Shown: positions 1 to 64,000 of the stretch, one piece after another
Position numbering within the stretch: the first letter of the stretch is position 1
How the letters are laid out: every line of letters starts with the position of its first letter
Origin: a virus
Lineage: Duplodnaviria; Caudoviricetes
Strand: one strand, 5' to 3'
Virus record (IMG/VR): IMGVR_UViG_3300027759_000043
Length of the DNA stretch: 64,000 bases
Translations under genes and position numbers: made by a program
Notes under the pieces: model-generated
Database searches by the model: none
Told to the model about the DNA's origin: nothing
Seen by the model: the letters and a program-made list of their open reading frames with translations, nothing else

Positions 1-2
1 AT

Positions 3-461
3 ATCAAGCAAACTTTGCCCCACAGTAGTACAATATTTTCAAACGGTTATCCAATAGCAGATTGTAATCTTCCTGCTTGTTATGATTCCTATATTCAGTT
101 GGTAGTAGAGACTACCATAATTGAAAAAATGTTTGTGAGTGAAAAAACTTGGAAGCCAATTGCCTCTGGACAACTTTTTTTAATCTTTGGCAATCCCGGA
201 ACAGTAAGTTATCTCAGAAATCAAGGAGTGGATGTATTTGACGATTTGATAGATCACAGTTACGATCACACACTAGATTGGAAATTGAGACTACATCAAA
301 TACATCAACAATTGGAAATTTTGATTTGTCAAGATCTGCGAAAAATCTATCAAGACACACGCGAGCGACGTGAGATCAACAGGCAAAAATTTCTTTCAGG
401 AGCCTTTGATCAACGTAATCACTATTTAGAACAATGCATCAAGACGTACCTACAAATCTAA
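3..461 (+). CDS. Glycosyltransferase-like protein (GT10-like 'ETxF..EKTxKPI..PF' family), 5'-truncated by window edge
   Basis: Frame open to window start; VVETT..SEKTWKPIASGQLFLIFG..G.DVFDDLIDHSYD motif shared with five paralogs at 45.8-61.7 kb. Confidence 0.55.
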   Translation: MKQTLPHSSTIFSNGYPIADCNLPACYDSYIQLVVETTIIEKMFVSEKTWKPIASGQLFLIFGNPGTVSYLRNQGVDVFDDLIDHSYDHTLDWKLRLHQIHQQLEILICQDLRKIYQDTRERREINRQKFLSGAFDQRNHYLEQCIKTYLQI

Positions 462-502
462 ATTGCTATTAGTTTTTATCTTAAATAAATTATCAATCAA
501 AG

Positions 503-1117
503 ATGATCAAACTAGAAGATTACTCAAATCCTTTCCAAGCAATATTTGACTTTGAAACAGCAGTGGCCAAATTTACTGGCGCACCTTATTGTATCTCTAC
601 AGATTGTTGTACTCATGCAATCGAAATAGCATTTAGACTAAGTGACTATGAAGATTGGGTCACATTCCCTGCGTATACATATCTTAGTGTTCCTATGACC
701 ATGCACAAGTTAAATATTCCGTATCAGTTGACCGACAACAAATGGAAAGACTACTATAAGTTTGAAGGCAGTCGCGTATGGGACTGTGCTCGTTATTTTA
801 AACCGGATATGTATGTGGCAGGAAGCATACAGTGCATTAGTTTTGGACGGAGTAAACCGTTGGAAATTGGCCAAGGTGGATGTATACTAACCGATGATGC
901 TGAAATATATCGCAAGGCCAGCATGATGCGGTACGATGGTCGAGATCTGCGCATCGGCCCATGGATTGAACAAAAAGAATTTCAAGTAGGTTATCATTAT
1001 TACATGCGGCCTGAAGAATGTGTCACTGGACTTAACTTACTGGCAGAAAAAAAATTTACCACGCAACTGGATAAACATTTTGTTTATCCAGATGTTAGCA
1101 GTATATCCATTAAGTAG
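503..1117 (+). CDS. Short DegT/DnrJ/EryC1/StrS-family PLP aminotransferase-like protein
   Basis: FETAVAKFTGAPYCIST, DCAR and SFGRSKPLEIGQGG (PLP lysine) motifs; only 204 aa. Confidence 0.75.
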   Translation: MIKLEDYSNPFQAIFDFETAVAKFTGAPYCISTDCCTHAIEIAFRLSDYEDWVTFPAYTYLSVPMTMHKLNIPYQLTDNKWKDYYKFEGSRVWDCARYFKPDMYVAGSIQCISFGRSKPLEIGQGGCILTDDAEIYRKASMMRYDGRDLRIGPWIEQKEFQVGYHYYMRPEECVTGLNLLAEKKFTTQLDKHFVYPDVSSISIK

Positions 1118-1128
1118 ACTTTGCACGT

Positions 1129-1731
1129 ATGAAAATACTATTATTAGGAGATAGTTTTGGGGCAGATTGGACTGTGAAATATCCAGATCAAGTGGGCTGG
1201 CCTAATTTGCTGTCCAGAGAGTATGAGGTGGATAATCAATGCCAGGCAGGTAGTAGTGAATTCCGAATTCAGACACAATTGGTCAAACATTCATCAGATG
1301 ATGTTACACACTGCATTGTGGTTCATACAAGTCCCTATCGATTGCCAGTGGAACACAATCCACTGCACAAAGACGACTGCTTGCATCATTCTTGCGATTT
1401 TATATATAGTGATGTGGCAGAATCCGATAACTCTCAAGTTAACTGTGTTAAAGAATATTATGAAAAATATTTTTTTGATGAGTTCTTTTTGTACATACAC
1501 AAGTTGATTGTCAGCGATATCAGTCGCACTCTCAAAGAAAAAAATATACCTAGTTTGCACATCACATTCTTTGACAATGGTGATGAGCAGATTGACATCA
1601 ACTATAATAAGTTGTTTGTTAAATCCCCGGGAGTGATAAATCATTTGTCATCTGAGGCAAATAAACAAGTATTTGATGATATAAAAAAATGGATCGACAA
1701 TGTTGATGCTATTTTACCTTTTGTCAAATAA
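1129..1731 (+). CDS. SGNH/GDSL hydrolase-like protein
   Basis: N-terminal LLGDSF, GSSE block, C-terminal NHLS. Confidence 0.6.
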   Translation: MKILLLGDSFGADWTVKYPDQVGWPNLLSREYEVDNQCQAGSSEFRIQTQLVKHSSDDVTHCIVVHTSPYRLPVEHNPLHKDDCLHHSCDFIYSDVAESDNSQVNCVKEYYEKYFFDEFFLYIHKLIVSDISRTLKEKNIPSLHITFFDNGDEQIDINYNKLFVKSPGVINHLSSEANKQVFDDIKKWIDNVDAILPFVK

Positions 1732-1745
1732 GATAAAAATCTTTC

Positions 1746-1774
1746 TTGACAACACAATCTAAATACTATACAAT
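1746..1774 (+). promoter_or_regulatory. sigma70-type promoter of folE with embedded TAAATA
   Basis: TTGACA(1746)-17 nt-TACAAT(1769); TAAATA at 1760. Confidence 0.7.
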
Positions 1775-1812
1775 ACAACAAAGACATCTACGTTTTGTAA
1801 CTTGGAGAAAAA

Positions 1813-2550
1813 ATGACAGAACCAGTAACACTCAACAATGTTGACAACAAAGGCTACGAAGAGGCATACCTAGCAGACGCTATCCGTTGCAAAATGCAAC
1901 GTGATAACAAACGTTTTTGGGCCGGAGACAACATCAGTGATTATGTAAACGAACAAACCAAAACACAACTGATCGACGAAGCAACCAAGGCATTTGAAGG
2001 TGTTTTGGATGCATTGCTAATCGATCGTGAGAATGATCCCAACAGCAAAGGTACAGCACGACGTTTGGCCAAGATGTACTTTAATGAAATAATGGCAGGT
2101 AGATATGAACAGTCACCAAACGCTACGGCTTTCCCAAATGATACAGACGGTGCATACGAAGGCATGTTGGTCGTTCGTTCAGAACTCAAAAGCATGTGCT
2201 CGCACCATCACCAACCTGTGTCGGGTGTGGCTTATATTGGAATCATTGCTGGACCCAAACTTATCGGACTCAGCAAGTATACACGTATCGCTCAGTGGTG
2301 TGCTCGGAGAGGAACCTTACAAGAAGAACTATGCATGGATATTGCTCGAGAGATTGGAACTGCCACTGGGTCATCCGATGTTGCGGTTTATATACAGGCT
2401 ACCCACGGATGTTGTGAGAATCGCGGTATTATGGCACACAGTAGTCTCACGCAAACTACAGTACTCCATGGTGCATTCAAGACCGACCCAAGTGTGAAGA
2501 AAGAATTTTTTGACAACATCAAACTTCAACAAGAGTTTGCACCAAGGTAA
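1813..2550 (+). CDS. folE: GTP cyclohydrolase I (type 1)
   Basis: CSHHHQP, GLSKYTRI, LQEEL, HGCCENRG motifs; SD GGAG. Confidence 0.95.
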   Translation: MTEPVTLNNVDNKGYEEAYLADAIRCKMQRDNKRFWAGDNISDYVNEQTKTQLIDEATKAFEGVLDALLIDRENDPNSKGTARRLAKMYFNEIMAGRYEQSPNATAFPNDTDGAYEGMLVVRSELKSMCSHHHQPVSGVAYIGIIAGPKLIGLSKYTRIAQWCARRGTLQEELCMDIAREIGTATGSSDVAVYIQATHGCCENRGIMAHSSLTQTTVLHGAFKTDPSVKKEFFDNIKLQQEFAPR

Positions 2551-2553
2551 CTT

Positions 2554-2748
2554 GTGTTAGAATTAATTATTGCCGTGACAATAGGGTTTATGTTGGGCTT
2601 GACCTATCGTCAAGAACGCCTAATCCATCAATACTACAAAACACGAGACGAAATAGAACAAGAACTTTTCAAAGAGTTATCGTACTATCGAAATCTCAGT
2701 GAGAGTTTAAAACAAGATTTACACGAACTTAAAACGAGGAAAAAATGA
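2554..2748 (+). CDS. Hypothetical protein with N-terminal hydrophobic segment
   Basis: ORF track; tight packing after folE. Confidence 0.6.
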   Translation: MLELIIAVTIGFMLGLTYRQERLIHQYYKTRDEIEQELFKELSYYRNLSESLKQDLHELKTRKK

Positions 2749-2858
2749 GTTGCATTTCCAATCACGACGGATCTATTCAACTGCCTGTGGAACCAGGGCT
2801 GTTGGAATGGTTACAACAACACTATCCACATTCACAATATCATTTGACTACTATATGA
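2745..2858 (+). CDS. 37-aa hypothetical protein (MSCISNHDGSIQLPVEPGLLEWLQQHYPHSQYHLTTI), below ORF-track cutoff
   Basis: SD GAGGA; ATGA overlaps with both neighbours. Confidence 0.6.
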   Translation: MSCISNHDGSIQLPVEPGLLEWLQQHYPHSQYHLTTI

Positions 2859-3256
2859 AATACCAAACACTAGAATCAGCACAGGCCGCTGGAGCGGCAC
2901 CTTGGGATCTAAAGATAGATGAACTGTCGGACTTTCATGTCACTGTGTTCCGAGATCGCTTCCCAGTCACTAACGGTCATTTGCTGTTTGTGCCCAACTT
3001 CAACACACCTGAAGTGATCAACGAAGCATTTTACAGTGCTCAATTGGCTGGAGAGTCAATGATTAACTTGGGTGAGTGTGATGCCTACAACATTGGTATC
3101 AATCAAGGACCAGCCGCTGGACAAACTGTAATGTATCCACATGTTCATTTGATTCCTCGCAAAACTGGTGACTGCACAGACCCTATTGGTGGTGTGCGTG
3201 GGGTCATTCCTGCACAACAAAACTATAAAACTGGTGGCTACAAACAGCCAGTATAA
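2855..3256 (+). CDS. HIT-family hydrolase
   Basis: FPVTNGHLLFVP and GQTVMYPHVHLIPR; start reassigned to ATG 2855. Confidence 0.85.
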   Translation: MKYQTLESAQAAGAAPWDLKIDELSDFHVTVFRDRFPVTNGHLLFVPNFNTPEVINEAFYSAQLAGESMINLGECDAYNIGINQGPAAGQTVMYPHVHLIPRKTGDCTDPIGGVRGVIPAQQNYKTGGYKQPV

Positions 3257-3325
3257 ATATTTCTTTAAGCGGTATTGACGTCACATACTCTGCCGCCTAG
3301 ACTATAATTGACATATAAGGATAAC
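3254..3325 (+). repeat. Degenerate copy of the queD leader (4025-4105)
   Basis: Shared TAAATATT..AGCGGT..GAC.TCA..ACTCTGC.G.CTA..CTATAATT.ACATA..GGA. Confidence 0.6.
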
Positions 3326-4027
3326 ATGGTAAATCAGTTGCAACTTAATCCATATAACGAAGAAATATGTAGAGAAGTTGTTGAATTTTTTAAAGAGAAA
3401 ATCAAAAACAAATACGGAAAGTTTACAGTAAATGATTTCCGTAAATTTTATAAGTCCGACGATAATGCGCATTCTTGCGAGACTCCCAGGTACTCAGTGG
3501 TATTCGGACTTATTCCGTGTTCATCTTTTTATTATCTAAATAAATTATTAGAAATAGAACCATTGGAAATTGCAGACATCGGGTGTGGTATGAATTTTTT
3601 TAAAGATATAGTTCCCGGAATCACAGGTTTCGATGGACATGGAAAATGGCGTGATGTCAATGACGTATTTGATGATGACTTTATTACCGGACATACAGAT
3701 TTTTTCCAGTGTGCATTTTCTATCGATGCGCTACATTTTGTTCCAATAACAAATTTTTATAAACGAGTGTTAGATTTTGCAAATATTATAAAACCCAGAG
3801 GCAGAGGATATCTTGCGATGAATATGGCTCGGATGGTTGAACAGACAGATAAAAAAATTTTAAAAGAGTTGTTTAATACCGAAGACCCCAATAACAATCA
3901 ACTTTCGGACTATATAAATCAAAAAATTAAAATGTTACCTTTAAATTTTTTAGTTATTGATAATTTAATTACAGAAATATACGATGAACCTATAGATGGA
4001 AATATTAGATTAGTATTTGAAAAATAA
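3326..4027 (+). CDS. Class I SAM-dependent methyltransferase-like protein (AT-rich)
   Basis: IADIGCG motif I, ITGFD, FSIDALHF. Confidence 0.6.
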   Translation: MVNQLQLNPYNEEICREVVEFFKEKIKNKYGKFTVNDFRKFYKSDDNAHSCETPRYSVVFGLIPCSSFYYLNKLLEIEPLEIADIGCGMNFFKDIVPGITGFDGHGKWRDVNDVFDDDFITGHTDFFQCAFSIDALHFVPITNFYKRVLDFANIIKPRGRGYLAMNMARMVEQTDKKILKELFNTEDPNNNQLSDYINQKIKMLPLNFLVIDNLITEIYDEPIDGNIRLVFEK

Positions 4028-4105
4028 ATATTCAGCGGTCTCGGACATCATTCCCGCTTTACAAACTCTGCTGTCTATGCTATAATTTAACATAGGAGAA
4101 ACAGC
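4025..4105 (+). promoter_or_regulatory. queD leader: TAAATA promoter, preQ1-I-like aptamer candidate, SD-sequestering hairpin and nested sigma70 promoter
   Basis: P1 AGCGG/CCGCT; hairpin GCTGTCTATG(4070-79)/CATAG..ACAGC(4091-4105); TTTACA(4058)-17-TATAAT(4081). Confidence 0.5.
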
Positions 4106-4603
4106 ATGACACCCGTAACTTACAAATACACTTCAACCAAAGAATACCACGATGCATTTCCGTGCGCCTACAGACAATGGAGAGCCGACAGCCATTGTAA
4201 TTTGATACACGGCTATTCGTTCTCAATGAAGTTTTACTTTGGTACAAACGACCTAGACGTTCGTAACTGGGCCGCTGATTATGGTGGTCTCAAAGAACTT
4301 AAAAACGTACTAGAAGATCAATTTGATCACACATTGTTGGTTGCTGAAGATGATCCTGAACTGGAACTCTACAAAGAAATGCAACGTCGCAACATTGCCA
4401 AACTAACTATATTACCCCGACTTGGATGCGAAGGTCTTGCTGACCAACTGTACCGGTTTGTTAATGGCGTTTACATTCCTGACTTTTGGGGGCAGGGTGA
4501 AGCAGAGCGACTCTGGTGCTATCGTGTAGAAGTACGCGAAACACAGAGTAATATGGCTTTCCGAGAAGGCCATAGAGAATGGAATGAAGATTTATTTGCA
4601 TGA
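4106..4603 (+). CDS. queD: 6-carboxy-5,6,7,8-tetrahydropterin synthase
   Basis: HCNLIHGYS, DYGGLK, FDHTLL, V.VRET; folE/queE context. Confidence 0.85.
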   Translation: MTPVTYKYTSTKEYHDAFPCAYRQWRADSHCNLIHGYSFSMKFYFGTNDLDVRNWAADYGGLKELKNVLEDQFDHTLLVAEDDPELELYKEMQRRNIAKLTILPRLGCEGLADQLYRFVNGVYIPDFWGQGEAERLWCYRVEVRETQSNMAFREGHREWNEDLFA

Positions 4604-5427
4604 GCACGGATATTTCAATTTTGTTGCCCACACGTGGTAGATCAGACATGCTCATGCGTAGTCTCTCCAGCCTACATGATTTGGCCACTGACTTTTCCAC
4701 AATCGAACTTGTACTAGGTATGGACAATAATGATACCATTGGACTTGAATATCTGTTGCATCATGTCATACCCTGGATTGAAACACATAATATATCACAC
4801 AAGATTGTGATATTTGAGCCCATGGGCTATCACAATCTGCATCGCTATCTAAACGGCCTGGCTGAAAACAGCCAAGGTGGGTGGATGTTCTTCTGGAACG
4901 ATGATGCTGTAATGACGACTCAAGGATGGGATACTTACATACGTGCCAAGATTGGCGAATTTAAATTGTTAAGTGTAATAACACACAACGAACATCCTTA
5001 TTCAATTTTTCCTATCATTCCACGTGCGTGGTTTGAAACACTGGGACACATTAGTCAACACAGCCTCAATGATGCCTGGGTCAGTTGTATTGCCTATGCT
5101 CTGGACATCTTTGAACGCTTGCCCATCTACTGTAATCATGAACGTGCTGACCTCACAGGTACCAACAATGATGCAACTTATCAGCAGAGAATAGTACTTG
5201 AAGGCGATCGGAGTAATCCTCTAGACTTTAACTATCCAAGCGTGGTTGAACTTAGAATGCAAGATGCAGCCAAACTGGCGCAATGGTTGCAGGATGTGAA
5301 GAATCAAGACATGAGTTTCTTTGCAGAGTGTTGCGAAGGCACAAGAGATCCCTGGGTCAAAATGCGGGCTAACGACCCTAATCAACAAGTTATTAGTATG
5401 ACTGTGGACCGATTAAATAAAGCATGA
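4600..5427 (+). CDS. GT-A fold (GT2-like) glycosyltransferase
   Basis: ISILLPTRGR, FFWNDD (DxD-like); paralog of 7360-8199. Confidence 0.7.
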   Translation: MSTDISILLPTRGRSDMLMRSLSSLHDLATDFSTIELVLGMDNNDTIGLEYLLHHVIPWIETHNISHKIVIFEPMGYHNLHRYLNGLAENSQGGWMFFWNDDAVMTTQGWDTYIRAKIGEFKLLSVITHNEHPYSIFPIIPRAWFETLGHISQHSLNDAWVSCIAYALDIFERLPIYCNHERADLTGTNNDATYQQRIVLEGDRSNPLDFNYPSVVELRMQDAAKLAQWLQDVKNQDMSFFAECCEGTRDPWVKMRANDPNQQVISMTVDRLNKA

Positions 5428-7373
5428 CCAAAAGAACTATAAGTTTTGTACAGCCTAACTTTCAACAAGGCCCCAAAGAGTTTAATGCTTATTATTTGCC
5501 CTATTCAGCAGGGGTAATATTGAGTTATGCCATGGGTTTTGAGCACATACGTGCGGCATGGGCTATAGATCAATTGATCTGGCGCAGAGAAGATATTGAA
5601 GAACTTGCACCTCGGTTGGCCAAGAATGACGTTGTGGCATTCAGTACCTATGTGTGGAATCATAGGTACAACTACAAACTGGCTAGACGCATTAAAGAAA
5701 TCAATCCTGCTGTAACGATCATATTTGGTGGACCTGAGCCTGCCATCGAAGATCCCGAATTGTTTAACAAAGAACCTTTCATGGATTTAGTCAGCAAGAT
5801 GGAAGGTGAGATCACATTCAAACGCATACTAGAAGACTTTGATACTGATTTCAGTCACATACCAGGCCTGTTGATCAACACTCCCACAGGCTTGGTCAAC
5901 ACCGGAGACTGTGCTAGAATTGACGATCTAGATCAAATTCCTAGTCCTTATCTTACAGGCATCTTTGATAAAATCATTGAAGAAAATCCTGACGTGATCT
6001 GGAATGCCACACTAGAAACCAATCGCGGATGTCCATATCAGTGTACTTTTTGCGATTGGGGTAGTCTAACTTACAATAAGGTCAAGAAGTTTGAACTTAC
6101 CCGAGTGTTCCATGAAATGGACTGGATCGGTGCCAACTGTGGCTTTGTCACAATCACTGATGCCAACTTTGGTATGTTTGTGGAACGTGACAACATGATT
6201 GTGGACAAACTGATTGAAGTACAGAAACGTTGGGGACGCCTGGCATCATTCTCCATGACCTGGGCCAAGAATCAAAAGAACGAAGTTGTGGACATTGTGA
6301 AGAAGTTGATTGAAGAAAGTCCAAACTTTGGCCAAGGTCTTACTGTTAGTGTACAAAGTATGGATCACGACGTGTTGGAAAACATCAAACGTAGAAATCT
6401 GGATCAACACAAGATTGACGAAATCTTTGCCTTGTGTGATCGCAACAACATTCCTGTGTATACTGAGTTAATTCTAGGCTTGCCCGGAGAAACTGTTCGA
6501 ACTTGGAAAGATGCATTTTGGAAAATCTTCCGTGCCGGCAATCACACAGGCATAAACATTCTCCAAGCACAGTTATTGGAAAATGCCGAAATGAATCTTC
6601 TCCAAAAGCGCATGTGGAAGATTGATTCAGTTCCAGTGTACGATTACATGAGTGGCAGTTACGGTGATGCCGACCTTAACGAATGTGTGGATGTGGTGGT
6701 GAGTACCAAGGACATTCCCAAGGAAGAAATGTTAGACACCTTGGTCTGGAATAGTTTTATTCAGACATTTCATATCAATGGCCTAACCACCTACATTGCT
6801 AGATACCTGGACAAAGCACATGGCATTGAATACAGCCAGTTTTATGATGACTTGTATCAGTGGGTGCAAAAGGACGACTGGTTCCGTGAACAGTTTGCTG
6901 ACACACGCAACTATTTTGCCAACTGGACCCGACAAGGATCCATTGATCATCCTCCTATTGGCAACATTCAAGTGTTTGGATGGAATCTAGTGCATCGTAC
7001 TACTTTGTATATGCAAAAACAAGATCGAGTGGCCTATGTGTTCGATAGTGTTGACAGATTTGTAAAAAGCCATTATAATATTGACAAGGACATATTAGAT
7101 CAACTCATGCAGTTTCAGCGGAACTATGTGATTGACTATCGTGACCTTAAATCTTTGCCGATAAAACAACAGTTTGATTATGATTTCCTTGGCTACATTT
7201 TAGACAACGAACCAATCAAGCAAAAATGTACATACATGTTTGATACTCCAGAAGATCAAGACATGAGCATGGATCGTTTTCTTGAAAACATGTATTTTGC
7301 TAGAAAGAGAAACTTTGGAAAAACAACTATCACCCGAGACAGCATCCACAACGTCGAACTTGCCCGAGCGTGA
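5424..7373 (+). CDS. Cobalamin-binding radical SAM protein (649 aa)
   Basis: N-terminal B12-binding-like block (VAFSTYVWN..IIFGGP), ETNRGCPYQCTFC, ELILGLPGET. Confidence 0.85.
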   Translation: MTKRTISFVQPNFQQGPKEFNAYYLPYSAGVILSYAMGFEHIRAAWAIDQLIWRREDIEELAPRLAKNDVVAFSTYVWNHRYNYKLARRIKEINPAVTIIFGGPEPAIEDPELFNKEPFMDLVSKMEGEITFKRILEDFDTDFSHIPGLLINTPTGLVNTGDCARIDDLDQIPSPYLTGIFDKIIEENPDVIWNATLETNRGCPYQCTFCDWGSLTYNKVKKFELTRVFHEMDWIGANCGFVTITDANFGMFVERDNMIVDKLIEVQKRWGRLASFSMTWAKNQKNEVVDIVKKLIEESPNFGQGLTVSVQSMDHDVLENIKRRNLDQHKIDEIFALCDRNNIPVYTELILGLPGETVRTWKDAFWKIFRAGNHTGINILQAQLLENAEMNLLQKRMWKIDSVPVYDYMSGSYGDADLNECVDVVVSTKDIPKEEMLDTLVWNSFIQTFHINGLTTYIARYLDKAHGIEYSQFYDDLYQWVQKDDWFREQFADTRNYFANWTRQGSIDHPPIGNIQVFGWNLVHRTTLYMQKQDRVAYVFDSVDRFVKSHYNIDKDILDQLMQFQRNYVIDYRDLKSLPIKQQFDYDFLGYILDNEPIKQKCTYMFDTPEDQDMSMDRFLENMYFARKRNFGKTTITRDSIHNVELARA

Positions 7374-8199
7374 CCCCACACTAGATATCAGTATTTTGTT
7401 GCCCGTACGTGGCAGGCCTGAGCCCATGGAAAAGTGTTTACACACACTTATCGATCGAGCAAAAAATCCCGAACGTATTGAAGTGTTAATTGCATTTGAT
7501 GATGATGACACAGACACTATTGAATATTTTGTGGACAATATCACACCCTACTTGGATGATATGGGTGTGCGTTACAGTGCCTTGCAATTCAAACGCCTGG
7601 GATATATCAGGCTTAATGAATATCTAAACGAATTGGCCAAACACAGTCATGGTGCTTGGATGTTCTTCTGGAACGATGATGCTGTGATGACCACGCAGGA
7701 TTGGGATCAAGCGATCATGGACCATGATGATGAATTTGCACTGTTACGGGCAGAAACCAATCATGAACATCCTTATGCAATATTTCCCATTGTGCCACGC
7801 AAGTGGGTTGAAATTACCGGACACTTGAGTCCACATCAAATCAATGATGCTTGGGTAAGTCAAGTGGCTTGGATGCTGGACATTGTTATAACTATACCGG
7901 TCATGATCAATCATGAACGCTATGACCTTACTGGCAAGAACGGCGATGATGTTTACAAAAATCGCCCCATGTTGGAAGGTAACCCATCAAATCCCAAAGA
8001 CTTCAATCACATCACATGGCGCAAGATCAGAATCGACGAGTGCATGAAGTTGGCTCAGCATATTGCGCCACTAGGGCATGACATGAATCATTTCAAGTGG
8101 GGCATCGAAGGTGTTGATGACAAAGGCAATGAATATGACATCTGGTGCAAGATGAATCTCGCAGACCCGCACAAGCGATTAAAACAATGGCGAAACTAA
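7360..8199 (+). CDS. GT-A fold (GT2-like) glycosyltransferase, paralog of 4600-5427
   Basis: DISILLPVRGR, FFWNDDAVMTTQ, NHEHPY, NDAWVS; start uncertain (TTG 7360 vs ATG 7282). Confidence 0.7.
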   Translation: MPERDPTLDISILLPVRGRPEPMEKCLHTLIDRAKNPERIEVLIAFDDDDTDTIEYFVDNITPYLDDMGVRYSALQFKRLGYIRLNEYLNELAKHSHGAWMFFWNDDAVMTTQDWDQAIMDHDDEFALLRAETNHEHPYAIFPIVPRKWVEITGHLSPHQINDAWVSQVAWMLDIVITIPVMINHERYDLTGKNGDDVYKNRPMLEGNPSNPKDFNHITWRKIRIDECMKLAQHIAPLGHDMNHFKWGIEGVDDKGNEYDIWCKMNLADPHKRLKQWRN

Positions 8200-8200
8200 C

Positions 8201-8983
8201 ATGAACAATGATCAACTGATTGACCGCATTAAAAATTACTGGAACACCCAACCCTGTAATGTCAAACACAGCCTAAGTGAACCTGGTACAGAGCAATACT
8301 GGAATGAAATAAGTGAGCGTAGATATTTTGTTGAACCGCACCTTCGCGACTTAGCCAGTTTTCATTTGTGGCGCGGCAAACGTGTGTTAGAAGTAGGTTC
8401 GGGTATTGGATCAGATGCTGTGGAGTTTGTGCGCCATGGTGCTGAGTATGTGGGCATTGATCTCTCAGCAGAATCTGTGGCCATGAGCCGTCAACGTTTT
8501 GACTTGTTTGGACTTGAAGGCGAGTTTCATGTGATGGATGCCGCTGACACCGAGGCTATGGCTGCGTTGGGACAGTTTGATTTGGTATATTCATGTGGTG
8601 TGTTACATCATTATCCGGACATGACCACTTGTCTTGACAACATTCACACAGCACTTGAACCGGATGGTGAGTTCAGAATGTTAGTGTACGCAAAGAATTC
8701 CTGGAAATATGCCATGATCCGAAAAGGTCTGGACCAGTTTGAAGCACAAGCAGGCTGTCCATATGCACAGGCTTACTCAAACGAGGACATATACAATCTC
8801 CTAAATGGCAAATTTGAGGTGCTAAGGATTAGACAATCGCATTGTTTCATGTATAATGTACCTAAGTATAGACAAGGTATCTATGAACTAGAACCTTGGT
8901 TTGCAGCCATGTCGGAAGAAATGCGCGAGGCTGTAAAAGAATATCTAGGTTGGCATTTATTGGTTAAAGCAAAGAAAATATGA
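8201..8983 (+). CDS. Class I SAM-dependent methyltransferase
   Basis: VLEVGSGIG, YVGIDLS, FDLVYSCGVLHH. Confidence 0.85.
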   Translation: MNNDQLIDRIKNYWNTQPCNVKHSLSEPGTEQYWNEISERRYFVEPHLRDLASFHLWRGKRVLEVGSGIGSDAVEFVRHGAEYVGIDLSAESVAMSRQRFDLFGLEGEFHVMDAADTEAMAALGQFDLVYSCGVLHHYPDMTTCLDNIHTALEPDGEFRMLVYAKNSWKYAMIRKGLDQFEAQAGCPYAQAYSNEDIYNLLNGKFEVLRIRQSHCFMYNVPKYRQGIYELEPWFAAMSEEMREAVKEYLGWHLLVKAKKI

Positions 8984-9831
8984 GCAAACTCAAAATAGCA
9001 GAACTGTTTTATAGTATTCAAGGTGAAGGCAGATATATGGGGGTGCCCAGTGTATTCCTTCGAACCTTCGGGTGTAATTTTTCTTGCAGGGGATTTGGCA
9101 TGTCTCGAGGAGAACTTAGTGATGAAGCAGAACTTATTGATCCTACTAACTATACCGACTACAATGAATTGCCTTTGGTATCAACCGGATGTGACAGTTA
9201 TGCAAGTTGGGATCCTAGATTCAAAGATTTGAGTCCCATGTTAGAAACCAATGCTATTGTTGATCGTATCATGCAAATACTTCCGCACAAGCGTTGGGAA
9301 GATGAGCATCTTGTGATCACAGGTGGTGAGCCACTGTTAGGATGGCAACGTGCTTATCCGGACTTGTTGAATCATCCAAGCATGGGCAGACTTCGAGAAA
9401 TCACATTTGAAACTAATGGCACTCAGAGGTTAGATGATCAATTCAAACAACACTTACACACCTGGACCTCTCATCATGGTCAAGACTTCTATAGAGAAGT
9501 CACATTTAGTGTGAGTGCTAAACTACCTGGATCAGGTGAGTCATGGTCGGATGCTATCTGTCCAGATGTGGTATGTGAATATGAAGAATATGGTTATACA
9601 TACTTGAAATTGGTCGTAGCAACAGAACAGGATCTAGTAGATGCAGAACAAGCAGTTGAAGAATATCGTGCGGCTGGGTTTACAGGTCCTGTGTATGTTA
9701 TGCCTGTTGGTGGTGTTGAACGGGTGTATACCCTTAACAATCGTGCAGTGGCAGAAATGGCAATGCGAAAAGGCTGGCGGTACAGTGATAGACTACAAGT
9801 GCCACTATTTAAAAACGAATGGGGGACCTGA
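8980..9831 (+). CDS. queE: 7-carboxy-7-deazaguanine synthase (radical SAM)
   Basis: IAELFYSIQGEG..G.PSVFLRTFGCNFSC...CDS, ITGGEP, FETNGT, QVPLF terminus. Confidence 0.85.
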   Translation: MSKLKIAELFYSIQGEGRYMGVPSVFLRTFGCNFSCRGFGMSRGELSDEAELIDPTNYTDYNELPLVSTGCDSYASWDPRFKDLSPMLETNAIVDRIMQILPHKRWEDEHLVITGGEPLLGWQRAYPDLLNHPSMGRLREITFETNGTQRLDDQFKQHLHTWTSHHGQDFYREVTFSVSAKLPGSGESWSDAICPDVVCEYEEYGYTYLKLVVATEQDLVDAEQAVEEYRAAGFTGPVYVMPVGGVERVYTLNNRAVAEMAMRKGWRYSDRLQVPLFKNEWGT

Positions 9832-10223
9832 TGGGGATACGTGATTGGTTTAAGAAAAAGCCCGAGCCTGCACCAAAGGTCCGGTCTGAACCCAAACCCA
9901 AAGAACCAGTCAAGACTGAAAAGCAGTTGGCTACAGAGCGTGGCGAGCCTTGGGTGGCAATCTTAAGCATGGACATTGATCCTGAAAACTTGCATCAAGG
10001 CGCATTTGAACTAGACTGGAATGACAAGTTCATATTCAATCTTATTCGTGCGGGGTACCAACTCAAGAAAGAAGACACTGACGGAGAAATTGTGGATCGC
10101 TGGTTCCAAAATGTTTGCCGACATGTTGTAATGGAAACTTGGGAACAAGAAGAAGCCATGAAGAAATCAGGCATTTATGTTCGTGCCACAGATATTGGTA
10201 ACGGACGCACGGAAGTTTCATGA
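9831..10223 (+). CDS. Hypothetical protein
   Basis: TGATG overlap with queE; start reassigned to 9831. Confidence 0.7.
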   Translation: MGIRDWFKKKPEPAPKVRSEPKPKEPVKTEKQLATERGEPWVAILSMDIDPENLHQGAFELDWNDKFIFNLIRAGYQLKKEDTDGEIVDRWFQNVCRHVVMETWEQEEAMKKSGIYVRATDIGNGRTEVS

Positions 10224-10909
10224 TCTCGGAAATTTTTGTTAATGGTGACAGTTTCTCTGCCCCTGCCCAGGACGTTGTGCCGTATTCCGTACATCTTGGA
10301 CAAATGTTCAATGTTCCGGTTACAAATTTTGCTGTGGCAGGCAGTTCAAATGACAGATTATTTCGTTCTACGTTAGAATATTGTCTAAATCTTTCGGATC
10401 AACAAACACCATTGATAGTGATTGGATTTAGTTTTGTTGACAGGGAAGAAACTTGGATCGATGAGCCTTCCAAATGGCATGAACAAGCGAGAGATTTTAC
10501 TGGGTCAAAATTTCTAAGCACTATGTGGTTAACCAATCAAACTGTAGATGAAACCACTATGCATCTGATCATAGATCAAAATATAAATCAACAAATGATA
10601 AATTTTTATACTAAATTGTTCATGTTTACTCAAACTTTAAAACAATTAAAGATACCGTATTTTTTATTTTCAGCGGCAAACAATCAAGATTTTAGAAAAT
10701 TAGATTGGTCATGTTTAAAAAATTTAAACATGTATAATTATGTTCAGAGTGATGCTTGTGTGCTTGATATACATGGTTTCAACATGAGAATTTGGGCCGA
10801 AACCAATCAGGTACCCATTAATACTTATCACTATTTGTATAATGACGGTCATAAAAAATTTGCCGAATTTTTACATGGTCAAATAAATGATACTTTATGT
10901 AAACGGTGA
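10220..10909 (+). CDS. SGNH hydrolase-like protein
   Basis: VNGDSFS, GSSNDR, C-terminal H..DGH. Confidence 0.6.
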   Translation: MISEIFVNGDSFSAPAQDVVPYSVHLGQMFNVPVTNFAVAGSSNDRLFRSTLEYCLNLSDQQTPLIVIGFSFVDREETWIDEPSKWHEQARDFTGSKFLSTMWLTNQTVDETTMHLIIDQNINQQMINFYTKLFMFTQTLKQLKIPYFLFSAANNQDFRKLDWSCLKNLNMYNYVQSDACVLDIHGFNMRIWAETNQVPINTYHYLYNDGHKKFAEFLHGQINDTLCKR

Positions 10910-11588
10910 TAGTCACACTGCGGCTGCCGAAGCAGTGAACTCTTATGCCTTTGCAGAAGATGATGGCTTGTATTACGGTCTGGGTCGTAGGCCACATCCA
11001 GACAACGAGCGTGTGAGTTGGGGTTGTGAACTGGCCAATCATCTCCGAGCCATATTGCATTGTGATGCAGAAAGTGCCTCCAGCAATGCTCGTATCATGC
11101 GCACCACACGGGCTTGGTTGCAACAGCAAGACAGTCTTGAAGATACCTTGGTCATTATACAGTGGTCAACTTGGGAACGTCAAGAATGGTTGCATGACAG
11201 TACATGGTATCAAGTGAATGCTAGTGGTCTAGATGATGTGCCCGAATCATTACAAGATCGTTATCGAAGATTCATTGTTGATGTTGATTGGGCCGAAGCA
11301 AGACAACATGCACACAGCCAAATTTGGCAGTTTCATAGAGAACTGCACCTCAACGGTGTTCGCCATGTGTTCTTTAATGGTAACTCAGATTTCTCAGGTG
11401 TACCAAATCGCCACGACTGGGGCGTCAACTACATGGCACCATATGATCCGGCCAATACCTATGACAGTGTGCTGAAAAACAACAGTTTCAAAACGGTACG
11501 CCCAGATTCCTGGCATTTTGGTGAGGCGGCCCATTGCTTTTGGGCCCAACATGTGCTAAACTACATCAAACACAACAACTTGGTTTAA
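10887..11588 (+). CDS. SGNH hydrolase-like protein
   Basis: VNGDSHT, ASSNARI, WHFGEAAH. Confidence 0.6.
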   Translation: MILYVNGDSHTAAAEAVNSYAFAEDDGLYYGLGRRPHPDNERVSWGCELANHLRAILHCDAESASSNARIMRTTRAWLQQQDSLEDTLVIIQWSTWERQEWLHDSTWYQVNASGLDDVPESLQDRYRRFIVDVDWAEARQHAHSQIWQFHRELHLNGVRHVFFNGNSDFSGVPNRHDWGVNYMAPYDPANTYDSVLKNNSFKTVRPDSWHFGEAAHCFWAQHVLNYIKHNNLV

Positions 11589-11590
11589 AC

Positions 11591-12613
11591 ATGAAATACT
11601 TGCTGATTGATACTGCCAACACATTTTTTCGTGCCCGTCATTCGGCTTTTAGGGCCGCAGATCCCTGGGAAAAGGTAGGTTATGCGTTACACATTGTGAT
11701 GAGTAGTATCAACAAGGTACACCGCAAATTCAACGCAGATCACGTGGTGTTCGCACTAGAGGGTCGCTCATGGCGCAAAGACTATTACGAGCCCTACAAG
11801 AAAAATCGTGCTGTGGCCCGTGCCGCACTGACAGAAACTGAACGGGAAGAAGATCAGTTGTTCTGGGAGACGTTTGATGGCCTGACTAAATACTTGGGTG
11901 ACAGCACAAACTGTAGTGTTATACGTCATCCCGAAGCAGAAGCAGATGATGTTATTGCTCGCTGGATTGCATTGCATCCACTAGATGAACACTACATCAT
12001 CAGTTCAGACACAGACTTTATACAATTGCTTGCCCCCAATGTCAGCCAATACAATGGTATAACTGACGAACTTCACACCTTGGAAGGAATCTTTGATGCT
12101 AAAGGTCGACAGGTCATTGATAAAAAAACTAAACAACCAAAAACGGTTCCGGATCCAGCCTGGTTGTTATTTGAGAAGTGTATGCGTGGGGACTCCTCCG
12201 ACAATGTTTTTAGTGCATATCCGGGAGTACGTGAGAAAGGCACAAAGAATAAAGTTGGTCTCCGTGAAGCCTACGCGGATCGCGGTAATAAAGGCTACAA
12301 CTGGAACAATCTCATGTTGCAACGTTGGACCGACCACAATGGAACGGAACATCGTGTGAAAGATGATTATGAACGCAACTGTGTGCTAGTGGATCTCACA
12401 GCACAACCTGCAGAGATCAAACACAAAGTAGACACGGCCATACACGAACAAATCTCACACAAGGATATTGGTCAGGTGGGTGCAAGATTTATGAAATTTT
12501 GCGGCAAGTATGAGTTGAACAAACTTTCAGAGTCAGCAGAACAATATGCTCGCTGGCTCAATGAAACTTACAAAGGGCATTTAGATGAACATCATAGCAA
12601 AACCGGTAGTTGA
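11591..12613 (+). CDS. rnh: T4-type RNase H / 5'-3' flap exonuclease
   Basis: LLIDTAN, SWRKDYY..YKKNR, EADDVIA, ISSDTDFIQL, GDSSDNV. Confidence 0.85.
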   Translation: MKYLLIDTANTFFRARHSAFRAADPWEKVGYALHIVMSSINKVHRKFNADHVVFALEGRSWRKDYYEPYKKNRAVARAALTETEREEDQLFWETFDGLTKYLGDSTNCSVIRHPEAEADDVIARWIALHPLDEHYIISSDTDFIQLLAPNVSQYNGITDELHTLEGIFDAKGRQVIDKKTKQPKTVPDPAWLLFEKCMRGDSSDNVFSAYPGVREKGTKNKVGLREAYADRGNKGYNWNNLMLQRWTDHNGTEHRVKDDYERNCVLVDLTAQPAEIKHKVDTAIHEQISHKDIGQVGARFMKFCGKYELNKLSESAEQYARWLNETYKGHLDEHHSKTGS

Positions 12614-13043
12614 CAATCAGTTCTGGATATTAAAACAGGACGACCGTAAGGTAGGTAACATCGAAGCCACTGATGATGGCTTTGCTGTCAAGATTGACAA
12701 CAAGGTCACTAGTTTCAAAACCATCAACATGATTCGGCAACGAGTCAACATTGAGTTTGAGGCCATTGGTAACAAACCCAACCGGGAACCGGCCAGTTAT
12801 CAGGTGCAAGGGTATCCATCAAACAGTCGTGTGTACAATCCTGTTTGGGACGTACAACAAGGCTTGCCGTTGTTTACTAAAAAACGCAAATCAAAAAGTT
12901 GGTTTGCTGCCGGTTGGTATCAGGTGCGCCAACGTAAAACTTGGTCAGTGGTACAGAGCCCCAAACTAATCACCTTGGAACGCTATGCTTACCAAGGTCC
13001 TTTCCATACACAAGACGAGGCAAAAAATGAACCCCTTCCGTGA
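12585..13043 (+). CDS. Hypothetical protein
   Basis: ORF track; operon packing. Confidence 0.65.
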   Translation: MNIIAKPVVDNQFWILKQDDRKVGNIEATDDGFAVKIDNKVTSFKTINMIRQRVNIEFEAIGNKPNREPASYQVQGYPSNSRVYNPVWDVQQGLPLFTKKRKSKSWFAAGWYQVRQRKTWSVVQSPKLITLERYAYQGPFHTQDEAKNEPLP

Positions 13044-13395
13044 TCAGCAGAAGTTTATGATAGCCTGTGACCAATCAGTTGACGGGCCGCCAGGTGCTCA
13101 GTTTGATATGTATTGCAACCTCATTGAAGAAGAACACAAAGAACTACTAGCCGCATTGACCGCCAATGATGATGTGGAAGCACTGGATGCGTTGATTGAC
13201 ATCTTGGTTGTGACAATTGGTGCTATTCATTCAGCAGGCTTTGATGCCGAAGGTGCTTGGAAAGAAGTCATGCGCACCAACTTTGCCAAGATTGACCACG
13301 AAACAGGCAAGGTTCGTAAACGTGAAGATGGCAAGGTACTCAAGCCCTTGGGTTGGGCACCACCTGATTTGAAACCTTTCTTGAAGCGTCAATGA
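13027..13395 (+). CDS. MazG-like / all-alpha NTP pyrophosphohydrolase
   Basis: IEEEHKEL..EALDALIDILVV..N.AK..REDGKVLKP. Confidence 0.75.
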   Translation: MNPFRDQQKFMIACDQSVDGPPGAQFDMYCNLIEEEHKELLAALTANDDVEALDALIDILVVTIGAIHSAGFDAEGAWKEVMRTNFAKIDHETGKVRKREDGKVLKPLGWAPPDLKPFLKRQ

Positions 13396-13601
13396 GTCTA
13401 CACATAAACCGGTTCATCGACAACATCAAAGCACATGAAAGTCGCAATGCCCGGGAATTCATGTGCCCCATGCGAGATGCCAAAGATCTGCATGCCGATA
13501 TAACCAAATTGTTGTTGATAATCACTAACTTACAGTCTCAAGTTCAGGCTCTACAACAAGAGTCTGTGATCACTGTGGAAGTGGTCGGTCAGGACTTCTA
13601 A
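13392..13601 (+). CDS. Hypothetical protein
   Basis: ATGA overlap with upstream gene. Confidence 0.6.
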   Translation: MSLHINRFIDNIKAHESRNAREFMCPMRDAKDLHADITKLLLIITNLQSQVQALQQESVITVEVVGQDF

Positions 13602-13644
13602 AACTACGTATATTTTAAGATAAATAAATGTAGGAGTTTAATGA

Positions 13645-13941
13645 ATGAGCCGCCCCAAACCACAAATACTGATTGAGCACACCAACAAGCAGACCTACAA
13701 GACTGAACAGGTTCTTGCGGCCGAAGGCATTTGGGCGGTGTTCTTTGATAACCAACCTATCAATCTCAAAACTGCCAACTTGTTGACACAGTACCCAGGT
13801 CCCAAGTACAAAAAGGTCAGTTTCTCCAACAGCGGTCATGCCATCAACTTGGCTCGCAAACTCAACGTGCAGTTCAAGACCGACAAGTTCACTGTGGTGT
13901 TGTTAAAGAGCGGGGATAAGATCTATCCCAATGCGCGATAA
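13645..13941 (+). CDS. Hypothetical protein
   Basis: TAAATA and SD AGGAG upstream. Confidence 0.65.
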   Translation: MSRPKPQILIEHTNKQTYKTEQVLAAEGIWAVFFDNQPINLKTANLLTQYPGPKYKKVSFSNSGHAINLARKLNVQFKTDKFTVVLLKSGDKIYPNAR

Positions 13942-14290
13942 ACTTGCTGTCACCCAAGCCTTAATTGCTCAACTCAAACCTGATGACCGGCCTGGCATTA
14001 ACTCGGCCATGCGTGACTGGTGGCAGAATCTTAGAGATGGTTCGGGACTACGATTGACTGCAGAAGGTCACTTAGTGATGAAGCAGTTGGGTGTGGAGAG
14101 TTATCACTTTGATATCCGGCCAGACCATCTCACTCCTAGACTGTTGGTGCAGTTGGACCAACGCTTGCATGATCCATATTTTCTCAAAGCCGATCGACGC
14201 CAACCTTGGATCGAGTTCTACGGCAGTCGCGAAGCATTACTTGCTAACTTGTACGGCGATTTGAGCCGATTCCTAGAAAATTATAGTTAA
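13931..14290 (+). CDS. Hypothetical protein
   Basis: ORF track; overlap with upstream gene. Confidence 0.6.
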   Translation: MRDKLAVTQALIAQLKPDDRPGINSAMRDWWQNLRDGSGLRLTAEGHLVMKQLGVESYHFDIRPDHLTPRLLVQLDQRLHDPYFLKADRRQPWIEFYGSREALLANLYGDLSRFLENYS

Positions 14291-14294
14291 ACCC

Positions 14295-14379
14295 AAAGTA
14301 TTACTTTTTGTAACCTAAAAAAGTAGTACTTTTGTAGCAGTAGATTTTGATTGACCAAATAATGCTCTTTTGCTATAAT
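14295..14379 (+). promoter_or_regulatory. Stem-loop plus early promoter
   Basis: 15-bp stem 14295-14309/14318-14332; TTGACC(14351)-17-TATAAT(14374). Confidence 0.75.
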
Positions 14380-14385
14380 ACTTGT

Positions 14386-14733
14386 ATGGAACTTAAAAAG
14401 CAATCACGTAAAAAACGCACAGATCGTACACACATCGTGTACATGCTCACAAGCGGCAACGATTTTTATATTGGCGTTACTGCTAAGACTGCGGGCACAA
14501 TAAAAAAGAGCGTGATGACACGATGCATGAAGCACTTGTACCGAGCACGAAGCGAAGACAAGTCGTGGTTGCTTTACGAGACCATGCGCGAGCGCGGCGT
14601 AGGCAGTTTCTCTGTTGGCGTACTAGCAGTCTTGCGCGGTAAAACTCAAGCACATACATTCGAGCGCGAATTAATACGAAAGTACGCACCTAATTTGAAC
14701 ACAGATGTACGTGCTAAAACGGTTGACCAATAA
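14386..14733 (+). CDS. GIY-YIG family endonuclease (stand-alone, probably leaderless)
   Basis: IVYML..FYIGVT, R...H, E..LI..LN; ATG 6 nt after TATAAT. Confidence 0.7.
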   Translation: MELKKQSRKKRTDRTHIVYMLTSGNDFYIGVTAKTAGTIKKSVMTRCMKHLYRARSEDKSWLLYETMRERGVGSFSVGVLAVLRGKTQAHTFERELIRKYAPNLNTDVRAKTVDQ

Positions 14734-14784
14734 TTGGATATTTGCTATAATACTTGTATAGAAACTAAAAAGGAACCCAAAATG
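14723..14784 (+). promoter_or_regulatory. Repeated early promoter/SD cassette
   Basis: AAACGGTTGACC-17-TATAAT..AAAAGGAACCCAAAATG; similar copies at 15023-15084 and 34575-34637. Confidence 0.8.
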
Positions 14785-15018
14785 TTAAACACAATAACTT
14801 ATCGTAGTACACTTTCCAGGAATTTTGTTGCTACTAAGTCTAATAGACCCAACCAGCAGGACTTTACGCAAATTAGTGCAGAGCCCTGTTTAGTTTACAA
14901 AGACTATGTAATTCGTGCTACAGTAGAGGACACAGAAGGTAAACGTTTTGTTTGCATTTTTACTCCACAAGGTAAACTTAAACAGTACCATCAAATTCAC
15001 GCAGATGTGCTGGTTTAA
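14782..15018 (+). CDS. Hypothetical early protein
   Basis: Start reassigned downstream of promoter/SD cassette. Confidence 0.65.
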   Translation: MLNTITYRSTLSRNFVATKSNRPNQQDFTQISAEPCLVYKDYVIRATVEDTEGKRFVCIFTPQGKLKQYHQIHADVLV

Positions 15019-15022
15019 ACGG

Positions 15023-15084
15023 TTGACCAGAAATTGCCCATTTGCTATAATATACACATAAAGACACAAAAGGAACCCAAAATG
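15023..15084 (+). promoter_or_regulatory. Repeated early promoter/SD cassette
   Basis: TTGACC(15023)-17-TATAAT(15046)..AAAAGGAACCCAAAATG, exactly 300 nt after previous copy. Confidence 0.8.
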
Positions 15085-15345
15085 AGTTGGAACAGTTTTA
15101 TTGCACAAGTAGCCGAAGATCAAGCAAACGCACTAGTATTTGGCCACAGTCGCCGCATTACCGGTGCTGGGCAAGCCGCTTATATACGCTACGGCAAGGG
15201 CCTACGTGCATTGCATAATGCATTAGACAAAGCCCTGCCTGCCGCTATAGACCGTGCAAAAGCCAAGAAAAATGCAAGTCACATTGCCGAATTGGAACGT
15301 GCTGGTTTTACAGTAACTAAAAACACAGAAACAGTAGGAGCCTAA
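15082..15345 (+). CDS. Hypothetical early protein, paralog of 34635-34895
   Basis: Shared C-terminus IAELERAG(F/Y)TVTKNTETVGA. Confidence 0.7.
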   Translation: MSWNSFIAQVAEDQANALVFGHSRRITGAGQAAYIRYGKGLRALHNALDKALPAAIDRAKAKKNASHIAELERAGFTVTKNTETVGA

Positions 15346-15346
15346 T

Positions 15347-15694
15347 ATGTCAGTCACAGTCAACGGTGTCAAAGTAGACACAATCGTAGCCGAAGCCAAG
15401 TCAGCCGCTAGACAGGCCGCTGAAAAGTTTTTCCAAGAAAAACTTGGCGGACGAGATCAGTATGCTTGTGGCTTTGCTTGGGTCGACATATTTGGTGTTC
15501 GAGGCAATACCAAACTGGGTCGGGCTTTAAAAGAAGCAGGCGTGAGCAAGAGTCATACAGGTGCTTTCCAAATTTGGAATCCAGCAGACATGTACGTGCA
15601 AAACGTAGACACACTGGCGGCAGGTGCCCAAGCGGCGGCTGATGTTTTTAAGAAATACGGCTTTACTGCATACGCTGGTAGCCGATTAGATTAA
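15347..15694 (+). CDS. Hypothetical early protein
   Basis: SD AGGAG in upstream tail. Confidence 0.7.
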   Translation: MSVTVNGVKVDTIVAEAKSAARQAAEKFFQEKLGGRDQYACGFAWVDIFGVRGNTKLGRALKEAGVSKSHTGAFQIWNPADMYVQNVDTLAAGAQAAADVFKKYGFTAYAGSRLD

Positions 15695-15703
15695 GGAAAT
15701 CGC

Positions 15704-15886
15704 ATGAGACTATCACCACTTGACGAGCGTATGAACGCAGACATTGATGCATTGATTGCCAAATTGCAAGAAGCCAAAACAAGTAGAACCTATTTACAAC
15801 GTGCCAGTCTTGTGGGCAAGGTTGCTGAGCAGTGCCAAAGTTATGAATTTTATTGGGAAGATAGACTTCTCAGTTTAATGGACTAA
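15704..15886 (+). CDS. Hypothetical protein
   Basis: SD AAGGA; ORF track. Confidence 0.6.
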   Translation: MRLSPLDERMNADIDALIAKLQEAKTSRTYLQRASLVGKVAEQCQSYEFYWEDRLLSLMD

Positions 15887-15888
15887 CC

Positions 15889-16110
15889 GTGCAAAAGCGG
15901 GTCAAACAATTGATGGCACAGACGCTAGACGAAAAGTTCAGCCATACCTGGACCACCATGACGCCCGAAGACTTGGAAAAGTTCACGACCCACTTTGCTC
16001 GACTGCTAATTAAGGACTGTGCCGATACTGCCTATCGATTTGATGGGCTTACACTAGGGCAAGGCTATACCGTTGCCAAGCATCTTAGAAAACACTTTGA
16101 GGTTGAATAA
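15889..16110 (+). CDS. Hypothetical protein
   Basis: ORF track; packing. Confidence 0.55.
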   Translation: MQKRVKQLMAQTLDEKFSHTWTTMTPEDLEKFTTHFARLLIKDCADTAYRFDGLTLGQGYTVAKHLRKHFEVE

Positions 16111-16307
16111 TGTACGAACTAATATTTACATTTTTGGTTGTGACCAAGGCCGGGATTCCGGGCTTTCACATAGAACAAATCAGCCGCTTTCGAGAAATAG
16201 AGGACTGTGAAAAAACTCGGACTTCCATGGTCACATACATGGACCAATTGGTACGAGAGAACAAAATGTTTCCCGGCGTGTTTGAATGCCGAAAGGTACA
16301 GCGATGA
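16110..16307 (+). CDS. Hypothetical protein
   Basis: TAATG overlap. Confidence 0.6.
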   Translation: MYELIFTFLVVTKAGIPGFHIEQISRFREIEDCEKTRTSMVTYMDQLVRENKMFPGVFECRKVQR

Positions 16308-16573
16308 ACAAAGAAATTACACTCACACCCGCAGGCGGCCGATTCTATCGTGCCATGACCTTCCACTGGATTACTGTGGCCATATGTATGCCACCCTTGG
16401 CTGTAGCCATGATTGCGGCCATACTGAATCCGTTTTGGTTTCGTGACTCAATGTTCAACTGGGTAGAACGTATAGTTAACCAATTTACTCGTTGGCGTAA
16501 CAACGTGAAATACCGCATCTATCTCAACTGTGACCCTGTAGTGTGGCACACCCTCAAAGGCGACTTGAAGTGA
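16304..16573 (+). CDS. Hypothetical membrane protein
   Basis: ATGA overlap; hydrophobic segment WITVAICMPPLAVAMIAAIL. Confidence 0.6.
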   Translation: MNKEITLTPAGGRFYRAMTFHWITVAICMPPLAVAMIAAILNPFWFRDSMFNWVERIVNQFTRWRNNVKYRIYLNCDPVVWHTLKGDLK

Positions 16574-16878
16574 ACAAAGTTGTTCGGGATGGCCAAGTGG
16601 CGGTGATCTATTCGCCTAAATACGGCGGAGGCTGGAGTACATGGAATCCCAAGCATCCTGAAATCTTGTTTGACCCTGCCATTGTTGATTTTGTGGAAAA
16701 AGAACAATGGGAAGAATTGCAGGTATATGTCACGCTCCGGTACCCGGACGTTTATGTTGGTGGTATAGAAGGATTGACGATTGAATGGATTCCTGAAGGC
16801 TCTTTCTTTCGTGTGAATGAGTATGATGGTGCTGAAACTATCGAAACCAGAAACGAAATTAGGTGGGTTCAGGCCTAA
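16570..16878 (+). CDS. Hypothetical protein
   Basis: GTGA overlap; VAVIYSPKYGGGWSTW..EYDGAE. Confidence 0.65.
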   Translation: MNKVVRDGQVAVIYSPKYGGGWSTWNPKHPEILFDPAIVDFVEKEQWEELQVYVTLRYPDVYVGGIEGLTIEWIPEGSFFRVNEYDGAETIETRNEIRWVQA

Positions 16879-16895
16879 TAATAAATAGGCACATC

Positions 16896-17378
16896 ATGAC
16901 CAAGGTAAATTCTAGTCCCCAACGACACACATTTCAACACTCTCGTGATGAGTTGGATGAGGTGTTGAAATCCATACGGGACCAAGATCGTAAAAACTTG
17001 GTCAACCCTGAATGGCAGAAAGACAACTTGGAATGGGATTTGCGTAGTACCAAATGGATCTGCGACAGTGCCAAAAGTACCAAGACCTACGCTCAAAACT
17101 TGTATGCGGCCTTGTGCAACAATGACTTTCAAAAGAATGAAGTATGGCCCAGGCTTGAAAATAAAATATGGAGTTGCAGTTGGCGCCATGCTGGGGGTAT
17201 TGTTGCTGACATGCGTGAAGAAGGCGACTATGTTGAGTGGTACTGCTCAGGCATACAAGGCGACCCTGATGATGATTGGGTAGATCTAGGACATGTGCCA
17301 GAAGGCACAGTAACAGATCGAATACGTGAAGACTTATTCCGCTTGGGTTGGATTATTTTAAATTTTGATTTAAAATAA
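16896..17378 (+). CDS. Hypothetical protein
   Basis: TAAATA at 16882, ATG 8 nt later. Confidence 0.65.
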   Translation: MTKVNSSPQRHTFQHSRDELDEVLKSIRDQDRKNLVNPEWQKDNLEWDLRSTKWICDSAKSTKTYAQNLYAALCNNDFQKNEVWPRLENKIWSCSWRHAGGIVADMREEGDYVEWYCSGIQGDPDDDWVDLGHVPEGTVTDRIREDLFRLGWIILNFDLK

Positions 17379-17406
17379 TAAATACAGCATAAGGGGAAAT
17401 AAAATT

Positions 17407-17655
17407 ATGTCTACATCTACAGAGGTTGTTTGGCAAGTTGGTACACCAAGTAGTACAGATCAGTCTGCCATACATGTTCAAGCAGAAACAATGGCAAGTG
17501 AGGGAAAAACTGATAATGTTGCTGTTGACCAACTGAACGTTCCAGAAGTTGGCCAACTAACAGTTACTCGTACCTGGACCACTACTGCTGATGCAGAAGA
17601 ATGGGTTGCATTTATTCTTACATACAATCCAATTTCTGCTGAGATTACTACTTAA
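17407..17655 (+). CDS. Hypothetical protein (Thr/Val-rich)
   Basis: TAAATA and AAGGGG upstream. Confidence 0.6.
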   Translation: MSTSTEVVWQVGTPSSTDQSAIHVQAETMASEGKTDNVAVDQLNVPEVGQLTVTRTWTTTADAEEWVAFILTYNPISAEITT

Positions 17656-17692
17656 ATCTGGCAGAAAACACCATACAATTAAATAGGCACCT

Positions 17693-17965
17693 TTGACAGT
17701 TAATATTGATTTTTACAAACTCAAACTTGTTCAAGATATAATTCAGTCTATAGCAGATGCACGATCAACACTACTAGACGAACTTTTGATCCATGCATCT
17801 GATCCTACAATTAAGATGCGTAGATTTCGTATGCTGAAACAACTAAGTCAATTTGAATCACAAATAATTGAAAAAATTTGGCTATTTGAAACTGATGATT
17901 GCGCAGATCTACTTCAAATAAATTTGCCAAAAGAAATTTATTCGGTAGTATCTAGAGATGCTTGA
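17693..17965 (+). CDS. Hypothetical protein
   Basis: TAAATA at 17680, TTG start 7 nt later. Confidence 0.55.
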   Translation: MTVNIDFYKLKLVQDIIQSIADARSTLLDELLIHASDPTIKMRRFRMLKQLSQFESQIIEKIWLFETDDCADLLQINLPKEIYSVVSRDA

Positions 17966-19121
17966 TAAAAATAGTAAGGTGCTGGCAGTTAACGCAGATT
18001 ACCTGCCTCGATTATTTCAATACTATAACATCTCAACTGAGCAGGTGGGTAGAATTATCAAGATAAAAGATTTCTTAGATTACAACTATCTAATAGATAT
18101 CAACAAAATCTTTAGTCTGAATCCAGAGTGGTATCCAATTGACAGAACTGGATGTGTCCATCATCCACTAAATTGGGAACAGTTAAATATTTGGCAAGCA
18201 CCATCGATTCAACTTTCATTAGAACAAGCATTAGAATCCAGGGTTGAGGAACTTAGTAAACTTGATCAAAAAATTAATTTATACTGGAGTGGAGGGATTG
18301 ATTCAACTACAATGGTAACTGCTTTTTTAAAGCATAGTAAAAATCTTAATCAATTACGTATTATATATTCTCCTTGGTCTACATATGAACACCCGGGATA
18401 TGTTGATTTTTTAAAAAAATTTTCAAGACTTGAGTTAATAGATCAAAGTGGTGAATATTATCTCAGCAGTGATCTAGATGGAATACATGTTACCGGCGAC
18501 GGTGGAGATGAATACAATGCCAGTGTAGACGAAAGTTTTTTGAAAATGCACGGATATCAGACTCTATATCGCAATTGGATAGATTTTTTTAGAGAGCAAG
18601 GAGCCTCGGAGATTCTAATAAATTTCTGTGTTGAATATTTTGCAAAGGCACAACGTCCCATTGAATCAGTATTAGAAGCACGTTGGTGGTTTTACATGAT
18701 TTGTAAAAATCGATCAATATTAAATCAAAGCAAGTTGCCATTTTTTATCAATAAAAATAAAAATTTTGATCCATCAAGATTACAAGGTTTTTTTGATGGT
18801 GACAAATATGCATCCTATATATACTGGAACACTGATAAAATTATGCCAACCGACAAATACAGTAGTTGGAAACAAGAATTAAAAAAATACTGTTACCAAT
18901 TCGATAGTATGGAAACGTGGTATCTTGACAAGACCAAATTTGGTAGCGGCCAATTTGATAGGTATGTTTTTAAAAAAAATATTCTTAATGACACTAGATG
19001 GATTTTTATACTTAATGATGGCACTAGAATTTCTACTCCAAACTTGCCATTATTAAGTAAAAAAGAACTTGATCGCCATTACGGTGAGTCGCTTCGGATA
19101 CTGTTCAATGAACCCAAATAA
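17958..19121 (+). CDS. PP-loop (adenine nucleotide alpha hydrolase-like) protein, asparagine-synthetase-like
   Basis: LYWSGGIDST PP-loop; VTGDGGDE. Confidence 0.6.
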   Translation: MLDKNSKVLAVNADYLPRLFQYYNISTEQVGRIIKIKDFLDYNYLIDINKIFSLNPEWYPIDRTGCVHHPLNWEQLNIWQAPSIQLSLEQALESRVEELSKLDQKINLYWSGGIDSTTMVTAFLKHSKNLNQLRIIYSPWSTYEHPGYVDFLKKFSRLELIDQSGEYYLSSDLDGIHVTGDGGDEYNASVDESFLKMHGYQTLYRNWIDFFREQGASEILINFCVEYFAKAQRPIESVLEARWWFYMICKNRSILNQSKLPFFINKNKNFDPSRLQGFFDGDKYASYIYWNTDKIMPTDKYSSWKQELKKYCYQFDSMETWYLDKTKFGSGQFDRYVFKKNILNDTRWIFILNDGTRISTPNLPLLSKKELDRHYGESLRILFNEPK

Positions 19122-20115
19122 ATTCTATGCCCCTTGGCACCCTCTCAAACATGTGATTCTTGGCGCTAGTTATAGTCCAGAATTTTATGATCCCATAAAA
19201 GATTCTTGTGTTAGGGACAGTTTACAAAAAATTGCACAAGAAACTGAAGAAGATTATTTAAATATCGAGATGGTACTAAAAACATTTGGCATACAGGTTG
19301 ATCGTCCTCAAATTAATCAACTTAGCACCATAATGGATTATGTTGACCTCAATGGTAAACTCACGTATAGCAGTTCAAAAAGTTATACATTGATTCCAAG
19401 ACCCCCAATGCAACCTAGAGACAGTTTGTTGATAATAGGAGAACAAGTATTACTCACCAGACAAGAGGCCAGTTGGTTTATAAATGACCTAGTAGACAAT
19501 TATCAATGTAGTGTATTAGAGTTTGACGCACCAATGATCACTGTAGTAGGCGATGCCATCGTGGTAGACTGCAAAGAACAACCGTGGTTGTATCAATATT
19601 TTGTTAAAAAATTTCCTCACTATCATATAATACCGGCTGCCATCGGCGGACACAATGATGCGGTGTATTGTTTGCCCAAACCAGGAGTTGTTGTTAGCAC
19701 ACATCATCATACCAACTATGAAGACACATTTCCTGGTTGGACAGTAAAGTTCATTGAAAATCAAAGTTGGAATGCTATTCCAAATTGGCGCAAATTAAAA
19801 CATAGCAACCAAGGTCGATGGTGGAGTCCTGAATCAAAACAAAATACGGAGTTTAGTAATTTTGTTAATACTTGGTTAACACACTGGTTAGGCTACGTTG
19901 AAGAAACTGTGTTTGACGTTAATATGTTGCAAATAGATGAAAAAACAATACTAGTCAACAACTACAACAAAGAAATGTTTGAATTTTTTAAACTTCATAA
20001 AATTGAACCCGTTATTACTCCGTTCAGACATAGATTTTTTTGGGACGGTGGGATACATTGCATTACCAATGACTTGTATCGAGAAGGCGTAAAAGAAAAC
20101 TATGTCAAATTTTAA
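19108..20115 (+). CDS. Amidinotransferase (pentein superfamily)
   Basis: PRDSLLIIG, GGHND, FDVNML, DGGIHCIT (catalytic Cys). Confidence 0.75.
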   Translation: MNPNKFYAPWHPLKHVILGASYSPEFYDPIKDSCVRDSLQKIAQETEEDYLNIEMVLKTFGIQVDRPQINQLSTIMDYVDLNGKLTYSSSKSYTLIPRPPMQPRDSLLIIGEQVLLTRQEASWFINDLVDNYQCSVLEFDAPMITVVGDAIVVDCKEQPWLYQYFVKKFPHYHIIPAAIGGHNDAVYCLPKPGVVVSTHHHTNYEDTFPGWTVKFIENQSWNAIPNWRKLKHSNQGRWWSPESKQNTEFSNFVNTWLTHWLGYVEETVFDVNMLQIDEKTILVNNYNKEMFEFFKLHKIEPVITPFRHRFFWDGGIHCITNDLYREGVKENYVKF

Positions 20116-20653
20116 TAATATATTTGATAATAAAATAAAATATAAAAAACAAGTTGATATCAACTTGTCCATCACCACCGGTTATACAATTAACTATGAC
20201 AATTACATAGATCGTCGAGATCAATCCAATGAATTTGATGTTCCTTGGGATCTACTCAGACTTACTATTGCAATTGATGATGTTGTGTTGTACCAAGGCA
20301 CTGTGGACCTTAATGGGGTGCAGTTGCATCATGTTATAATAGATACTGATCAATCACAACAACATCGAATAACATTTACTGTAGATGGGTTTACATCTCA
20401 ACATTCCTTTATCCACCAGGACCAAGAAATAAATGCTCAGATTCTAATAGATCAATTTGAAATTGCAAATTTAGACATAAGAGAAGTAGTGTCTGTCTAT
20501 GGAATCAGGACCTTAGACAATCAGCCAGGATCAAATTTTACAGCACACGAGATGTTACATGGTGATGGTACCCTGAGTTTGGAATTTGATACACCAATAT
20601 ATCCTTGGTTGTTAAGTAATTTTTCCAACATTCTACATTCCAAATCTCGATAA
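20102..20653 (+). CDS. Hypothetical protein (AT-rich)
   Basis: ORF track; overlap with upstream gene. Confidence 0.6.
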   Translation: MSNFNNIFDNKIKYKKQVDINLSITTGYTINYDNYIDRRDQSNEFDVPWDLLRLTIAIDDVVLYQGTVDLNGVQLHHVIIDTDQSQQHRITFTVDGFTSQHSFIHQDQEINAQILIDQFEIANLDIREVVSVYGIRTLDNQPGSNFTAHEMLHGDGTLSLEFDTPIYPWLLSNFSNILHSKSR

Positions 20654-20732
20654 AATTCCTATTATCAACATAGAAAATTACAATAGCAAAAATCTTGTTT
20701 CTGCTTGACTTCATTGATATATACTATTACAA
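20648..20732 (+). promoter_or_regulatory. Putative OxyR-like box and sigma70 promoter of ahpC operon
   Basis: CGAT-N7-CTAT-N7-ATAG-N7-CAAT (20648-20684); TTGACT(20705)-16-TACAAT(20727). Confidence 0.4.
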
Positions 20733-20779
20733 TAAACACTCAGTACAAACACTGAGTTCATTTTTAATAGGAGAAAACA

Positions 20780-21319
20780 ATGAAAACTGTAGGCGATCGA
20801 TTAACACCATTTGCTGTTACTGGCGTCAAGCCCGGACAACCCGAAGATGCTTTCTATACCATTACCGACGAGTCATTCGAAGGCAAGTGGAAAGTGATTG
20901 TGTACTATCCAAAAGACTTCACATTCGTTTGTCCTACAGAAATTGTAGCATACGACAAATTGGCACAAGACTTTGCTGACCGTGACGCAGTCCTGCTTAC
21001 AGGTTCAACAGACAACGAGTTCTGCAAAGTGGCATGGCAAAAGAGCCACGATGACTTGCGCAAGATCACACATCACCAGTTTGCTGACACACAGCGTGGC
21101 GAGTTGGGCCTGATTGAACAATTAGGTGTATTTTATGCTCCAGCAGGTGCCGCACTACGTGCCACATTCATCATTGACCCAGAGAACGTTATCCAACACG
21201 TGACTGTCAACAACTTAAACGTTGGTCGTAGCCCAGAAGAAACACTTCGTGTATTAGATGCGCTACAAACTGGCGAACTATGTGCTTGTAACCGCACAGT
21301 CGGTGGCGAAACACTATAA
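20780..21319 (+). CDS. ahpC: Peroxiredoxin AhpC
   Basis: YYPKDFTFVCPTEI, RATFIIDP, LDALQTGELCAC. Confidence 0.95.
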   Translation: MKTVGDRLTPFAVTGVKPGQPEDAFYTITDESFEGKWKVIVYYPKDFTFVCPTEIVAYDKLAQDFADRDAVLLTGSTDNEFCKVAWQKSHDDLRKITHHQFADTQRGELGLIEQLGVFYAPAGAALRATFIIDPENVIQHVTVNNLNVGRSPEETLRVLDALQTGELCACNRTVGGETL

Positions 21320-21939
21320 TGTTAGAAACCATATGCGACACCTTGGTTGAAGCATATAGACGCAACTGGATTACCAGTCGTGATGGCAATGTGAGTATTC
21401 GTCATCACGACCGTGATCACTTTTATATCACACCCAGTGGCGTCCGTAAGCAAACACTACAACCAGATCAGTTTAAAAAGATTAGTATCCACGGACTGTT
21501 ATGGCAAGAAGATCACTATACTGATATCAGTGCTAATCTAAAGCCCAGTGGAGAGATTCCGTTACACTTTGGATTACAAAGATGTATGGGCCAACATAGT
21601 AAGGATGTCAGGGTAGTTGTTCACCTACATCCTACTTACTGTATTGCGGCCATGCATGCCGGTATTGACCTTAGTACCATTAGTAATGCGTTTCCAGAAC
21701 TTAATCGTTATACCAAAGTAGCACCAAATGTAGGTGATGTTGCTCCTATCAGCCAAGAACTTGCCGATCGTTGTCACGAAAATCTACAATTAGATGACCG
21801 TGGTAATATTGCGCATGACATTGTGGGCATCAAAGGACACGGTGTTGTGGCCATTGACACAAGCCCATGGAGGGCGTTTGAACACATTGAACGATTGGAA
21901 CACATTTGTCAAATCGTATTAGCATCAGGGAGATATTGA
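21319..21939 (+). CDS. Class II aldolase/adducin-family protein
   Basis: RDGNVS, ITPSG, PSGE..H, VVHLHP, IKGHG. Confidence 0.85.
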   Translation: MLETICDTLVEAYRRNWITSRDGNVSIRHHDRDHFYITPSGVRKQTLQPDQFKKISIHGLLWQEDHYTDISANLKPSGEIPLHFGLQRCMGQHSKDVRVVVHLHPTYCIAAMHAGIDLSTISNAFPELNRYTKVAPNVGDVAPISQELADRCHENLQLDDRGNIAHDIVGIKGHGVVAIDTSPWRAFEHIERLEHICQIVLASGRY

Positions 21940-21940
21940 A

Positions 21941-22447
21941 ATGAGTTTTATTGAATCAGTTAAATCAGCGTTGCCAAACTACGCAAAGGACACCAAGTTA
22001 AATCTTGATGCTGTTCTTTTGCGTAGTACATTAGATGCAGATGTGGCCATTGGTTGTGCTGTGGCCGCACTGGCCGCAACTGGTAACGGTAAAATCCTAT
22101 CAGTAATTTTGGCAGATGCACCTGTACATGCTGAATCGGCAATGACAGCGGCCAGCATCATGGCCCAAAACAACGTTTGGTACCCCTACGTTGAAATGGC
22201 TGACGACGCAAGTCTAACGGGCCTACCGGCTCAGTTACGTATGAACGCTATTGCCGGTCATGGTGGAACTACCAAGTCAAACTTTGAAGCATTCTCTTTG
22301 GCTGCCTCGATTGTGGGCAAGTGCCATTTTTGTGTGAAAGCGCACTATGAGACCTTGAAAAAGGAAGGGTACTCTGTAGAACAACTTCGTGACATTGGTC
22401 GCATTGCCGCAGTAATGAATTCGGTAGCCCGGGTCTTAAATAGTTAA
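21941..22447 (+). CDS. ahpD: Alkylhydroperoxidase reductase AhpD
   Basis: YAKDTKLNL, MAQNNVWY, S..GKCHFCVKAH. Confidence 0.9.
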   Translation: MSFIESVKSALPNYAKDTKLNLDAVLLRSTLDADVAIGCAVAALAATGNGKILSVILADAPVHAESAMTAASIMAQNNVWYPYVEMADDASLTGLPAQLRMNAIAGHGGTTKSNFEAFSLAASIVGKCHFCVKAHYETLKKEGYSVEQLRDIGRIAAVMNSVARVLNS

Positions 22448-22461
22448 TACAAAAGTAGCAG

Positions 22462-22490
22462 TTGACAACAATCAGTTCTTCTGCTATAAT
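22462..22490 (+). promoter_or_regulatory. sigma70 promoter
   Basis: TTGACA-17-TATAAT. Confidence 0.8.
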
Positions 22491-22518
22491 ACACAATTAA
22501 CTATAAAAGGAGAAACAC

Positions 22519-23124
22519 ATGCCAGCAATATTTTTGGTCAGCGACACGCACTTTGGCCACGCCGGTGTGTGTCGCTTCACACACCCCGACGATCCTGAAG
22601 TGAAATTGCGTCCCTGGTCAGATCCAGATGAGATGGATGAAGAAATGATCCGGCGTTGGAACGACCGTGTGCGTCCTAATGACAAGGTGTATCACTTGGG
22701 CGATGTAGTTATTAACCGCAAAGCCTTGAAGACGTTGTCCAGGTTGAACGGTGACAAGGTGTTGATCCGTGGCAACCACGACATCTTCCGTGATGACGAG
22801 TACCGCGAATACTTTCGTGAGTTACGTGCATACCATGTAATGAACGGAATGATCTTGAGTCATATTCCTGTGCATGAGGCTTCATTGGGTCGCTTTGGTG
22901 TTAACATTCACGGACACTTGCATGCCAGTCGTGTGAAGAAAGCACGTGGTGTTGATGCCAAGACTGGTGCTACATTGTACAGCACTGAGATTGATCCAAG
23001 ATACCATTGCGTTTGTGTGGAACTTACAGACTTTACACCTATCTTGTTTGAAGATGTGATCCGACGCATCGAAGCAGAAGGTGGGGTAGTTGGTTTCAAA
23101 TCCGGCAACGGTCCTGCTATGTAG
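22519..23124 (+). CDS. Calcineurin-like metallophosphoesterase
   Basis: SDTHFGH, HLGD, GNHD, SHIP, HGHLH. Confidence 0.9.
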   Translation: MPAIFLVSDTHFGHAGVCRFTHPDDPEVKLRPWSDPDEMDEEMIRRWNDRVRPNDKVYHLGDVVINRKALKTLSRLNGDKVLIRGNHDIFRDDEYREYFRELRAYHVMNGMILSHIPVHEASLGRFGVNIHGHLHASRVKKARGVDAKTGATLYSTEIDPRYHCVCVELTDFTPILFEDVIRRIEAEGGVVGFKSGNGPAM

Positions 23125-23127
23125 AGG

Positions 23128-23156
23128 TTGACAGATCATAAATAAACCTGTACAAT
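23128..23156 (+). promoter_or_regulatory. sigma70 promoter of leader peptide
   Basis: TTGACA(23128)-17-TACAAT(23151). Confidence 0.8.
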
Positions 23157-23165
23157 AAACACAAC

Positions 23166-23297
23166 ATGAAACATTCTGCACACAATTCAAATTATCTACC
23201 CACACTAGGTCTAGGCACCTGTGCCGCCTTGTGGTCTACGACTGAGAACAATGGCAGTGAATCAGATGAGATCAGGGTCCGAGGAGACAGGGTATAG
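23166..23297 (+). CDS. 43-aa putative leader peptide (MKHSAHNSNYLPTLGLGTCAALWSTTENNGSESDEIRVRGDRV)
   Basis: ATG near predicted TSS; ends just before terminator; contains antiterminator-complementary CAGGGTCC. Confidence 0.5.
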   Translation: MKHSAHNSNYLPTLGLGTCAALWSTTENNGSESDEIRVRGDRV

Positions 23298-23322
23298 TTT
23301 AACAACTTACTCAAACTTCAAA

Positions 23323-23358
23323 GGACCCTGGATTAAAAACCCAGGGTTTTTTGTTTTT
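23323..23358 (+). terminator. Intrinsic terminator (possible attenuator)
   Basis: ACCCTGG/CCAGGGT stem followed by long T tract. Confidence 0.85.
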
Positions 23359-23369
23359 AGGAGAAAAAT

Positions 23370-23417
23370 ATGAGCACAGAAGAATATTGGCGATGGATTC
23401 ACGATAACGTACAATAG
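23370..23417 (+). CDS. 15-aa micro-ORF MSTEEYWRWIHDNVQ
   Basis: Strong SD AGGAG with correct spacing, directly after terminator. Confidence 0.35.
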   Translation: MSTEEYWRWIHDNVQ

Positions 23418-23455
23418 AGCGTTATCGAAGTGTAGTAGAAATACAACACATGGTG

Positions 23456-23484
23456 TTGACTAATAAATGAAAGACTGCTACAAT
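23456..23484 (+). promoter_or_regulatory. sigma70 promoter of tRNA/ncRNA array
   Basis: TTGACT(23456)-17-TACAAT(23479). Confidence 0.75.
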
Positions 23485-23568
23485 AGAACTTAACAAAGCA
23501 ACAAAGTAGATCGATACTGGTTGCAACAGATCTTTAAAAATCTCATTCATGTAGTCCTGCATTGCAGG

Positions 23569-23789
23569 CACTATATGAGAACACATTAGGGTTACCAGAC
23601 CCGTTAGAGGCATTGGTAGAAGTGAATCGACACCGGCGGGTGTCCGCTTGCTATCAGTCATGAGGCCGGCTCTCACCGTGAGGTGATCCAGAAAAGCGGC
23701 GGATCGTCTGGCAGTAATGACCGTGGTGACTTGGCCTCGCAAGCCAAGCAGAACGAGATCCACAACGGTTCCCAAATGTTTTTTCATAT
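23569..23789 (+). ncRNA. Structured ncRNA candidate Z (~220 nt, long closing stem)
   Basis: ATATGAGAACACATTAGGG pairs with CCCAAATGTTTTTTCATAT; internal hairpins GACACC/GGTGTC, GATCC/GGATC, CTTGGC/GCCAAG. Confidence 0.65.
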
Positions 23790-23865
23790 GGTGGGTTCAT
23801 CTAGAGGCCTAGGATAGTGCCCTTTCACGGCATTCACACCGGTTCGAATCCGGTACCCACTACCA
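23790..23865 (+). tRNA. tRNA-Glu(TTC)
   Basis: GGTGGGT/ACCCACT acceptor, GTGCC-CTTTCAC-GGCAT, GGTTCGAATCC, encoded CCA. Confidence 0.95.
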
Positions 23866-23945
23866 TATAGAAACATATTGCCGAGGAGCGACGTCTTTAC
23901 CATGGGCTCCGACCATAACGAGAGGTAGTGTGTTTCTATATGGTA
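23861..23945 (+). ncRNA. Structured ncRNA candidate A (19-bp closing stem)
   Basis: TACCATATAGAAACATATT/AGTGTGTTTCTATATGGTA with G-U pairs; inner GGAGC/GCTCC hairpin. Confidence 0.65.
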
Positions 23946-24068
23946 ACCATATAGAAGTATTCTTGGCATAAGTCAAAGCAGGAGAAGAAGCCTAGTATCT
24001 GCAGATGCGAAAGTTTCAGTGGTGCAAATCCCCTCCTAGGCCTGCCGTCGAGAGTGCTTCTATATGGT
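23946..24068 (+). ncRNA. Structured ncRNA candidate B (19-bp closing stem, tRNA-like T-arm)
   Basis: ACCATATAGAAGTATTCTT/GAGAGTGCTTCTATATGGT; GCAGG/CCTGC; GCCTAG/CTAGGC; GGTGCAAATCC loop. Confidence 0.7.
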
Positions 24069-24070
24069 AG

Positions 24071-24225
24071 ATGTTATAGTCAAGCATCGATAAGGTATCG
24101 TGTATGGACGCATACACTATTCGGGTCACAGCGGCCGGCGACTGATCCTAATATAACTGCATTCGGCTTTTGCACTCTTAGCGGAGGACGCATAAATTGG
24201 CATTCTCGGTGCTTGACTATAATAT
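24071..24225 (+). ncRNA. Structured ncRNA candidate C (20-bp closing stem, multibranch)
   Basis: ATGTTATAGTCAAGCATCGA/TCGGTGCTTGACTATAATAT; inner GTGTATG/CATACAC, GGGTCA/TGATCC, TGCA/TGCA. Confidence 0.65.
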
Positions 24226-24227
24226 TT

Positions 24228-24302
24228 GGTCCGATAGTATATCGGTTAGTATTTCGCACTGTCACTGCGAGGAGACGGGTTCGATTCCCGTTCGGACCGC
24301 CA
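24228..24302 (+). tRNA. tRNA-Asp(GTC)
   Basis: GGTCCGA/TCGGACC, TCGCA-CTGTCAC-TGCGA, CCA. Confidence 0.95.
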
Positions 24303-24309
24303 AGTTTTT

Positions 24310-24374
24310 GAGAGCCGCATCGCCCTGATACTTCCCTCGGTAACGAGACACTAGGTCTTGCAACAGCGGCTCTC
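24310..24374 (+). ncRNA. Small structured element D (9-bp closing stem)
   Basis: GAGAGCCGC/GCGGCTCTC; CTCG-GTAA-CGAG GNRA hairpin. Confidence 0.5.
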
Positions 24375-24392
24375 CCCTTTAAGGAGTTGACT

Positions 24393-24629
24393 GTGACTGA
24401 TACATTAAACAACTTGTCAGCAGGCATTACTGCTACTATTGACGACATAGTAGGCAATCACAGTTACACTGATAGATTAAAGAGCATGGGGTTCCGATCA
24501 GGACAAAGTATTCAAGTTCTTAGACGAACTCCGCATTGTATGCATGTGCGAGTGGGTTTCAGTGAGTGGGCCATACGCAACCAAGATGCAAAGTTAGTAA
24601 AAATTATTCCCCGAGAGCAATCTAGGTGA
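24393..24629 (+). CDS. feoA: Stand-alone FeoA (SH3-like) domain protein
   Basis: RLKSMGFRSGQSIQVLRR..HVRVG..AIRNQDA; SD AAGGAG then GTG 24393; stop lies inside tRNA-Asn. Confidence 0.75.
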   Translation: MTDTLNNLSAGITATIDDIVGNHSYTDRLKSMGFRSGQSIQVLRRTPHCMHVRVGFSEWAIRNQDAKLVKIIPREQSR

Positions 24630-24683
24630 AGGCGGCGGACTGTTAATCCGTGAAGCCTGGTTCGAATCCAGGTCGGGGAGCCA
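24608..24683 (+). tRNA. tRNA-Asn(GTT)
   Basis: TCCCCGA/TCGGGGA, GCGGA-CTGTTAA-TCCGT, G73, CCA. Confidence 0.93.
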
Positions 24684-24703
24684 ACCTCTTAATAAGTATC
24701 GTT

Positions 24704-25366
24704 ATGACATTCGAAGATTTATGTATATTATTTTACTATCCTCCTTCTGCTGGTGGTAAGTTTATTATCAACAGTTTGAGTCTTAGTAAAAATTGTGTGT
24801 TACATTCTAATGAACTTGCGCAATGGGAACTAGATCAAACTGATATTGATTTGTTATACAAAAAAAAATTAGAAACTATCTTAAAAACTGTTCCTGAAAA
24901 TGCACTAGATGGCACTTGGCAAAAATATGAATTAGGAGACTCTTGGTTTCAAGACAAAAATCTAACGATAACACCAGATCTTCAGAAGATTATCAATAGT
25001 TCAAAACATTTTTGTTCCATATATCATAACGTTGACGAACTTCGATTAATTTTATCAATGTATCCAAGAACTCGTGTTGTAAAACTTACCAACTATGTTA
25101 ACTGGATGATTTACTGTAGTGCAAAAACAAGAATAACAGATATTGATGAAAAAAGAATCCATTGGTCGTTTATTGATAAAAATGAAATAGAATCTCCGAC
25201 AGTTGACTGGATTCTTATCGATATCGATAATTCAATAAGATCTATGGCCGTGATGCAACAGCAAATAGAAATACTTTATAACAAATTAGGATTCGACGAC
25301 TTTGACGAATCACGGTGGCGGCAGTACTATATCAAGTATGCTCAAAGTCACAAATTGGCTCCGTAG
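24704..25366 (+). CDS. Hypothetical AT-rich protein inserted between tRNAs
   Basis: TAAGTA at 24693, ATG 5 nt later; YYPPSAGGKF motif resembles YFPGAGGNF of 29296-29946; stop inside tRNA-Trp. Confidence 0.65.
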   Translation: MTFEDLCILFYYPPSAGGKFIINSLSLSKNCVLHSNELAQWELDQTDIDLLYKKKLETILKTVPENALDGTWQKYELGDSWFQDKNLTITPDLQKIINSSKHFCSIYHNVDELRLILSMYPRTRVVKLTNYVNWMIYCSAKTRITDIDEKRIHWSFIDKNEIESPTVDWILIDIDNSIRSMAVMQQQIEILYNKLGFDDFDESRWRQYYIKYAQSHKLAP

Positions 25367-25433
25367 TTCAGTCCGGCAGAACGTTGGTCTCCAAAACCAA
25401 ATGTCAGAGGTTCAAATCCTTTCGGGGTCGCCA
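25357..25433 (+). tRNA. tRNA-Trp(CCA)
   Basis: GGCTCCG/CGGGGTC, TTGGT-CTCCAAA-ACCAA, CCA. Confidence 0.92.
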
Positions 25434-25438
25434 TACAT

Positions 25439-25526
25439 GGAGGTATCGCATAGCGGTCGATTGCACGGGACTGTAAATCCTGCGTCCCAAGGGACCTCGG
25501 TGGTTCAAATCCATCTACCTCCACCA
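25439..25526 (+). tRNA. tRNA-Tyr(GTA)
   Basis: GGAGGTA/TACCTCC, CTGTAAA loop, long variable arm GTCCC/GGGAC, CCA. Confidence 0.95.
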
Positions 25527-25529
25527 TAT

Positions 25530-25603
25530 GCCTCGTTAGTTTAATGATAGAACTCCGTCTTTACACGGCGGTTACGGCAGTTCGATTTTGTCACGAGGTA
25601 TCA
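25530..25603 (+). tRNA. tRNA-Val(TAC), wobble-rich T arm, ends TCA
   Basis: GCCTCGT/ACGAGGT, CCGTC-TTTACAC-GGCGG; no encoded CCA. Confidence 0.75.
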
Positions 25604-25610
25604 TTGCTTA

Positions 25611-25794
25611 TATAAATAACTTGAGCAACGCCAGCAAGGGCTGACGTCGGACTTGATATTGACGCCTAGGGTAGAGAAACCCTTTTACTAGTGTGTTACA
25701 CGTAGAACGCCAATTCCCGTAAACATATTTCTATGTAAAGCCAGAAACATCAACAAACACTATAACAAAGTGTAAATTACTTTTTGGAACTATT
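25611..25794 (+). promoter_or_regulatory. TATAAATA late promoter followed by long structured leader of tctC-like gene
   Basis: TATAAATA at 25611; hairpins CAGC/GCTG, CGTC/GACG, AGGGT/ACCCT, GTGT/ACAC. Confidence 0.5.
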
Positions 25795-26676
25795 ATGAAA
25801 AAACTTTACATACTCTTATGCTCTGTTCTGTATTTTTGTATTGCAAGCGCGGCACCTGTTAACATTATTTTACCAGTGCCGCCAGGCGGTGTCATGACCG
25901 ATCTTGCAATGGCTCTGAGTCAAACGTTGACCGATGAAGGCATTGAAAATTTTGTATCGTATCTGCCCGGTGCAGATGGTGACATTGCATATAATACTGT
26001 GCTAAAACAACAAGATAATGTTATCTTTGAAGTTGCAGTGGCACACTCAGTATTCAGCAACGTTCTTCGTGACCGAGACAATATCTACACCAAGAATATG
26101 ACAATGATTGCACCTGTTATCCGTTCACCACTTGGATTTGTGTCTAATAACAAAAACTTTGGCTCATTTCGCGAGTTGATTGAGTATGCAAAATTAAATC
26201 CTTTGCCTTGCGGAGTAAGTGCGCCACATGGTTCAGCAGAACTAGCACGTATAAACAAAAAGTATGGAACAAGATTTGAATCAGTTCCTTACAAAGGCAA
26301 TAGTCAGTTGCGCCCTGATCTAGTAGAAGGCACATTAAGATGTGCCCTTGACAGTGTAGGATCTCACATTCCTTTGCACAATGACGGCAAACTCAAAATC
26401 CTGTCAGTTACTCATGCCACGCGAGGACTGGATGTTCTAATGATGGATCGAGTACTGCCTGGATACACATTCGATAATTGGTTTGGATTTGCTATTCCCA
26501 AGGATAGCAACATATTAAAAGACGAGCGTGTGATGAAAGTTGTTAACAACTTACACAAGTCTAAAAAACTTGAGCCATTACTTGATGCTGGATTTTTACA
26601 TGCTGTTCCACAATCAAACATCGAAAAGATCATGGATCAACAAACTGATCAGTACCGCCAACAGTTGAAAAAGTAA
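25795..26676 (+). CDS. tctC: Bug/TctC-family tripartite tricarboxylate transporter substrate-binding protein
   Basis: Signal peptide, PPGG..D..A, PGADG.IA, VPYKG, DLVEG, DNWFGFAIPK. Confidence 0.8.
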   Translation: MKKLYILLCSVLYFCIASAAPVNIILPVPPGGVMTDLAMALSQTLTDEGIENFVSYLPGADGDIAYNTVLKQQDNVIFEVAVAHSVFSNVLRDRDNIYTKNMTMIAPVIRSPLGFVSNNKNFGSFRELIEYAKLNPLPCGVSAPHGSAELARINKKYGTRFESVPYKGNSQLRPDLVEGTLRCALDSVGSHIPLHNDGKLKILSVTHATRGLDVLMMDRVLPGYTFDNWFGFAIPKDSNILKDERVMKVVNNLHKSKKLEPLLDAGFLHAVPQSNIEKIMDQQTDQYRQQLKK

Positions 26677-26677
26677 T

Positions 26678-27796
26678 ATGTACGCTTACAAGATCGACAA
26701 TCAGTTTTTTAACAATATCTATTTGGCCTTACACGAGGCAAGAAAAACTCGCAAGCAGATAGAATTTTACTGTAACGATCAAGAGTTTGACAAGTACAAC
26801 TGGACAAGCGAACCAGAAGCAACGTTAGATTTTCTCATGTCGGTCTATGCCACAAGACTGCGAAATCAACACAAACGTTTGATAATGGCATACAGTGGTG
26901 GAACAGATAGTCACACCATATACAATGTTTTTAAAAACAACAATATTCACATTGACGAGATTGTTGTCAAGACAGAGAAAAGTTCCAATCATCTTCCTAC
27001 TGCTACTGCGGATTGGTTAAGAAACAATCATTGGGATAAGACCACACTGATCACCGAGGTTGATAATTTTGATCAAGACCTCAAACTAAAAGAATCACCT
27101 GATGAAGACTGGATCTGGCGTAACGAGCGTAGCCTGTTCATGTACGGAATATCTCCAATGGGCCAAGGCATTATTGATCGGCTTGAACAGCGTTATGGAA
27201 ACACTGACTTTCGTTTGATTTGCGGGGTCGAAAAACCACGACTGATTTACAGAAACAAACATTGGTATCACCGTCAGATGGGCTTGTGTTTCCATCAAAT
27301 CATGGGCCACGAAAAAATTGTTCCGTTCTTTATGGAACCGTTGATTGCAATCAAACAAGCGCACATGTGCAAGCAAGCAGTCAAGCAATTGATTGCTGTA
27401 AACAAATTACCGTTGTATGACAACGATTGGGCTGAAGCCAAGTGGAATAAAACTCCCGAAGGATATCGTGCATGGTGCAACGGCACCGGACGTCACGATG
27501 AATTGTTTCTAGGTGTGAGTCCTGCACAAAAGGCGCTGAATGAAGTATTAGATCGAGTCGAATTTAACTTGTCTGGCAACTGGAAAAAAATGAACAATTC
27601 TAAAGATTTTAGATTATTGTATGACTTGCAAGATTCCAAACAGACTGCTGTAAACTATACCAAAGGCTTTTTGAACTTGTCAAGTGAGTTTGGATTCATT
27701 GGATGGCTTCAAGAAAACGGTTGGCTACGAAACTCTGAATCAGAATTACGTAGACTAAATTTTGTATGGTCCAAAGAATATGATTTGGGCCCGTAA
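26678..27796 (+). CDS. PP-loop (adenine nucleotide alpha hydrolase-like) protein
   Basis: MAYSGGTDSHT; G.EKPRL. Confidence 0.6.
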   Translation: MYAYKIDNQFFNNIYLALHEARKTRKQIEFYCNDQEFDKYNWTSEPEATLDFLMSVYATRLRNQHKRLIMAYSGGTDSHTIYNVFKNNNIHIDEIVVKTEKSSNHLPTATADWLRNNHWDKTTLITEVDNFDQDLKLKESPDEDWIWRNERSLFMYGISPMGQGIIDRLEQRYGNTDFRLICGVEKPRLIYRNKHWYHRQMGLCFHQIMGHEKIVPFFMEPLIAIKQAHMCKQAVKQLIAVNKLPLYDNDWAEAKWNKTPEGYRAWCNGTGRHDELFLGVSPAQKALNEVLDRVEFNLSGNWKKMNNSKDFRLLYDLQDSKQTAVNYTKGFLNLSSEFGFIGWLQENGWLRNSESELRRLNFVWSKEYDLGP

Positions 27797-27809
27797 AAAA
27801 GGATAAAAT

Positions 27810-28466
27810 ATGGACATAGGCGTTGATTATAAAAGACTAAGCGATTTTCCAGTGAAAATTCTTCAGCCACTACAAGAACTGGCATCAACAATGGATTGGT
27901 CATTACCGGACTTTGATAGGAACGGTGATTATTTGAACAACGCCATTGTTAGGGTGCCATATGGTATTCGCAAAGAACCACTGCAATCATTGACGCCAAT
28001 TATTCAACAGTTTTTAGATGCGTTTGCTCCCATTGACGCCTACATGAAAACGTTGTATCCACAACATGTATTCATCAAATGCGAAATGAACTGGCTCAAG
28101 CCTGGCGAAGTAGTGCCAATTCATAAAGATAATTGTTGGTGGCACAAACATTGTCCTCGTGTGCATGTTCCTGTAATCACAAACAAGCAATGTGGTTGGG
28201 TAGTAGAAGGACGTTTGCATCATCTACCAGTGGGCAGTTACTATGAAGTCAACAATAGAAAATTCCATTCTGCTGTTAACAATGGCAACAATGGTAGGTT
28301 GCACCTGGTGTTTGATATCATGGAACAATCGGTGTATGATAATGCTGTTGCCGCAGGAATCGACATTAGTCATCAAGACATTGTTGATCATAAACTGAGC
28401 AGTTGGGATCAATTGCCTAACGACAAAGATAACCGTCTGTTGGCTTCACTGGGGTTTGTTTTATAA
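27810..28466 (+). CDS. Aspartyl/asparaginyl beta-hydroxylase-like 2OG-Fe(II) oxygenase
   Basis: IHKD..RVHVPVITN..EVNNRKFHSAVN..RLHLVFD. Confidence 0.8.
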   Translation: MDIGVDYKRLSDFPVKILQPLQELASTMDWSLPDFDRNGDYLNNAIVRVPYGIRKEPLQSLTPIIQQFLDAFAPIDAYMKTLYPQHVFIKCEMNWLKPGEVVPIHKDNCWWHKHCPRVHVPVITNKQCGWVVEGRLHHLPVGSYYEVNNRKFHSAVNNGNNGRLHLVFDIMEQSVYDNAVAAGIDISHQDIVDHKLSSWDQLPNDKDNRLLASLGFVL

Positions 28467-28480
28467 AACTCTTTGTTGTG

Positions 28481-28509
28481 TTGACAAACAACAACTAATC
28501 GTATATAAT
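28481..28509 (+). promoter_or_regulatory. sigma70 promoter of second tRNA block
   Basis: TTGACA-17-TATAAT. Confidence 0.8.
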
Positions 28510-28528
28510 ACATGATAATAGAAACAAC

Positions 28529-28606
28529 GCACTGGTGGCAGAGTGGTCCAATGCATGGGATTGCAAATCCCAAAAGCCGCTGGTTCAAATCCAGCCCAGT
28601 GCTCCA
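28529..28606 (+). tRNA. tRNA-Cys(GCA)
   Basis: GCACTGG/CCAGTGC, TGGGA-TTGCAAA-TCCCA, U73, CCA. Confidence 0.95.
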
Positions 28607-28610
28607 AACG

Positions 28611-28841
28611 TTCCAGCGTCACTGGATAGTCTGACCCAGACGATGAGAAGTACAATGACATGTACGGGTGGTTCTGAAGAGGCAAATCTTCACATGGTAA
28701 CATGCGGTCCAACCTAACCGGCGTTAGCAACACGATAGCGGTCCCTGTCGGGAAGCGGGTGGAAGGAGTACAAGTTGCGGTGTGTAGTGGAAAGACTATC
28801 ACTCAATGCTCTATAATTACCGCCGGGGGACGCAGAGCATC
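28611..28841 (+). ncRNA. Structured ncRNA candidate E (~230 nt, many hairpins, possible pseudoknot)
   Basis: TCCAG/CTGGA, GTCT/AGAC, GTACA/TGTAC, TGAAGA/TCTTCA, CATG-GTAA-CATG, CTAAC/GTTAG; GTCCCT/GGGGAC crossing ATGCTCT/AGAGCAT. Confidence 0.65.
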
Positions 28842-28848
28842 TTATTAC

Positions 28849-28923
28849 CGCGGGATGGAGAAGCGGTAACTCGTCAGGCTCATAACCTGAAGATCGGCGG
28901 TTCGATTCCGTCTCCCGCAACCA
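28849..28923 (+). tRNA. tRNA-Met(CAT), initiator-like
   Basis: C1xA72 mismatch, TCAGG-CTCATAA-CCTGA, CCA. Confidence 0.92.
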
Positions 28924-28924
28924 A

Positions 28925-28998
28925 GCCCTTTTAGTTTAATGGTAAAACAGTTGATTTGTAATCATCAGACGTTAGTTCGATTCTATCAAGGGGCGCCA
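28925..28998 (+). tRNA. tRNA-Thr(TGT)
   Basis: GCCCTTT/AAGGGGC, TTTGTAA loop; one U-U mismatch each in anticodon and T stems. Confidence 0.8.
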
Positions 28999-29012
28999 TA
29001 CTAGGAAACATT

Positions 29013-29261
29013 ATGTTAGAATATGTCATCACCTTCTTTGCAGTATTTGCCACTGACTTGATCTATGTGTACTTTGTGAAATCAATTCAAGACAATCGTC
29101 CGCTGATGGCGGCTTGGTGGAGTATGGCGGTGACCTTTACTGCCAGTGTGGCAGTGATCAATTACACTGCGGATCACTGGGCCTTGATTCCGGCTTTGTT
29201 AGGTGCTTATTGCGGTACCTTGTTTGGCATGTGGATCAAGCGAAGAATCAACTCCGATTAG
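29013..29261 (+). CDS. Small membrane protein
   Basis: Three hydrophobic segments; SD AGGA. Confidence 0.7.
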   Translation: MLEYVITFFAVFATDLIYVYFVKSIQDNRPLMAAWWSMAVTFTASVAVINYTADHWALIPALLGAYCGTLFGMWIKRRINSD

Positions 29262-29295
29262 CATAACCCGGCAGCGCCTGTGATTTGAGACTAAT

Positions 29296-29946
29296 TCAAA
29301 TAAATGGGTCGACTCGTAATGATCGCCATTCCTGATAATAAAGTATACTACAATCAATTTCAGGAGTTAACTTTAATGCATCACAAACCATCAAGTATTG
29401 TTCCATGAAATAATCCACGCCTTTAAGAATTTGTGTCATTGACATTGTGACTGTAATCGGCAGCGCCTTTATTGTGATTTCTTCTGTGTATTGTTCATCG
29501 GTTATTTGATAGGAGGGTAAGAATATGCCAAACTGTTTAAAATAATTGAAAGAATTTTCTATCCAATGTCCATATTTTCCACAGTCAAGTTCAAGGAAAA
29601 CAATTTTTTCAAGATAAGATAATCTATCCTGATAAGTGTTAGTATGGTTTGTAACAATAGACCAATCAAAGCAAGAGTCCATCAATGGATTTTTATAATA
29701 AAAGTCTGGAGCAAAAAAATCATCACGATTATTATGAAATCTTTTAAAATCCTCCAAAGATTTGAAGCGCACCAGGTCTTTTCGTTGTTTTGCTGACATT
29801 GATTTTATTTGAATTATTTCTTCATCTGAACAGACACTAATTGGTTTGTGATAATATGGAACTGTTTCTTTGCTCAACGACAGACAAAATTTTATAAAAT
29901 TTCCTCCAGCGCCGGGAAAATAAATTACAGAGCAAGGTTTTATCAT
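29296..29946 (-). CDS. Hypothetical AT-rich protein
   Basis: TAAGTA 5 nt upstream on minus strand; YFPGAGGNF. Confidence 0.65.
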   Translation of the reverse strand: MIKPCSVIYFPGAGGNFIKFCLSLSKETVPYYHKPISVCSDEEIIQIKSMSAKQRKDLVRFKSLEDFKRFHNNRDDFFAPDFYYKNPLMDSCFDWSIVTNHTNTYQDRLSYLEKIVFLELDCGKYGHWIENSFNYFKQFGIFLPSYQITDEQYTEEITIKALPITVTMSMTQILKGVDYFMEQYLMVCDALKLTPEIDCSILYYQEWRSLRVDPFI

Positions 29947-29969
29947 AGGATTACTTATAGAGTTACATA

Positions 29970-30053
29970 GCGAGCATGAGAGAATTGGTAGATTCCAAGA
30001 ACTTACAATTCACTGCGAGATACGTCTCAATTCGACTCCGGGTGCTTGCACCA
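29970..30053 (+). pseudogene. Degenerate tRNA-Leu-type gene with TAC anticodon
   Basis: GCGAGCA/TGCTTGC+ACCA, Leu-like D loop and long variable region; loop CTTACAA; broken anticodon and T stems. Confidence 0.7.
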
Positions 30054-30203
30054 GGTGGTATCTAATTTAAACTCACGTTTGGGATTTATTAGCATAGGGT
30101 CTATCACAAAATCTCTACGCACAGTAGAAAACCAGTGTTCACGATACTGGCCTTGAGCCGCTTTGTACAATTCTTCAATGCCATGTTCAGTATCAAATCT
30201 CAT
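30027..30203 (-). CDS. 58-aa ORF (MRFDTEHGIEELYKAAQGQYREHWFSTVRRDFVIDPMLINPKREFKLDTTWCKHPESN), antisense to pseudo-tRNA
   Basis: TAAATA 5 nt upstream of ATG; missed by the 60-aa cutoff. Confidence 0.55.
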   Translation of the reverse strand: MRFDTEHGIEELYKAAQGQYREHWFSTVRRDFVIDPMLINPKREFKLDTTWCKHPESN

Positions 30204-30250
30204 AGCAATATTTATTACAAGTATTGCTCTCTCTAATGCTAACTAATAGC

Positions 30251-30898
30251 ATGATCAAAAGAATTGTTGCATATGGGGACAGTATTACCTATGGATACGA
30301 CTTGCCTGACTGTGACGATTGCCCTAGCAATTTAACTTATGCCGCACTAGTGGCCAAGCATTACGGACTAGAGTATGAATGTCGTGCAGTAGGATCAAAC
30401 GCCAATCAAAGTATCACAAGAAATCTACTAGATTCAGAAATACTATCAACAGATCTAGTGATAATCATGTGGACTTTTATAGATCGTAAAGATTTTTTAT
30501 TTGATGGTGCACTAGGATGGCGCAGTATTTCCGTACACCATACATCTCAGTATCCTTTTGCAAGTGAGTATTATAGATATATCGATACCTCACTTGATTA
30601 CGAACTGTACTTGACTCATAAAGAAATTGTAATTGTGCAAAAATATTTAGAAGCAAATCACATACCTTTTTTATTTTTGTCTGCTACTGATACTATTCTC
30701 AAAAGTTTAAATTGGGATAATACAAATCTATTGCACCTAATAGACAGATCAAAATGGGTAATACCTTTCCAAGGTCAAGGATTTTACGATTGGACCAAAG
30801 ATCAACGTTTAACAGTGCCCAAAGGAGGACATCCAAACGAATCGGCCAATCGTATTCTTGCTGATTACATAATCAGTCAGGATTTAATTAGTAAGTGA
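30251..30898 (+). CDS. SGNH hydrolase-like protein
   Basis: AYGDSITYG, GSNANQ, GGHP. Confidence 0.65.
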   Translation: MIKRIVAYGDSITYGYDLPDCDDCPSNLTYAALVAKHYGLEYECRAVGSNANQSITRNLLDSEILSTDLVIIMWTFIDRKDFLFDGALGWRSISVHHTSQYPFASEYYRYIDTSLDYELYLTHKEIVIVQKYLEANHIPFLFLSATDTILKSLNWDNTNLLHLIDRSKWVIPFQGQGFYDWTKDQRLTVPKGGHPNESANRILADYIISQDLISK

Positions 30899-30907
30899 AA
30901 ATATAAA

Positions 30908-30997
30908 GGAGACGTGGCCGAGTGGCCTATGGCACCGGATTACTAACCCGGCGAGGTAGCAATACCTCCGTGAGTTCGAATCTCACCGTCTCCGCCA
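30908..30997 (+). tRNA. tRNA-Ser body with ACT anticodon
   Basis: GGAGACG/CGTCTCC, G73, long arm GAGGTA-GCAA-TACCTC, perfect T arm; loop TTACTAA; A31-C39 mismatch. Confidence 0.85.
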
Positions 30998-31003
30998 GTC
31001 AAA

Positions 31004-31077
31004 GCGGGATTAGTTTAATGGTAAAACGAGATCCTTCCAAGTTCAAGTCAGCGGTTCGATTCCGCTATCCCGCTCCA
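31004..31077 (+). tRNA. tRNA-Gly(TCC)
   Basis: GCGGGAT/ATCCCGC, CTTCCAA loop, U73, CCA; weak anticodon stem. Confidence 0.85.
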
Positions 31078-31079
31078 GA

Positions 31080-31781
31080 CTATTTCACAGTGGCCAACCG
31101 CAAGGCCCTGAGGATGCAGATGTACATCCAACCTACATCAAACTCCCACCAGTTTCGACTGAGTCGGGCACTGGCCGGGTCCAGGTGATGATTGTTGTGC
31201 AATTCTTCACCGCCAACCACAATGCCCCAAGGCACAAGATTACGACTGAGATCTCGAGTTTCTCCGTTCCTGTATCCTGCCCAATGACCTAGACCATTGA
31301 TGACTCCGGCGGCCCAGAGTGGTATCCATATCATTTGAATGCCCCAGATCACAGGTCCCCACCAACCAAACATTACTGTATTGAACACAAGGACCAGGCC
31401 AATGCCAAGTCTACTGTGAGGAGTGTATATGTTGCGCTCCACCCAATCAGCAGGAGTGCCACGACCATATGTACTAACCATATCTTTATCTTTTGATGCC
31501 TCATGATATAATACTGCTCCTCGAAAAAATACTTGCACAATTCCATACACATGTGGTGAGTGTGGGTCGCCTGCTCGATCACTGTATCTGTGATGCTTGC
31601 GGTGTATGGCCACCCATTGTTTGGTGACCATGCCTGTTGTGAGCCACAGCCATGCTCGCATGAAATGTTCAATCATGGGATGAAACTCTACTGATTTGTG
31701 TGCTTGGCCACGATGTAGGTACAATGTCACACATGCTATAGTGATGTGTGTTACGATTAGGGTGTATAATAATTCAGTCAT
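31080..31781 (-). CDS. Fatty acid (acyl-CoA/acyl-lipid delta-9 type) desaturase
   Basis: His boxes HRGQAH, HRKHH, HNNHH; SPH; WEFDVGW. Confidence 0.9.
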   Translation of the reverse strand: MTELLYTLIVTHITIACVTLYLHRGQAHKSVEFHPMIEHFMRAWLWLTTGMVTKQWVAIHRKHHRYSDRAGDPHSPHVYGIVQVFFRGAVLYHEASKDKDMVSTYGRGTPADWVERNIYTPHSRLGIGLVLVFNTVMFGWWGPVIWGIQMIWIPLWAAGVINGLGHWAGYRNGETRDLSRNLVPWGIVVGGEELHNNHHLDPASARLSRNWWEFDVGWMYICILRALRLATVK

Positions 31782-31843
31782 GTATTACTTAGCGGTTTTA
31801 CAACGCAGGTTCGGCTATAAGTACAATAGTTAGGGAATTTACC

Positions 31844-32032
31844 ATGAGCCGGACATTGATCTGGGTTTTATCGTTTAGTGTGCTAGGGCCAGTGCCTGAA
31901 CACGGCGAACAAGCCAAGTTCAAAACTCAAGCCGAATGCGAGCAGGCCCGGGATCAAAAACGCGAAGAATTCCGATCCCAAAACAAACGGATCGTGGCGT
32001 CTTGTCATCTCAGCACAAAGGTTGACAAATAA
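31844..32032 (+). CDS. Small hypothetical (possibly secreted) protein
   Basis: Hydrophobic N-terminus, two Cys; TAAGTA upstream. Confidence 0.55.
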   Translation: MSRTLIWVLSFSVLGPVPEHGEQAKFKTQAECEQARDQKREEFRSQNKRIVASCHLSTKVDK

Positions 32033-32050
32033 TCAAAATAAATATATACT
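32022..32050 (+). promoter_or_regulatory. sigma70 promoter of tmRNA
   Basis: TTGACA(32022)-17-TATACT(32045). Confidence 0.8.
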
Positions 32051-32056
32051 GCTAGT

Positions 32057-32339
32057 TATTGCTGTATGAAGCAGATAAAAATGGATTCAAGACTCGGGGG
32101 CAGTGCCCGAATGGTCCACCAGAAGCATAATCGATTGGCTCATAGCCAGTTGAGACATAAGAAACATGATTGTGCTTCTGGTGGGCCATACACAGGATCG
32201 ATTGGGTCAGAAGTATTGAAGTGGACAGCACATCAGAGTAGATGTTAAAACTAAAAAAAAGTAAACGCAAACGACTCACAGTTCGCATTGGCCGCGTAAA
32301 GTAGCCTAGGGTAGGAAATACCTCGTAACAGAAACCACC
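32057..32339 (+). ncRNA. ssrA: Two-piece (circularly permuted) tmRNA, tag ANDSQFALAA
   Basis: Acceptor piece ends TCGGG-GGCAGTG-CCCGA-ATGGTCC-A-CCA (32121); 17-bp intervening hairpin; coding piece starts GGGCCAT (32183) giving G3-U70; tag ORF 32267-32299. Confidence 0.9.
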
Positions 32340-32367
32340 AAGCCCGCTTCGGCGGGCTTTTTCTTTT
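32340..32367 (+). terminator. Intrinsic terminator
   Basis: AAGCCCGC-TTCG-GCGGGCTT followed by T tract. Confidence 0.9.
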
Positions 32368-32380
32368 ATAAATATCCCTG

Positions 32381-33112
32381 ATGAAACCTGTCTTAATCCT
32401 GCAACACCAAACACCTGAGCGACCTGCTTATCTTGTGACATGGTTGACGCAACACAATATTGAATATGAAACACGCTGTGCTGGTGCAGGTCAAGAATTC
32501 CCCCAATCAATAGAACCTTATTCAGCCTTGGCTGTGATGGGTGGCGGTATGAGTGCTAATGATCCGTTATTGTCAAACCGTCAAGCCGAGATCTTAATCC
32601 TGCAGGCCATGCGCCGGGATCGTCCAGTAATAGGACATTGCTTGGGTGGGCAACTCATGAGTCGCGCACTGGGTGGTGTTATCAGCACATCACCACAGCC
32701 TGAAATAGGTTGGCAACCCATTGACTATGAACAGGTTCCCGAAGTAACAGAGTGGTTTGGTAACAATCCTACTCCACGTGTGATACAGTGGCACTATGAA
32801 ACTTTCAGCATACCTGAAGGTGCCACACGGCTAGCAGGTTCCACAGCCTGTCCAAATCAAGCCTGGGCCATGGGTCCACATTTGGCCATGCAGTTTCACA
32901 TAGAAATGGATGAGATCAAAGCACGGGAATGGGTCGGAGATGAAGATCCCAAATGGGCCGCGGCCCGAGCACAATACGTTACTGTGCAAGACAGTCAAGC
33001 AATTGTGGCGGGAATCCAACCACATTTGACACAGCATCAAGCCACTGCTGATCATGTTTACCGAACTTGGCTAAAAAACACAAATTGGAACGCTGCCTTG
33101 TCAACTAACTAG
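32381..33112 (+). CDS. Type 1 glutamine amidotransferase (GMP-synthase-like GATase)
   Basis: VMGGGMS, GHCLGGQL, QWHYETF, QFHIE. Confidence 0.85.
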   Translation: MKPVLILQHQTPERPAYLVTWLTQHNIEYETRCAGAGQEFPQSIEPYSALAVMGGGMSANDPLLSNRQAEILILQAMRRDRPVIGHCLGGQLMSRALGGVISTSPQPEIGWQPIDYEQVPEVTEWFGNNPTPRVIQWHYETFSIPEGATRLAGSTACPNQAWAMGPHLAMQFHIEMDEIKAREWVGDEDPKWAAARAQYVTVQDSQAIVAGIQPHLTQHQATADHVYRTWLKNTNWNAALSTN

Positions 33113-33124
33113 AGCCCTAAGGCG

Positions 33125-33307
33125 TTGTATATGTATGTCAAGGAGACATTGATGATACATGCTACCAAATGTGACAGTCAGGACAAGCCCGGCAAAAATG
33201 AAATACCAAAGTCCATGATCAACTGGATGCGAGTTCGAGATTGTCCAGACTGTGATCGCAAACGAACCACTGTTTGTAAAGATCCCACTTGCAGTCGTCG
33301 AAAGTAA
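33125..33307 (+). CDS. Small Cys-rich hypothetical protein
   Basis: CPDC and C..PTC; start uncertain. Confidence 0.45.
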   Translation: MYMYVKETLMIHATKCDSQDKPGKNEIPKSMINWMRVRDCPDCDRKRTTVCKDPTCSRRK

Positions 33308-33356
33308 TCCTACCAAACCGGTTGATTTCCTACACAATTCCTGTATAATACCATGT

Positions 33357-33599
33357 ATGGGAACGCAAACAGACTATTTCGAACGCATAGGTTACCGGGC
33401 CCAGTACCAGATAGGCGATAGAGTATTTGGGCACTGGAACTCAATTCCGTTTGTGGGCACTGTGGGCAACGACCGCGTGATTGACAAGACCGGCCCACAA
33501 GTGACCATTCATTTAGATCTACCCATACATCATGACCAACAAACACGCAATGTGGTTATTGTTCAACACAAAGATATCACCAAACTTAAAGAAATGTAA
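33357..33599 (+). CDS. Hypothetical protein (probably leaderless)
   Basis: TATAAT at 33344, ATG 7 nt later. Confidence 0.6.
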   Translation: MGTQTDYFERIGYRAQYQIGDRVFGHWNSIPFVGTVGNDRVIDKTGPQVTIHLDLPIHHDQQTRNVVIVQHKDITKLKEM

Positions 33600-33608
33600 A
33601 GGAAACCC

Positions 33609-33848
33609 ATGTCAAGACTCAGCAGTGAATTAGCAGTGGAACGAATTGGCAATCGTTATGATTTGATCCTAGTGGCCAGTCGACGTGCCCGAGAACTCAG
33701 CCGCGGCGATCGGCCCCGGGTTGATCCAGGACAGAGCAATATCAGCACAGCCCTGCTGGAAATCGAGCAAGGTGCTGTAGATCGCAGTTATCTCTATAAA
33801 AATCAAGATTTAGCCGCCACAAGCCATCATAGGAAATATCAATCATGA
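33609..33848 (+). CDS. rpoZ: RNA polymerase omega subunit-like protein
   Basis: NRYDLILVASRRARELSRG..TALLEIEQG. Confidence 0.8.
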   Translation: MSRLSSELAVERIGNRYDLILVASRRARELSRGDRPRVDPGQSNISTALLEIEQGAVDRSYLYKNQDLAATSHHRKYQS

Positions 33849-34006
33849 TCAAACCCGGAAGCACTTATAAAATGAGTCGTGCCAATAAAGTGATGTTGGC
33901 TTCATATGTTGACCGTAACAAGCGTGGCGAAATCAAACGCACAGTGATTCAGGCAGATCTTTATGGTCGTCAGTTCACGCCCAAAAATCGTGACACGAAT
34001 AAATAA
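33845..34006 (+). CDS. 53-aa basic hypothetical protein, below ORF-track cutoff
   Basis: ATGA overlap with rpoZ; MIKPGSTYKMSRANKVML.. Confidence 0.55.
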   Translation: MIKPGSTYKMSRANKVMLASYVDRNKRGEIKRTVIQADLYGRQFTPKNRDTNK

Positions 34007-34022
34007 ACACTATAGTTGTCTC

Positions 34023-34472
34023 ATGTATAAATCACGATATATACAGTATATACATCTGCCAACAATACCTCAAGATATTGTAGCAGAGGCGGTGTCCAAT
34101 ATTCCGTTGCACCTTAATAATAGCATTCCTAGTATTAATGACACTTATTATTGGTCCGATTTTGACAACAGACAATTAGATTCTTGGTGCAAGTCCAATA
34201 TCTGTCAGGATATATACTTTGCTTTTCAACTCATAACCGGCAACTTGTCATTGCACAAGGACAATATAACAAAGACTAAATTCAATTATCTTATACAAAC
34301 TGGCGGTGATTCAGTAATCACTACGTTTTATAACAACAATAAAGAAATAATTGAGTCCTATTCGATAGAGATCAACCGTTGGCATATAATCAAAGTTGAC
34401 ACATATCATAGTGTAAGCAATGTGCAACCTGGGCAAATAAGATTTTCAGTTACTGGTCGAATTTTTGAATAA
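34023..34472 (+). CDS. Cupin/2OG-oxygenase-like hypothetical protein (AT-rich)
   Basis: LHKD..WH..YHSV..R..V; start reassigned to ATG 34023. Confidence 0.5.
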   Translation: MYKSRYIQYIHLPTIPQDIVAEAVSNIPLHLNNSIPSINDTYYWSDFDNRQLDSWCKSNICQDIYFAFQLITGNLSLHKDNITKTKFNYLIQTGGDSVITTFYNNNKEIIESYSIEINRWHIIKVDTYHSVSNVQPGQIRFSVTGRIFE

Positions 34473-34505
34473 ACCAATTTAGCCAAAATCAAAAATTAAG
34501 CCCAA

Positions 34506-34637
34506 AGTATTACCTTAAAAAAGTAATACTCTAGTACTACAAAAACCCTGCAGAAATGTGGGGTATTTTTTTGGTTGACCGAATATTCCCTTTTTGCTAT
34601 AATACTTGTATAGAAACTAAAAAGGAGTCAAAAAATG
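34506..34637 (+). promoter_or_regulatory. Stem-loop plus early promoter/SD cassette
   Basis: AGTATTAC/GTAATACT hairpin; TTGACC(34575)-17-TATAAT(34598); ACTTGTATAGAAACTAAAAAGGA identical to the 14.75 kb copy. Confidence 0.8.
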
Positions 34638-34895
34638 AGTTATATGTCCACTGTACGTGCATTCGCAGAAGATGCCGCCCGTTCCCAAGTTTACGGGGGA
34701 CAACGCCGTCTTCAAAGTTACGGTCAAACCAGTTACATGCTGGGCGTAGGTATTGTGCGTTTTCGCAATGCAATTGACAAAGTAATGCCACAATATGTTG
34801 CAAAATTTGAAGCAGAAAAAATTGCTAGACAAATTGCCGAATTAGAGCGTGCCGGTTATACAGTAACCAAAAACACAGAAACAGTAGGAGCCTAA
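34635..34895 (+). CDS. Hypothetical early protein, paralog of 15082-15345
   Basis: 3' 63 nt match 15283-15345 at 58/63 positions. Confidence 0.7.
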   Translation: MSYMSTVRAFAEDAARSQVYGGQRRLQSYGQTSYMLGVGIVRFRNAIDKVMPQYVAKFEAEKIARQIAELERAGYTVTKNTETVGA

Positions 34896-34897
34896 AA

Positions 34898-35362
34898 ATG
34901 GGAACTCGTAGTCGTATCGCAGTCATGCATGGTGAAGTCTGTAAATCAGTTTATTGCCATTGGGATGGCTATTTGGAACACAACGGTGCTATCTTGCAGG
35001 AACACTATGATTCAAGCAAGGCCAATCAGTTGGTTGCCATGGGCGACTTGAGTAGCCTGCGTCCCGAGATTGGTGTCAAGCATCCTTTCTCTAGTTTGGA
35101 TCCCGAAGCCGGTAGCGACTACGATCAACGCTATGGCAACATGTGTACCTTTTACGATCGTGATCGTGGTGAAACAGACTGCACTTGGAGCGTTGATCAT
35201 ACGTTTGAAGACTTTTTGGCCCGTGCCCGAGATTGCTGTGCCGAGTTTTACTATGTGATGAAAGATGGTGAGTGGTATGTGGGCGACACTTATGGCTCAA
35301 CTGAGTTAAGTAATCGATTAACGCCACTTGCCCAAGCCATGCAAGCCGTAGAAACTGTTTGA
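34898..35362 (+). CDS. Hypothetical early protein
   Basis: MGTRSRI..YCHWDGY; SD AGGAG. Confidence 0.7.
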   Translation: MGTRSRIAVMHGEVCKSVYCHWDGYLEHNGAILQEHYDSSKANQLVAMGDLSSLRPEIGVKHPFSSLDPEAGSDYDQRYGNMCTFYDRDRGETDCTWSVDHTFEDFLARARDCCAEFYYVMKDGEWYVGDTYGSTELSNRLTPLAQAMQAVETV

Positions 35363-35417
35363 CACAAAATTGCATTTCGCATATAATTGACTTATCTTAA
35401 CTAGCAAAGGAAACACA

Positions 35418-36500
35418 ATGTCAGAATCCCGTACAGTCACAGCCGTGCAGGCTCGTAAAAGTTTGCTCCGTGCATTCAAGGTTCAACGTCCCTTGTTCTT
35501 GTGGGGGCCTCCCGGTATTGGCAAGAGTGAACTGGTAGAAGGTATCACTCGAGAACTTGGTGGCTTGATGATTGACTTGCGTTTGGGACAAATGGAGCCA
35601 ACAGACATCCGTGGTATTCCTTTTTACAACAAGGACATTGGCAAGATGGACTGGGCTGAGCCTGTGGAACTGCCTGATGAGGCCACTGCCAGCCAGTATC
35701 CTGTTGTGGTGTTGTTCCTAGACGAACTTAACTCAGCCGCACCCTCTGTCCAGAGTGCCGCTTATCAACTAATTTTGAATCGACGCATTGGCAAGTATAA
35801 GTTACCTGACAATGTTGTGATGGTTGCCGCAGGTAACCGTGAAAGCGACAAAGGTGTTACTTATAGAATGCCAACTCCCTTGGCAAATCGCTTTATCCAC
35901 CAAGAAATGAAGGTGGACTTTCCTTCCTGGCAAGAGTGGGCGGTGAACAACAACATCCACAAAGACGTGGTGGGTTACTTGAGTTTTGCCAAGCAAGACT
36001 TATATGACTTTGATGCCAAGAGTGCAAGCCGTGCATTTGCTACACCACGCTCTTGGACCTTTGTGAGCCAGTTACTGGACGAGGAAGAAGACAATGACAC
36101 TGTGACCAACTTGATTGCTGGTACAGTTGGCGAGGGTCTTGCTGTGAAGTTCATGGCACACCGCAAGGTTGCAAGCAAGATGCCTAACCCCAGCGACATC
36201 TTGAGTGGCAAGGTCAAGGACTTGAATGTAAAAGAAGTCAGTGCCATGTACAGCCTGGTGATCTCCATGTGCTATGAACTTAAAGGTGCAGTGGAGACCA
36301 AAGTAGAGGACAAGAAGTTCCATGAAATGAGTGACAACTTCTTTGGTTACATGATGAAGAACTTTGAGACCGAGTTGGTTGTGATGGGTGCTAGAATTGC
36401 ACTTACCACATACAACTTACCGTTCCAACCCAGCAAGTTGAAGAACTTTGATGAGTTCCATCAGCGTTATGGCAAGTACATCTTGCAGGCGTCAGCCTAA
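35418..36500 (+). CDS. MoxR-like AAA+ ATPase
   Basis: Walker A GPPGIGKS, Walker B FLDE, AAGNR, LANRF, TPRSW. Confidence 0.9.
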   Translation: MSESRTVTAVQARKSLLRAFKVQRPLFLWGPPGIGKSELVEGITRELGGLMIDLRLGQMEPTDIRGIPFYNKDIGKMDWAEPVELPDEATASQYPVVVLFLDELNSAAPSVQSAAYQLILNRRIGKYKLPDNVVMVAAGNRESDKGVTYRMPTPLANRFIHQEMKVDFPSWQEWAVNNNIHKDVVGYLSFAKQDLYDFDAKSASRAFATPRSWTFVSQLLDEEEDNDTVTNLIAGTVGEGLAVKFMAHRKVASKMPNPSDILSGKVKDLNVKEVSAMYSLVISMCYELKGAVETKVEDKKFHEMSDNFFGYMMKNFETELVVMGARIALTTYNLPFQPSKLKNFDEFHQRYGKYILQASA

Positions 36501-36524
36501 TCAATACAGAAAGATAGTACATAC

Positions 36525-37271
36525 ATGGTAGCCAAAATTAGAAAATTGACATTTAGTCCGGCGTTTCCGCAAACTCATTCAACAAAATTTACCAATTTAT
36601 TGGTCAGTGGTGGAAGTTATGTCTGGAATAATTCTGAAGATCATGTGTGTACTTGGCCTTACGTGTTGAAAGATCTAGCGGGCTTTCAAGAAGTGTATGA
36701 TTGCAGTCAGAGCGGAGCGGGTCCAACTCATGTGTTCAATAGTATAATCAATGAGATAGAAACAAATAAAGATTTGAACTCTGATAACACAATAATAATT
36801 GTCATGCTGTCAGACATGTCTATTACTGATACTATTACAATCAAAAGTATTACAAAAACATGGCACCACATGAGCAATTATGATTTCAATGATCAATTTA
36901 GTACGTTGACCTTGTTTAAAGAAATTGCTCATAAAGATTCTTCAAATTCTTCTTTAGAAAAACTTTGTGTTGAGTATGCTAAACATATTGATTTTGATGC
37001 TCAAGTTTATGAGAACTTGATCAAAATCAAAGCATTACATGCCTATCTCAATGCAAAAAAATTCCAAACAATTTATCTGCATTGGAATACTGCAGAGATA
37101 CCGGATTTAAACAATTATTTGGATCAAATCGAGTCGTTGGACCATTGGACTCAACATAACAATATGAGAATACCTGGAGATCCGCATCCTGCACCCGAGG
37201 CACACCTGACTTGGACTAGAAATGTATTGGTTCCGTATCTTGAAGATAAAAAACTAATAGATAAAATATAA
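36525..37271 (+). CDS. SGNH hydrolase-like protein (AT-rich) splitting the AAA/VWA pair
   Basis: LVSGGSY, GAGP, DPHP..AH. Confidence 0.5.
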   Translation: MVAKIRKLTFSPAFPQTHSTKFTNLLVSGGSYVWNNSEDHVCTWPYVLKDLAGFQEVYDCSQSGAGPTHVFNSIINEIETNKDLNSDNTIIIVMLSDMSITDTITIKSITKTWHHMSNYDFNDQFSTLTLFKEIAHKDSSNSSLEKLCVEYAKHIDFDAQVYENLIKIKALHAYLNAKKFQTIYLHWNTAEIPDLNNYLDQIESLDHWTQHNNMRIPGDPHPAPEAHLTWTRNVLVPYLEDKKLIDKI

Positions 37272-37359
37272 ATGATCCGGTTATAAAAAGTATTATTTTT
37301 GTGTTTGACTATAAATTCATGAAATGCTATAATATACACATACACAACAAAGGACACCA

Positions 37360-38628
37360 ATGACAACAACCACAGTATCAAAAGAAGACGCTAAAAAGTT
37401 CGCTAATCTTATTGGGCCAATGGATGCCAAACTAGATCGCGAAGTACGTGAAATTTTAATTACTGCTCGTGTGGGCCTGTTGTTAAAAGCGTCATTCTTT
37501 GGCAACCTTGCTACTCGTTTAAAACTAGTAAACGCAGATGAGTGGTGTGCTACTGCCGCAACAGACGGCCGCAATTTCTACTACAATAGTCGTTTCATTA
37601 AAATGTTGAGGCCCAAAGAAGTTGAGTTCCTGTTTGGACATGAGGTATTGCATTGTGTTTATGATCACTTTGGACGTAGAGGTGATCGCGATCCACAGTT
37701 GTGGAACATTGCAGACGACTTCTGTGTGAACGCAGACTTGAAGAAACACCATGTGGGCGAGTTTATTACGTCAGTGCCATGTTTGTATGATCACAAATAT
37801 GACGGCATGAGTGCAGAAGAAGTGTATGATATCTTGTATGAAAAAGCAGACAAGATTGATATCAGTAGCCTGTTGGACAAGATGATCGACGAGCACATGG
37901 ATGGTGACGACGAGCAAGATGGTGGTGGCAATGGTGACCAAGAAGGCAAAGGTCGTCCACGTTTGAGTAAAGAAGAACGTCAACAGATCAAGGATGAAAT
38001 CAAAGAAGCCATGTTGGCAGCCGCAAGTGCAAGTGATGCAGGCAACATTCCAGCAGGTGTCAAGCGTCTTATACAAGAGTTGACCGAGCCCAAGATGAAC
38101 TGGCGTGAACTTTTGCGTATGCAATTGGAGAGCACTATCAAATCGGACTTTACTTGGATGCGGGCTAGTCGCAAAGGTTGGCACATGGATGCTGTGATGC
38201 CGGGCATGAAGGTAGATCCCATGATTGATATTGCTATTGCAATTGACGCATCAGGTTCAATTGGTGAACGCATGCTCAAGGACTTTTTAGGTGAGATCCA
38301 AGGCATTATGGATTCGTTCCCTGCGTATCGTATTCATTTGTTTACATTTGACACTGATGCATACAATCCTGCACAATATGATTCAGATAACTTGGATGAC
38401 ATTTGTGACTATGAAGTTGCAGGTGGCGGCGGTACTGACTTTGATTGTATCTTCAAGTATTTGAAAGACAATGAGATTGAACCCAAGCGTCTTGTGGTGT
38501 TTACAGACGGCTACCCATTTGGTTCGTGGGGTGATGAGAACTATGCAGACACTGTTTGGATCTTGCACGGTACTACGACTATTGAACCACCCTGGGGCCA
38601 ATATGCCTACTACGACGAGGCCGAGTAA
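37360..38628 (+). CDS. Metallopeptidase-like + VWA-like domain protein (DUF2201-type)
   Basis: HEVLH, acidic linker, IDASGSI (MIDAS), GGGTDF, VFTDG. Confidence 0.85.
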   Translation: MTTTTVSKEDAKKFANLIGPMDAKLDREVREILITARVGLLLKASFFGNLATRLKLVNADEWCATAATDGRNFYYNSRFIKMLRPKEVEFLFGHEVLHCVYDHFGRRGDRDPQLWNIADDFCVNADLKKHHVGEFITSVPCLYDHKYDGMSAEEVYDILYEKADKIDISSLLDKMIDEHMDGDDEQDGGGNGDQEGKGRPRLSKEERQQIKDEIKEAMLAAASASDAGNIPAGVKRLIQELTEPKMNWRELLRMQLESTIKSDFTWMRASRKGWHMDAVMPGMKVDPMIDIAIAIDASGSIGERMLKDFLGEIQGIMDSFPAYRIHLFTFDTDAYNPAQYDSDNLDDICDYEVAGGGGTDFDCIFKYLKDNEIEPKRLVVFTDGYPFGSWGDENYADTVWILHGTTTIEPPWGQYAYYDEAE

Positions 38629-38843
38629 TGGACCCGCGCATTGAAGAACTTGCACTCAAGTGCGGTGCTTGGAATCAAGTGTATGGCAACAGAACATTCA
38701 TGATTGACGAGCACTTTGATATTGAGAAGTTCGCCCAGTTGATTGTTCGGGAATGTGCCGCAGAAGCCGACAAGCAAACCATTTACTGTAGAGGTATTCC
38801 TTGGGGTAGATGGATTAAAGAACATTTTGGACTCCAAAATTAG
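38628..38843 (+). CDS. Hypothetical protein
   Basis: TAATG overlap. Confidence 0.6.
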   Translation: MDPRIEELALKCGAWNQVYGNRTFMIDEHFDIEKFAQLIVRECAAEADKQTIYCRGIPWGRWIKEHFGLQN

Positions 38844-38859
38844 GAGTGCCAATTTTACC

Positions 38860-38897
38860 AAAATCCCCGTAAAAAAATGACTACGGGGATTTTTTGT
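38860..38897. terminator. Intrinsic terminator, possibly bidirectional
   Basis: AAAATCCCCGTA/TACGGGGATTTT with T tract. Confidence 0.8.
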
Positions 38898-38910
38898 TGT
38901 AAATATCTAC

Positions 38911-39153
38911 ATGAACGACACAAATGAATCAACACAATTCACTATTGCTGATCTTGCTGGAATACGCAACATCATCGACCTGGCTTGCCAGCGTGGCGCT
39001 TTTCGTGGGGAAGAAATGAAGGACGTGGGGTTGGTATTTGAACGCCTCACTAACTTTATTATCAGTGCCCAGGAAGCCGCCGAAGCACAAGCCCAGGCTC
39101 CGGACGCTGAACAAGAGCCTACCGAGCCAGCCACACCAACTCAAGGAGAATAG
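38911..39153 (+). CDS. Hypothetical protein
   Basis: TAAATA at 38900, ATG 5 nt later. Confidence 0.7.
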   Translation: MNDTNESTQFTIADLAGIRNIIDLACQRGAFRGEEMKDVGLVFERLTNFIISAQEAAEAQAQAPDAEQEPTEPATPTQGE

Positions 39154-39154
39154 C

Positions 39155-39892
39155 ATGGCATTTTTAAAACACATAGGCAAACATGGCGACCGTAAGGTTG
39201 TTATTATTTTTAGACAGATTCCAGGTGACGAGCACATGTGCTTGTGCATCTATCCAGACTTGTTGGCATCACACTGGCACGATACCATTATGAAGGTATT
39301 GGAAAGTCCCGTGGGGCAGGCCGCTGAAGAGTTTGCTGACGCACTCAACCGCAACCTCCTACCTGATGGTCGTAACATCCTGGGCGCATTACACGCTGAG
39401 CGCATGATGAAACGTGTGAACACCGAACAAGTGTTAATGACCCCCACCATCAACAGCAACGTCAAACTTGTGGAACTCAACAAGATCCTTAACGAGATGA
39501 AAAAGGGTGAAGACGCTGTGCGCAAGATGGCCGAGATTGACGGGGCAAGAGGCTTGGTTGATCCCAAACAAAAACGTGCCGCTGAAGCACAATACAAATC
39601 CGAACAACAAGCACCCAAGGCACAGTCAGGTTATACTGCCGCGCCAACAGATGGTGCTTTAGATGACAAGAGTCTGGCTGCCAACATGCTGACACAGGCT
39701 GTTCGTATGCATAATGAAGCCACTAGCATGATCAATGAAGCCGCACGTATGCGCAAAGAAGCAGAGAAAATGTTTCCTGGTGTTAAAATGATGGACCTTC
39801 CCAAGATGGCACCAATGCCCACAGTAGAAACAGAAGCACCTGCGCCTAAAAAGCGTGGACGTAAACCTGCTGTGGCTCATGCAACTCAGTGA
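39155..39892 (+). CDS. Hypothetical protein
   Basis: SD AAGGAG; start reassigned to 39155. Confidence 0.75.
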   Translation: MAFLKHIGKHGDRKVVIIFRQIPGDEHMCLCIYPDLLASHWHDTIMKVLESPVGQAAEEFADALNRNLLPDGRNILGALHAERMMKRVNTEQVLMTPTINSNVKLVELNKILNEMKKGEDAVRKMAEIDGARGLVDPKQKRAAEAQYKSEQQAPKAQSGYTAAPTDGALDDKSLAANMLTQAVRMHNEATSMINEAARMRKEAEKMFPGVKMMDLPKMAPMPTVETEAPAPKKRGRKPAVAHATQ

Positions 39893-40181
39893 TGAATTTC
39901 TTGAGCAATGGGATCATATAATTTCTGGCGTAGACAAAACTGAAGTTCCGTTAGAGTGCATTAACAAAATTGTTATTCGCTTGCAAGGTGGTCGTCAAAA
40001 GACCATCAACCTTGCTCGACTCAAACGTGATGGTTTTGATCTTGAAGAAATTGAATCGTATCTCACTAGAAACCTTGTTGAACTTGGAGATATGGTGCGC
40101 GACATAGACTTCTTGGTAGATGTCAACGCTGTGGCTCGCCTGGTACAACCAGAAACCGATAAACTTTTAAAAGATCTATGA
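39879..40181 (+). CDS. Hypothetical protein
   Basis: Overlapping operon packing. Confidence 0.65.
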   Translation: MQLSDEFLEQWDHIISGVDKTEVPLECINKIVIRLQGGRQKTINLARLKRDGFDLEEIESYLTRNLVELGDMVRDIDFLVDVNAVARLVQPETDKLLKDL

Positions 40182-40849
40182 ATGTCCGACTTGTCTCGTA
40201 TTCACAACCAACACTTGAGTTCGCAAATCTTGGCATATCAGACGCCCAAGAACTCATTGCCTATTGCGCTAGAGTCTCAAACCCTTCAAACCAATTCAAC
40301 AATGAAACAAGCGAACGACTCATCCGATACCTCGTTAAACACCAACACTGGAGCCCACTCGAAATGGTCAGTGCTTGCATGGAAATTACGACAACACGAG
40401 ATATTGCACGGCAAATCCTCAGACACAGAAGTTTCAGTTTCCAAGAGTTCTCTCAACGATATGCTGACCCGACAAAAGATCTTGAGTTTGTTACCCGCAG
40501 TGGACGACTCCAAGACCCACAAAATCGACAGAACAGTATAGAGCATGACGACCACTTGTTGGAAAACGAGTGGTATCGTGCGCAACAAAGAGTTATCTAT
40601 GCGGCTCAACGTGAATACGAATGGGCTATCAAGAACGGTATTGCCAAAGAACAGGCCCGTGCTGTGCTACCCGAAGGCCTAATTCAAAGTCGCATCTACA
40701 TGAATGGTACACTACGTAGTTGGATTCACTTCGTTGAGTTGAGAAGTGCCAACGGCACACAATTAGAGCATCAACAGGTGGCTGTGGCCTGTGCTCAAGC
40801 CATTGCCGCAATCTTCCCAATGGCTACCGATCTAGTTGCAAAAACTTGA
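40178..40849 (+). CDS. thyX: Flavin-dependent thymidylate synthase
   Basis: HWSPLE, RHRSFSFQEFSQRY, ARAVLP, GTLRSW. Confidence 0.95.
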   Translation: MNVRLVSYSQPTLEFANLGISDAQELIAYCARVSNPSNQFNNETSERLIRYLVKHQHWSPLEMVSACMEITTTRDIARQILRHRSFSFQEFSQRYADPTKDLEFVTRSGRLQDPQNRQNSIEHDDHLLENEWYRAQQRVIYAAQREYEWAIKNGIAKEQARAVLPEGLIQSRIYMNGTLRSWIHFVELRSANGTQLEHQQVAVACAQAIAAIFPMATDLVAKT

Positions 40850-40869
40850 TCCATCTGCTATACTAATGT

Positions 40870-41202
40870 ATGGCTATTACTAACTATCAGCCCACACATT
40901 CCGATCTATCCAAACCCCGCGAAGTCAAAGTAATTGATGGTGTTGCAATTGCATATAGCGATGTGGTTGTGCATCACTTCCCTATGGGCGATGTAGAGGA
41001 TCCGGACTTGTATGCGGCACAACCTTTATATGAATGGCAACAGAGCGAAGTGGGCGCATGGGTAATGGCTCATGCTGTGGAGCCTCCTTTTTGGACCAGA
41101 CAACCAGACATGGACTCATACGGGTATCGCTATTATATTGTGGCTAGATTGAAAGAAGCAGATCAAACTTATTTTAAATTAAAGTGGAGTAATATCAAAT
41201 GA
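40870..41202 (+). CDS. Hypothetical protein (probably leaderless)
   Basis: TTGCAA(40836)-17-TATACT(40859), ATG 5 nt later. Confidence 0.65.
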   Translation: MAITNYQPTHSDLSKPREVKVIDGVAIAYSDVVVHHFPMGDVEDPDLYAAQPLYEWQQSEVGAWVMAHAVEPPFWTRQPDMDSYGYRYYIVARLKEADQTYFKLKWSNIK

Positions 41203-42167
41203 AATTTTTAGTAACAGGCGGCTTGGGTCTTATTGGACACAACGTAGTCCAACGACTACAAAAACGCGGCGAAGATGTTGTGATTGTAGATAACCGCACC
41301 ACGTATGGTATCGTACCACAAGACGAACTAGATTACTTGATGGCAGAACGTTGGAAAAAGATTGACCCAACAGATGTATACTATACAGATATTGCTGATG
41401 GTGCCAAGTTTGATCAAATTGTAAAGAATCACAAACCCGAAGTGATCATACACATGGCGAGTTTTCCTAGACAGAAAGTTGTTAATTCCAACCCTGCGGC
41501 TGGCGCCAGGATTATGATGGAAGGCTTGATGAACATTTGTGAGAGTGCCAAAAAGCACGGTGTTGAGCGTGTGGTATATATAAGTTCGAGCATGGTGTAC
41601 GGGGACTTTGAAGACCAAGTGGAGGAAGAAGCAGAGTGCAAGCCCATTGGCCAATACGGCATCATGAAACTGGCAGGAGAAGACATTGTCCGAGACTACC
41701 ATAGACGCGGCGCTTTTGATTACGCTATTGTTCGCCCTAGTGCTGTGTATGGCCCACTTGATGTGGAGGACCGGGTGGTTGCAAAGTTTATGCTCCAGGC
41801 CATGCGTGGTGAGGTTCTCCGAGTTAACGGAGCCTCGGAAACACTTGACTTCACGTATGTTGATGATGCGGCAGATGGTATTGTTGCGGCGGCCACAAGA
41901 ATTATGGCGGCAAATCGTACATATAATATTACCCGATCACATTCGGTAAGTTTGCTAGAAGCCGCCGAAATGATTGTGAAGATTGTGGGTAAGGGTACTA
42001 TTGAGTGTCGTGATAGAGATGCAGACTTCCCCACACGTGGTGCATTGTGTATTGATCGCGCACGAGTGATCCTGGGCTTTGATCCCCGAGTAGACGTTGA
42101 AGAAGGATTCCAAAATTACTACAACTGGCTTAACAATTCCGTTTACTGGTCTAAGAAAACAGTATAA
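41199..42167 (+). CDS. NAD-dependent NDP-sugar epimerase/dehydratase
   Basis: VTGGLGLIG, ISSSMVYG, YGIMK (YxxxK), DFTYVDD. Confidence 0.9.
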   Translation: MKFLVTGGLGLIGHNVVQRLQKRGEDVVIVDNRTTYGIVPQDELDYLMAERWKKIDPTDVYYTDIADGAKFDQIVKNHKPEVIIHMASFPRQKVVNSNPAAGARIMMEGLMNICESAKKHGVERVVYISSSMVYGDFEDQVEEEAECKPIGQYGIMKLAGEDIVRDYHRRGAFDYAIVRPSAVYGPLDVEDRVVAKFMLQAMRGEVLRVNGASETLDFTYVDDAADGIVAAATRIMAANRTYNITRSHSVSLLEAAEMIVKIVGKGTIECRDRDADFPTRGALCIDRARVILGFDPRVDVEEGFQNYYNWLNNSVYWSKKTV

Positions 42168-43212
42168 TAATCTCCGCACAGAAATCCTGGACGCCACAGA
42201 TGAAGTGTTGCGTTCGGGTATTCTCATGGGCGGTAACTATACTGCTGAGTTTGAAAACTGGCTGGCCCAAAAGAATCATGTGAGTTATGCTGTGACTTGC
42301 CACTCAGGCACACAAGCACTTGAGATATTGGCTGGTTTCTACCGCGATATGGACTTGGCGTTTATTAAGCCTCCCACAGTGATTGTGCCAGCACTAACGT
42401 ATCCGGCCACTGCTAATGCTTTCCTACGAGCAGGTTGGTCGGTCATAATTGGGGACACTGACTACTACGGTCAGATTGATGTGAGAAAAATGATCAATGA
42501 CTTGGACACACACTATCATGCTGTGTGTGCTGTTGGCCTGTATGGTGCGGCCCTACGTGACATGCGGCCAGTCGAAAGTCGTGCTTTGTTAATTGAAGAT
42601 GCGGCTCAGCACTGGTTAAGCGACGGGTGTAAGAGACAAGGTAGTGCCACTGCTATCAGTTTTGATCCCACAAAGAACTTGGCCAACTATGGCAATGGTG
42701 GTGCCATAGTGTCAGATGATCGTAATCTCTTGGACTATGCAAGAAACTGGGTCAACAATGGCAAGCATACTAGACACGCTGAAACTGGCACAAACTCAAG
42801 AATGAGTGAAACAGATTGTGCTCAGATGATGATCAAGACACGTTATATTGATGCTTGGCAAAAACGACGGGCTGAGATTGCCAATCACTGGATCGAACGA
42901 TTAAAGAACACAGGCATACGTACCCTAATAGATGATACCAACTTTTCAACGCATTGTTATCATAAGTTTGTAATTGAAGTGGATGCCAGAGATATTGTGC
43001 AACGTAATCTTGCCATACGCAAGATCGAAACCAAGGTACACTATGCTGAACCCTTGCACGAACTGCTTGCATACAGAAGTCTTGCTGGTCCTGACTTGTT
43101 GAGTCCGGCAAGTGCGCTGAGTCGGCGTTGTCTAAGTCTTCCTATCTACCCTGAGTTGTCAGACTTGGAAGTAGAATACATTATTGATCAGTTGTTAGAT
43201 TGTGTCAACTAA
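42097..43212 (+). CDS. DegT/DnrJ/EryC1/StrS-family sugar aminotransferase
   Basis: SGTQAL, IEDAAQ, SFDPTKNL..GNGG, NSRM, LSLPIYP; start uncertain. Confidence 0.9.
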   Translation: MKKDSKITTTGLTIPFTGLRKQYNNLRTEILDATDEVLRSGILMGGNYTAEFENWLAQKNHVSYAVTCHSGTQALEILAGFYRDMDLAFIKPPTVIVPALTYPATANAFLRAGWSVIIGDTDYYGQIDVRKMINDLDTHYHAVCAVGLYGAALRDMRPVESRALLIEDAAQHWLSDGCKRQGSATAISFDPTKNLANYGNGGAIVSDDRNLLDYARNWVNNGKHTRHAETGTNSRMSETDCAQMMIKTRYIDAWQKRRAEIANHWIERLKNTGIRTLIDDTNFSTHCYHKFVIEVDARDIVQRNLAIRKIETKVHYAEPLHELLAYRSLAGPDLLSPASALSRRCLSLPIYPELSDLEVEYIIDQLLDCVN

Positions 43213-44025
43213 ATGATTAAAATTGATTTTCACGGCAGTACCCACGGGCATTTTTTAGAATATGTTGCCAACGTTTATATTATGCAAACTGTGGCAAGTC
43301 AGGCCAGCATATTTAAACCACCCACTTATTCAGCACATGCACCAGATCAAAATTATCTAGAAAATCGTATGATCAGGTGTGGACATTACTCAGATACAAA
43401 TTATCCCCAGTATGAAATCAATAACGATGATCAAGTAATTCGAATAATAATTGATACAAATAGTGACAATATGTTTTTTGTGTCACTGACTAATTTGATG
43501 TTTAAAGCAGGTGACGTGGGTCTTGAAAAACAACTATTATCTATACCTGAGCATGTAAGAAAAAACAAAGTTGAATATAGGAATAATTGGTACAGCAAAT
43601 TTAATGAGAGAGATACATACGTAAATCATTATACTAATTTTATACCGCTCACTAATCCTGTATTTAATTTTCACTTTGAATCATTTTTTTCCTTCAAAGA
43701 TTTTTGCACAGAGTTAGAACAACTGGCTATGTTTCTCAATCAAACATTTTTTCCTGATGCTTCCTTGTACAATCTTTGGTCAGAATTTATAAGTTATAAT
43801 CAAGGTTGGCAGTCGCATATCAAATGTAATCAACTGTTAGAAAATATGTTTGCTGGAAAGTCTACTAATATAGACTGTACTGTGATTGAAGAAGGATGGA
43901 TAAATTACAATTTATCCAAGACCTGCAGAATGTATGGAGGTCAAATGTTTGAGCAGGAAGAATACCCAACAAACACAGAATTAGCATACAAAATTATTCA
44001 GGATCACCTTAGTACTTTGAGATAA
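43213..44025 (+). CDS. Hypothetical protein (AT-rich)
   Basis: ORF track. Confidence 0.6.
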   Translation: MIKIDFHGSTHGHFLEYVANVYIMQTVASQASIFKPPTYSAHAPDQNYLENRMIRCGHYSDTNYPQYEINNDDQVIRIIIDTNSDNMFFVSLTNLMFKAGDVGLEKQLLSIPEHVRKNKVEYRNNWYSKFNERDTYVNHYTNFIPLTNPVFNFHFESFFSFKDFCTELEQLAMFLNQTFFPDASLYNLWSEFISYNQGWQSHIKCNQLLENMFAGKSTNIDCTVIEEGWINYNLSKTCRMYGGQMFEQEEYPTNTELAYKIIQDHLSTLR

Positions 44026-44030
44026 AATTA

Positions 44031-45839
44031 TCAATCAGTTGTTAGAGATCGTTTGATAAACGCATACGTGGCCAGCCAACTCCACTCATAACTCTTTTTA
44101 AGGGCCTCAAAATCCCCACCAACTTCTTCGTAATATTCAACAGCATCTTGAGCGCCTTTAGAACTCCACTGGCCTGCACCGTGGTCTACTTTGAGCCAGG
44201 CATTTAATCTGTATTCGTTTTCTACGTCAGGTAAACTGGCCCGCAATTTTAAACATTCTCTAAATGCTGTGCGCCAGGCAACCCAGTTTGAGGTGTAGTA
44301 TATGGCTTCGCCTGACAGTACAGGTACTACTTCGTGCGGTTGATCTAGTGTAAAGTCCAAGCCTGTGCCTGTATTCTCCAGCACTAATTTCTTGTTGTAA
44401 GCAATCATGCCTTGATGACCGTATTCAAGATCGTTGATGGTGTTTTTTGCGTGAAAGATATAGTGCTTGGCCTGTTGCATACGGTCAGGTTGCCAGGACC
44501 AATCAAAGTGTTGATTCACTCGCAATTTAGCAAACACAGCAAAGAACCAAGGCGTGGTGCTCATTCGGGCCGCGGCATGATAGGCCGCCACACGACCTGT
44601 TACTCCATCCGACCAGTGTATGCGATTGGGCACATGTCTAGCCACAGTTTCCAACCAACTGTATAATTCAATGGCATCTTTCTCACCGTTGCTGATAAAC
44701 ACAATGTCTAGGGACTGATCTTTTAATACACGAAGCGTTTTGTCTATGTAGGCGTAATCGTACAACTGTGTCTTTATCTCACCCACTGCGGCACGGGGCA
44801 CAATCACGCTGGCTGCCCCTGTACTTAACGGCACAATAGTTTTGGTTTCTTGACGCCATAGCGGAACTGTGGCCAAGTTTTCATGCACGTAATCTGTTGT
44901 GGTATACACAGCAAGTGGCCCATCAAACGGCAATGCTCGAACTGCTTCGGCTTGACTGTCATAGTTGTGTTCCACAACAGGCATAGGTCTACGTGGCACG
45001 CTGGTTGCAACAAAGTTACAGTCATACCATTCCAACAAAGCCGCACGTTCAGCACGGTGAGCAAATGTAGGCACATGCATGAAGAATGTATCACCAAACT
45101 TTTCTCCATCTGACGCAAATACATGTAGCATACTGGCTTGCCATTGCTCAGGATGCCAAGAGAAATCAAAGTTGCTGTAGTCACAAATGCTAGAACAAAT
45201 CCACACAAACTCGTGTTCATCACCTATGCTCTTGGCCAAGCGGATCAAGGTATCCTTGTAATTGTCAAAGTAACGCACACGTCGTGTGGTGTTAGCAATA
45301 TTACCGGCCGCACCATCCATATGATCAATTTCGTATATGGCTGTGGCCACTCTGCTGGTTGTCACACGTATTTGATCTACAAACTTTAGATCGACAGCAC
45401 CGGGCACATGATACTGTGGACCTCCTGTGCGTTGATGTTGTGTACCAAATTGATATATGTAGGGTGGCTCTGTAGAATCTGGGTGCCAACTCCAATCAAA
45501 ACTGTTAGTATCAATTCCTTTAGGAACTTTCCAACAATCTTTTTCTTTGTGTATGCGATTTACTATTGGTGCGGTATGATAATTAGTATCAGTATAGCCT
45601 TCTCTAGGCACAAGATATATGCCTGAATCTTTTTGCCATTGACTGGCCCAAGCATGACGTTGATGTGCTTGCCACGGCACCGGTTCCCAAAGAAAATCCC
45701 AGTCACTGAGATCCGCTAAGTATGTGACCCACCAAAAATACCTAGTACGGCATTGTTGTTGGGATTGTTCAATTGATTCTACCAACCGCTCGTGCGGAAA
45801 TAAACAAGGCTTAGTGCCAGTATAAAATATATCAAACAT
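44031..45839 (-). CDS. Large GT-like protein with Trp-rich internal repeats
   Basis: D(W/F)xW(H/Q/E)P repeats; C-terminal domain similar to 62352-63278. Confidence 0.55.
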   Translation of the reverse strand: MFDIFYTGTKPCLFPHERLVESIEQSQQQCRTRYFWWVTYLADLSDWDFLWEPVPWQAHQRHAWASQWQKDSGIYLVPREGYTDTNYHTAPIVNRIHKEKDCWKVPKGIDTNSFDWSWHPDSTEPPYIYQFGTQHQRTGGPQYHVPGAVDLKFVDQIRVTTSRVATAIYEIDHMDGAAGNIANTTRRVRYFDNYKDTLIRLAKSIGDEHEFVWICSSICDYSNFDFSWHPEQWQASMLHVFASDGEKFGDTFFMHVPTFAHRAERAALLEWYDCNFVATSVPRRPMPVVEHNYDSQAEAVRALPFDGPLAVYTTTDYVHENLATVPLWRQETKTIVPLSTGAASVIVPRAAVGEIKTQLYDYAYIDKTLRVLKDQSLDIVFISNGEKDAIELYSWLETVARHVPNRIHWSDGVTGRVAAYHAAARMSTTPWFFAVFAKLRVNQHFDWSWQPDRMQQAKHYIFHAKNTINDLEYGHQGMIAYNKKLVLENTGTGLDFTLDQPHEVVPVLSGEAIYYTSNWVAWRTAFRECLKLRASLPDVENEYRLNAWLKVDHGAGQWSSKGAQDAVEYYEEVGGDFEALKKSYEWSWLATYAFIKRSLTTD

Positions 45840-46992
45840 GATCAGAATAGACGAAATTTACGAAAATACATTTTTACCTTGGGTAAGAAAAAACTGCCCC
45901 GACACTGCAATATTTTACTGCGATCCATTTGGGCGTAGCGATCATGATAGTATCCTGTGCAGAGGCTTGCCAGACGGTGGAGAGAAAAATAGCATATTCT
46001 TTTTTGATCAAGAGCCTGTACAACTTAGTATTCATTTACCTACTTTTCAGTCTTTCAATTTGAGAAATGTACAAGGTATTAAAGAAAAAAAATTTGTAGT
46101 AACCAGCGAAACCAACAGTGACAATGTAGATTATATATGCAAAGCGTTTGAATTGCAACCTTTTTATTATTTCTTTCACGGCTGGGCCGCACTAGACTGG
46201 TATCGAGGGTACGATCGAACCTTTTTAATAACTCCCCCTGAACAACGGCATATTAAGAAAACTTTCTTCAGTGCCAATCGAATTATTGGAGGCGAACGTA
46301 GTCATCGGGTGGTTCAATTGTATCATTTTAAATTGTTTGATCTGATGCATAATCATATCAGTGCGCCACTAATATGTCCGGTGGAAAATCAACATATCGC
46401 TGATATTGCTGACTTCTATAAACATAGGTATCCTGAAAATTATCCAATCAGAGGGACAGATTATAGAGGCGGCATAATAGAAATAATTGCCCAAATGGAT
46501 TTGCCAAAATTATTTCCTGGGGAAGATACTCAACGTATGAGTAGTTGTTGGCTGGATCAATTTGAATTATGTGCAGAGAGTCTTATATATCATGTAAGTG
46601 AAACAATATTTTTTGGACGTAGACAACATCTAACTGAGAAAACTTTTAAACCCATAGCACTAGGTATGCCTTTTGTATTGAGTGCCCCTGCAGGTAGTCT
46701 AGCATATCTTCAACAATATGGTTTCAAAACGTTTGACACTATTTGGGATGAGCATTACGACACTGTAAAAGATGATAGTCTTCGAATTGGAATTCTAACT
46801 CGATTGTTAAAAAAAATAGATCAACAAAGTGAACAAGAAAAAAACGAAATGTTTAAAAAATGCATTCCAATTATAGAGCATAACTGGAATCACTTTTATC
46901 ATGGTGGATTTGAAAAAATCTTGTGGGCAGAATTGACTGCAATGCTAGACAATCTTAAGGTAGCCGTACAAGGTGATTTATCTAGCCATTGA
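45838..46992 (+). CDS. GT10-like glycosyltransferase family protein
   Basis: VSETIF..LTEKTFKPI..PF..GFKTF..WDEHYD. Confidence 0.6.
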   Translation: MIRIDEIYENTFLPWVRKNCPDTAIFYCDPFGRSDHDSILCRGLPDGGEKNSIFFFDQEPVQLSIHLPTFQSFNLRNVQGIKEKKFVVTSETNSDNVDYICKAFELQPFYYFFHGWAALDWYRGYDRTFLITPPEQRHIKKTFFSANRIIGGERSHRVVQLYHFKLFDLMHNHISAPLICPVENQHIADIADFYKHRYPENYPIRGTDYRGGIIEIIAQMDLPKLFPGEDTQRMSSCWLDQFELCAESLIYHVSETIFFGRRQHLTEKTFKPIALGMPFVLSAPAGSLAYLQQYGFKTFDTIWDEHYDTVKDDSLRIGILTRLLKKIDQQSEQEKNEMFKKCIPIIEHNWNHFYHGGFEKILWAELTAMLDNLKVAVQGDLSSH

Positions 46993-48160
46993 TCATAGAG
47001 ATCCTGCGACAGGTAGGCCCATGCCCAATGGTATTCCATTGAGCCAACATCATTTGATCGAACTCATGGATGGTTATAGACTAGACTATCCTAGAATCAT
47101 ATATTACCTGCATCAGTGTCAGATTCCTATGAAAATAGTTTCAACAGTTGATGCACCTGCAGGTGCTTGGTACCCTGTTGTACTTGGATGGTTTGATTTT
47201 TCAGCAGACTATCTTGCCATGATTGATACTGCCGCATACAAGTATATCAAACAAAAACAAATGAAGTTGATATTTACGTATCATGAAGGTGATAATCCTG
47301 CTTGTATACGAGAACGTATCAATCATTTGTGTGCTGACCATGCAATAGATCCTGAACAGGTATGGTTGATAAGTGGTAACACATCGGCTGATCTTGTGCC
47401 CGGTTGTGTGTACTGGCCTGAGTTAGAATTTATGTATTGGCGCACCGTGGATCGATCAGCAGGTGCCCGGTATCATCTGCGCCCAAGAAGTCGAGCGTTT
47501 ACTGGCCTATGTAGAATAGACAAACTGTGGCGCAAAGTATTCATGAGCGAACTATGGGCCGATGATTTACATAAAAATGGATATTTTAGTTACAATCAAC
47601 ATCTATTAGGCGGTGAGGATGACTATTTTGGTTGTGCGTTGAACAACAGTTATTTGTCTAACAAACAATCGCAAGTTGACCAATTTATCGCCGCAGGACC
47701 ATTTCGTGTGGACCAACTAAACACAGACTCTCATAACAACTATGCGGCCAATATGACCAACCTCTATGAGGACAGTTATTTCAATATTGTGTTGGAAACC
47801 ATGATTGATGTGGACGATTCAGGTGGGGAGTTTCTGACAGAAAAAACATTCAAGCCTATATTCAACAATCAATTTTTTATCACGGTTAGCGGCGCCAATC
47901 ATATGGCACATCTACGTGAACTAGGGTATCAATCTTTTGGTCTTGTGATAGATGAACACTATGACACAATAGAAAACAATCAAGAGCGATTTGAAGCGGT
48001 GCTGGCGCTTACTAAAGATTTGTGTGCTAGACCATTGACAGAGTTGCACTCGATCTATCAGCAGTTACAACCGGAAATCACACACAACCATCAAGTATTT
48101 GTAGCAGGTATGGGTCACCGACTACAAGCAGTGGTTGATCGCATCAACTGCAAACCTTAA
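46973..48160 (+). CDS. GT10-like glycosyltransferase family protein
   Basis: VLETM..LTEKTFKPI..LGYQSF..IDEHYD. Confidence 0.6.
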   Translation: MIYLAIDHRDPATGRPMPNGIPLSQHHLIELMDGYRLDYPRIIYYLHQCQIPMKIVSTVDAPAGAWYPVVLGWFDFSADYLAMIDTAAYKYIKQKQMKLIFTYHEGDNPACIRERINHLCADHAIDPEQVWLISGNTSADLVPGCVYWPELEFMYWRTVDRSAGARYHLRPRSRAFTGLCRIDKLWRKVFMSELWADDLHKNGYFSYNQHLLGGEDDYFGCALNNSYLSNKQSQVDQFIAAGPFRVDQLNTDSHNNYAANMTNLYEDSYFNIVLETMIDVDDSGGEFLTEKTFKPIFNNQFFITVSGANHMAHLRELGYQSFGLVIDEHYDTIENNQERFEAVLALTKDLCARPLTELHSIYQQLQPEITHNHQVFVAGMGHRLQAVVDRINCKP

Positions 48161-49622
48161 CACTATACAACTGCTCAAAACGATCTGCATCTGCACGATC
48201 ATTCACCATGGGTTCGCCACGTATGTTAAGACTGGTGTTCAACAACATAGGGCATCCTGTTAACACGTACCATTTCTCTAGTAGTTCTCTTATGCCCGAA
48301 CCGTCCCGCGCCACAGTCTGTACTCGGCTGGTACCATCAACATGACATATAGCAGGAGTAAGGTCAGGCTGGCGACACCTAGCGACTGACTGCATATAAG
48401 GACTATGATGCCAACCCACTGGCATATCAAAATAGTCATGAACCACCTCAGCCAATATAACCGGGGCAAAAGGCCTAAACTGTTGTCTACGTTTGATTTC
48501 ATTCACTTTCTCCTTGATCTCGCTGCCTCTAGGGTCTGCAAGGAGGCTACGGTTTCCCAGTGCGCGGGGGCCGAACTCGGCTCTTCCTGATGCCACTCCG
48601 ACAATTTTGTCACTAACAAGCCGATCCAACAACTGGTTAACAGGATAAACACCTGGAATGCAATGGCCGAGATAACTGTCCCGCCAGTTAATTCTACTCC
48701 CAAGAGCCAAAGCGGCAGCACCGAGACTGCTACCAGCATCACCGGGGCAAGGCATAATCCAGATTTTGTCAAAGTAATCTCCTAACATGCGGTTGGCTGT
48801 GCAATTTAGTGCCACCCCACCCATATATACCAGATTTGAACTAAAACCTGTGTTTCTGGCACGAATCATTACTTGTCGAATAAGATCCTCTGCTACCAGT
48901 TGCCCAGAGGCCGCAATGTTTTCATTGCTGGCGCCCTTTAAGAAATCCTCACTCATTCCTGTGTGAAAGTTTTGCTTTAGTTCAATATCACGATCGTTTG
49001 CAATCACATGTGAACGCATGTCATGATACCACGTGTTACGACCCCAGGCAGCCATGCCCATAGTGATGTATTCTTCGTCTAGTGGGTGTAGGCCAATACG
49101 CTGGGTGACTGCACTGTAAAATAACCCAATGCTGTGTGGATAAACCTGTCTCCACAATCTCTTGTACCGGGCCTGGCCTTTTGAATCATATTCTGCACCC
49201 CATATACTAATAGTATCCCATTCACCAATTGCATCTATTACCACTACTGTGGCACGTTCAAAAGGTGACGTTTGAAAACCCCCTGCCGCATGCGATAAAT
49301 GATGATTATAACTATGCACCTTTGTGGGTTCAATTTGTCTACCCAGTTGTTTCTTTAATATCTGCTGGGTGGTGAGTTTGTCCCATTCAATACCTTGACC
49401 TGCGTACCATTGTCGTGCTTGTTTTGCCCAAGGGCGTTCATAGTAAGCAACCACTTCAGGACCATATGCAAGAACTTCGTCTAGCAGACCTTGACAAAAG
49501 TCTGCATCATTTTTCTTTTTGCTATAACGCTCTGAATGGCCGGCAAACAATATCTCCCCGTCAAGGCTTATGACTGTTGCAGCCGCATCATGAAAGCCAG
49601 CAGAGATGCCCAGGATGTTCAT
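48144..49622 (-). CDS. Carbamoyltransferase (NodU/CmcH/TobZ family)
   Basis: GISAGFHDAA, HHLSHA, DAIGE, GGVALNC, GPRALGNRS, RPFAP, LNTSLN. Confidence 0.92.
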   Translation of the reverse strand: MNILGISAGFHDAAATVISLDGEILFAGHSERYSKKKNDADFCQGLLDEVLAYGPEVVAYYERPWAKQARQWYAGQGIEWDKLTTQQILKKQLGRQIEPTKVHSYNHHLSHAAGGFQTSPFERATVVVIDAIGEWDTISIWGAEYDSKGQARYKRLWRQVYPHSIGLFYSAVTQRIGLHPLDEEYITMGMAAWGRNTWYHDMRSHVIANDRDIELKQNFHTGMSEDFLKGASNENIAASGQLVAEDLIRQVMIRARNTGFSSNLVYMGGVALNCTANRMLGDYFDKIWIMPCPGDAGSSLGAAALALGSRINWRDSYLGHCIPGVYPVNQLLDRLVSDKIVGVASGRAEFGPRALGNRSLLADPRGSEIKEKVNEIKRRQQFRPFAPVILAEVVHDYFDMPVGWHHSPYMQSVARCRQPDLTPAICHVDGTSRVQTVARDGSGIRELLEKWYVLTGCPMLLNTSLNIRGEPMVNDRADADRFEQLYSVKVCS

Positions 49623-49720
49623 TTGTAGATAAATGGATCTCGCTTGCGTAGTTCTTTTAATTTTTTACGATAACGAATTTCTAATGTAATTCTTGCCCAA
49701 AGTCTTTTAAACCAATTCAT
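49619..49720 (-). CDS. 33-aa basic peptide MNWFKRLWARITLEIRYRKKLKELRKRDPFIYK
   Basis: Exactly fills the gap with ATGA overlaps on both sides. Confidence 0.7.
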   Translation of the reverse strand: MNWFKRLWARITLEIRYRKKLKELRKRDPFIYK

Positions 49721-50754
49721 TTTATATTCCTAATTTGTTGTTCTGCGTAGTCTGGATCACTCCAGTGATACTCATATGTAGCCTGTGCTGTACTGGTACG
49801 TATTTTATACACGTTTTGATGTTGACTCAATTGCGAGTATATGTTGTCCCAGTCTTCTGTACCAAACGACCTCGAGAGATCAACTTGCCCGATGCAAGGG
49901 TGGCCGATTGTAAGACTTGCATCATCTGGGTCAAATCCATTCCGTTCAAGCCATAGTCGAAATTCTGCCAACTGCTTGATTTGCCAAGGGAATGAGCCGG
50001 GATCACGGGCCCATTCAATATCAAAGTCACCAGCCGCTTGAGTCTGGACACGTAGTCCTGTAGTAACCAATTCTGAAATTCTCGAATCTCTACCTTCATC
50101 TTGAAATACCTCCCAGTGATGCTTGCCCACTGCTTTATTTACACCCACATACACACCGCCCAATTTTCTGTTGATTGTGTCTATACCAAACAATTCTAAA
50201 TCTTCAGCATCTAATTCATAGCGCGGAGCGTTTAACCAACACATGAGTTGTGATGGTCTGCGCCATTCAGGTGCAGTTCGGGCTTTGCGTATGCTAAGTA
50301 CCAGGCTTTCAAACTCATGACATAGCAAATTTAACTGGCGTATGTGCCAACGTGTGTAGTCATCGGCTGAATCATAATAGGAACTCATGGCTCCGGCTGT
50401 TCCTTGTAAGTCTTCAAAGTAACGATGCAGTTGATTCATGTGTGCATGATCCACCCCTCCATTGTCAGCAACGGTGTTGGCCGGGGAGAAGAAGTCTTGT
50501 ATGGTATAGCCTAGGTTGGCTGAGTTGATGGCGTGTATACTGCGATTGATTTGAGTACACAGGTATTCAGGATTGCGAGCACTTTCAGCCCAACCCAACC
50601 AGCAGTAATTCTTTTCCAAATGTAGATTATTTTGAATAATATTATTCAACGCCGCAAGCCATTTACGGCTGAGACTGTTGTCCTCGACATCTATGTGTAC
50701 CGTTAAAATTTCATTGTTATGACCGCGCAGGTCCATTTCGATATGATCAAGCAA
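49717..50754 (-). CDS. Hypothetical protein in radical SAM cluster
   Basis: 345-aa ORF; NQLHRYFE and LNLLCHEFE His-containing helices. Confidence 0.65.
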   Translation of the reverse strand: MLDHIEMDLRGHNNEILTVHIDVEDNSLSRKWLAALNNIIQNNLHLEKNYCWLGWAESARNPEYLCTQINRSIHAINSANLGYTIQDFFSPANTVADNGGVDHAHMNQLHRYFEDLQGTAGAMSSYYDSADDYTRWHIRQLNLLCHEFESLVLSIRKARTAPEWRRPSQLMCWLNAPRYELDAEDLELFGIDTINRKLGGVYVGVNKAVGKHHWEVFQDEGRDSRISELVTTGLRVQTQAAGDFDIEWARDPGSFPWQIKQLAEFRLWLERNGFDPDDASLTIGHPCIGQVDLSRSFGTEDWDNIYSQLSQHQNVYKIRTSTAQATYEYHWSDPDYAEQQIRNIK

Positions 50755-52036
50755 TTTTCATCCACCATTCTAGTACTTCTGGTCGCGAGCCCAGGATATC
50801 TGTCATTGTTACTGACTGTGTTCTTATCTGTTCTAATTGTAAAACACGAACCTTGCCCTTGACAAGAGCCGCTTGGTATTGATCCGGCCACTGTTCTGCA
50901 AATGTGGGCCGGGTCTTTAATTGTAACAGTACATCACGCATGGCACCTGCGGAGCGGCCTGCTAGTTCGTCAACCCATGGATCCAGCACGGCTCTAGGCA
51001 ATGCTAGTGGACTCATAATGATATCTGGCGAGAAACTAAAGATAACTTTGGCCAGTAGTTCTACTCCAAACTGTCGCGCCAATTGTTGTATCGCATCAAC
51101 TTCGAGCATTCCGGGCAACGTGAGTGTAAAATCAATGCGCATTTGTCTGGGGGTTGTTGCGTAACGTAGTCCGTGTTCAAAATTACGCTTGAACTGTTCA
51201 TAATCCAATCCTGTACGAATATATTCCCCAATCTCGTTAGTTCCATCCAATGAAGCACATATTTGCCAGTCCCGGACATGGCTGAGAATATCGCCAAAAA
51301 GATCCATGCCGCGATAATTAATTCTGCTAAGGTTTGTATTATATCTAGCATACAGTCGAGGTCCATCTCCTAATTCAATTATTCGTCGCATGTAACGCCA
51401 ATGCTGTTCATACATTAGGGGTTCACCGCCAACCCAGTATATTTCTTCTACTGCATGTCGTTCCACGGCGGCAGCAAATTCGGCTTCAACCTGATTCTCC
51501 TGAAAGTGTGCGATCTGTCCACGTATATCTGTTCGCATCCAATTGTTCTTTGGATTTGATAAGTCAACCATGTTGTTCTGTTTTTGTTCACTTTCCCAGG
51601 CCGAGGATAGCATGTCGCCACAGGTTCTGCATTTGAAGTTACACAAGTTGCTGAACCTATAATCCCACGACACAGGAGCCATAGTTGTAGAACCATCCTC
51701 ACTAGTGGATGCAAATATCTCGGGTAATTTATGCTGAAATAAATGGTCGAAGTATGTTCGATATACATTGGTGTTTAAAAGTCGATCGTTGCAGACTTCG
51801 CATTCGGGCAGGGTTTCTCCAGCCATCATTCTGCGGCGCACTGACTTCATATGCTCTGAATTCCAGTGACCCTCTAGTGTAATGGGAATATACTTTCCTG
51901 TGCCCGAACTCGTATCTATATACTGCTCAAAGTTCTGCGCTGGTTCTCTTGACGCACAACACATCCTGCGTTCGGTCTGCGGTGAAAGATATGTATGCAC
52001 CCAGGGCGCAAGACACATGGTATCAGGTTTCTGCAT
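50747..52036 (-). CDS. Radical SAM protein with N-terminal twitch/SPASM-like domain
   Basis: CLAPW..MCC; CNFKCRTC; GGEPL. Confidence 0.85.
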   Translation of the reverse strand: MQKPDTMCLAPWVHTYLSPQTERRMCCASREPAQNFEQYIDTSSGTGKYIPITLEGHWNSEHMKSVRRRMMAGETLPECEVCNDRLLNTNVYRTYFDHLFQHKLPEIFASTSEDGSTTMAPVSWDYRFSNLCNFKCRTCGDMLSSAWESEQKQNNMVDLSNPKNNWMRTDIRGQIAHFQENQVEAEFAAAVERHAVEEIYWVGGEPLMYEQHWRYMRRIIELGDGPRLYARYNTNLSRINYRGMDLFGDILSHVRDWQICASLDGTNEIGEYIRTGLDYEQFKRNFEHGLRYATTPRQMRIDFTLTLPGMLEVDAIQQLARQFGVELLAKVIFSFSPDIIMSPLALPRAVLDPWVDELAGRSAGAMRDVLLQLKTRPTFAEQWPDQYQAALVKGKVRVLQLEQIRTQSVTMTDILGSRPEVLEWWMKIA

Positions 52037-52955
52037 ATGATATCAAAGGTTCAACAATTTCTTTAAATATACGTTGTTCTACTAATTCTTTATTAAAAAA
52101 TAAATTATGATTGTGTTTGAGTTTGCCAATGGTAATAGAATCATATGGAATTTTATAAAAGTTATCTATGTTTGCTATAACAGTATTTAATCTTGCATCA
52201 AAATCTTCTATGTTGTCATATGATTCGTCAAATATATTATCATATGTTTCAAATCCCAATTCTTTTAATCTTTTTAATGTATGATGTTGTCCAATAATTA
52301 AAAATGGATGATAATAAGCGCATGCCTTGAATGTTTTGTCAGTGGGCCACCAGCAGTCCCCAATTTGGCTAGTTTCCACTACGGTGCTAAAATAAGTGTC
52401 ATCGTACCACTCAGAGTTGAAAAATCGTTGATAATTTGGATCTATTGTTGTTGTATCATTGGGTAGTTTTTTGTCTTGATAACTCCATATGAAATTTTCA
52501 AGCCTGGCCCCTAGTAAATCAATTATTGCTTTTCGTTCTTTGCTTGGTCGTCTGACCGACATAAATGATAGTTTTTTATATGTTTTCTTAGGTACATAAT
52601 TATGATATCCTAAATGTTGCCACCATAAACTTTCGTTATACCAACACCAATTTTTATTATTCAATTCATAATAGTTGTTGCTGTATTCCGATCTGGGGAG
52701 TTCCCAAAGATTGTCAATTATCACAATGTGACCTGAATTTTTTAACTGGCGACTATATTTGTCATCAGCGTTCATCCACCAGACTGCAAAAAGGGTTGAT
52801 TTGTCATATGTTTTTTCACTATCAAACCATTCAATATCAAAATATTCTTGCCAAAAACTTTCTAGATAGAAACTAGTAAAACTAGTGAATTCGTCTGGTC
52901 TCAAAATTAACTTGACTTTAGACATAGTTAAGTAATTTTGCCAGTTCAGGGGCAA
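52023..52955 (-). CDS. GT10-like glycosyltransferase family protein (AT-rich)
   Basis: VVETS..TDKTFKA..PF..GFETY..FDESYD. Confidence 0.55.
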   Translation of the reverse strand: MPLNWQNYLTMSKVKLILRPDEFTSFTSFYLESFWQEYFDIEWFDSEKTYDKSTLFAVWWMNADDKYSRQLKNSGHIVIIDNLWELPRSEYSNNYYELNNKNWCWYNESLWWQHLGYHNYVPKKTYKKLSFMSVRRPSKERKAIIDLLGARLENFIWSYQDKKLPNDTTTIDPNYQRFFNSEWYDDTYFSTVVETSQIGDCWWPTDKTFKACAYYHPFLIIGQHHTLKRLKELGFETYDNIFDESYDNIEDFDARLNTVIANIDNFYKIPYDSITIGKLKHNHNLFFNKELVEQRIFKEIVEPLISYAET

Positions 52956-54123
52956 CAGTGGCTAAATTTTGTTCACGGCGGCTGTCTAATTTTTGTATTT
53001 GCTTTCGAATTTCAACACCATCAGTTGATTGGCCACGTATCATGAAATCAATGATGCCCGCAAAGTCTTCCTTGTACTTAGACGGACTTAATGCAGTATT
53101 TAAATGATTAGCGACGGCTTGTTTTGCAGAATCAGGCAATGCGCCAATGGAAAAATACGGTGCATCATGCATGATATTCCAGTATACAAAATCAAAGCCT
53201 TGTACACTGATCCAGTGTGCCAGTTGGTCGATATAACGAACATTGAATATATTCACGGTGGAACAACATTGCAGTTGAATATTAGAATGCTGCCGACGTA
53301 TTTGACGGAACAGTTCAAGATTTCTTTGAACATCAACCCATTTAGCACCAGTGCGCTGATATTCAAATCGTTCACACAAGTCATCGATACTAAATGCAAT
53401 CTCCACTGTTTTAAAATGCTTCCAAATTTCAATAGCATCCGCTGGATACTGAGTGCCATTGGTATTGTAGTGTATTTCGACTTGGTGTGCTATGCCACGG
53501 TCCACTATGCCTTGTAACATAGTAAAATGTTCTTCAATCATAAAGGGCTCGCCGCCTGTAAATTCAATGTAACGAATGTCGTTAAGTACTGAATCAATCT
53601 GTGTCCAAAATTGATCATTTTCTCTGGGCCAACGTCCGGCCTTTAACATTTGATAAGCAAAACTTGTCTTGCTGTGCGCTTCTATTGAAGTTGCGATTTC
53701 TTCTACAGCAAAACTACTGCTAGACCAAGACCCGCATATACGGCATTTGAGATTGCAGATGTTGCCCAATTTAAGGTCAAGGAACATGAGTGGCTTGGCG
53801 TCCCGAGTCCATTCCGTACTAATGCCCATGTGCTTGAGTCTGTCTAGTGTGTGCATACGTTTACTAGTACGCCCAGCGTCTTCCTCATTCCAACACTTGC
53901 GGCAAGTGGCGGGTTGTTTTCCTGCTAAGAATGCTTGTCGCAATTGGTACATGTATTCGCTATTTTGAATATCTCGAAAATTAGCAGACTTCAAGTTAAA
54001 CTTGACACTATTACTGTCTACAATTTCATCATCGGCCAAGCAACAGGGACGCACTGTACCTATAGGGCTGGCTTCTAGGCTTACCCAGGGCAATACACAA
54101 AATTTATCGTGTGGTAAATTCAT
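52918..54123 (-). CDS. Radical SAM protein with N-terminal twitch/SPASM-like domain
   Basis: CVLPW..PCC; CNLKCRIC; TGGEP. Confidence 0.85.
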   Translation of the reverse strand: MNLPHDKFCVLPWVSLEASPIGTVRPCCLADDEIVDSNSVKFNLKSANFRDIQNSEYMYQLRQAFLAGKQPATCRKCWNEEDAGRTSKRMHTLDRLKHMGISTEWTRDAKPLMFLDLKLGNICNLKCRICGSWSSSSFAVEEIATSIEAHSKTSFAYQMLKAGRWPRENDQFWTQIDSVLNDIRYIEFTGGEPFMIEEHFTMLQGIVDRGIAHQVEIHYNTNGTQYPADAIEIWKHFKTVEIAFSIDDLCERFEYQRTGAKWVDVQRNLELFRQIRRQHSNIQLQCCSTVNIFNVRYIDQLAHWISVQGFDFVYWNIMHDAPYFSIGALPDSAKQAVANHLNTALSPSKYKEDFAGIIDFMIRGQSTDGVEIRKQIQKLDSRREQNLATVAPELAKLLNYV

Positions 54124-55382
54124 TTCAAAACCTTGAGTTCAGGAAGCACGTCCAAGACGTTTTCATTTCTAATGTCATCCAGTTCGTGCGTTTTACGCCA
54201 GAATGTGTCGATCAACTGTGTATTGTCTGTTGCGTTCATGAATTGAATGGCTGATTGAAATCCTTGCGTGGCACGACCCAATGGATCTCTATCACTCATC
54301 CAGGACAAATGCTTACGGTATTTTTCTTCTAGTCGTTGTTTGTACTCAACCGTAGCAATATCTATTCTATAGTATGCTGGATCTTGCAAAATGTTTACAT
54401 TTAAATCTTGTGGCTGAATTAGTCCAGCGGCACACCATTCTCTGTGAAAGTCTGGCAAATGCCAAGCATTTAATATGCTGAGTGTGGGCGAAATGTAAAA
54501 GTCTACATTGGGACACGTTGCAATCATTCTGTGACGATTCTGCACAACGTCCGACCATCGGGTACCTTTGCGTATGTATTCGGCAGGATGGCCCATGCCG
54601 TCCAATGACGCACCCACTGCCACTGAGTCAAACTGTCGCCAGTATTCAAATACTGAACGGCCTTTTAGATCTATGTGCGTGAAATTTGTATTGTAGATTA
54701 ATCGTACATCAAAGCGTTTTCTCTTTACCAGTTCTTCTAAGATGTTGTAGTGTTCTTCCATCAGCAATGGCTCGCCACCTGCGAAGTAGATTTGTTCTAC
54801 ATAGTCCAAATGCGGTTCTAATTGTGTCCACATGTCTGTTTCTGTGCGCCCTGCATAGTTAAGAACTGCGTTGCGATCTTTCCATTCAGGGCCTGCTAAT
54901 TTCACTTGATCCTGGTACCATTGGCTTGAAAAGATATGCCCACATGAGCGACATTTTAAATTGCAAAGATTGCTGAAACGAATATCCCAATAGGTCATTT
55001 CAAACGGATTAGCATCTAATTTTTTAACATGATGCCCGTGATGTTTATTTGCTGATCGGCGTCCTGAAAAGAATCCCGATTGTTCTTGTTCATAACAACG
55101 TACACAAGCGGCATGTGGCGTTTCACTCAGCATATCAGCACGTAACTGTTGCATAGGCTTGTCCTGCCATATTTCTTCAAGCGTGTTTGTTCTACAGTTG
55201 CCCACTACTCCTGGCTTCATTTCAGCATGACAGCAAGGATATGCTTCACCTGTGGGATATGCATGCAAATGAATCCAAGGATAGATACAGAATGTCTTGG
55301 AGTCTTCTAGCAAGAAACGTTCACGCTCGGTGAGTTCTGTGGCACGTACTAGATCAGTAGAGTTATACTTGTATTGCGTCAT
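54120..55382 (-). CDS. Radical SAM protein with N-terminal twitch/SPASM-like domain
   Basis: CIYPW..PCC; CNLKCRSC; AGGEP. Confidence 0.85.
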   Translation of the reverse strand: MTQYKYNSTDLVRATELTERERFLLEDSKTFCIYPWIHLHAYPTGEAYPCCHAEMKPGVVGNCRTNTLEEIWQDKPMQQLRADMLSETPHAACVRCYEQEQSGFFSGRRSANKHHGHHVKKLDANPFEMTYWDIRFSNLCNLKCRSCGHIFSSQWYQDQVKLAGPEWKDRNAVLNYAGRTETDMWTQLEPHLDYVEQIYFAGGEPLLMEEHYNILEELVKRKRFDVRLIYNTNFTHIDLKGRSVFEYWRQFDSVAVGASLDGMGHPAEYIRKGTRWSDVVQNRHRMIATCPNVDFYISPTLSILNAWHLPDFHREWCAAGLIQPQDLNVNILQDPAYYRIDIATVEYKQRLEEKYRKHLSWMSDRDPLGRATQGFQSAIQFMNATDNTQLIDTFWRKTHELDDIRNENVLDVLPELKVLK

Positions 55383-56700
55383 ACCATTCTTTTAATTCAG
55401 GAAATACAGCACTAAAGTCTTTGCCACGACGTTGATCGTATTGTGTATAGAACTGTTTAAAGTCATTCAATAACCGGGGCCGATCAAATGCTTCTGAGTG
55501 CGGGGTCTTGACCACATCCAAATAATCAATCAAGCGTTGGGTGTGATTGACTTCGTGTTCGTGAATGAACTCACTATCAGCCCAGTGCGCCAACCAGGTC
55601 TCCAAGCGTTGTCTATACACTATGCGCTGGGCATCAGGCAATACCAGCGGCGACTGAAAACTGGGAAAGCGCAAGATATTTAATGTAAACGAAACAGCAT
55701 CTTGACCGTATTCCAGTTTCCAATTCATTATGCACTCTAGTAATTGATCCAAGGTGCTTAAACATAGTGCGTTGACAGTACACATAACATGTATACCACG
55801 GAACTGTCCTGAATCTAGCAAGCGTTCTACGTTGTTAGCCCATTCATCCCACACAAGTCCATCACGTATATATTCTGCCTGAGTTGATATTGACTCATTG
55901 CTGGTGTACAAGTCGATTGCCATTCCGGCTGTGCTGGCAAGCAGTCGGTCAACATCAACTTCGGTTCCCAAGTTACTATTGATAGCCAAACGTGTGTGAC
56001 TCTTGCCCTGATTTGTTTTAAACCAATCAATAAGGCGCCAGGTGTGGGCCGACATGAGGGGCTCTCCTCCGGTGATTCTAAGTTCCTGGAGTGTATGATG
56101 TAGGTCTGATTCCCACCATGCGAAAAATGCATCAATGTAGGGATTACTCTCCGTGATCTTAAACAACTGAGCACTATCATGGGTGTGGGTAAAGTGATTG
56201 CGCCCGTCACTAACAAGATTGTTGTAGGGTCCGTTGCGTCGAATATCACTAACCCAAGTTGTGCTAAAAGCAGGGTTGCAGTAACTGCAAGCAAATTGAC
56301 AAGTACGATCAAAAGCAATTTCCAGTGTACGGAGATTGATCTCTTGCATTGCAGGAGTATTAAATGCGTCATGTAAGGCCTCTATGGGATATATTTTACT
56401 CTTGTACACACGGTCACTAACAGCATCCTTGCCCATGTCCTCAATCTTCCAGCAGTATTCACAACCTTTAGGTCGTTCACCTGCAAGCATTTTACGTCTG
56501 TCTTCTTTCTTTTGATCAGTATTGTGCAACAGCCTAGGGTTGGCCTGGACTTTATCAATGTCCACCAAATGGGCTGGAGGGTGGTGACAACTTGTGGTCA
56601 TACCAGAGCCTAACCAAATAGTGGCATTGTACCATTTGGCCGCACAAAAACTATCAGATAGTTTGTCTAAAACTTCATGTTTGAATTCTAAATCGTTCAC
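55363..56700 (-). CDS. Radical SAM protein (CAAKW subtype)
   Basis: CAAKW..SCHH; CQFACSYC; TGGEP. Confidence 0.85.
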   Translation of the reverse strand: MNDLEFKHEVLDKLSDSFCAAKWYNATIWLGSGMTTSCHHPPAHLVDIDKVQANPRLLHNTDQKKEDRRKMLAGERPKGCEYCWKIEDMGKDAVSDRVYKSKIYPIEALHDAFNTPAMQEINLRTLEIAFDRTCQFACSYCNPAFSTTWVSDIRRNGPYNNLVSDGRNHFTHTHDSAQLFKITESNPYIDAFFAWWESDLHHTLQELRITGGEPLMSAHTWRLIDWFKTNQGKSHTRLAINSNLGTEVDVDRLLASTAGMAIDLYTSNESISTQAEYIRDGLVWDEWANNVERLLDSGQFRGIHVMCTVNALCLSTLDQLLECIMNWKLEYGQDAVSFTLNILRFPSFQSPLVLPDAQRIVYRQRLETWLAHWADSEFIHEHEVNHTQRLIDYLDVVKTPHSEAFDRPRLLNDFKQFYTQYDQRRGKDFSAVFPELKEWYDAIQV

Positions 56701-57956
56701 AAATTATTTTGGATAAAATTAACAAAACGGTCAGGAAATTCGCTAAAGATTCTAGGTCCTTCTGCCGCCAAGTGTTGTTGATTATACTTAGTTACTGCTC
56801 GACTTGCAACCAGAAATTCCGCCAGATTGCTCTCACATAAGTCTTGCACCACTTGGGCTATTCGATCCAATCGATCTTGATTGTTGTCTATTGAGTCAAA
56901 TGATTCATCAATCAGGTGATCAAATGTTTGGAATCCTGCGCGACGCAAGTCGCGATAAAAACCGCAATTGGCCACTGCCACAAAAGGATGACCCATGGCA
57001 ATGGGTTTGTAAATTTTTTCACTACGCAGGCTGTAAGGGTAGTCAAACACAGTTTCTGACACCAAACTGAAATAGGTATCTATGTAGGGTTCAGCACGAA
57101 TATACACGTCGCCCCATTTGTTATCAAACAATTCGTGTTTGACAAATGCATGTTGATATTGGTCTTTTTGTCCTGCATGAAATTGTTCTACTTCATATTC
57201 GGCGGGTAACAGTTGTATCTTGTTGGGTCTCTCAAACAGATCAGTCGAATAGGTGTGATGGTATACTGGGGTAGTGTCCAAGTTGGTCCAAAGTGCATGT
57301 GCCAACAGGCCAGCATCACGCATGAGTTCTATCATGTATTTTCTGTGTGGTCTCGTGCGTCCATTCAAGAAAAGAAACTTATAGGGTTTGTGTAATTTGT
57401 TATAGATTTCACCTACACGAGCACCTTGTTTGGCATTGCTTTCATAACAGGTTGCTCTGTAAGCATAATGATCGTACACCATGCAGTTGAGTTCAGGCTC
57501 CATATCTCCGCACCCAACTAATAATAATTTCTTGTTTCGAATTAGATCTATCAATCCTAGTCGTTGGCATTGTAATTTAAGAGTAATCGATCCTTCTGAT
57601 GGATTGGCCAGTACGGGTAAGCAAATCTCTGCAAGTTGTTTCACACGATCTGCATAACGATTTACAGTTTGTCTGGCCAGCACAACAATGTCATTAGGCT
57701 GGGGTTCGTATTGCTCAAAATCCCAAAATGTATCATCTACGAGATGTTGTATTTCTGTGTGTATCTCGCAGGAAGTATCGCATACAAGTCTGTGGTTACC
57801 TAGCATGATATCTGCACTCGTCCCACCACGACCGCATTTCAGGGAATGTGTTTGAGAAGTCTGTGCCACGTCGACGATCATGTTCCGCAAAGAATCTGTA
57901 AAAGTCTGCACGTGCCTTGGAGTGATCTTGTGCTTGCGCACTGCGCATCCAAGCAA
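56697..57956 (-). CDS. GT10-like glycosyltransferase family protein
   Basis: VSETVF..SEKIYKPI..PF..GFQTF..IDESFD; true start probably near 57806. Confidence 0.55.
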   Translation of the reverse strand: MLGCAVRKHKITPRHVQTFTDSLRNMIVDVAQTSQTHSLKCGRGGTSADIMLGNHRLVCDTSCEIHTEIQHLVDDTFWDFEQYEPQPNDIVVLARQTVNRYADRVKQLAEICLPVLANPSEGSITLKLQCQRLGLIDLIRNKKLLLVGCGDMEPELNCMVYDHYAYRATCYESNAKQGARVGEIYNKLHKPYKFLFLNGRTRPHRKYMIELMRDAGLLAHALWTNLDTTPVYHHTYSTDLFERPNKIQLLPAEYEVEQFHAGQKDQYQHAFVKHELFDNKWGDVYIRAEPYIDTYFSLVSETVFDYPYSLRSEKIYKPIAMGHPFVAVANCGFYRDLRRAGFQTFDHLIDESFDSIDNNQDRLDRIAQVVQDLCESNLAEFLVASRAVTKYNQQHLAAEGPRIFSEFPDRFVNFIQNNL

Positions 57957-59169
57957 TGTCTCTATCCAATCGAGCCACTTCGTAGTCTTTGAATCCTTGG
58001 TGCGGGTATCGTGGATCTTCCATGTGTTCTAGCATGAACTGTTTGACTTCTTCCAATTTAAGAGCATAACTCTCAGGTAATATTTGTAAACTCTGCCAAC
58101 TGGGTGTGCGTAGTACAGGAGTATCAAACCATACTCGCTGATAAGTTCGGCTATGTGTTCTTCTCAAAAATAATATCCAACCCAGTAAAGATTTTAATCC
58201 TGTTACAGAGAGATTGTTCATGGTAATGATAAATGTGAGACTGTTATAACTAGGCACTTTGGTCAAGTAGCGGTTCACATTGTCGAACATTCGCATGTAG
58301 TCAAGTCCATGGCGTATGTATTCGGCTTGTGCTGGTATTCCAGAGTCCACACTCACATACTGCATAAAGTGTTCAATGCGTCCGTCACAAATGTTCTTTA
58401 CGTAGTCAAGGTATCGTTTGAACAATTCAGGTTCTACAGAGAAGTTACTGGTAACGTTCAGATGTAGTTTTTTACTAGGGTTAGCCAACACATAATCAAA
58501 CACCCGATAAGTGTTCTTGTCCATTAGCGGCTCGCCACCGGTCATACGGAAGTGTTCTAGTTCAGGGTATAGCGTCGGCCACCAAGACCAAAATGCTTCA
58601 ACATACGGATTGTGTTCGCGAACTGGGATGGGTTGTCTATTACCCATAAAATGCGATGGATCATTATGGGTAGTACTAGTTGGATAGCCACCATCACGGG
58701 CAACTTCATCAGCCCAACTACTACTAAACTGAGGACTACAATAACTACACTTGAGGTTACAAGCATGGTTAAAGTTGACTTCCACATAAGAAGGAATAAC
58801 ATCTTCATCTCCTGAGGAGTTTTTAATTTTTTCAAAGTCTACTGCGGCCCAGGGCTCACCTGAACGATAATGCCTGTCACTTAGTTTGCCTTGGTCTTCC
58901 ATGTTCCAACAATAGGAACATTCTGCAGGACGCTCCTGACGCAACATTATTCGACGCTGTTCTTTTTTGTGTTCAGTATTGTGCAAGGCCGCAGGATTGG
59001 CGGCAATGGCCACAGAATCTATAGCATGCAAGGGCGGATGGTAACAGGAGTTGTTGAGTCCTGTGGGCAAGTGTAAACTCACTTGTTTCCATTTGGCCAA
59101 GCACAGTGCATGTCCCAGTTGAGCCTGCATGTGTTCTGCGGCATTTAAAAAATTTGATTTTTCAGCCAT
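57796..59169 (-). CDS. Radical SAM protein (CLAKW subtype)
   Basis: CLAKW..SCYH; CNLKCSYC; TGGEP. Confidence 0.85.
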   Translation of the reverse strand: MAEKSNFLNAAEHMQAQLGHALCLAKWKQVSLHLPTGLNNSCYHPPLHAIDSVAIAANPAALHNTEHKKEQRRIMLRQERPAECSYCWNMEDQGKLSDRHYRSGEPWAAVDFEKIKNSSGDEDVIPSYVEVNFNHACNLKCSYCSPQFSSSWADEVARDGGYPTSTTHNDPSHFMGNRQPIPVREHNPYVEAFWSWWPTLYPELEHFRMTGGEPLMDKNTYRVFDYVLANPSKKLHLNVTSNFSVEPELFKRYLDYVKNICDGRIEHFMQYVSVDSGIPAQAEYIRHGLDYMRMFDNVNRYLTKVPSYNSLTFIITMNNLSVTGLKSLLGWILFLRRTHSRTYQRVWFDTPVLRTPSWQSLQILPESYALKLEEVKQFMLEHMEDPRYPHQGFKDYEVARLDRDIAWMRSAQAQDHSKARADFYRFFAEHDRRRGTDFSNTFPEMRSWWDECRYHAR

Positions 59170-59849
59170 TGTTCCACTCTAGGTTTTAGATATTGTGCAA
59201 ATTCTTCATTGGCTTTGGGAGTAGGATGTTCATGACAAAAATATCCCTCATCTTCCCACCAACACCATTCTTTGATCTGTTCATCCCAAGCGAAGGTAGC
59301 GGCACGGCCTGGCCTAATACCATTACTATGCATGCGCCAGCCCACATCACTGGCTCCCCAGCCATGCACAAACCACTGCGAATTTAAAGTTTGTGCTATC
59401 CATTGTTGCCAACTGGCACATAACACATCAAACCCATATTCCTGTGCTAGTGTTGTGTCAACGTCACTGAGACCTCCAATAAATGCAATAGGATTTTCTA
59501 CTCTTGCTCGAATCTCACTCATTATAGCATGATTTAGCCTAGTACGCAACTCAAACATGTCCTCTCGTTCGATCCATTCGTGAGGCGGTGCATTTTGTAT
59601 GCGTCCGTAATCTCTGCCGGGCTCGGTCCATACCCAAATCACAGGTACTGTAGACGGAACACGCATGTCGATCAATTTATCCAAGCAAGCAAGATTGCCT
59701 TGTCCTGGGCTCAAACAATGCTGATAAGGCCAAGGCCAATGGTCGGCCAGCCTAACATCGCCGGGCAATGGTTGTTGATTACCTTTGTCGTAATTGCTAT
59801 CAGTAAACCCTTTGAGTGCCCAACTATCTCCGGCAAATATGTATGTCAT
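59145..59849 (-). CDS. SGNH hydrolase-like protein
   Basis: FAGDSW, GQGN, HEHP..AN. Confidence 0.6.
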   Translation of the reverse strand: MTYIFAGDSWALKGFTDSNYDKGNQQPLPGDVRLADHWPWPYQHCLSPGQGNLACLDKLIDMRVPSTVPVIWVWTEPGRDYGRIQNAPPHEWIEREDMFELRTRLNHAIMSEIRARVENPIAFIGGLSDVDTTLAQEYGFDVLCASWQQWIAQTLNSQWFVHGWGASDVGWRMHSNGIRPGRAATFAWDEQIKEWCWWEDEGYFCHEHPTPKANEEFAQYLKPRVEQWLKNQIF

Positions 59850-60709
59850 TTTAGATCCTTTTTGTGTTGAGCAAAAATTTGATCACCGTGATATTGTTCG
59901 GGACAAAAACGACATTGATCAATGGGCTGGTTAAGATTGGCAATAAATTGCTGTTTGACTTCAGCACTGTCATTGATTTGTAAAGGGCGATAACTCAGCA
60001 TGAGATCACGATCCTCAGTCGTCAACGCCAACTTATTTTGTTCATCAAATTCAGGTAATACAGCCGCCACACCACATTTATACAATCCGCCACGTATGAA
60101 ATGATGACAAGTTTTCATGTGACAAATATCATGTGCTTTGACAGGATCGCTTTGATGCAGAGTCAGCACATTGTCTTGTTTGACAATAGCACCTTGATGG
60201 AACCACCAATTGTATTCTATTTTGACCCTCACACCATTGGCATCTGTTATCATCATGTATTGTTGATAAGGATTGTCACTGTTAAAACTCACCTGATGTG
60301 GTGCTTGGGTAAAGTCTTTTACTTTTTGTATGACTTCTTTCTTGTGCTGTTTGTTGTGTATTCCGACCCATAATACAATATTAGGGTGTTGTTGCAGTAT
60401 TGAATACAATTTTGGTTGCCGATCAAGCCGTAATCCATTGCTGATAATTCTTATTGCCTTTTTAGGCCATAACTGATTTATACCCACAACCCATTCTATA
60501 AAAGTAGGATTAAGTAATGGTTCACCACCTAGGATTCCTATACTGCCGATGTCAACCTGTCTGGACCATTGTTGATAAGTTTCAGCATAATCGCCCCAAC
60601 TTTGATACCCATTGAATTGGTAATTGTTAAATCGATTGCAACCCGGACAAGCCAAATTACAAACATTTATCATGTAAAATTCTGCATATGGTATAAACAA
60701 TTTAGACAT
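59846..60709 (-). CDS. Radical SAM protein with C-terminal Cys cluster
   Basis: CNLACPGC, LGGEP, C..CHHF..LYKC..CRFC. Confidence 0.8.
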   Translation of the reverse strand: MSKLFIPYAEFYMINVCNLACPGCNRFNNYQFNGYQSWGDYAETYQQWSRQVDIGSIGILGGEPLLNPTFIEWVVGINQLWPKKAIRIISNGLRLDRQPKLYSILQQHPNIVLWVGIHNKQHKKEVIQKVKDFTQAPHQVSFNSDNPYQQYMMITDANGVRVKIEYNWWFHQGAIVKQDNVLTLHQSDPVKAHDICHMKTCHHFIRGGLYKCGVAAVLPEFDEQNKLALTTEDRDLMLSYRPLQINDSAEVKQQFIANLNQPIDQCRFCPEQYHGDQIFAQHKKDLK

Positions 60710-61661
60710 ACAATTGTTGTGTTTCTAGACTTTTCATCAGATGATAATTGTGATCAACTGTTTGTTTCATATCTGCGTACATAGATTCAAGTTCACTGAT
60801 TGACAATTGACTTATACGATCTATTATTTTAGGAATTTCTGTCAGTTGCCACCCTTCGGGATCTTCGCTATAACCTTCGTCCCACCATTGGCCAAAAGTT
60901 TTAAATCCTAATTTTTGTAGTCTTGATAAAAAGTTTTGTGGTCCATGCACAATAAAAGGTGTACGCATCAACATAGGACGCCAAATTTTTTCATCAATAT
61001 AAAATGTATTACCGGACCAATAGGTCAGGTTAACAACTTCAACAAAAAATTCTGGATATAATTTAGTGATGTTAAATGTTGCAGGACTCAAAATAGGGTA
61101 TTGATCAATTTTGTCAGATGTGATAGGCGCAGACTTTATCAATTCTATTGCACTATCAACACAATCCCAGCCATGCTGAGAAAACATCAAATCTTCTAGC
61201 CCTATAAAAGGTCGATGATACTTTTCTGTTGTATCACAATGATACGTTTGTAAAGTTCTTTCACGGTGGTTTCGATAAAGATAACTGCCTAGATACAATC
61301 TAGGACCATTACCGTGTCCTATAAAATGCCCAAAGTGCTTTTGTATTTGTTTACCAACACTGGGAGGTGTATATTTTTGTGCAGTATTTAGATAATACAC
61401 CTGGGGATTAATTATAATATTATAAATGTGATGTTTTTCTACTAGGTTACAGGTAGTTAGGTAAATTTGATTACCTGGGTAATTAAATCTACTGCACATG
61501 TTGTCTAACAGATCATACAAACCGAGACTAATGGCACACGGTCCTTCTCCATTGGCTTTGAGATCTATTCTTGGTAATTGTAGACTCATGGCATGTGCCA
61601 AGTCAATTACAAGTTGATCTCTATTCCAAATAGTACTATTGCTGTTGGCAAATACGATCAT
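60702..61661 (-). CDS. GT10-like glycosyltransferase family protein
   Basis: VEVVNLT..DEKIWRP..PF..GFKTF..WDEGY. Confidence 0.55.
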   Translation of the reverse strand: MIVFANSNSTIWNRDQLVIDLAHAMSLQLPRIDLKANGEGPCAISLGLYDLLDNMCSRFNYPGNQIYLTTCNLVEKHHIYNIIINPQVYYLNTAQKYTPPSVGKQIQKHFGHFIGHGNGPRLYLGSYLYRNHRERTLQTYHCDTTEKYHRPFIGLEDLMFSQHGWDCVDSAIELIKSAPITSDKIDQYPILSPATFNITKLYPEFFVEVVNLTYWSGNTFYIDEKIWRPMLMRTPFIVHGPQNFLSRLQKLGFKTFGQWWDEGYSEDPEGWQLTEIPKIIDRISQLSISELESMYADMKQTVDHNYHLMKSLETQQLYV

Positions 61662-62350
61662 TCAAAATACTTTTTAATGTAGTCAAACGTCTGACTTTGT
61701 GAGAAATTATAACGACCAAATGGTGGTTTCTCACATGATAAATTGTACGGCTCACAAGATGCACTGTTGACTGAGATATTAGGAAAAAATCGATCAATTA
61801 TTATTTGATCTTTGATGGGTTCGCTCACAAGATTTATGTCTTGAATATTGTTGTTGATAATAGTGTTTATATCTTCAACTAATTTATCTAAAGGATAATA
61901 TTGTCTAACTGTATTGGCATTGATTTTATCCAAATACAAACTGTGTTTTAAATCATACAGTATATTTTTTCTAATGTCACTGTGAATCAATGTACACAAT
62001 CTTATCACATGATGATTGTTGAATTGAGTTTTGACAAATTTTTCAAGTTGTCCTCGATTGTGACCATAAACAGTTTCTGGCGCATGTAACACATCAACAG
62101 AACTTATCAAAACAAATCTATCTACTGTGATTGTTTTAAGATAGTCTATTAGCAAACGTATGTTGGATTGATCTTGCTCTGGATACTTGTTGGCCAAAAG
62201 CCTATTGCTCGAGGGAGCGGCGCAATACAAGACATCAAAGTGCTTGCCTTGTATGTCTGAAATGTTTGAAGTGTTGTATTCTAAATCAAATAAAATAGTA
62301 GATTTAAGTACTCCGCCAATCAAGCCTGTATTTCCAATCAACCCAATCAT
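61658..62350 (-). CDS. Rossmann-fold sugar epimerase/reductase (RmlD-like)
   Basis: LIGNTGLIGG, LISSVDV, YG.NR; start reassigned to 62350. Confidence 0.7.
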   Translation of the reverse strand: MIGLIGNTGLIGGVLKSTILFDLEYNTSNISDIQGKHFDVLYCAAPSSNRLLANKYPEQDQSNIRLLIDYLKTITVDRFVLISSVDVLHAPETVYGHNRGQLEKFVKTQFNNHHVIRLCTLIHSDIRKNILYDLKHSLYLDKINANTVRQYYPLDKLVEDINTIINNNIQDINLVSEPIKDQIIIDRFFPNISVNSASCEPYNLSCEKPPFGRYNFSQSQTFDYIKKYFE

Positions 62351-62351
62351 G

Positions 62352-63278
62352 CTACCAACCTTCTTGTGCTCTAATAACATCAATTTCTCGCACCATGATG
62401 CCTTGGTTGTGCCAGTTGCTACGATAGTGGTGTTTAAAGAACCGGCTGGCTTCTGCTGTGAGCATGTGCATGGGCAAGTCCAGTTGTGTGGCCAAATCAT
62501 CTGCCAGTCGATTGGCAATGATTTCTGGTTGATCGTTTTCCACGGTCTTGAAAAGTTCAGCCAGTGCCGCAAAGTTTTGTACCTGTAAGTAATCCCAGTT
62601 AGTAAGCATGGTCATGTATGTGCCTTGCCTTGCACCTGCAATGCTCCAGTAACCATAATCTACATCACCGCCCACATTGTGCCAAATGGTCAAATGATCT
62701 AAGTTTCTTTGATGCACACGATCACGGAATTCACTCACAGTGGGTCTTGCTCCGCGATTCAAACACATTTTGACGCCTTCGCGGAATCCGGCACGCCAGG
62801 CGTGAAATGCTGATCCATTTGGATATGTTACACTATAGCAGTCATGCATGGCCCAGTACAAGGGATCAAAACAAAATTCTATTTGTGTTTCTGTGCGACC
62901 ATCTGTGGCTTCGTGTGTGCGCATGTTGCGTACAAATTCACGTGTCCAGGAACTTAGGCCACCATTGCCGTACATGAGTCCGTTTATATGATTACGTGCT
63001 CTCCATCTAAACACAGCCTGCTCATAATCACCAGCAGGAAAATCCAATGTTTGATTAAAAAACGCCGGGTCCGGGAGGTTGTCTCCATCAATGAGAATAA
63101 ATCTTTCTGTATCACTTGCATCAGCGGCTGCCTTGTGTGCCGCGTCAGAGCCGAATACACCATCAATTCTTTGGGCCCATGGAACCATGTTTTTGATCTT
63201 GACCCAGAATTCTTCTTTTTGTGGCTCATCATATGATAGGTAAATGCAATCTAAATCTGCTATGTCAATCTTGCTCAT
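62352..63278 (-). CDS. GT-A-like glycosyltransferase
   Basis: IYLSYDE, FILIDGDN (DxD), YGNGG, AWRAGFREGVK. Confidence 0.6.
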   Translation of the reverse strand: MSKIDIADLDCIYLSYDEPQKEEFWVKIKNMVPWAQRIDGVFGSDAAHKAAADASDTERFILIDGDNLPDPAFFNQTLDFPAGDYEQAVFRWRARNHINGLMYGNGGLSSWTREFVRNMRTHEATDGRTETQIEFCFDPLYWAMHDCYSVTYPNGSAFHAWRAGFREGVKMCLNRGARPTVSEFRDRVHQRNLDHLTIWHNVGGDVDYGYWSIAGARQGTYMTMLTNWDYLQVQNFAALAELFKTVENDQPEIIANRLADDLATQLDLPMHMLTAEASRFFKHHYRSNWHNQGIMVREIDVIRAQEGW

Positions 63279-63639
63279 ATTGTTTTAATTTCCATTGTTG
63301 GTTGGATTTTTGCTCACTCACAACAACAGCAACATCATTAGGGTAACACGGTGTTCCTGTGCTACTGGGCACCAATTTTGGTGGTCCAGGTCTTTTGCGT
63401 GGTGTTAACACACCATTAACCACACGCACCTGCAGGTCTCTTAATGCAAACTGTTCCGGAGTAAGATCAATGTACTTACCGGGTTGATCTTCATGGCTGT
63501 AAAACAATGGCATGCCCTGATCATCGTAGTAAAGTCTGTGGTAAACTGTTTTGATTTCAGGCCACTCAATGGCGTTCCAAAAGTCTAAGAATTCTTGTTC
63601 AGTCATTTCGCCAATCCTTTTGATGATAATGCACTGCAC
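63265..63639 (-). CDS. Hypothetical protein
   Basis: YRLYYDDQG.PLFYS; start uncertain. Confidence 0.6.
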   Translation of the reverse strand: MQCIIIKRIGEMTEQEFLDFWNAIEWPEIKTVYHRLYYDDQGMPLFYSHEDQPGKYIDLTPEQFALRDLQVRVVNGVLTPRKRPGPPKLVPSSTGTPCYPNDVAVVVSEQKSNQQWKLKQYEQD

Positions 63640-64000
63640 CCCACTGAGCCACTGTGTTGAATCTCAAAGGATTATTTTCCCAAATTAACTCCTGTGTCCA
63701 ATTTTGCGTGTGCGTAGGAATCATATGGCGTTTCATATGCACAATCCGGGGATAACTTGCAAACGGCATAGTTACTTGTTCTGGTCCCATAATTTGTGCG
63801 GCCATAGCATATACTAAATCTGTAGAAGCCTCTTCATCTGGAAACTTTAGTAATGTTCGATATTCAGTCCAGTTTTCAAAAATATTTCGCACCAATTGAA
63901 AAAACTCTTTTGCTGTTTGACTCACTCGCCAATAGGTTATGGCATTGTAAACATCGGGCAAGTGGTTGGCATCAAACACTTTTCTATAATATCTACTGGT
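63599..64000 (-). CDS. Glycosyltransferase-like protein, 5'-truncated by window edge
   Basis: Frame open to 64000; LPDVYNA, TDLVYA, HMK, HYH. Confidence 0.45.
   Translation of the reverse strand, partial: TSRYYRKVFDANHLPDVYNAITYWRVSQTAKEFFQLVRNIFENWTEYRTLLKFPDEEASTDLVYAMAAQIMGPEQVTMPFASYPRIVHMKRHMIPTHTQNWTQELIWENNPLRFNTVAQWGAVHYHQKDWRND

Follow-up and report, generated by a model that had tools for sequence, protein, structure and literature searches.

The locus and its queD-like gene

The DNA analyzed here is a stretch of 64 kb (the window) from one of a group of uncultured freshwater phages, and its RNA genes comprise 11 tRNAs and a permuted tmRNA. The neighbourhood of interest starts with FolE (1813-2550), which is followed by a HIT protein, an ORF of no known function, an untranslated leader, and a QueD-like gene; downstream of the latter, two glycosyltransferases flank a B12-binding radical SAM methyltransferase and are followed by a methyltransferase and a QueE-like radical SAM protein, i.e., the FolE, QueD-like and QueE-like genes are interleaved with glycosyltransferases and methyltransferases. 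The upstream ORF is on the plus strand, starts at 3308 or 3326, and ends at 4027 with a TAA stop codon (4025-27). The queD-like gene (4106-4603, plus strand) encodes a 165-aa protein of the PTPS family with scores of 52 bits for PF01242 and 123 bits for PHROG 2389 ("QueD-like"); the TIGR03367 QueD model gives only 31.6 bits, which is under the cut-off of that model. A leader of 70 bases precedes this gene, and the Shine-Dalgarno (SD) sequence AGGAG (4094-4098, plus strand) is 7 nt 5' of the AUG at 4106. A first-pass annotation of this DNA had placed a preQ1-I-like aptamer, an SD-sequestering hairpin and nested promoters between the upstream ORF and this AUG, and all of the elements it listed are found exactly where it had put them.

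A covarying pseudoknot of the H type

Folded alone, the window sequence is marginal (z = -1.9 vs shuffles), so the case for an RNA structure depends on comparison with relatives. Briefly, three protein-seeded scans of IMG/VR gave at least 240 loci with QueD identities of 84-100%, and 118 distinct leaders were taken from these loci and parsed by structure anchors. A covariance model (R1) was built from P2 and sequence without P1, and 95 distinct leaders were fitted to R1 to give the alignment A3. The element that emerged is a compact H-type pseudoknot of ~42 nt, located at 4034-4075 of the window.

All parts of the pseudoknot are on the plus strand. The 5' strand of P1, AGCGG (4034-4038), pairs with CCGCU (4054-4058), and this helix is paired in 100% of the 118 leaders, with covariation at three of its five pairs (A-U/U-A, G-C/C-G/U-A, and C-G/A-U/U-A). 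The loop closed by P1 is 15 nt long in the window and 13-19 nt among the leaders, and there is no U-tract on its 3' side. L1 is UCUCG (4039-4043) with a consensus of N-C-U-(U) and a variable length; its second position is C in 118/118 and its third is U in 117/118. The U directly after the 5' strand of P1 had been counted by the first-pass annotation as part of the preQ1-I layout: it is present in the window as U4039, but the position is not conserved (U in 52, C in 38, and A in 28 of the 118 leaders).

P2 connects the P1 loop with the 3' tail. The pairing proposed earlier between the loop GGACA (4043-47) and UGUCU (4072-76) is indeed complementary, but the helix found in the relatives is longer and is formed by GACA-U-CA (4044-4050) and UG-C-UGUC (4069-4075). 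In general form, 5'-NNNN-U-CA-3' faces 5'-UG-C-NNNN-3', i.e., four to five variable pairs, a UxC mismatch, which is invariant, and then C-G and A-U; the inner pair is A-U (111 leaders) or G-C (seven leaders). The length of P2 ranges from 6 to 10 bp, with 4+2 bp flanking the UxC mismatch in the window. The distal part occurs in many combinations, i.e., GACA/UGUC as in the window, GGCG/CGCC, GGUG/CACC, GGCU/AGCC, GGCA/UGCC, and GACG/CGUC, and further GACAU/AUGUC, GACUU/AAGUC, and GGCAU/AUGCC. The greater length of P2 was recognized because the loop-end segment UCAUC covaries with the tail-end segment UCUGC; likewise, all leaders with UCCGC carry UCG(U/A/C)C. An alternative register, in which loop GCA would pair with the invariant UGC, was discarded, as the UCAUC-UCUGC and UCGUC-UCCGC covariation puts UGC inside one helix.

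L2 is UUC (4051-4053) in the window and 2-3 nt long in general. Its last base, C4053, is the candidate specificity base; a C stands here unpaired in 118/118 leaders, a count to be read with the fact that the collecting filter demanded a C at this place, and the column is also invariant in the MAFFT alignments A1 and A2, which were made without a filter on it. Together with the pair G4038-C4054, C4053 is invariant in A1, A2, and A3. L3, UUACAAACUC (4059-4068), has the consensus W-U-A-N-A-A-A-Y-U-C and includes the A-rich tail UUACAAAC (4059-66); it is 10 nt long in 117/118 leaders, and its A positions are almost invariant. The whole consensus reads NNNGG / N-C-U-(U...) / NNNN-U-CR / (Y)N-C / CCNNN / W-U-A-N-A-A-A-Y-U-C / YG-C-NNNN. 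The preQ1-I-like layout that had been read from the single sequence, with a P1 of 5 bp, a C before its 3' strand and an A-rich tail, is thus a conserved pseudoknot in the queD leader.

Statistically, 92.3% of the cells of the full pseudoknot are paired in A3 as compared with 75.5% in shuffles, and cells changed on both sides number 169 vs 62.5. The covariation score is 0.389 vs 0.112 in shuffled alignments, none of 500 shuffles reaches this value, and the score drops to 0.02-0.075 if the partners are slid by one to three columns. Two-sided changes are seen in nine of the 11 pseudoknot pairs. Please note that A3 was fitted to P2 and therefore favours P2; P1, which is outside of R1, is still 99.4% paired. 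Among the 118 leaders, the distal four P2 pairs have a mean of 3.27 canonical pairs vs 1.94 ± 0.11 when the halves are permuted among leaders, which puts the true partners 11.7 sd above the permuted ones. The G-U pairs in A3 are compatible with the plus strand only, and the RNA is therefore the plus strand. We consider it nearly certain that the leader element is a real structured RNA. The covariation among related queD leaders, which the first-pass annotation had named among the checks on its proposal, is thus found in both P1 and P2, and conservation extends beyond the promoter hexamers.

Sequestering hairpins, promoters and the predicted direction of the switch

In the window, a hairpin termed P3 (UCUAUG, 4074-79, with CAUAGG, 4091-96; plus strand) sequesters the SD, and its 5' strand shares its first two nucleotides with the end of P2. 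For the hairpin drawn in the first-pass annotation, the inner stem (U)CUAUG/CAUAG(G) is conserved, and the outer extension GCUGU/ACAGC is not conserved in the relatives. The claim that aptamer pairing and the SD hairpin are mutually exclusive holds, as the 3' strand of P2 overlaps the 5' strand of P3. The leaders fall into three classes. In class I (80 leaders, the window included), CCUAUG or UCUAUG pairs with CAUAGG in 74/80, and roughly three of the four core bases of the SD are covered. In class II (28 leaders), a (U)GUC(A/G)UC/GAUGGC(A) hairpin lies over the start codon, of which compensated variants occur, e.g., UGUCAUC/GGUGACA, where the start is GUG. Another hairpin over the start codon, UG(C/U)CAUUG/CAAUGGCA, is found in class III (10 leaders). 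The 5' strand of the hairpin always begins within the 3' strand of P2; the two strands share 1-2 nt in class I leaders and 3-4 nt in those of classes II and III, and the hairpin is consequently deprived of its G-C base once P2 is complete. A sequestering hairpin has been reinvented three times, each time overlapping P2, which argues that both conformers matter and that the leader is a switch rather than a static structure.

The consequence for the ribosome-binding site was estimated with a nearest-neighbour ensemble in which P1 was forced and the P2 strands were made unavailable, a crude treatment which ignores the energetics and sterics of the pseudoknot. In this model, when P1 and P2 form, the SD of class I is unpaired with a probability of 0.71 instead of 0.25, with a modest rise from 0.34 to 0.54 for the window itself, and the AUG is unpaired with a probability of 0.33 instead of 0.06 in class II and of 0.42 instead of 0.00 in class III. 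From the overlap of the strands and from this model we infer that pseudoknot formation would expose the ribosome site, i.e., a translational ON logic. The general features of a riboswitch are found together in this leader: a conserved aptamer, mutually exclusive pairings in the expression platform, and a position in cis to a pathway gene.

Two promoter-like elements are nested with the RNA structure, as the first-pass annotation had proposed, and the sequence of the relatives supports both. The internal one is of the sigma70 type, TTTACA-17-TATAAT (4058-4086, plus strand; 11/12 matches), with its -35 box in L3 and its -10 box in the P3 loop. An internal promoter with at least 9/12 matches is present in 71/78 class I leaders and in 0/36 class II/III leaders, and variants at the 5' end of L3 move towards TTGACA (TCGACA, TTGACA, and TTGAAA). 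Its transcripts are predicted to begin close to 4093 and so to lack both the aptamer and the 5' strand of P3; they would be translated without control. The second element, ATAAATA (4024-4030, plus strand), lies 3 nt 5' of P1 and may be a promoter, either T4-late-like or -10-like. TAA[A/G]TA ends 3-12 nt 5' of P1 in 62/78 class I leaders, and in 15/36 class II/III leaders a strong TTGACx-N16/17-TATAAT ends 8-9 nt 5' of P1; given these positions of promoter-like elements, the aptamer would be at the 5' end of a transcript. TAAATA is similar to the T4-type late promoter TATAAAT (PMC9004378), and ATAAATA is enriched in the non-coding DNA of the window (7/11 sites). The genes behind the other ATAAATA sites have no PHROG annotation, and there are no structural genes within the window. 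TAAATA may act as a promoter, possibly of the late type. If so, only transcripts from TAAATA or from read-through would carry the switch in this window, which agrees with the earlier proposal that the internal promoter would give an unstructured mRNA. As a separate observation, one RNA-library contig of a relative (X28 record 9) covers 4023-4111 plus 44 nt upstream; transcript starts are unreadable from it, and carry-over of DNA is possible. The 3-kb stretch has no RNA-library match, and those obtained with the short stretch come from contigs of relatives.

One alternative is that the leader is conserved at the DNA level only, as a terminator-like hairpin behind the upstream gene together with promoter hexamers, and that the RNA fold has no function. 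A strong sigma70-type promoter does overlap L3 and P3, conservation is seen in TAAATA as well as in the promoter hexamers, and the single-sequence fold is weak (z = -1.9). However, compensatory changes occur in P1 and in the long-range P2 that crosses P1, the P1 loop of 13-19 nt without a U-tract is hence not terminator-like, and class II and III leaders keep the pseudoknot without the internal promoter; we regard a purely DNA-level explanation as very improbable. A cassette of an intrinsic terminator and a promoter (PeSL-like) was likewise rejected on account of the loop length, the absence of a U-tract, and the single intact copy per genome.

Distribution, known RNA families and the putative ligand

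The element is nearly always single. Model R1 has exactly one match in 73/81 sources; in the window, the sole match is at 4032-4079 with 55.9 bits, and five complete or nearly complete phage genomes (235-518 kb) have one copy each, always in the queD leader. An exact pattern for the commonest variant matches at least 120 stretches of IMG/VR, and among the 80 matches returned, 77 have a queD-like ORF immediately 3'; in two of the other three, an ORF separates the leader from queD, and the third is truncated by a contig end. In 185,579 prokaryote species genomes, the pattern matches five contigs, of which one is genuine; this contig of 8 kb, from a Chitinophagales MAG, carries queD behind a class II leader and is probably phage DNA. 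The other four are chance matches that lack the 5' strand of P1 or queD. Among GenBank phages, there is no near, distant, or leader-only match, and the closest cultured phage queD genes (ACP17, X1, and R5C) are coupled to the upstream ORF with no leader.

Across the whole window, Rfam 15 gives nothing at the gathering level except the tRNAs and the tmRNA, and at E<=10, three different leaders give only chance matches. A freshwater-2 match of 15 bits aligns only the SD region and was set aside. The preQ1-I model (RF00522; gathering 39 bits) has no match at E<=10 in the window at 3980-4140; on the contigs of the five relatives its only matches, at chance level (9-14 bits), are outside of the leader. 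Membership by model, one of the checks named in the first-pass annotation, therefore fails, and its suspicion of a variant, as opposed to a canonical preQ1-I aptamer, holds given the absence of an RF00522 score. We found no published description of this element in the literature.

The likeness to preQ1-I is nevertheless considerable. In preQ1-I, the specificity cytosine is immediately 5' of the 3' strand of P1, with a conserved G-C closing pair as the floor of the pocket; the U at the start of L1 (U6) reads N9 of the ligand (PMC11625349). The last adenine of the preQ1-I L3 (A30) touches the ligand, and this L3 runs straight into the 3' strand of P2. The Tte aptamer reads CUGGG-UCG-CAG-UAAC-CCCAG-UUAACAAAA-CAAGG (PMC10639078). 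With the preQ1-I aptamers of B. subtilis queC, T. tengcongensis, C. antarcticum, and E. coli (types I-III), the phage element shares the H-type pseudoknot and the 5-bp P1 with a conserved closing G-C, the GG/CC top of P1, a P2 formed from the P1 loop to the 3' tail, the unpaired C just 5' of the 3' strand of P1 with a U before this C as in type I, an A-rich L3 beginning with W-U-A (UUAACAAAA in Tte, UUACAAACUC in the phage), and a location within the leader of a gene for the queuosine/7-deazaguanine pathway with a predicted action at the level of translation. The differences are also clear. The phage L1 is N-C-U instead of U-U-C or U-C, and the U6 contact is not conserved; the phage P2 has 6-10 bp plus the invariant UxC, as opposed to 3-4 bp in preQ1-I; L3 is fixed at 10 nt, and Y-U-C stands between the A-run and P2; and the 3' strand of P2 overlaps the anti-SD or anti-AUG strand rather than the SD, which predicts ON instead of OFF. 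In addition, the phage element is known only from uncultured phages, save for the one MAG contig that is probably phage-derived.

A different possibility is that the leader, though divergent, functions as an ordinary preQ1-I riboswitch, binding preQ1 and switching translation OFF like all described members. The H-type topology, the 5-bp P1 with its GG/CC top, the C before the 3' strand of P1, the A-rich L3, and the Q-pathway gene all speak for it. Against these stand the silence of RF00522 at the motif, in the window and in the contigs of the five relatives, though the model reports chance matches down to 9 bits; the unconserved U6 equivalent in L1; the overlap of P2 with the anti-SD/anti-AUG strand, by which the pseudoknot opens the site; and the 2024 review of the family, which has no phage member and no gene-on member (PMC11625349). 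We consider an ordinary preQ1-I improbable. As far as sequence can show, the element is outside of RF00522 and yet would work like a rewired preQ1-I.

Two other phage RNAs invite comparison. The glnA-type glutamine riboswitches of marine myophages (Melnitz; PMC9004378) also occur in a large aquatic phage with tRNAs and a permuted tmRNA, but they belong to a known bacterial family caught by standard models, whereas the queD element has no bacterial counterpart in the 185,579 species genomes, the one MAG contig aside. The leader of T4 gene 32 likewise has an H-type pseudoknot at its 5' end, ahead of the ribosome-binding site of the phage mRNA, and there it nucleates cooperative binding of the gene's own product to an unstructured region; unlike gene 32, the queD pseudoknot competes directly with the SD/AUG hairpin and has a preQ1-I-like pocket layout.

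As to the ligand, the gene context suggests a deazapurine or a pterin as a candidate. The five complete relatives have no gene of the TGT/DpdA family and no genuine QueC, and the FolE, QueD-like and QueE-like genes are therefore probably outside of the route that brings preQ0 into DNA. By analogy with preQ1-I, an unpaired C facing a 2-amino-4-oxo face would suit 7-deazaguanines, guanine, and pterins equally. If it is permitted to speculate, the logic of an ON switch would be odd for an end product and would come more naturally to a substrate or precursor, e.g., dihydroneopterin triphosphate. In the proposed mechanism, the ligand would bind at the P1/P2 junction and stabilize the full P2, which would strip the G-C base off the sequestering hairpin and free the ribosome-binding site. 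Please note that a P2 as long as 6-10 bp might also form without ligand.

This last point leads to the possibility that the leader is a real RNA switch or operator flipped by something other than a metabolite, i.e., by a protein (autoregulation by the QueD-like protein, or a phage translational repressor, for which the T4 gene 32 leader pseudoknot is a precedent), by temperature, or by the kinetics of co-transcriptional folding. The covariation and the platform data suit any agent that shifts the balance between P2 and P3, P2 is long enough to form by itself, and there is no match to any known riboswitch model. H-type pseudoknots without a ligand can also have invariant loop bases and A-rich L3 triplexes, which counts in the same direction. 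On the other hand, the element is of only ~42 nt with a fixed L3 of 10 nt, and its invariant unpaired C is at the place where preQ1-I reads its ligand; it is tied exclusively to one metabolic gene in very different genomes; all of this is typical of metabolite aptamers; and the genes upstream of the leader differ among relatives, so there is no constant neighbour that could be the partner protein. We consider a protein, thermal or kinetic switch rather unlikely, but it is the main alternative.

We favour, with a probability of roughly 0.6, the reading that the leader is a phage-specific, cis-acting translational ON riboswitch with a preQ1-I-like pseudoknot, which senses a guanine-faced metabolite of the FolE-QueD-QueE pathway (a 7-deazaguanine or a pterin). 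More tentatively, at somewhat less than even odds, the element may constitute a new phage-only riboswitch class with the preQ1-I fold and a translational ON output, sensing a guanine-faced FolE-QueD-QueE intermediate (dihydroneopterin triphosphate, CPH4, or CDG) of a pathway whose end product is not a DpdA-inserted base. The first-pass annotation had proposed a phage-encoded switch that makes late or read-through translation of queD depend on a deazapurine or pterin ligand; its observation is confirmed, and this interpretation is partly supported. To our knowledge, phage riboswitches are rare, and those described so far belong to families borrowed from bacteria. If the more tentative reading is true, phages would use the element to control an auxiliary metabolic gene when it is transcribed late or by read-through, and a riboswitch-like class with an aptamer of ~42 nt resembling preQ1-I, its output inverted, would be restricted to viruses. 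The element would offer a testable handle on how large freshwater phages control a 7-deazapurine/pterin pathway and on the OFF-to-ON rewiring of one RNA fold, with more than 100 natural variants and three interchangeable expression platforms as a ready mutational data set.

A decayed copy of the leader is present upstream in the window at 3253-3325 (plus strand), directly 3' of the HIT gene and 5' of the inserted ORF at 3326-4027. Model R1 does not detect it; when the letters are read directly, the copy keeps ATAAATA, AGCGG, ...CUCUGCCGCC and TATAAT, and runs ATAAATA-TTTCTTTA-AGCGG-TATTGACGTCAC-AT-ACTCTGCCGCC-TAGACTATAAT... Compared with intact leaders of the GGCG/CGCC type that follow the same HIT 3' end (e.g., L005), it has lost the 3' strand of P1 and L3, and its P2 5' strand is mutated to a TTGACG -35 box. 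In other phages, homologues of the ORF at 3326-4027 occur both 5' and 3' of the leader. The intact copy is of another P2 type (GACA/UGUC) than the decayed one, so the region looks recombinant. The locus thus contains a natural control: the copy that no longer serves queD has lost its aptamer.

The QueD-like protein and its pathway cluster

The leader stands before a QueD-like gene (4106-4603) whose product has CNLIHGY at the position of the CxxxHGH motif, which in canonical QueD is the zinc and catalytic motif. The protein scores 31.6 bits against the TIGR03367 QueD cut-off of 89 bits, so that its product may be something other than CPH4. The gene belongs to a FolE/QueD-like/QueE-like cluster (1813-9831) that is also found in five complete related phage genomes of 235-518 kb (G003 and G006-G009), and two glycosyltransferases, a KedN5-type B12 radical SAM methyltransferase and a further methyltransferase are interleaved with these genes. 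Both TGT/DpdA and a genuine QueC are absent from the five complete genomes, so the pathway probably yields something other than the usual DNA base derived from preQ0.

Arrangement of leader and queD in relatives

In two relatives, an additional ORF separates the intact leader from queD (L322, 4849-5800; L297, 4373-5156); that of L322 encodes a 282-aa protein and looks like a homing-endonuclease-type insertion. In seven close relatives (L024, L025, L026, L035, L043, L044 and L067), queD is translationally coupled to the gene upstream and no leader was found within 3 kb of it; some members of the clade can thus do without the switch. Among the prokaryote genomes searched, the leader together with queD has a single genuine copy, L257, on an 8 kb contig of a Chitinophagales MAG (CAZXGO010000106.1), most likely a phage contig that was binned into the MAG.

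A decayed leader copy and its downstream ORF

Downstream of the HIT gene, at 3253-3325, lies a paralogue of the queD leader that has decayed. It retains the promoter-like TAAATA, the P1 5' strand, the end of the tail and a TATAAT box; it has lost the P1 3' strand and L3 by deletion, and mutation has turned its P2 5' strand into a TTGACG -35 box. The gene downstream of this copy is not queD, it is an unannotated ORF of 233 aa (3326-4027) with no match in Pfam, NCBIfam or PHROG. Homologues of this ORF (~42% identity) are located 5' of the leader in two compared loci, L203 and L321; the homologue in L297 separates the leader from queD. Its DIGCG motif recalls SAM methyltransferases.

Other genes of the window

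Eleven tRNA genes and a tmRNA occupy 23790-32362. The tmRNA (32009-32362) fits the betaproteobacterial model as well as the permuted tmRNA model, and after it come a hairpin resembling a terminator and, at 32368, an ATAAATA site. On the - strand, a Nol-like carbamoyltransferase adjoins at least three successive proteins with radical SAM domains (48144-59169), and this region is a second auxiliary metabolic cluster of the window.

What the first reader, a model, noticed from the sequence alone, without database searches (positions are those of the whole stretch)
23569..24374. Tandem array of long-stem-closed ncRNA cassettes interdigitated with tRNAs
Seen: five back-to-back elements (Z 23569-23789, A 23861-23945, B 23946-24068, C 24071-24225, D 24310-24374) fill nearly all the space around tRNA-Glu and tRNA-Asp. 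Z, A, B and C are each closed by a roughly 19-20-bp AT-rich stem, and D by a 9-bp GC-rich stem. Deviations in the long stems are mostly G-U wobbles, which implies RNA-level selection. Each encloses a different GC-richer structured core. Z's stem extends over the first 4 nt of tRNA-Glu and A's stem over its UACCA end, the same CCA-masking geometry as the tmRNA intervening hairpin at 32116-32184. Inference: a standard carrier stem releases a payload of distinct small RNAs via tRNA-processing enzymes or RNase III, and/or gates tRNA maturation. I recognise no named family for them; T4 RnaC/RnaD are only a loose positional precedent.
Basis: partly seen in the sequence, partly recalled or inferred. 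Interest (0 to 1): 0.82.

Follow-up and report, generated by a model that had tools for sequence, protein, structure and literature searches.

The report
Stem-closed RNA cassettes between phage tRNAs
The gaps around two tRNA genes of a large uncultured freshwater phage hold small RNA modules, most closed by one shared long hairpin stem that begins at a tRNA's CCA end; the same stem with swappable cargo recurs in over a hundred related phage contigs and matches no described RNA family, and its function is still unknown.

Summary
Z, A, B and C are each closed by a 20-22 bp AU-rich stem and D by a 9-bp GC stem, and together they fill the space around tRNA-Glu and tRNA-Asp. No Rfam family matches any of them.

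What is new is that the stem of Z, A and B belongs to a family. An arm-only scan of IMG/VR hit its 120-contig limit. In 119 new loci there were 147 cassettes; 97 start exactly on a tRNA's CCA and 141 lie inside tRNA arrays. Ninety-two unique anchored cassettes carry about 76 unrelated cores. Half of them follow tRNA-Lys(UUU).

Near-identical cassettes sit between unrelated tRNA pairs. The slot after tRNA-Glu holds none, E, B, A+B or E+A+B in close relatives. Similar arms close the intervening hairpin of the permuted tmRNA.

Cores C, D and Z show compensatory changes, and Z and C occur in lake metatranscriptome contigs. However, Z also exists without the long stem, D is a separate module rather than a feoA leader, and the G-U argument fails family-wide.

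Best reading: excisable hairpin cassettes like rRNA intervening sequences, shuffled through their shared arms. The processing enzyme and the role of the cargo are only inferred. First readers of this scan noted the same stem family in other genomes.

The parts
23456..23484 (+). Sigma-70-type promoter of the array (TTGACT, 17 nt, TACAAT, with TG before the -10)
   Evidence: Consensus scan, 10 of 12 matches. The hexamers and the roughly 55-nt leader behind them are conserved in 7 related contigs.
23491..23568 (+). Conserved leader, followed by a small hairpin that is present only in the stem-bearing Z variants
   Evidence: Alignment A9. Stem-less variants lack about 40 nt here.
23569..23793 (+). 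Element Z: 5' arm about 23569-23591, core 23592-23767, 3' arm 23768-23793, overlapping tRNA-Glu by 4 nt
   Evidence: Fold. Thirteen of 71 pairs show double changes in 7 homologs. The core is found without the long stem in L090, L092, L095 and L096. A 165-nt RNA contig covers 23594-23758 with no mismatch, and three RNA runs hold 0.46-0.91 of its words.
23790..23865 (+). tRNA-Glu(UUC) with encoded CCA
   Evidence: ARAGORN and Rfam.
23861..23945 (+). Cassette A: 22-bp family stem that starts on the UACCA end of tRNA-Glu, plus a 41-nt core
   Evidence: Fold. Eight copies occur next to different tRNAs. A is absent from L012. Its arms covary.
23946..24068 (+). Cassette B: 22-bp family stem plus a 79-nt core
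   Evidence: Fold. Homologs are 80-98% identical in L012, L086, L089, L090 and L093. In L012 it abuts the GCCA end of tRNA-Glu directly.
24069..24227 (+). Element C: stem of about 21 bp with a different sequence, ending on the first bases of tRNA-Asp, plus a 109-nt multibranch core
   Evidence: Folds and alignments; 9-10 pairs show double changes. An RNA contig covers 24074-24222. C is present in all relatives that have the backbone.
24228..24302 (+). tRNA-Asp(GUC) with encoded CCA
   Evidence: ARAGORN and Rfam.
24310..24374 (+). Element D: 65-nt irregular hairpin closed by a 9-bp GC-rich stem. It is not a member of the AU-stem family.
   Evidence: Seven of 19 pairs show double changes in 6 homologs. 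It lies before feoA, before tRNA-Glu, before tRNA-Asn or before other sequence, depending on the relative.
32111..32189 (+). Intervening hairpin of the permuted tmRNA. It starts on the ACCA end of the acceptor piece, and its arms resemble those of B.
   Evidence: Rfam tmRNA_permuted match, inverted repeat I2, sequence and fold.

Best explanation
The array is one promoter-driven stable-RNA transcription unit of an uncultured freshwater jumbo phage. In it, the tRNAs are separated by self-contained RNA modules. Z, A and B carry a shared 17-22 bp AU-rich closing stem. Its 5' arm is close to CCAUAUAAAAACACAUU and begins with the CCA of the RNA upstream. Its 3' arm is close to AGUGUGUUUCUAUAUGG and ends just before, or on, the first G of the next tRNA. 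C is the same kind of module with a different stem sequence. D is a separate conserved hairpin. I read the long stem as an excision handle, comparable to the terminal stems of 23S rRNA intervening sequences and of this phage's own tmRNA intervening segment. On this reading a host double-strand endonuclease, most likely RNase III, cuts the stem. That frees the neighbouring CCA 3' end and tRNA 5' end for final trimming by exonucleases and RNase P, and it releases the core as a small RNA. The nearly identical arms also provide portable homology, so cores are swapped, gained and lost by recombination between arms. Some cores (A, B, C, Z) are conserved small RNAs of unknown role. Shown here: the anatomy, the family, the CCA anchoring, arm covariation, modular exchange, core covariation for C, D and Z, and presence of Z and C in RNA libraries. 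Inferred only: the cutting enzyme, the order of cuts, and any function of the cargo.
For: Stems and their statistics.

Family and anchoring: in the first 86 loci there were 21 non-redundant cassettes, 12 starting on a tRNA's CCA. The arm-only scan reached its 120-contig limit. It gave 147 cassettes, 97 starting on a tRNA CCA and 141 inside tRNA arrays.

Arms pair better within a cassette than between cassettes: 19.0 against 17.3 of 22 positions, with 0 of 5000 permutations as good. In the larger set, positions 1-17 gave 16.09 against 15.75 and positions 18-22 gave 2.50 against 1.92, each with 0 of 2000 permutations as good.

Long stems are enriched between tRNAs: 10 of 83 inter-tRNA gaps hold a stem of at least 18 bp, against 9 of 1660 control intervals.

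Modularity: A is missing in L012. The slot after tRNA-Glu holds none, E, B, A+B or E+A+B, and an RNA contig joins tRNA-Glu directly to C. L093 carries the A core inside E-type arms. Cassettes 98-100% identical sit between unrelated tRNA pairs, and the homology ends at CCA and at TGG. Core orientation is always the same, 16 pairs to 0.

The tmRNA intervening hairpins have similar arms and variable cargo.

Promoter and conserved leader.

RNA evidence: Z, C and the tRNAs are covered, but neither flanking coding region is. The Z core is held by RNA runs from three studies.

Core covariation.

Precedent: rRNA intervening sequences have terminal inverted repeats forming a 28-bp stem, are cut out by RNase III, and are sporadically distributed (PMC4990558).
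Against: No RNA ends were mapped. The RNA evidence is from assembled contigs, which cannot show termini and which break at repeats, so excision is not shown.

Three complete relatives encode no RNase III, so a host enzyme has to be assumed.

The arm sequence is conserved far more strictly than E. coli-type RNase III is known to need (own knowledge). That points either to a sequence-specific partner or to homogenisation by recombination.

The stem pairs equally well on either strand: A.C at position 8 and U.G at position 16. Selection at the DNA level is therefore not excluded.

Z works without the stem in four contigs.

Cores in the wider family fold no better than random genomic segments (z -0.60 against -0.41, p = 0.34).
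Confidence: 0.5

Rival explanations
1. The cassettes are selfish palindromic DNA elements, like miniature inverted-repeat transposable elements. They colonise tRNA junctions because insertions there are harmless, since they are trimmed off with the spacer. The stem is a terminal inverted repeat recognised as DNA, and the cargo has no RNA function.
For: The inverted repeat is constant while the interiors are unrelated: about 76 clusters among 92 cassettes. Near-identical copies lie between unrelated flanks with sharp boundaries. Presence and absence vary among close relatives. The stem is equally good on both strands. Most cores are not unusually stable.
Against: No target-site duplication is seen at any compared junction or empty site. 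Orientation is always the same, 16 pairs to 0. Ninety-six percent of cassettes are confined to tRNA arrays. No Y1 transposase was found in five relatives. Cores C, D and Z show compensatory changes, and the A core is more conserved than its arms, 95% against 86%. Exchange through the shared arms explains the sharp boundaries without transposition.
Confidence: 0.15
2. The cargo is the point. The cassettes are a fast-changing library of small functional RNAs, such as decoys, inhibitors or regulators. They are displayed on a constant stem that serves as a common protein-binding handle, as in Y RNAs, and they ride on the tRNA transcript.
For: Arm sequence is strictly conserved, including fixed A.C and U.G positions. 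Cores at one orthologous slot are extremely diverse: 41 clusters among 46 cassettes after tRNA-Lys. Loop and single-stranded sequence in A is invariant. The Z core is well represented in contigs of RNA libraries.
Against: No Ro60/TROVE, RtcB or other candidate partner was found in complete relatives. There is no match to YrlA or any other Rfam family. No complementary target for A's conserved loops was found in the window. The smallest cassette is a bare hairpin with a 13-nt loop. Most cores are not detectably structured.
Confidence: 0.15
3. The stem is a maturation gate. By pairing the CCA end of one tRNA with the leader and first bases of the next, it delays RNase P cleavage and 3' trimming, so that particular phage tRNAs, above all tRNA-Lys, become active only after a specific cut.
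For: The CCA is paired in 97 of 147 cassettes, and the 3' arm ends at position -1 or 0 relative to the start of the next tRNA in about 40 of 138 unique cassettes. The tmRNA has the same geometry. There is a strong bias towards tRNA-Lys(UUU): 46 of 92 cassettes, though it makes up only 71 of 1593 tRNAs.
Against: Nothing suggests a regulated cut. Many cassettes have no tRNA downstream. Z carries the arms without any tRNA upstream. The bias towards Lys may simply reflect common descent of one slot.
Confidence: 0.1

Closest known systems
Intervening sequences of 23S rRNA (Salmonella, Coxiella and others), excised by RNase III
   Same: Terminal inverted repeats form a stem of 20-28 bp around a variable interior. 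The element sits inside a stable-RNA transcript. Distribution among relatives is sporadic. They are regarded as selfish or transferred elements (PMC4990558).
   Different: Here the elements lie between tRNAs, or between the two pieces of a tmRNA, not inside rRNA helices. They start on an encoded CCA. They share one conserved arm sequence across roughly 76 different interiors. They are 43-275 nt long and have no ORF. Excision by RNase III has not been tested.
Intervening segment of permuted (two-piece) tmRNA genes
   Same: It is a hairpin that begins on the ACCA end of the acceptor piece and ends before the 5' G of the next piece. In this phage its arms resemble B's arms, and in L086 it carries cargo of about 95 nt.
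   Different: A tmRNA intervening segment extends the acceptor stem of a single RNA. The cassettes join two independent tRNAs, or stand in tandem.
Phage T4 small stable RNAs RnaC (species 1) and RnaD (species 2)
   Same: They are small non-coding RNAs placed back to back directly after the last tRNA of a phage tRNA cluster. Their function is also unknown.
   Different: RnaC folds as a tRNA-like RNA with a T arm, and RnaD is not unusually stable (z -0.8). Neither has a 20-bp AU closing stem. There is no sequence similarity beyond the T arm.
Theta (minimal HDV-like) ribozymes next to phage tRNAs
   Same: They are RNA elements that abut the 3' ends of phage tRNAs and are proposed to mature them (PMC10879173).
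   Different: Theta ribozymes are self-cleaving double pseudoknots. The cassettes are long simple hairpins with arbitrary loops, and no Rfam ribozyme family matches at E up to 10.
Miniature inverted-repeat transposable elements, and T4-type promoter-stem-loop shuffling cassettes (PeSL; Arbiol et al. 2010, own knowledge)
   Same: A constant repeat frames unrelated interiors, and content is exchanged in modules between related genomes.
   Different: There is no target-site duplication, orientation is fixed, and the elements are confined to tRNA arrays. The units carry RNA rather than ORFs.
Bacterial Y RNAs (YrlA/YrlB)
   Same: The 5' and 3' ends pair into a long stem, the distal module is variable, and the genes are often tandem.
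   Different: There is no Rfam match, and no Ro60/TROVE gene in three complete relatives.

Membership tests
rRNA-type intervening sequence / RNase III processing stem | Terminal inverted repeats form a stem of about 20 bp or more around a dispensable interior | tested here: met
   Stems of 20-22 bp in A, B, C and Z. Family median is 18 bp plus cassette-specific pairs. Interiors are unrelated.
rRNA-type intervening sequence / RNase III processing stem | Lies within a stable-RNA transcription unit, between mature RNA ends | tested here: met
   Promoter and absence of terminators in the array. Cassettes abut tRNA ends. Co-transcription itself is inferred.
rRNA-type intervening sequence / RNase III processing stem | Sporadic presence or absence among close relatives | tested here: met
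rRNA-type intervening sequence / RNase III processing stem | Cut out of the precursor by RNase III | not testable with these tools
   Only assembled RNA contigs were available. No phage RNase III was found.
Miniature inverted-repeat transposable element | Target-site duplication flanking the terminal repeats | tested here: not met
   No duplication at five pairs of identical cassettes, nor at filled versus empty slots.
Miniature inverted-repeat transposable element | Inserted in either orientation and dispersed over the genome | tested here: not met
   Orientation 16 to 0. 141 of 147 cassettes lie inside tRNA arrays. No other copies in the 64-kb window.
Miniature inverted-repeat transposable element | A cognate transposase that recognises the repeats | tested here: inconclusive
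   Only the Y1 (IS200/IS605) family was searched, and it is absent from 5 relatives.
Y RNA (YrlA/YrlB) | Match to the family model, and a Ro60/Rsr partner gene | tested here: not met
   No Rfam match at E up to 10. TROVE is absent from 3 complete relatives. A host copy cannot be excluded.
T4 RnaC/RnaD | Sequence or fold homology to species 1 or species 2 RNA | tested here: not met
   Folds differ. BLAST finds only the tRNA-like T arm. The positional analogy does hold.
HDV-like / theta or other self-cleaving ribozyme | Match to a ribozyme covariance model | tested here: not met
   No ribozyme family appears among matches at E up to 10 over 23300-24700 or over L021 8200-9000.
feoA riboswitch or leader (element D) | Constant linkage to the regulated gene | tested here: not met
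   D precedes tRNA-Glu in L021, tRNA-Asn in L094 and other sequence in L086. It precedes feoA only in the window, L012 and L089.

The most novel reading that the evidence does not exclude
The cassettes are a hypervariable library of small RNAs, shuffled by recombination and displayed on one constant stem. They are tethered mainly to the phage's own tRNA-Lys(UUU), tRNA-Gln(UUG) and tRNA-Glu(UUC). tRNA-Lys is the species that the anticodon nuclease PrrC (own knowledge) and PARIS (PMC11464382) are known to attack. tRNA-Gln(UUG) and tRNA-Glu(UUC) share its modified wobble uridine, and related toxins cut such tRNAs in other organisms (own knowledge). On this reading the cargo takes part in an arms race, for example as decoys or inhibitors of host tRNA-targeting defence enzymes, delivered in equal amounts with the rescue tRNA.
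Probability: 0.1. Interest if true: 0.9.

Novelty: new variant of a known kind. Interest (0 to 1): 0.72.

Why it matters
Phage tRNA arrays are usually annotated as tRNAs separated by meaningless spacers. Here the spacers form an organised system. One conserved stem is anchored on CCA ends. It is reused for tRNAs and for the tmRNA, and it carries dozens of unrelated cores that are exchanged between phages. The family has no Rfam model and was not found in the cultured phages searched (INPHARED collection), yet it occurs in more than 120 IMG/VR viral contigs. It would give a concrete substrate for asking how polycistronic tRNA precursors with encoded CCA are matured in phage-infected cells. It would also show how small RNA genes spread between phages. 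The roughly 175-nt Z RNA, which has its own promoter and appears in contigs of several lake metatranscriptomes, is a new candidate functional RNA. The strong link to tRNA-Lys(UUU) suggests a testable connection to defence systems that target tRNAs.

Tried and rejected
**Rfam.** Gathering thresholds on the window and on 12 related loci, and E up to 10 on the array and on L021 8200-9000, gave only tRNAs and tmRNA.

**Cultured phages.** A blastn search of the array found only tRNA matches. The smallest cassette gave only chance hits.

**Bacterial genomes.** A Z-core pattern scan gave 10 hits, and all were chance matches with no further similarity.

**Candidate partner proteins.** RNase III, TROVE/Ro60, RtcB, CCA-adding enzyme and Y1 transposase were sought in complete relatives. 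None was found.

**Z as a small RNase P RNA.** Distant Z-like copies contain a short motif that recalls RNase P. It is not conserved in the window's Z, and no model matched. Rejected.

**Protein-coding readings.** The minus-strand ORF 23422-23787 over Z is unlikely to be a gene, because Z homologs differ by insertions of 3-4 nt there. A possible 8-codon ORF inside A was noted only by eye in the sequence and could not be tested.

**Targets for A.** Sequences complementary to A's invariant loops occur in the window no more often than expected by chance.

**C-like cassettes.** Those in L021, L084 and L085 proved unrelated to C.

**Strict gap-closure test.** A test for gaps closed from end to end was too stringent and uninformative. 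It was replaced by the stem-in-gap test.

**Contig ends.** The ends of RNA contigs at the inner borders of Z cannot be read as RNA termini, because assemblies break at repeated arms. Parts of the array with no RNA-contig cover are not evidence of absence.

**Literature.** Searches found no prior description of these elements.

Full report
**What the window is.** The 64-kb window resembles part of a large uncultured freshwater phage. It has 11 tRNA genes and a permuted tmRNA, phage-type exonuclease and ATPase genes, and many auxiliary genes. The metallophosphoesterase gene just upstream of the array has 82-94% identical relatives on 80 IMG/VR contigs. Three of these are complete genomes of 347-365 kb. 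No genome is held for the window itself.

**Checking the observation.** All five elements fold as described. A, B, C and Z close with 20-22 bp AU-rich stems and D with 9 GC-rich pairs, at z-scores of -3.5 to -6.9. Their arms are among the longest inverted repeats in the window. Z's 3' arm overlaps the first four bases of tRNA-Glu, and A's 5' arm includes that tRNA's UACCA end. In a 910-nt model precursor the stems of A, B and C form with probability of at least 0.98, whereas those of Z and D compete with alternative pairings. A strong sigma-70-type promoter lies about 85 nt upstream of Z. The promoter and the leader behind it are conserved in seven relatives. No Rfam family matches any element, even at E = 10.

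**The stem is a family.** The 5' arms of Z, A and B resemble each other. The same arms recur in related contigs next to other tRNAs. The 5' arm is near CCAUAUAAAAACACAUU and the 3' arm near AGUGUGUUUCUAUAUGG.
- In the first 86 loci I found 21 non-redundant cassettes spanning 63-225 nt. Twelve had the arm's CCA coinciding with the upstream tRNA's CCA. Eight had a 3' arm ending at position -1 or 0 relative to the start of the next tRNA.
- An arm-only scan of IMG/VR stopped at its 120-contig limit. In 119 new loci it gave 147 cassettes; 97 start on a tRNA CCA and 141 lie inside tRNA arrays.
- Stems of at least 18 bp occur in 10 of 83 inter-tRNA gaps, against 9 of 1660 control intervals.
- Neither the array nor the smallest cassette found these arms in the INPHARED collection of cultured phages.

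**Is pairing selected, and on which strand?** Arms pair better with their own partner than with the arms of other cassettes, both in the conserved part and in the cassette-specific inner part. No permutation out of 5000 or 2000 did as well. When positions vary, they vary by double changes or through wobble intermediates. However, the typical stem has an A.C at position 8 (62 of 92) and a U.G at position 16 (65 of 92). The opposite strand would therefore carry the mirror pair of imperfections.

**The cargo is modular and hypervariable.**
- Ninety-two unique anchored cassettes fall into about 76 unrelated core clusters.
- The A core occurs on eight contigs: usually after tRNA-Lys, here after tRNA-Glu, and in L086 after another cassette, E.
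- Relatives share the backbone Z, tRNA-Glu, a variable slot, C, tRNA-Asp, D. The slot holds nothing, E, B, A+B or E+A+B. One metatranscriptome contig joins the end of tRNA-Glu straight to C.
- In L093 the A core sits inside E-type arms.
- Five pairs of cassettes that are 92-99% identical (three of them at 98% or more) lie between different tRNA pairs, and the homology ends at CCA and at TGG.
- There is no target-site duplication, and homologous cores always have the same orientation, 16 pairs to 0.

Exchange through the nearly identical arms explains all of this without transposition.

**Are the cores real RNAs?** For this window, largely yes.
- C has 9-10 pairs with compensatory double changes. 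D has 7 of 19. Z has 13 of 71, including whole hairpins replaced by different hairpins.
- More distant Z-like RNAs of 230-250 nt keep the same helices with changed sequences.
- A's core is 95% identical across copies whose arms are 86% identical. This comparison is biased, because some copies were found through a core pattern.
- Between the window and L012, fourfold-degenerate sites are 44% identical in the phosphoesterase gene and 85% in feoA. The Z core is 86% identical, the B core 95%, the C core 71% and the arms 93-96%.
- Four freshwater metatranscriptome runs have contigs over Z, C and the tRNAs, but none over the flanking coding sequence or feoA. Three RNA runs from three studies hold 0.46-0.91 of the Z core's sampled words.

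These are assembled contigs. They show presence in RNA libraries, not RNA ends or abundance. Across the wider family, cores are no more stable than random genomic segments, so many may be mere loops.

**Corrections to the picture.** Z's long stem is optional. In four contigs the same promoter, leader and Z core occur without the arms and without the small hairpin that precedes them. D has a different stem. It precedes feoA in only three contigs, and elsewhere it precedes tRNA-Glu, tRNA-Asn or other sequence. D is therefore an independent inter-tRNA module, and feoA is a later insertion. C has its own stem sequence and is a fixed part of the backbone.

**The tmRNA link.** The intervening hairpin of the permuted tmRNA starts on the ACCA of the acceptor piece and ends before the 5' G of the next piece. 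Its arms resemble B's arms. In L086 the corresponding hairpin has similar arms and about 95 nt of cargo. That segment must be removed to free the CCA end for charging (established for two-piece tmRNAs; own knowledge). This is the best clue that the shared stem marks RNA to be cut out.

**Mechanism.** I favour an excision handle like that of an rRNA intervening sequence. A two-turn duplex would be cut by a host RNase III-type enzyme, after which RNase P and 3' exonucleases finish the neighbouring ends and the core is released. The precedent is documented for 23S rRNA intervening sequences (PMC4990558). The complete relatives encode no RNase III, CCA-adding enzyme, RtcB or Ro60, and 97% of the tRNAs encode CCA. 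Host enzymes must therefore act, and they must spare the CCA. None of this has been shown. The strict conservation of arm sequence could instead reflect a sequence-specific partner or homogenisation by recombination.

**Comparison with known systems.** T4 RnaC and RnaD share only the position after a tRNA. Their folds and sequences differ. Theta ribozymes share the position at tRNA 3' ends and the proposed role, but not the architecture (PMC10879173). Tests for membership among transposable inverted-repeat elements and Y RNAs fail on defining features.

**An unexplained bias.** Half of the anchored cassettes follow tRNA-Lys(UUU), which makes up 4.5% of the tRNAs in those loci, and they carry 41 different cores among 46 cassettes. 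tRNA-Gln(UUG), tRNA-Glu(UUC) and tRNA-Leu(UAG) come next. tRNA-Lys is the target of PARIS and is rescued by a phage tRNA (PMC11464382). Shared descent of one slot may explain the bias. It is nonetheless the basis of the most novel reading that the evidence does not exclude.

**Verdict.** First readers of this scan had noted the same stem family in other genomes, and I verified it independently here.

Noticed in passing
window 32009-32362, hairpin 32111-32189; L086 about 3990-4100: The permuted tmRNA's intervening hairpin has arms like cassette B. In a relative it carries about 95 nt of cargo, so the cassette design extends to the tmRNA.
   Followed up: partly
119 IMG/VR loci (L107 onward): tRNA-Lys(UUU) precedes 46 of 92 anchored cassettes although it makes up 71 of 1593 tRNAs. 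Those 46 cassettes carry 41 unrelated cores.
   Followed up: partly
window 23491-23568: A leader of about 55 nt behind the promoter is nearly invariant in seven contigs. Stem-bearing Z variants add a small hairpin (CCUGCAUUGCAGG) whose flank can pair with Z's 5' arm instead of the 3' arm in the model precursor.
   Followed up: partly
window 24387-24629: feoA is absent from this position in L094, where D is followed directly by tRNA-Asn. In the window its stop codon lies inside tRNA-Asn. It appears to be a gene inserted into the tRNA operon.
   Followed up: partly
window 30908-30997; L089 7080-7169: ARAGORN calls a tRNA-Ser with the unusual anticodon ACU, and it is conserved in a relative.
   Followed up: no
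L086 6760-6990: A GC-rich stretch without an obvious ORF follows D in this relative. It may be a further structured RNA. No Rfam family matches at gathering threshold.
   Followed up: no
L021 8546-8689; L084 7419-7558: Another cassette type has a perfect 17-21 bp stem (AUGUUGUUAGUUCUGCC and its complement) and a conserved core. It follows the Z-like RNA in more distant relatives and is unrelated to C.
   Followed up: partly
L135, L148, L219 cassette cores: Some cassette cores contain a canonical T-arm motif (GGUUCGAAUCC) followed by an acceptor-like strand, that is, tRNA fragments or tRNA mimics as cargo.
   Followed up: no
window 48144-59169, minus strand: A run of radical-SAM / B12-binding-type genes lies beside a carbamoyltransferase and sugar-modifying genes. 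It looks like a large auxiliary biosynthetic cluster.
   Followed up: no

Follow-up and report, generated by a model that had tools for sequence, protein, structure and literature searches.

A previously undescribed structured RNA family in a clade of uncultured giant freshwater phages

Positions 23569-23789 on the plus strand of the stretch of phage DNA analysed here (IMG/VR record IMGVR_UViG_3300027759_000043, 64,000 nt; the whole stretch is called the window below) carry a member of a previously undescribed RNA family, which is carried by a clade of uncultured giant freshwater phages. The family has about 70 (68-70) distinct full-length variants from IMG/VR and lake metagenomes, and all of its members come from contigs of uncultured giant (~350 kb) phages and from lake metagenomes. 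We found no description of this RNA in a limited set of publications. The initial annotation of the window had proposed a multibranched, structured non-coding RNA here and had named a homolog search with covariation analysis as a way to check it; both the proposal and the check held up, in that the roughly 70 variants share a covarying fold.

The evidence that we consider decisive for an RNA is comparative and not the folding energy, which is only modestly unusual at -76.9 kcal/mol (z = -2.8 against shuffles). The structure was first drawn by hand on a MAFFT alignment (A5) of 12 sequences from the subgroup to which the window does not belong, where 94.5% of the cells were paired, compared with 33-43% when the partners were slid. 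From A5 we built a covariance model (R1), which contained neither the window nor its subgroup, and against this model the window scored 86.6 bits (E ~1e-20). R1 was used to align 42 members, 37 of them distinct (alignment A6). For these 37, 92.2% of the cells were paired, against 33-39% in the slid controls, compensatory changes were present at 39 of the 49 pairs, and none of 500 shuffles reached the observed values. Since A6 was fitted to a covariance model, the count based on MAFFT is the independent check.

Two invariant or near-invariant U-G pairs in helix P2a would be C-A mismatches on the opposite strand, which fixes the strand that is transcribed. The claim that there is no plausible plus-strand ORF was also right: none of 68 variants has a plus-strand frame that stays open through the element, and the length differences among variants are not multiples of three. 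At the level of these alignments, we consider a conserved, strand-specific and non-coding fold with invariant junctions to be shown.

In the predicted fold (Table 1), the outer helix, or clamp, together with P1 closes a three-way junction whose arms are P2-P2a and P5-P6, and beyond P2-P2a is a second junction, from which P3 and Px branch off. The core, with its three-way junction and two helical stacks, is 173-197 nt long across the family. Its junction strands are near-invariant (GGTTACC, TAG, CATGAA, the A-rich strand and GTAATG), and all members that were found independently by the second search motif have the 16-mer GGCAGTAATGACCGTG unchanged. The window has the P1-P2-P2a-P3-Px-P5-P6 fold and the invariant junction motifs of the proposed family, on the strand that codes for the tRNAs.

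Table 1. Positions of the RNA, its parts and its neighbours in the window.
Feature	Positions	Strand	Remarks
Sigma70-type promoter	23456..23484	+	TTGACT, 17 nt, TACAAT; consensus scan 10/12 plus TG extension
5' leader, ~78 nt, with a small hairpin at its end	23491..23568	+	Conserved in L007 and L012
Clamp 5' arm and inner P1 (GGG)	23569..23591	+	21/23 positions pair with 23771-23793, two mismatches
P2 (CCAGAC) and P2a (CCGTT), 5' strands	23595..23605	+	Alternative pairings in subgroups
P3, long irregular hairpin	23608..23657	+	Apical stem 23629-34/23639-44, loop GGCG (23635-38)
Joining strand with CATGA(A/G)	23658..23667	+	Near-invariant family-wide, including L021, L060 and L219
Px, variable hairpin	23668..23689	+	Apical CACC/GGTG, loop GTGA; 4/4 basal pairs covary
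A-rich joining strand AGAAAAGC, P2a 3' strand GGCGG, ATC, P2 3' strand GTCTGG	23690..23711	+	
Junction strand CAGTAATG	23712..23719	+	GTAAT universal in the family, including divergent members
3' domain, P5 and P6	23720..23769	+	Pairing checked
P1 and clamp 3' arm	23771..23793	+	Final 4 nt belong to tRNA-Glu (its nt 1-4)
tRNA-Glu (UUC), immediate downstream neighbour	23790..23865	+	ARAGORN, Rfam
Element A	23866-23944		Between tRNA-Glu and tRNA-Asp
Element B	23949-24068		Between tRNA-Glu and tRNA-Asp
Element C	24069-24227		Between tRNA-Glu and tRNA-Asp

A closing stem of 19-23 bp had been proposed, and this agrees with what we see. The outer 4 bp of the clamp use the first nucleotides of tRNA-Glu, so 19 bp are left after cleavage at the 5' end of the tRNA. 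The clamp is kept in relatives with at least five different and unrelated arm sequences. A minority of the members (the L081, L124, L128, L138 and L119 types) have a weak clamp or none, so the clamp cannot be essential to the function of the core.

Inside the clamp, TTA links P1 to P2 in the window and AG joins P2a to P3. P2 pairs 23595-600 with 23706-11; one subgroup has CCAGAC/GTCTGG here, and the other has CCTACA/TGTAGG. P2a pairs 23601-05 with 23698-702 and occurs as CCGTT/GGCGG, CCACT/GGTGG or CCAGT/GCTGG. The apical stem of P3 has compensatory changes at all five of its pairs, and 37 of 69 variants have a GNRA tetraloop on Px. In the 3' domain, P5 is formed by ACC+GTGG with CCAC+GGT (23720-26 pairing with 23760-69), and both P5 and its ACC/GGT extension covary, with TGT/ACA in divergent members. 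P6 (23730-35/23743-48) carries the loop CTCGCAA, and seven of its nine pairs covary. An asymmetric internal loop in this domain has a purine-rich strand of 11 nt (23749-59).

Of the four inner helices in the initial annotation, GACACC/GGTGTC (the apex of P3), CTTGGC/GCCAAG (P6) and CCGT/ACGG (P5) are present, conserved and covarying. The fourth, GATCC/GGATC, can form in the window; however, it conflicts with the covarying Px and with the P2a pairing CCGTT/GGCGG and the second subgroup does not retain it, so that this helix probably lies outside the functional fold. We also rejected two other pairings. An alternative P1a, ACC 23594-96 with GGT 23767-69, was given up for the 6-bp P2 and the ACC (23720-22)/GGT pairing, because the latter alone shows covariation among divergent members. 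A possible contact between the CATGAA and GTAATGA strands, (T)CAT with ATGA, found no compensatory support (L131, L060).

The loops of P3 and P6 are complementary. The P3 loop is always GNCG across the family, and the P6 loop, or the equivalent hairpin in distant members, carries CGN'. Two G-C pairs are therefore constant in the P3-P6 loop pairing and the third is variable: G:C in 30 variants, C:G in 14, A:U in 9, C:U in 8 and A:G in 1. Nine of the 62 variants are exceptions, and the variants as such are related to each other. Because three Watson-Crick combinations occur at the variable position, a 3-bp contact between the two loops is suggested, which could be intra- or intermolecular.

Relatives were collected by scanning for exact motifs. 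The covariance model confirmed 74 of 79 metagenome loci, mostly from lake samples, and all true matches of the second motif carry the first motif too. Its extra matches in IMG/VR (L143-L166) lie in coding or low-complexity DNA and are due to chance. The same is true of the four matches, all in bacterial MAGs, that came from scanning 185,579 prokaryote species genomes for exact motifs and that all failed the covariance model, and of the single 30-nt match from BLAST against E. coli genomes. No family member was found in cultured phages. The window as a whole also has no close relative that we could find among them: BLAST against 50,697 cultured-phage records gave matches to tRNAs only, or none.

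The family has two main subgroups, about 60% identical to each other, plus more distant members (L021, L060 and L219) that score 24-46 bits with the covariance model. Each of three near-complete genomes of ~350 kb has one copy. Two contigs have more than one. L131 has two tandem copies at 93-514 (minus strand), the second of which is more diverged and has different P3/P6 loops, and L219 has a canonical and a distant copy about 2 kb apart (1-95 and 2030-2233). A metallophosphatase gene that flanks the element has hundreds of relatives in IMG/VR, and the element is at the same place in only 2 of 80 metallophosphatase loci, which indicates that the region is mosaic.

The window resembles part of a giant phage genome, with nearly all genes on one strand, 11 tRNA genes within 23790-31077 (ARAGORN, Rfam) and auxiliary genes that include radical-SAM enzymes. 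The tmRNA gene at 32009-32362 matches betaproteobacterial and permuted tmRNA models, and this type of phage-encoded tmRNA hints at a betaproteobacterial host. The element lies between a sigma70-type promoter and tRNA-Glu, with no terminator between it and the tRNA in the window. Both promoter hexamers (-35 and -10) are invariant in the relatives L007 and L012, and the inferred transcription start is near 23491. The hairpin at the end of the leader, in which CCTG (23556-59) pairs with CAGG (23565-68), was checked for pairing and covaries in relatives (CCTG/CAGG against AACCC/GGGTT). The element had been called the first product of the array promoter. It is the first structured product, given the conserved promoter boxes, but the transcript would start about 78 nt earlier. 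As had also been noted, the element is GC-rich relative to its flank, with a G+C of 0.545 at 23600-23799 against 0.35-0.37 just upstream.

Upstream of this promoter is a separate unit (23128-23358) with a promoter of its own at 23128-56 (TTGACA, 17 nt, TACAAT, a perfect spacing), a nearly leaderless ORF of 43 codons (23166-23297) and a strong intrinsic terminator at ~23325-23358; an sRNA gene and a leader-peptide attenuator are both conceivable. Downstream of this terminator, and ahead of the RNA's own promoter, is a 15-codon ORF, MSTEEYWRWIHDNVQ (23370-23417), with an AGGAG ribosome-binding site. TRNA types of the downstream array decode 11 of its 15 residues, where ~8 are expected, so this is not clearly above chance. 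Within the tRNA array, the region 3' of tRNA-Asp (24310-24629) has an embedded GC-rich hairpin (GAGAGCCGC ... GCGGCTCTC), and an 80-aa ORF at 24387-24629 has a FeoA domain (Pfam E = 9e-11). Between tRNA-Asn and tRNA-Trp there is an AT-rich island (24650-25366, G+C 0.29-0.32) holding a 238-aa ORF without a Pfam or PHROG match, whose start overlaps tRNA-Asn.

The element is the first of several clamp-closed elements in the window. Rfam gave no match to elements A, B and C. The arm motif CCATATAGAA/TTCTATATGG is common to A and B, and the arms of all three are related yet cognate-specific: pairing energies are -31 to -35 kcal/mol for cognate arms and -12 to -22 for non-cognate ones. The arms of the 23569-23789 clamp likewise pair far better with each other than with the arms of the neighbouring cassettes. 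The close relative L012 (7319-7330) precisely lacks element A (window 23873-23946) between direct repeats ACCATATAGAA, and the element is found elsewhere in L011 and L049 at 87-91% identity. This pattern suggests that element A may be gained or lost by recombination between clamp arms.

Across the family, the RNA is usually near the head of a tRNA array. Among 66 informative loci, 34 have tRNA-Glu as the next gene and 22 have tRNA-Asp (56 of 66 together), three have another tRNA and seven have no tRNA. In nearly all of the tRNA-Glu/Asp loci the tRNA starts 16-30 nt past the core, and there is usually no tRNA within 400 nt upstream of the RNA. In 45 of 70 variants, the 200 nt upstream include a promoter scoring at least 10/12 (L082 is an example). 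There are also other arrangements. In L136/L229 and L197 the RNA is a stand-alone unit without a tRNA, in which its own promoter directly precedes the clamp and a terminator follows ~70-100 nt 3' of the RNA. In L119, L125 and L210 it precedes a gene for a DUF7448 protein, and in L060 it lies 10 nt behind tRNA-Gln. In L241 (~1050-1300, minus strand) the product of the gene 3' of the RNA begins MGGYRQGSGRSKSGYY and, by eye, resembles phage homing endonucleases.

The element has no match in Rfam 15 at the gathering score, nor did cmscan find one for it in the window's 23100-24700 at E<=10 or for five diverse further members at E<=5. This covers RNase P, 6S, SRP, tmRNA, Y RNA, GOLLD, ROOL, pRNA, ribozymes and riboswitches. 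Thus the models of 6S, SRP and RNase P, which the initial annotation had named for comparison, do not match at these thresholds. In particular, no match was found to RNase P RNA (bacterial A/B, archaeal including type T), and by inspection the covariation-supported fold shows neither a conserved CR-I/CR-V arrangement nor a P4-like pseudoknot, in which a long-range helix would join the strand past P3 to the one that precedes P1-3'. There is no model match to 6S RNA, and the fold is multibranched with two junctions, not a long rod with a large central bubble. SRP RNA (4.5S or large bacterial), Y RNA/YrlA and phi29-type pRNA gave no model match either. The tmRNA models, including permuted two-piece ones, match 32009-32362 and not the element. 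GOLLD and ROOL gave no model match, and the core is well short of the size criterion of at least 580 nt. As for riboswitches and other cis-leaders, the missing terminator before the tRNA, the atypical closing helix of 19-23 bp and the copies that precede a protein gene were all considered. The TROVE (Ro60) domain, RNase III and RtcB are absent from five complete or near-complete relatives. Two further ideas were dropped: divergent members lack the codon-like GAA/GAC triplets that might have served as T-box-style specifiers for tRNA-Glu/Asp, and a likeness to E. coli M1 RNA, 4.5S RNA and the 23S GTPase centre came down to subgroup-specific 7-8-mers that are within chance.

Several known systems resemble this RNA in part. 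In bacterial rRNA operons, RNase III stems flank 16S and 23S rRNA, so that a helix of ~20 bp surrounds a structured RNA. Here too a helix of ~20 bp forms from flanking sequences in a polycistronic stable-RNA transcript, with cleavage being putative; unlike the rRNA stems, it is missing in some family members, and the phages have no RNase III of their own. The pRNA of phi29 has paired 5' and 3' ends, a three-way junction and two loops with covarying complementarity. Our RNA is a phage RNA of similar size with the same three features, but it comes from an unrelated phage type and nothing ties it to DNA packaging. GOLLD and ROOL are phage and prophage RNAs found near tRNA islands that form cages via kissing loops, and these contacts are conserved and were first seen as covariation (PMC5737381; 10.1101/2024.12.08.627333). 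The RNA described here is like them in being phage-encoded, in often adjoining tRNA genes, and in having an elaborate structure and a covarying loop contact. It differs in size, with ~190 nt where they have ~580 and ~800 (3-4 times as much), and in its helix layout, and in its case the formation of oligomers is a possibility. RNAC and RNAD of T4 are small stable RNAs of the T4 tRNA region that are matured with the tRNAs and whose biological role is unknown (PMC3014915, PMC9697503). Our RNA is likewise a small RNA from a phage tRNA gene region, and what sets it apart from them is its sequence, since it has no similarity to cultured phages beyond tRNAs.

The explanation that we favor, at a probability of roughly 0.55, is a stable, trans-acting non-coding RNA with a compact fold, which is single-copy, belongs to a new giant-phage family and is cut from a tRNA precursor. 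Its stability and processing are what we infer. Host RNA polymerase would transcribe the RNA and the tRNAs together from the strong sigma70 promoter, and an RNase P cut at the 5' end of the adjacent tRNA would free the 3' end of the RNA. The clamp of ~20 bp could be a target of host RNase III, or a double-stranded cap against exonucleases. The freed particle of ~190-220 nt would then act in trans, either by binding a translation protein or one of the tRNA apparatus, or by assembling with itself through the loop-loop contact. The stand-alone copies and the copies before the DUF7448 gene argue for action in trans, and not for a tRNA-specific action in cis. The tight link to tRNA-Glu/Asp may fit a cis role or inherited synteny equally well.

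That cis role is possible, although we are doubtful of it: the RNA would be a leader of the tRNA operon that controls or assists production of the tRNAs behind it, whether as a platform for RNase P/RNase III processing, a folding insulator, or an attenuator or antiterminator of a long untranslated operon. It would account for the promoter-proximal position in most loci and for the tRNA-Glu/Asp directly 3' in 56 of 66, and in the window the first 4 bp of the tRNA-Glu acceptor stem are in competition with the clamp. However, a leader of tRNAs does not explain units with their own promoter and terminator or copies before a protein gene, and in L060 the RNA follows another tRNA and so is not at the head of the transcript. 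No alternative terminator/antiterminator pairing is evident, and ~190 nt with near-invariant junctions far exceeds what known leaders of this kind need. Another idea is a selfish or modular "clamped cassette" that would move between tRNA arrays by recombination via shared arms and would have no function for the phage. Elements A, B and C with their related arms (CCATATAGAA/TTCTATATGG) speak for such mobility, as does the precise absence of element A between direct repeats in L012 and its presence in other relatives. But strong selection, both purifying and compensatory, acts on the core across subgroups that are ~60% identical, there is a single copy per genome and the RNA also occurs without the clamp, and we consider this improbable.

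A ribozyme, with itself or tRNA precursors as its substrate (it could, for example, be what the phage uses in place of part of RNase P), would fit the conserved junctions, the compact multi-helix fold, the frequent GNRA loop and the loop contact, all of them typical of catalytic RNAs, and the location among tRNAs. It is nevertheless quite improbable in our view, with no Rfam ribozyme model matching, neither the P4-like pseudoknot nor the CR-I/CR-V arrangement seen on inspection, and no pointer to a cleavage site. We put even less weight on a highly diverged form of a known stable RNA (RNase P, 6S, SRP, a tmRNA piece, Y RNA or phi29-type pRNA). The size of ~190 nt, the paired ends and the company of tRNAs and a tmRNA gene would suit one, and the GTAAT junction strand and the loop-loop contact may resemble the SRP Alu domain (with its U-turn) and pRNA. 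Against this, the cmscan searches were empty even at their permissive thresholds, the helix topology misfits RNase P and 6S, and the TROVE protein is absent from the five relatives. A minus-strand protein-coding region is already effectively refuted: an ORF of 121 aa does exist in the window (23422-23787), but it is open in only 9 of 68 variants, it has no Pfam or PHROG family, it runs through the conserved plus-strand promoter, and the substitutions are compensatory at the RNA level.

Large conserved structured RNAs of unknown function are rare and have repeatedly yielded ribozymes, riboswitches and RNA cages. We think it unlikely, but worth stating, that this one is a new phage RNA machine, being either a self-assembling, RNA-only particle held together by the covarying P3-P6 contact or a catalytic or tRNA-binding RNA. 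If it is an RNA-only particle, it would be a small cousin, in principle, of the ROOL and GOLLD cages; if it is catalytic or binds tRNA, its target during infection would be tRNA-Glu/Asp or the translation apparatus of the host. The comparative support is unusually clean, and at ~190 nt the RNA is small enough for direct structural work. The niche beside phage tRNA genes is common to GOLLD, ROOL and T4 RNAC/RNAD, and their purpose there is a long-standing question. As a third class there, and a much smaller one, the RNA described here would be a tractable handle on what phages do with the RNAs that they carry beside their tRNAs.

Follow-up and report, generated by a model that had tools for sequence, protein, structure and literature searches.

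RNase P cuts at the 5' end of a tRNA, so that a stop codon lying inside the tRNA is removed from the message in front of it. Mitochondrial mRNAs that are left with a terminal U or UA are completed to UAA by polyadenylation. In bacteria, coding sequences that overlap a tRNA or tmRNA gene (t(m)RNA) were predicted to yield non-stop mRNAs by Hudson, Lau & Williams in 2014; overlaps from the upstream side were found at 250 of 115,660 t(m)RNAs in 2031 bacterial genomes, bacterial overlaps amount to about 1 in 15,000 mRNAs and go back to few evolutionary events, and in Carsonella smpB runs into ssrA (PMC4131195). For phage T4 it was proposed that the segB mRNA is cut between its last sense codon and its stop codon during the maturation of tRNA-Arg, which lowers expression (Brok-Volchanskaya et al. 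2008, PMC2330249). The general idea that tRNA maturation makes non-stop mRNAs is already published with these two studies. According to the passage of PMC4131195 that cites the work on arfA, the arfA mRNA is cut by RNase III and feeds ribosome rescue, and there both the truncation and the control by tmRNA are demonstrated. Genes for tmRNA are carried by the mycobacteriophage Bxz1 group and Bacillus phage G (PMC4131195) and by huge phages (PMC7162821). A literature search gave no phage-wide survey of gene/tRNA overlaps and no study of tRNA punctuation in phages. To our knowledge, phage tmRNAs have no published role connected with phage genes whose ends fall inside tRNAs.

The present study deals with a stretch of 64,000 nucleotides (the window) from an uncultured freshwater giant phage. 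Two genes of its tRNA cluster, a FeoA-like gene and an open reading frame starting at 24704 (ORF24704), end inside the tRNAs that follow them. The junctions resemble the bacterial class in that an upstream gene on the same strand has its stop inside a t(m)RNA and carries an 'apparently random' C-terminal extension set by the depth of intrusion (PMC4131195). Both tRNAs are valid by ARAGORN and by an Rfam score above the gathering score; FeoA is a Pfam-positive coding sequence, and ORF24704 is without a Pfam match but belongs to a conserved family with a dN/dS of 0.22. The junctions differ from the bacterial class in that a gene upstream on the same strand reaches into 2 of the 11 tRNAs of the window, a frequency far above the bacterial background of 250 in 115,660, and in that FeoA::tRNA-Asn occurs across a diverse phage group with four stop positions. 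By the standard of phage tRNA islands, the frequency in the window is probably not raised.

As with T4 segB, the reading frames are embedded in a tRNA cluster that would be co-transcribed, and the role of processing is a proposal there too; according to the T4 record, however, segB stops 5 nt short of tRNA-Arg and not inside it. Low expression is sensible for SegB, a homing endonuclease, whereas FeoA and ORF24704 are not nucleases; that they could be homing nucleases was rejected, as neither has a nuclease domain. As in mitochondrial tRNA punctuation, flanking tRNAs delimit the FeoA mRNA in three related contigs (L019, L020 and L022). Unlike in mitochondria, the cut ends at the two window junctions would be AU (24607) and UU (25356), to which an added A gives the sense codons AUA and UUA, and rebuilding of the stop by polyadenylation was therefore rejected. 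The likeness to arfA lies in the processing site, which is conserved and precedes the stop, so that cutting there would give a stop-less mRNA; truncation, tmRNA control and rationale are established for arfA, whereas the present case is predicted from sequence.

The two junctions in the tRNA island

The first-pass annotation had placed the TGA of feoA inside tRNA-Asn and the TAG of ORF24704 inside tRNA-Trp, and all of its coordinates for these hold by ARAGORN, Rfam and the reading frames. The region contains the following features.

23128-23156, + strand: sigma-70-like promoter candidate (TTGACA-17-TACAAT, a consensus match only), upstream of the tRNA island
23456-23484: second promoter candidate, a consensus match only
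24228-24302, + strand: tRNA-Asp(GTC), Rfam 59 bits, the upstream neighbour of the FeoA unit
24310-24374, + strand: structured 5' leader of FeoA, with a 9-bp closing stem GAGAGCCGC/GCGGCTCTC and an inner GNRA-capped hairpin
24393-24629, + strand: FeoA-like gene, 78 aa from GTG, with the Shine-Dalgarno sequence AAGGAG at 24381-24386
24608-24683, + strand: tRNA-Asn(GTT), called by ARAGORN and Rfam RF00005, with encoded CCA
24704-25366, + strand: ORF24704, 220 aa from ATG 24704, a conserved family
25357-25433, + strand: tRNA-Trp(CCA), called by ARAGORN and Rfam (64.1 bits), canonical
25439-25602, + strand: tRNA-Tyr and tRNA-Val, with which the same island continues

All 11 tRNAs of the window lie on the + strand between 23790 and 31077 (called by ARAGORN, all confirmed by Rfam). 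No promoter-like site was seen between tRNA-Asp and FeoA, the only terminator-like site on the + strand from 23500 to 29177 is a false one inside tRNA-Asp, and no promoter or terminator candidate separates FeoA or ORF24704 from the downstream tRNAs. This arrangement is consistent with the genes and tRNAs being carried on one precursor transcript. The genes of the window are packed very closely, many of them with stop/start overlaps of 4 nt, and the other two gene-to-tRNA gaps measure 9 and 62 nt. A gene for a TctC-type binding protein (25795-26676) also lies within the island.

The FeoA-like gene probably starts at GTG 24393, with AAGGAG 7 nt upstream. Its TGA (24627-24629) occupies positions 20-22 of tRNA-Asn, which makes an overlap of 22 nt. 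The product passes the domain threshold of Pfam PF04023 (9e-11, 42 bits against a cut-off of 23) with a match that spans profile positions 2-72 of 74 and stops at the last codon wholly 5' of tRNA-Asn. The homologues form 43 clusters and are named 'Fe2+ transport system protein FeoA' in the source records, and dN/dS is 0.14-0.27 at a dS of about 0.3. No feoB was seen in the examined parts of the window. The minus strand carries a run of radical SAM-like genes and a carbamoyltransferase gene at 48144-59169; it is a speculation that the phage FeoA could meet the iron demand of these genes. As regards the leader, the copy in the close relative L004 is identical, and in L010, L011 and L018 both helices are kept by compensatory changes (GCCGC/GCGGC to GCCAC/GTGGC, and CTCG-GTAA-CGAG to CCCA-GCAA-TGGG). 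Its assignment to a known riboswitch was rejected, as Rfam gave no match.

In canonical tRNAs U8-A9-G10 reads TAG, and thus offers a ready-made stop in one frame. The TAG of ORF24704 (25364-25366) is formed in this way by U8-A9-G10 of tRNA-Trp (positions 8-10), with an overlap of 10 nt. ORF24704 gave no Pfam or PHROG match. Its homologues fall into 16 clusters at 40-81% identity, its dN/dS against the metagenomic relative L004 is 0.22 at a dS of 0.64, and its AlphaFold (AF2) model is confident (pLDDT 88.8). The best PDB matches by Foldseek are all sulfotransferases, and they are weak (E ~7e-3, TM ~0.45). The family has a conserved N-terminal AGGKF motif, and the last conserved residue is H216. 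GC content is about 30% against about 45% in the surrounding region, and by its composition the gene looks like a foreign insert. An exact-peptide scan of viral contigs for ORF24704 gave no match. The junctions of the closest ORF24704 homologues (P0002, P0003 and P0005-P0007) were judged by protein tails only. Clusters P0003 and P0005 share the tRNA-encoded …LAP end; the idea that the tail of P0002 (…GTPSLIA) is encoded by another tRNA was dropped, as no locus had a matching sequence.

The two tRNAs differ in their cores. tRNA-Trp has U8, A14 and the D stem of 3-4 bp expected of a canonical elongator, whereas tRNA-Asn is non-canonical with G8, U14 and only two Watson-Crick pairs in the D stem. 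The Rfam score of tRNA-Asn is 43.3 bits against a threshold of 29, the lowest among the 11 tRNAs of the window.

Conservation of the junctions and alleles of tRNA-Asn

A search of the phage collection with the window gave tRNA-level matches only. Nine contigs with DNA were compared for FeoA, the window being one of them, and in 8 of the 9 FeoA runs into tRNA-Asn, at the same junction each time.

Window and L004 (91% identity, cluster P0017): FeoA TGA at tRNA-Asn positions 20-22
L010 and L011 (FeoA 86% identity): TAA in the anticodon loop of a diverged tRNA-Asn
L018 (FeoA 65% identity): anticodon-loop TAA, the tRNA-Asn being called at ARAGORN default settings
L019 (FeoA 51% identity): anticodon-loop TAA, the tRNA-Asn being called at ARAGORN default settings
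L020 (FeoA 46% identity): U8-A9-G10 TAG of a canonical tRNA-Asn
L022 (FeoA 45% identity): TAG at tRNA-Asn positions 5-7
L021 (FeoA 45% identity): own TGA, with no tRNA downstream

L004 reproduces both overlaps of the window base for base in an identical layout, and its tRNA-Trp is identical at 77 of 77 positions. What is invariant in the FeoA junction is that base 1 of tRNA-Asn is the third base of an Ile codon. The stop site varies with the tRNA allele, giving tRNA-encoded tails of 1 to 13 residues, and the neighbours that flank FeoA::tRNA-Asn differ between contigs on both sides. The C-terminal tails were compared in the 43 FeoA clusters: 11 end in …IPREQSR, 15 in …IPENPSKVHGRDC, and 17 stop 1-2 residues past II, with Pro alone or Pro and one more residue after it. 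For these 17 we infer from the tails a stop at tRNA positions 5-10, and the tails of all 43 clusters fit an end inside tRNA-Asn. The case that had been named as evidence of a recent accident, namely homologues stopping before the tRNA, was not encountered for FeoA in eight of the nine contigs. The conservation of the overlaps that had been put forward for checking is thus borne out, strongly so for FeoA/tRNA-Asn; the ORF24704/tRNA-Trp overlap is younger and confined to close kin.

In L019, L020 and L022, FeoA begins 5-9 nt past the CCA of the preceding tRNA, so that the gene is itself the spacer between two tRNAs. The message of FeoA in these contigs would be nearly leaderless once processed. 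The intervals in front of the gene (L019 1496-1500, L020 1489-1497, L022 1492-1497) are without a Shine-Dalgarno sequence.

The distant homologues of ORF24704 in L001-L003 and L005-L008 (42-45% identity) have ordinary stops and no adjacent tRNA, and they adjoin a gene for a MoxR-like ATPase; a radical SAM gene and a MoxR-like AAA ATPase gene were seen beside those of L001 and L003. L010 and L011 are otherwise syntenic with the window but do not have ORF24704. The low GC content, the restriction to close kin and the absence from L010 and L011 argue that the ORF24704/tRNA-Trp junction is a younger insertion. The overlap has already persisted through a dS of 0.64.

The tRNA-Asn of the window is identical at 76 of 76 positions in L004 and in L009. 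In L009, an HNH endonuclease gene (2416-2980, minus strand) ends 18 nt inside this identical tRNA-Asn; it overlaps the tRNA in a different frame from FeoA, and the two genes are unrelated. It is therefore not a peculiarity of any one gene to run into the tRNA, and the shared sequence suggests that the allele moves between phages. Comparison of the window, L020, L022, L018, L019 and L011 revealed at least four allele types of tRNA-Asn with very different D arms. The acceptor, anticodon and T stems are maintained by compensatory changes, and no allele departs from the anticodon loop CUGUUAA or from the encoded GCCA end. A relaxed ARAGORN threshold is needed to call the L010/L011 allele, which folds as a cloverleaf. 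The Rfam scores are 67.6 bits with a FeoA overlap of 10 nt, 61.1 bits with 7 nt and 43.3 bits with 22 nt, and alleles overlapped by 37-45 nt fall below the threshold. The alleles into which FeoA reads deepest are thus the least canonical, a hint that translation and the tRNA affect each other. A BLAST search for a second, canonical tRNA-Asn in the contigs with a non-canonical allele was insensitive, as it missed even L022's own copy.

Origin of the overlaps and fate of the messages

It is probable, in our judgement, that the junctions are inherited and spacer-less parts of a tightly packed, co-transcribed tRNA island, and that the non-stop fragments are a tolerated by-product. FeoA and ORF24704 would have no stop of their own, and would borrow the first in-frame stop from the downstream tRNA. 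Full-length protein would come from precursor that is still unprocessed, probably while it is being transcribed, and RNase P would then cut at tRNA +1. A cut before 24608 would leave a FeoA mRNA ending 2 nt past codon 71, which is the end of the Pfam match, and a cut before 25357 would leave an ORF24704 mRNA ending 2 nt past codon 217, just after H216. In this way 7 (FeoA) and 3 (ORF24704) unconserved codons would be removed together with the stop, and the conserved domains would stay whole. The non-stop fragments would be decayed, or their ribosomes rescued by the general systems of host or phage. Such a by-product would at most damp expression, with no dedicated timer driven by tmRNA. The purifying selection on FeoA and ORF24704 shows that functional protein is made.

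This explanation fits the fixed junction with a drifting stop, the arbitrary tails, the unrelated gene that overlaps the same tRNA and the tight packing, and the distant homologues of ORF24704 that lie away from tRNAs were counted for it. What could be counted against it is that FeoA::tRNA-Asn is kept in 8 of 9 contigs in spite of reshuffled neighbours and with FeoA down to 45% identity. Its persistence could reflect selection for coupling, or the overlap could simply leave no room for recombination. The poor fit of the most deeply overlapped tRNA-Asn alleles to the canonical form also counts against it, and with the persistence of the unit it speaks for a functional coupling. A ribosome terminating at either stop would be expected to sit on a large part of the tRNA and unfold it; at that moment, though not necessarily over the lifetime of the transcript, translation would compete with the folding of the tRNA. 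The claim that tRNA processing and full-length protein synthesis are mutually exclusive per transcript is too strong, as several rounds of translation can take place on one precursor ahead of its processing.

A second explanation is that the coupling is programmed: tRNA maturation would make non-stop mRNAs, and the phage tmRNA would tag their products for proteolysis and so limit or time expression. The tmRNA in question lies downstream of the island.

32022-32362, + strand: two-piece (permuted) tmRNA gene, with a promoter-like site at 32022-32050 and a terminator hairpin at 32340-32359

It is matched at full length by the Rfam families beta_tmRNA (32009-32362, 101 bits) and tmRNA_permuted (32060-32299, 95 bits), and its tag frame (32267-32299) reads ANDSQFALAA followed by a stop. 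The RF01850/RF04321 score, the tRNA-like domain and the ALAA end with its stop are all those of a two-piece tmRNA, and the gene and tag described in the first-pass annotation are thus real; ARAGORN misses the two-piece tmRNA. As in other large phages, a phage-borne tmRNA stands next to a large tRNA set, and the difference from other large-phage tmRNAs is its two-piece betaproteobacterial type (RF01850/RF04321). A minus-strand ORF of 152 aa that overlaps the tmRNA (32052-32510) is probably spurious.

Programmed coupling would draw on stop codons that lie 3' of the RNase P site, on the conserved overlaps and on a phage tmRNA with a promoter-like site of its own and an ALAA degron of the kind found in hosts, and the same mechanism has been proposed for T4 segB (PMC2330249) and for Carsonella smpB/ssrA (PMC4131195). 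However, the junctions show no specific link to the tmRNA. Permuted tmRNAs are found in the relatives' contigs irrespective of gene/tRNA junctions, and the contig of L001/L021 has the tmRNA though its ORF24704 homologue and its FeoA both have ordinary stops. Since relatives carry a tmRNA with or without the junctions, nothing ties it to FeoA or ORF24704, and the suggestion that it clears the ribosomes of these genes found no footing. Moreover, the truncated products would retain their conserved domain in full, purifying selection acts on both proteins, and the stop position and the tail length drift freely. Self-limitation makes sense for homing nucleases, but no need for it is apparent in FeoA or a sulfotransferase-like protein. 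We regard this explanation as unlikely; the built-in timer that had been proposed along with it is speculation, with no support so far.

Thirdly, tRNA-Asn could serve mainly as a structured 3' end, which gives the stop and shields the FeoA mRNA from exonucleases, is processed slowly or not at all and is becoming a 3' UTR element. G8, U14 and the weak D stem of the window allele would agree with such a role, as would the drop in Rfam score as the overlap deepens and the relaxed ARAGORN threshold needed for the L010/L011 allele. Against this, the stems are held by compensatory changes and the anticodon loop and GCCA end are invariant, and in L009 the window allele follows a different gene without a change in its 76 positions; these are the marks of a working tRNA. 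A role of this kind appears quite doubtful. In a further form of coupling, FeoA::tRNA-Asn would be a selected bifunctional RNA unit across a group of giant lake phages: ribosomes terminating in the body of the tRNA, in some alleles as far in as the anticodon loop, would gate the maturation of tRNA-Asn, and RNase P cleavage would switch FeoA off by non-stop decay and by tagging through the phage tmRNA. We hold it for quite improbable. That the junctions are an artefact of chance ORFs or false tRNA calls, as the missing Pfam/PHROG match of ORF24704 and the lowest score in the window for tRNA-Asn might suggest, is most improbable, since chance ORFs were rejected on the 9e-11 Pfam match of FeoA, the 16 and 43 homologue clusters, the dN/dS of 0.14-0.27 and the confident ORF24704 fold, and both tRNAs were found by two methods and stay invariant while their flanks diverge.

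If the junctions do make stop-less messages, stalled ribosomes would be generated steadily from within by phage tRNA islands, and large phages would have a concrete reason for carrying a tmRNA. FeoA::tRNA-Asn is conserved, has four natural stop positions and is of clonable size, and could thus serve as a test bed for translation versus tRNA processing. For annotators, the lesson of the present case is that a gene running over the 5' end of a tRNA in a phage island need not be an error, but can be genuine and old. A long-arm tRNA-Ser whose anticodon, ACT (A34), is unusual is conserved in four related contigs, at 30908-30997 in the window, 4628-4717 in L011, 1406-1495 in L019 and 179-268 in L021.
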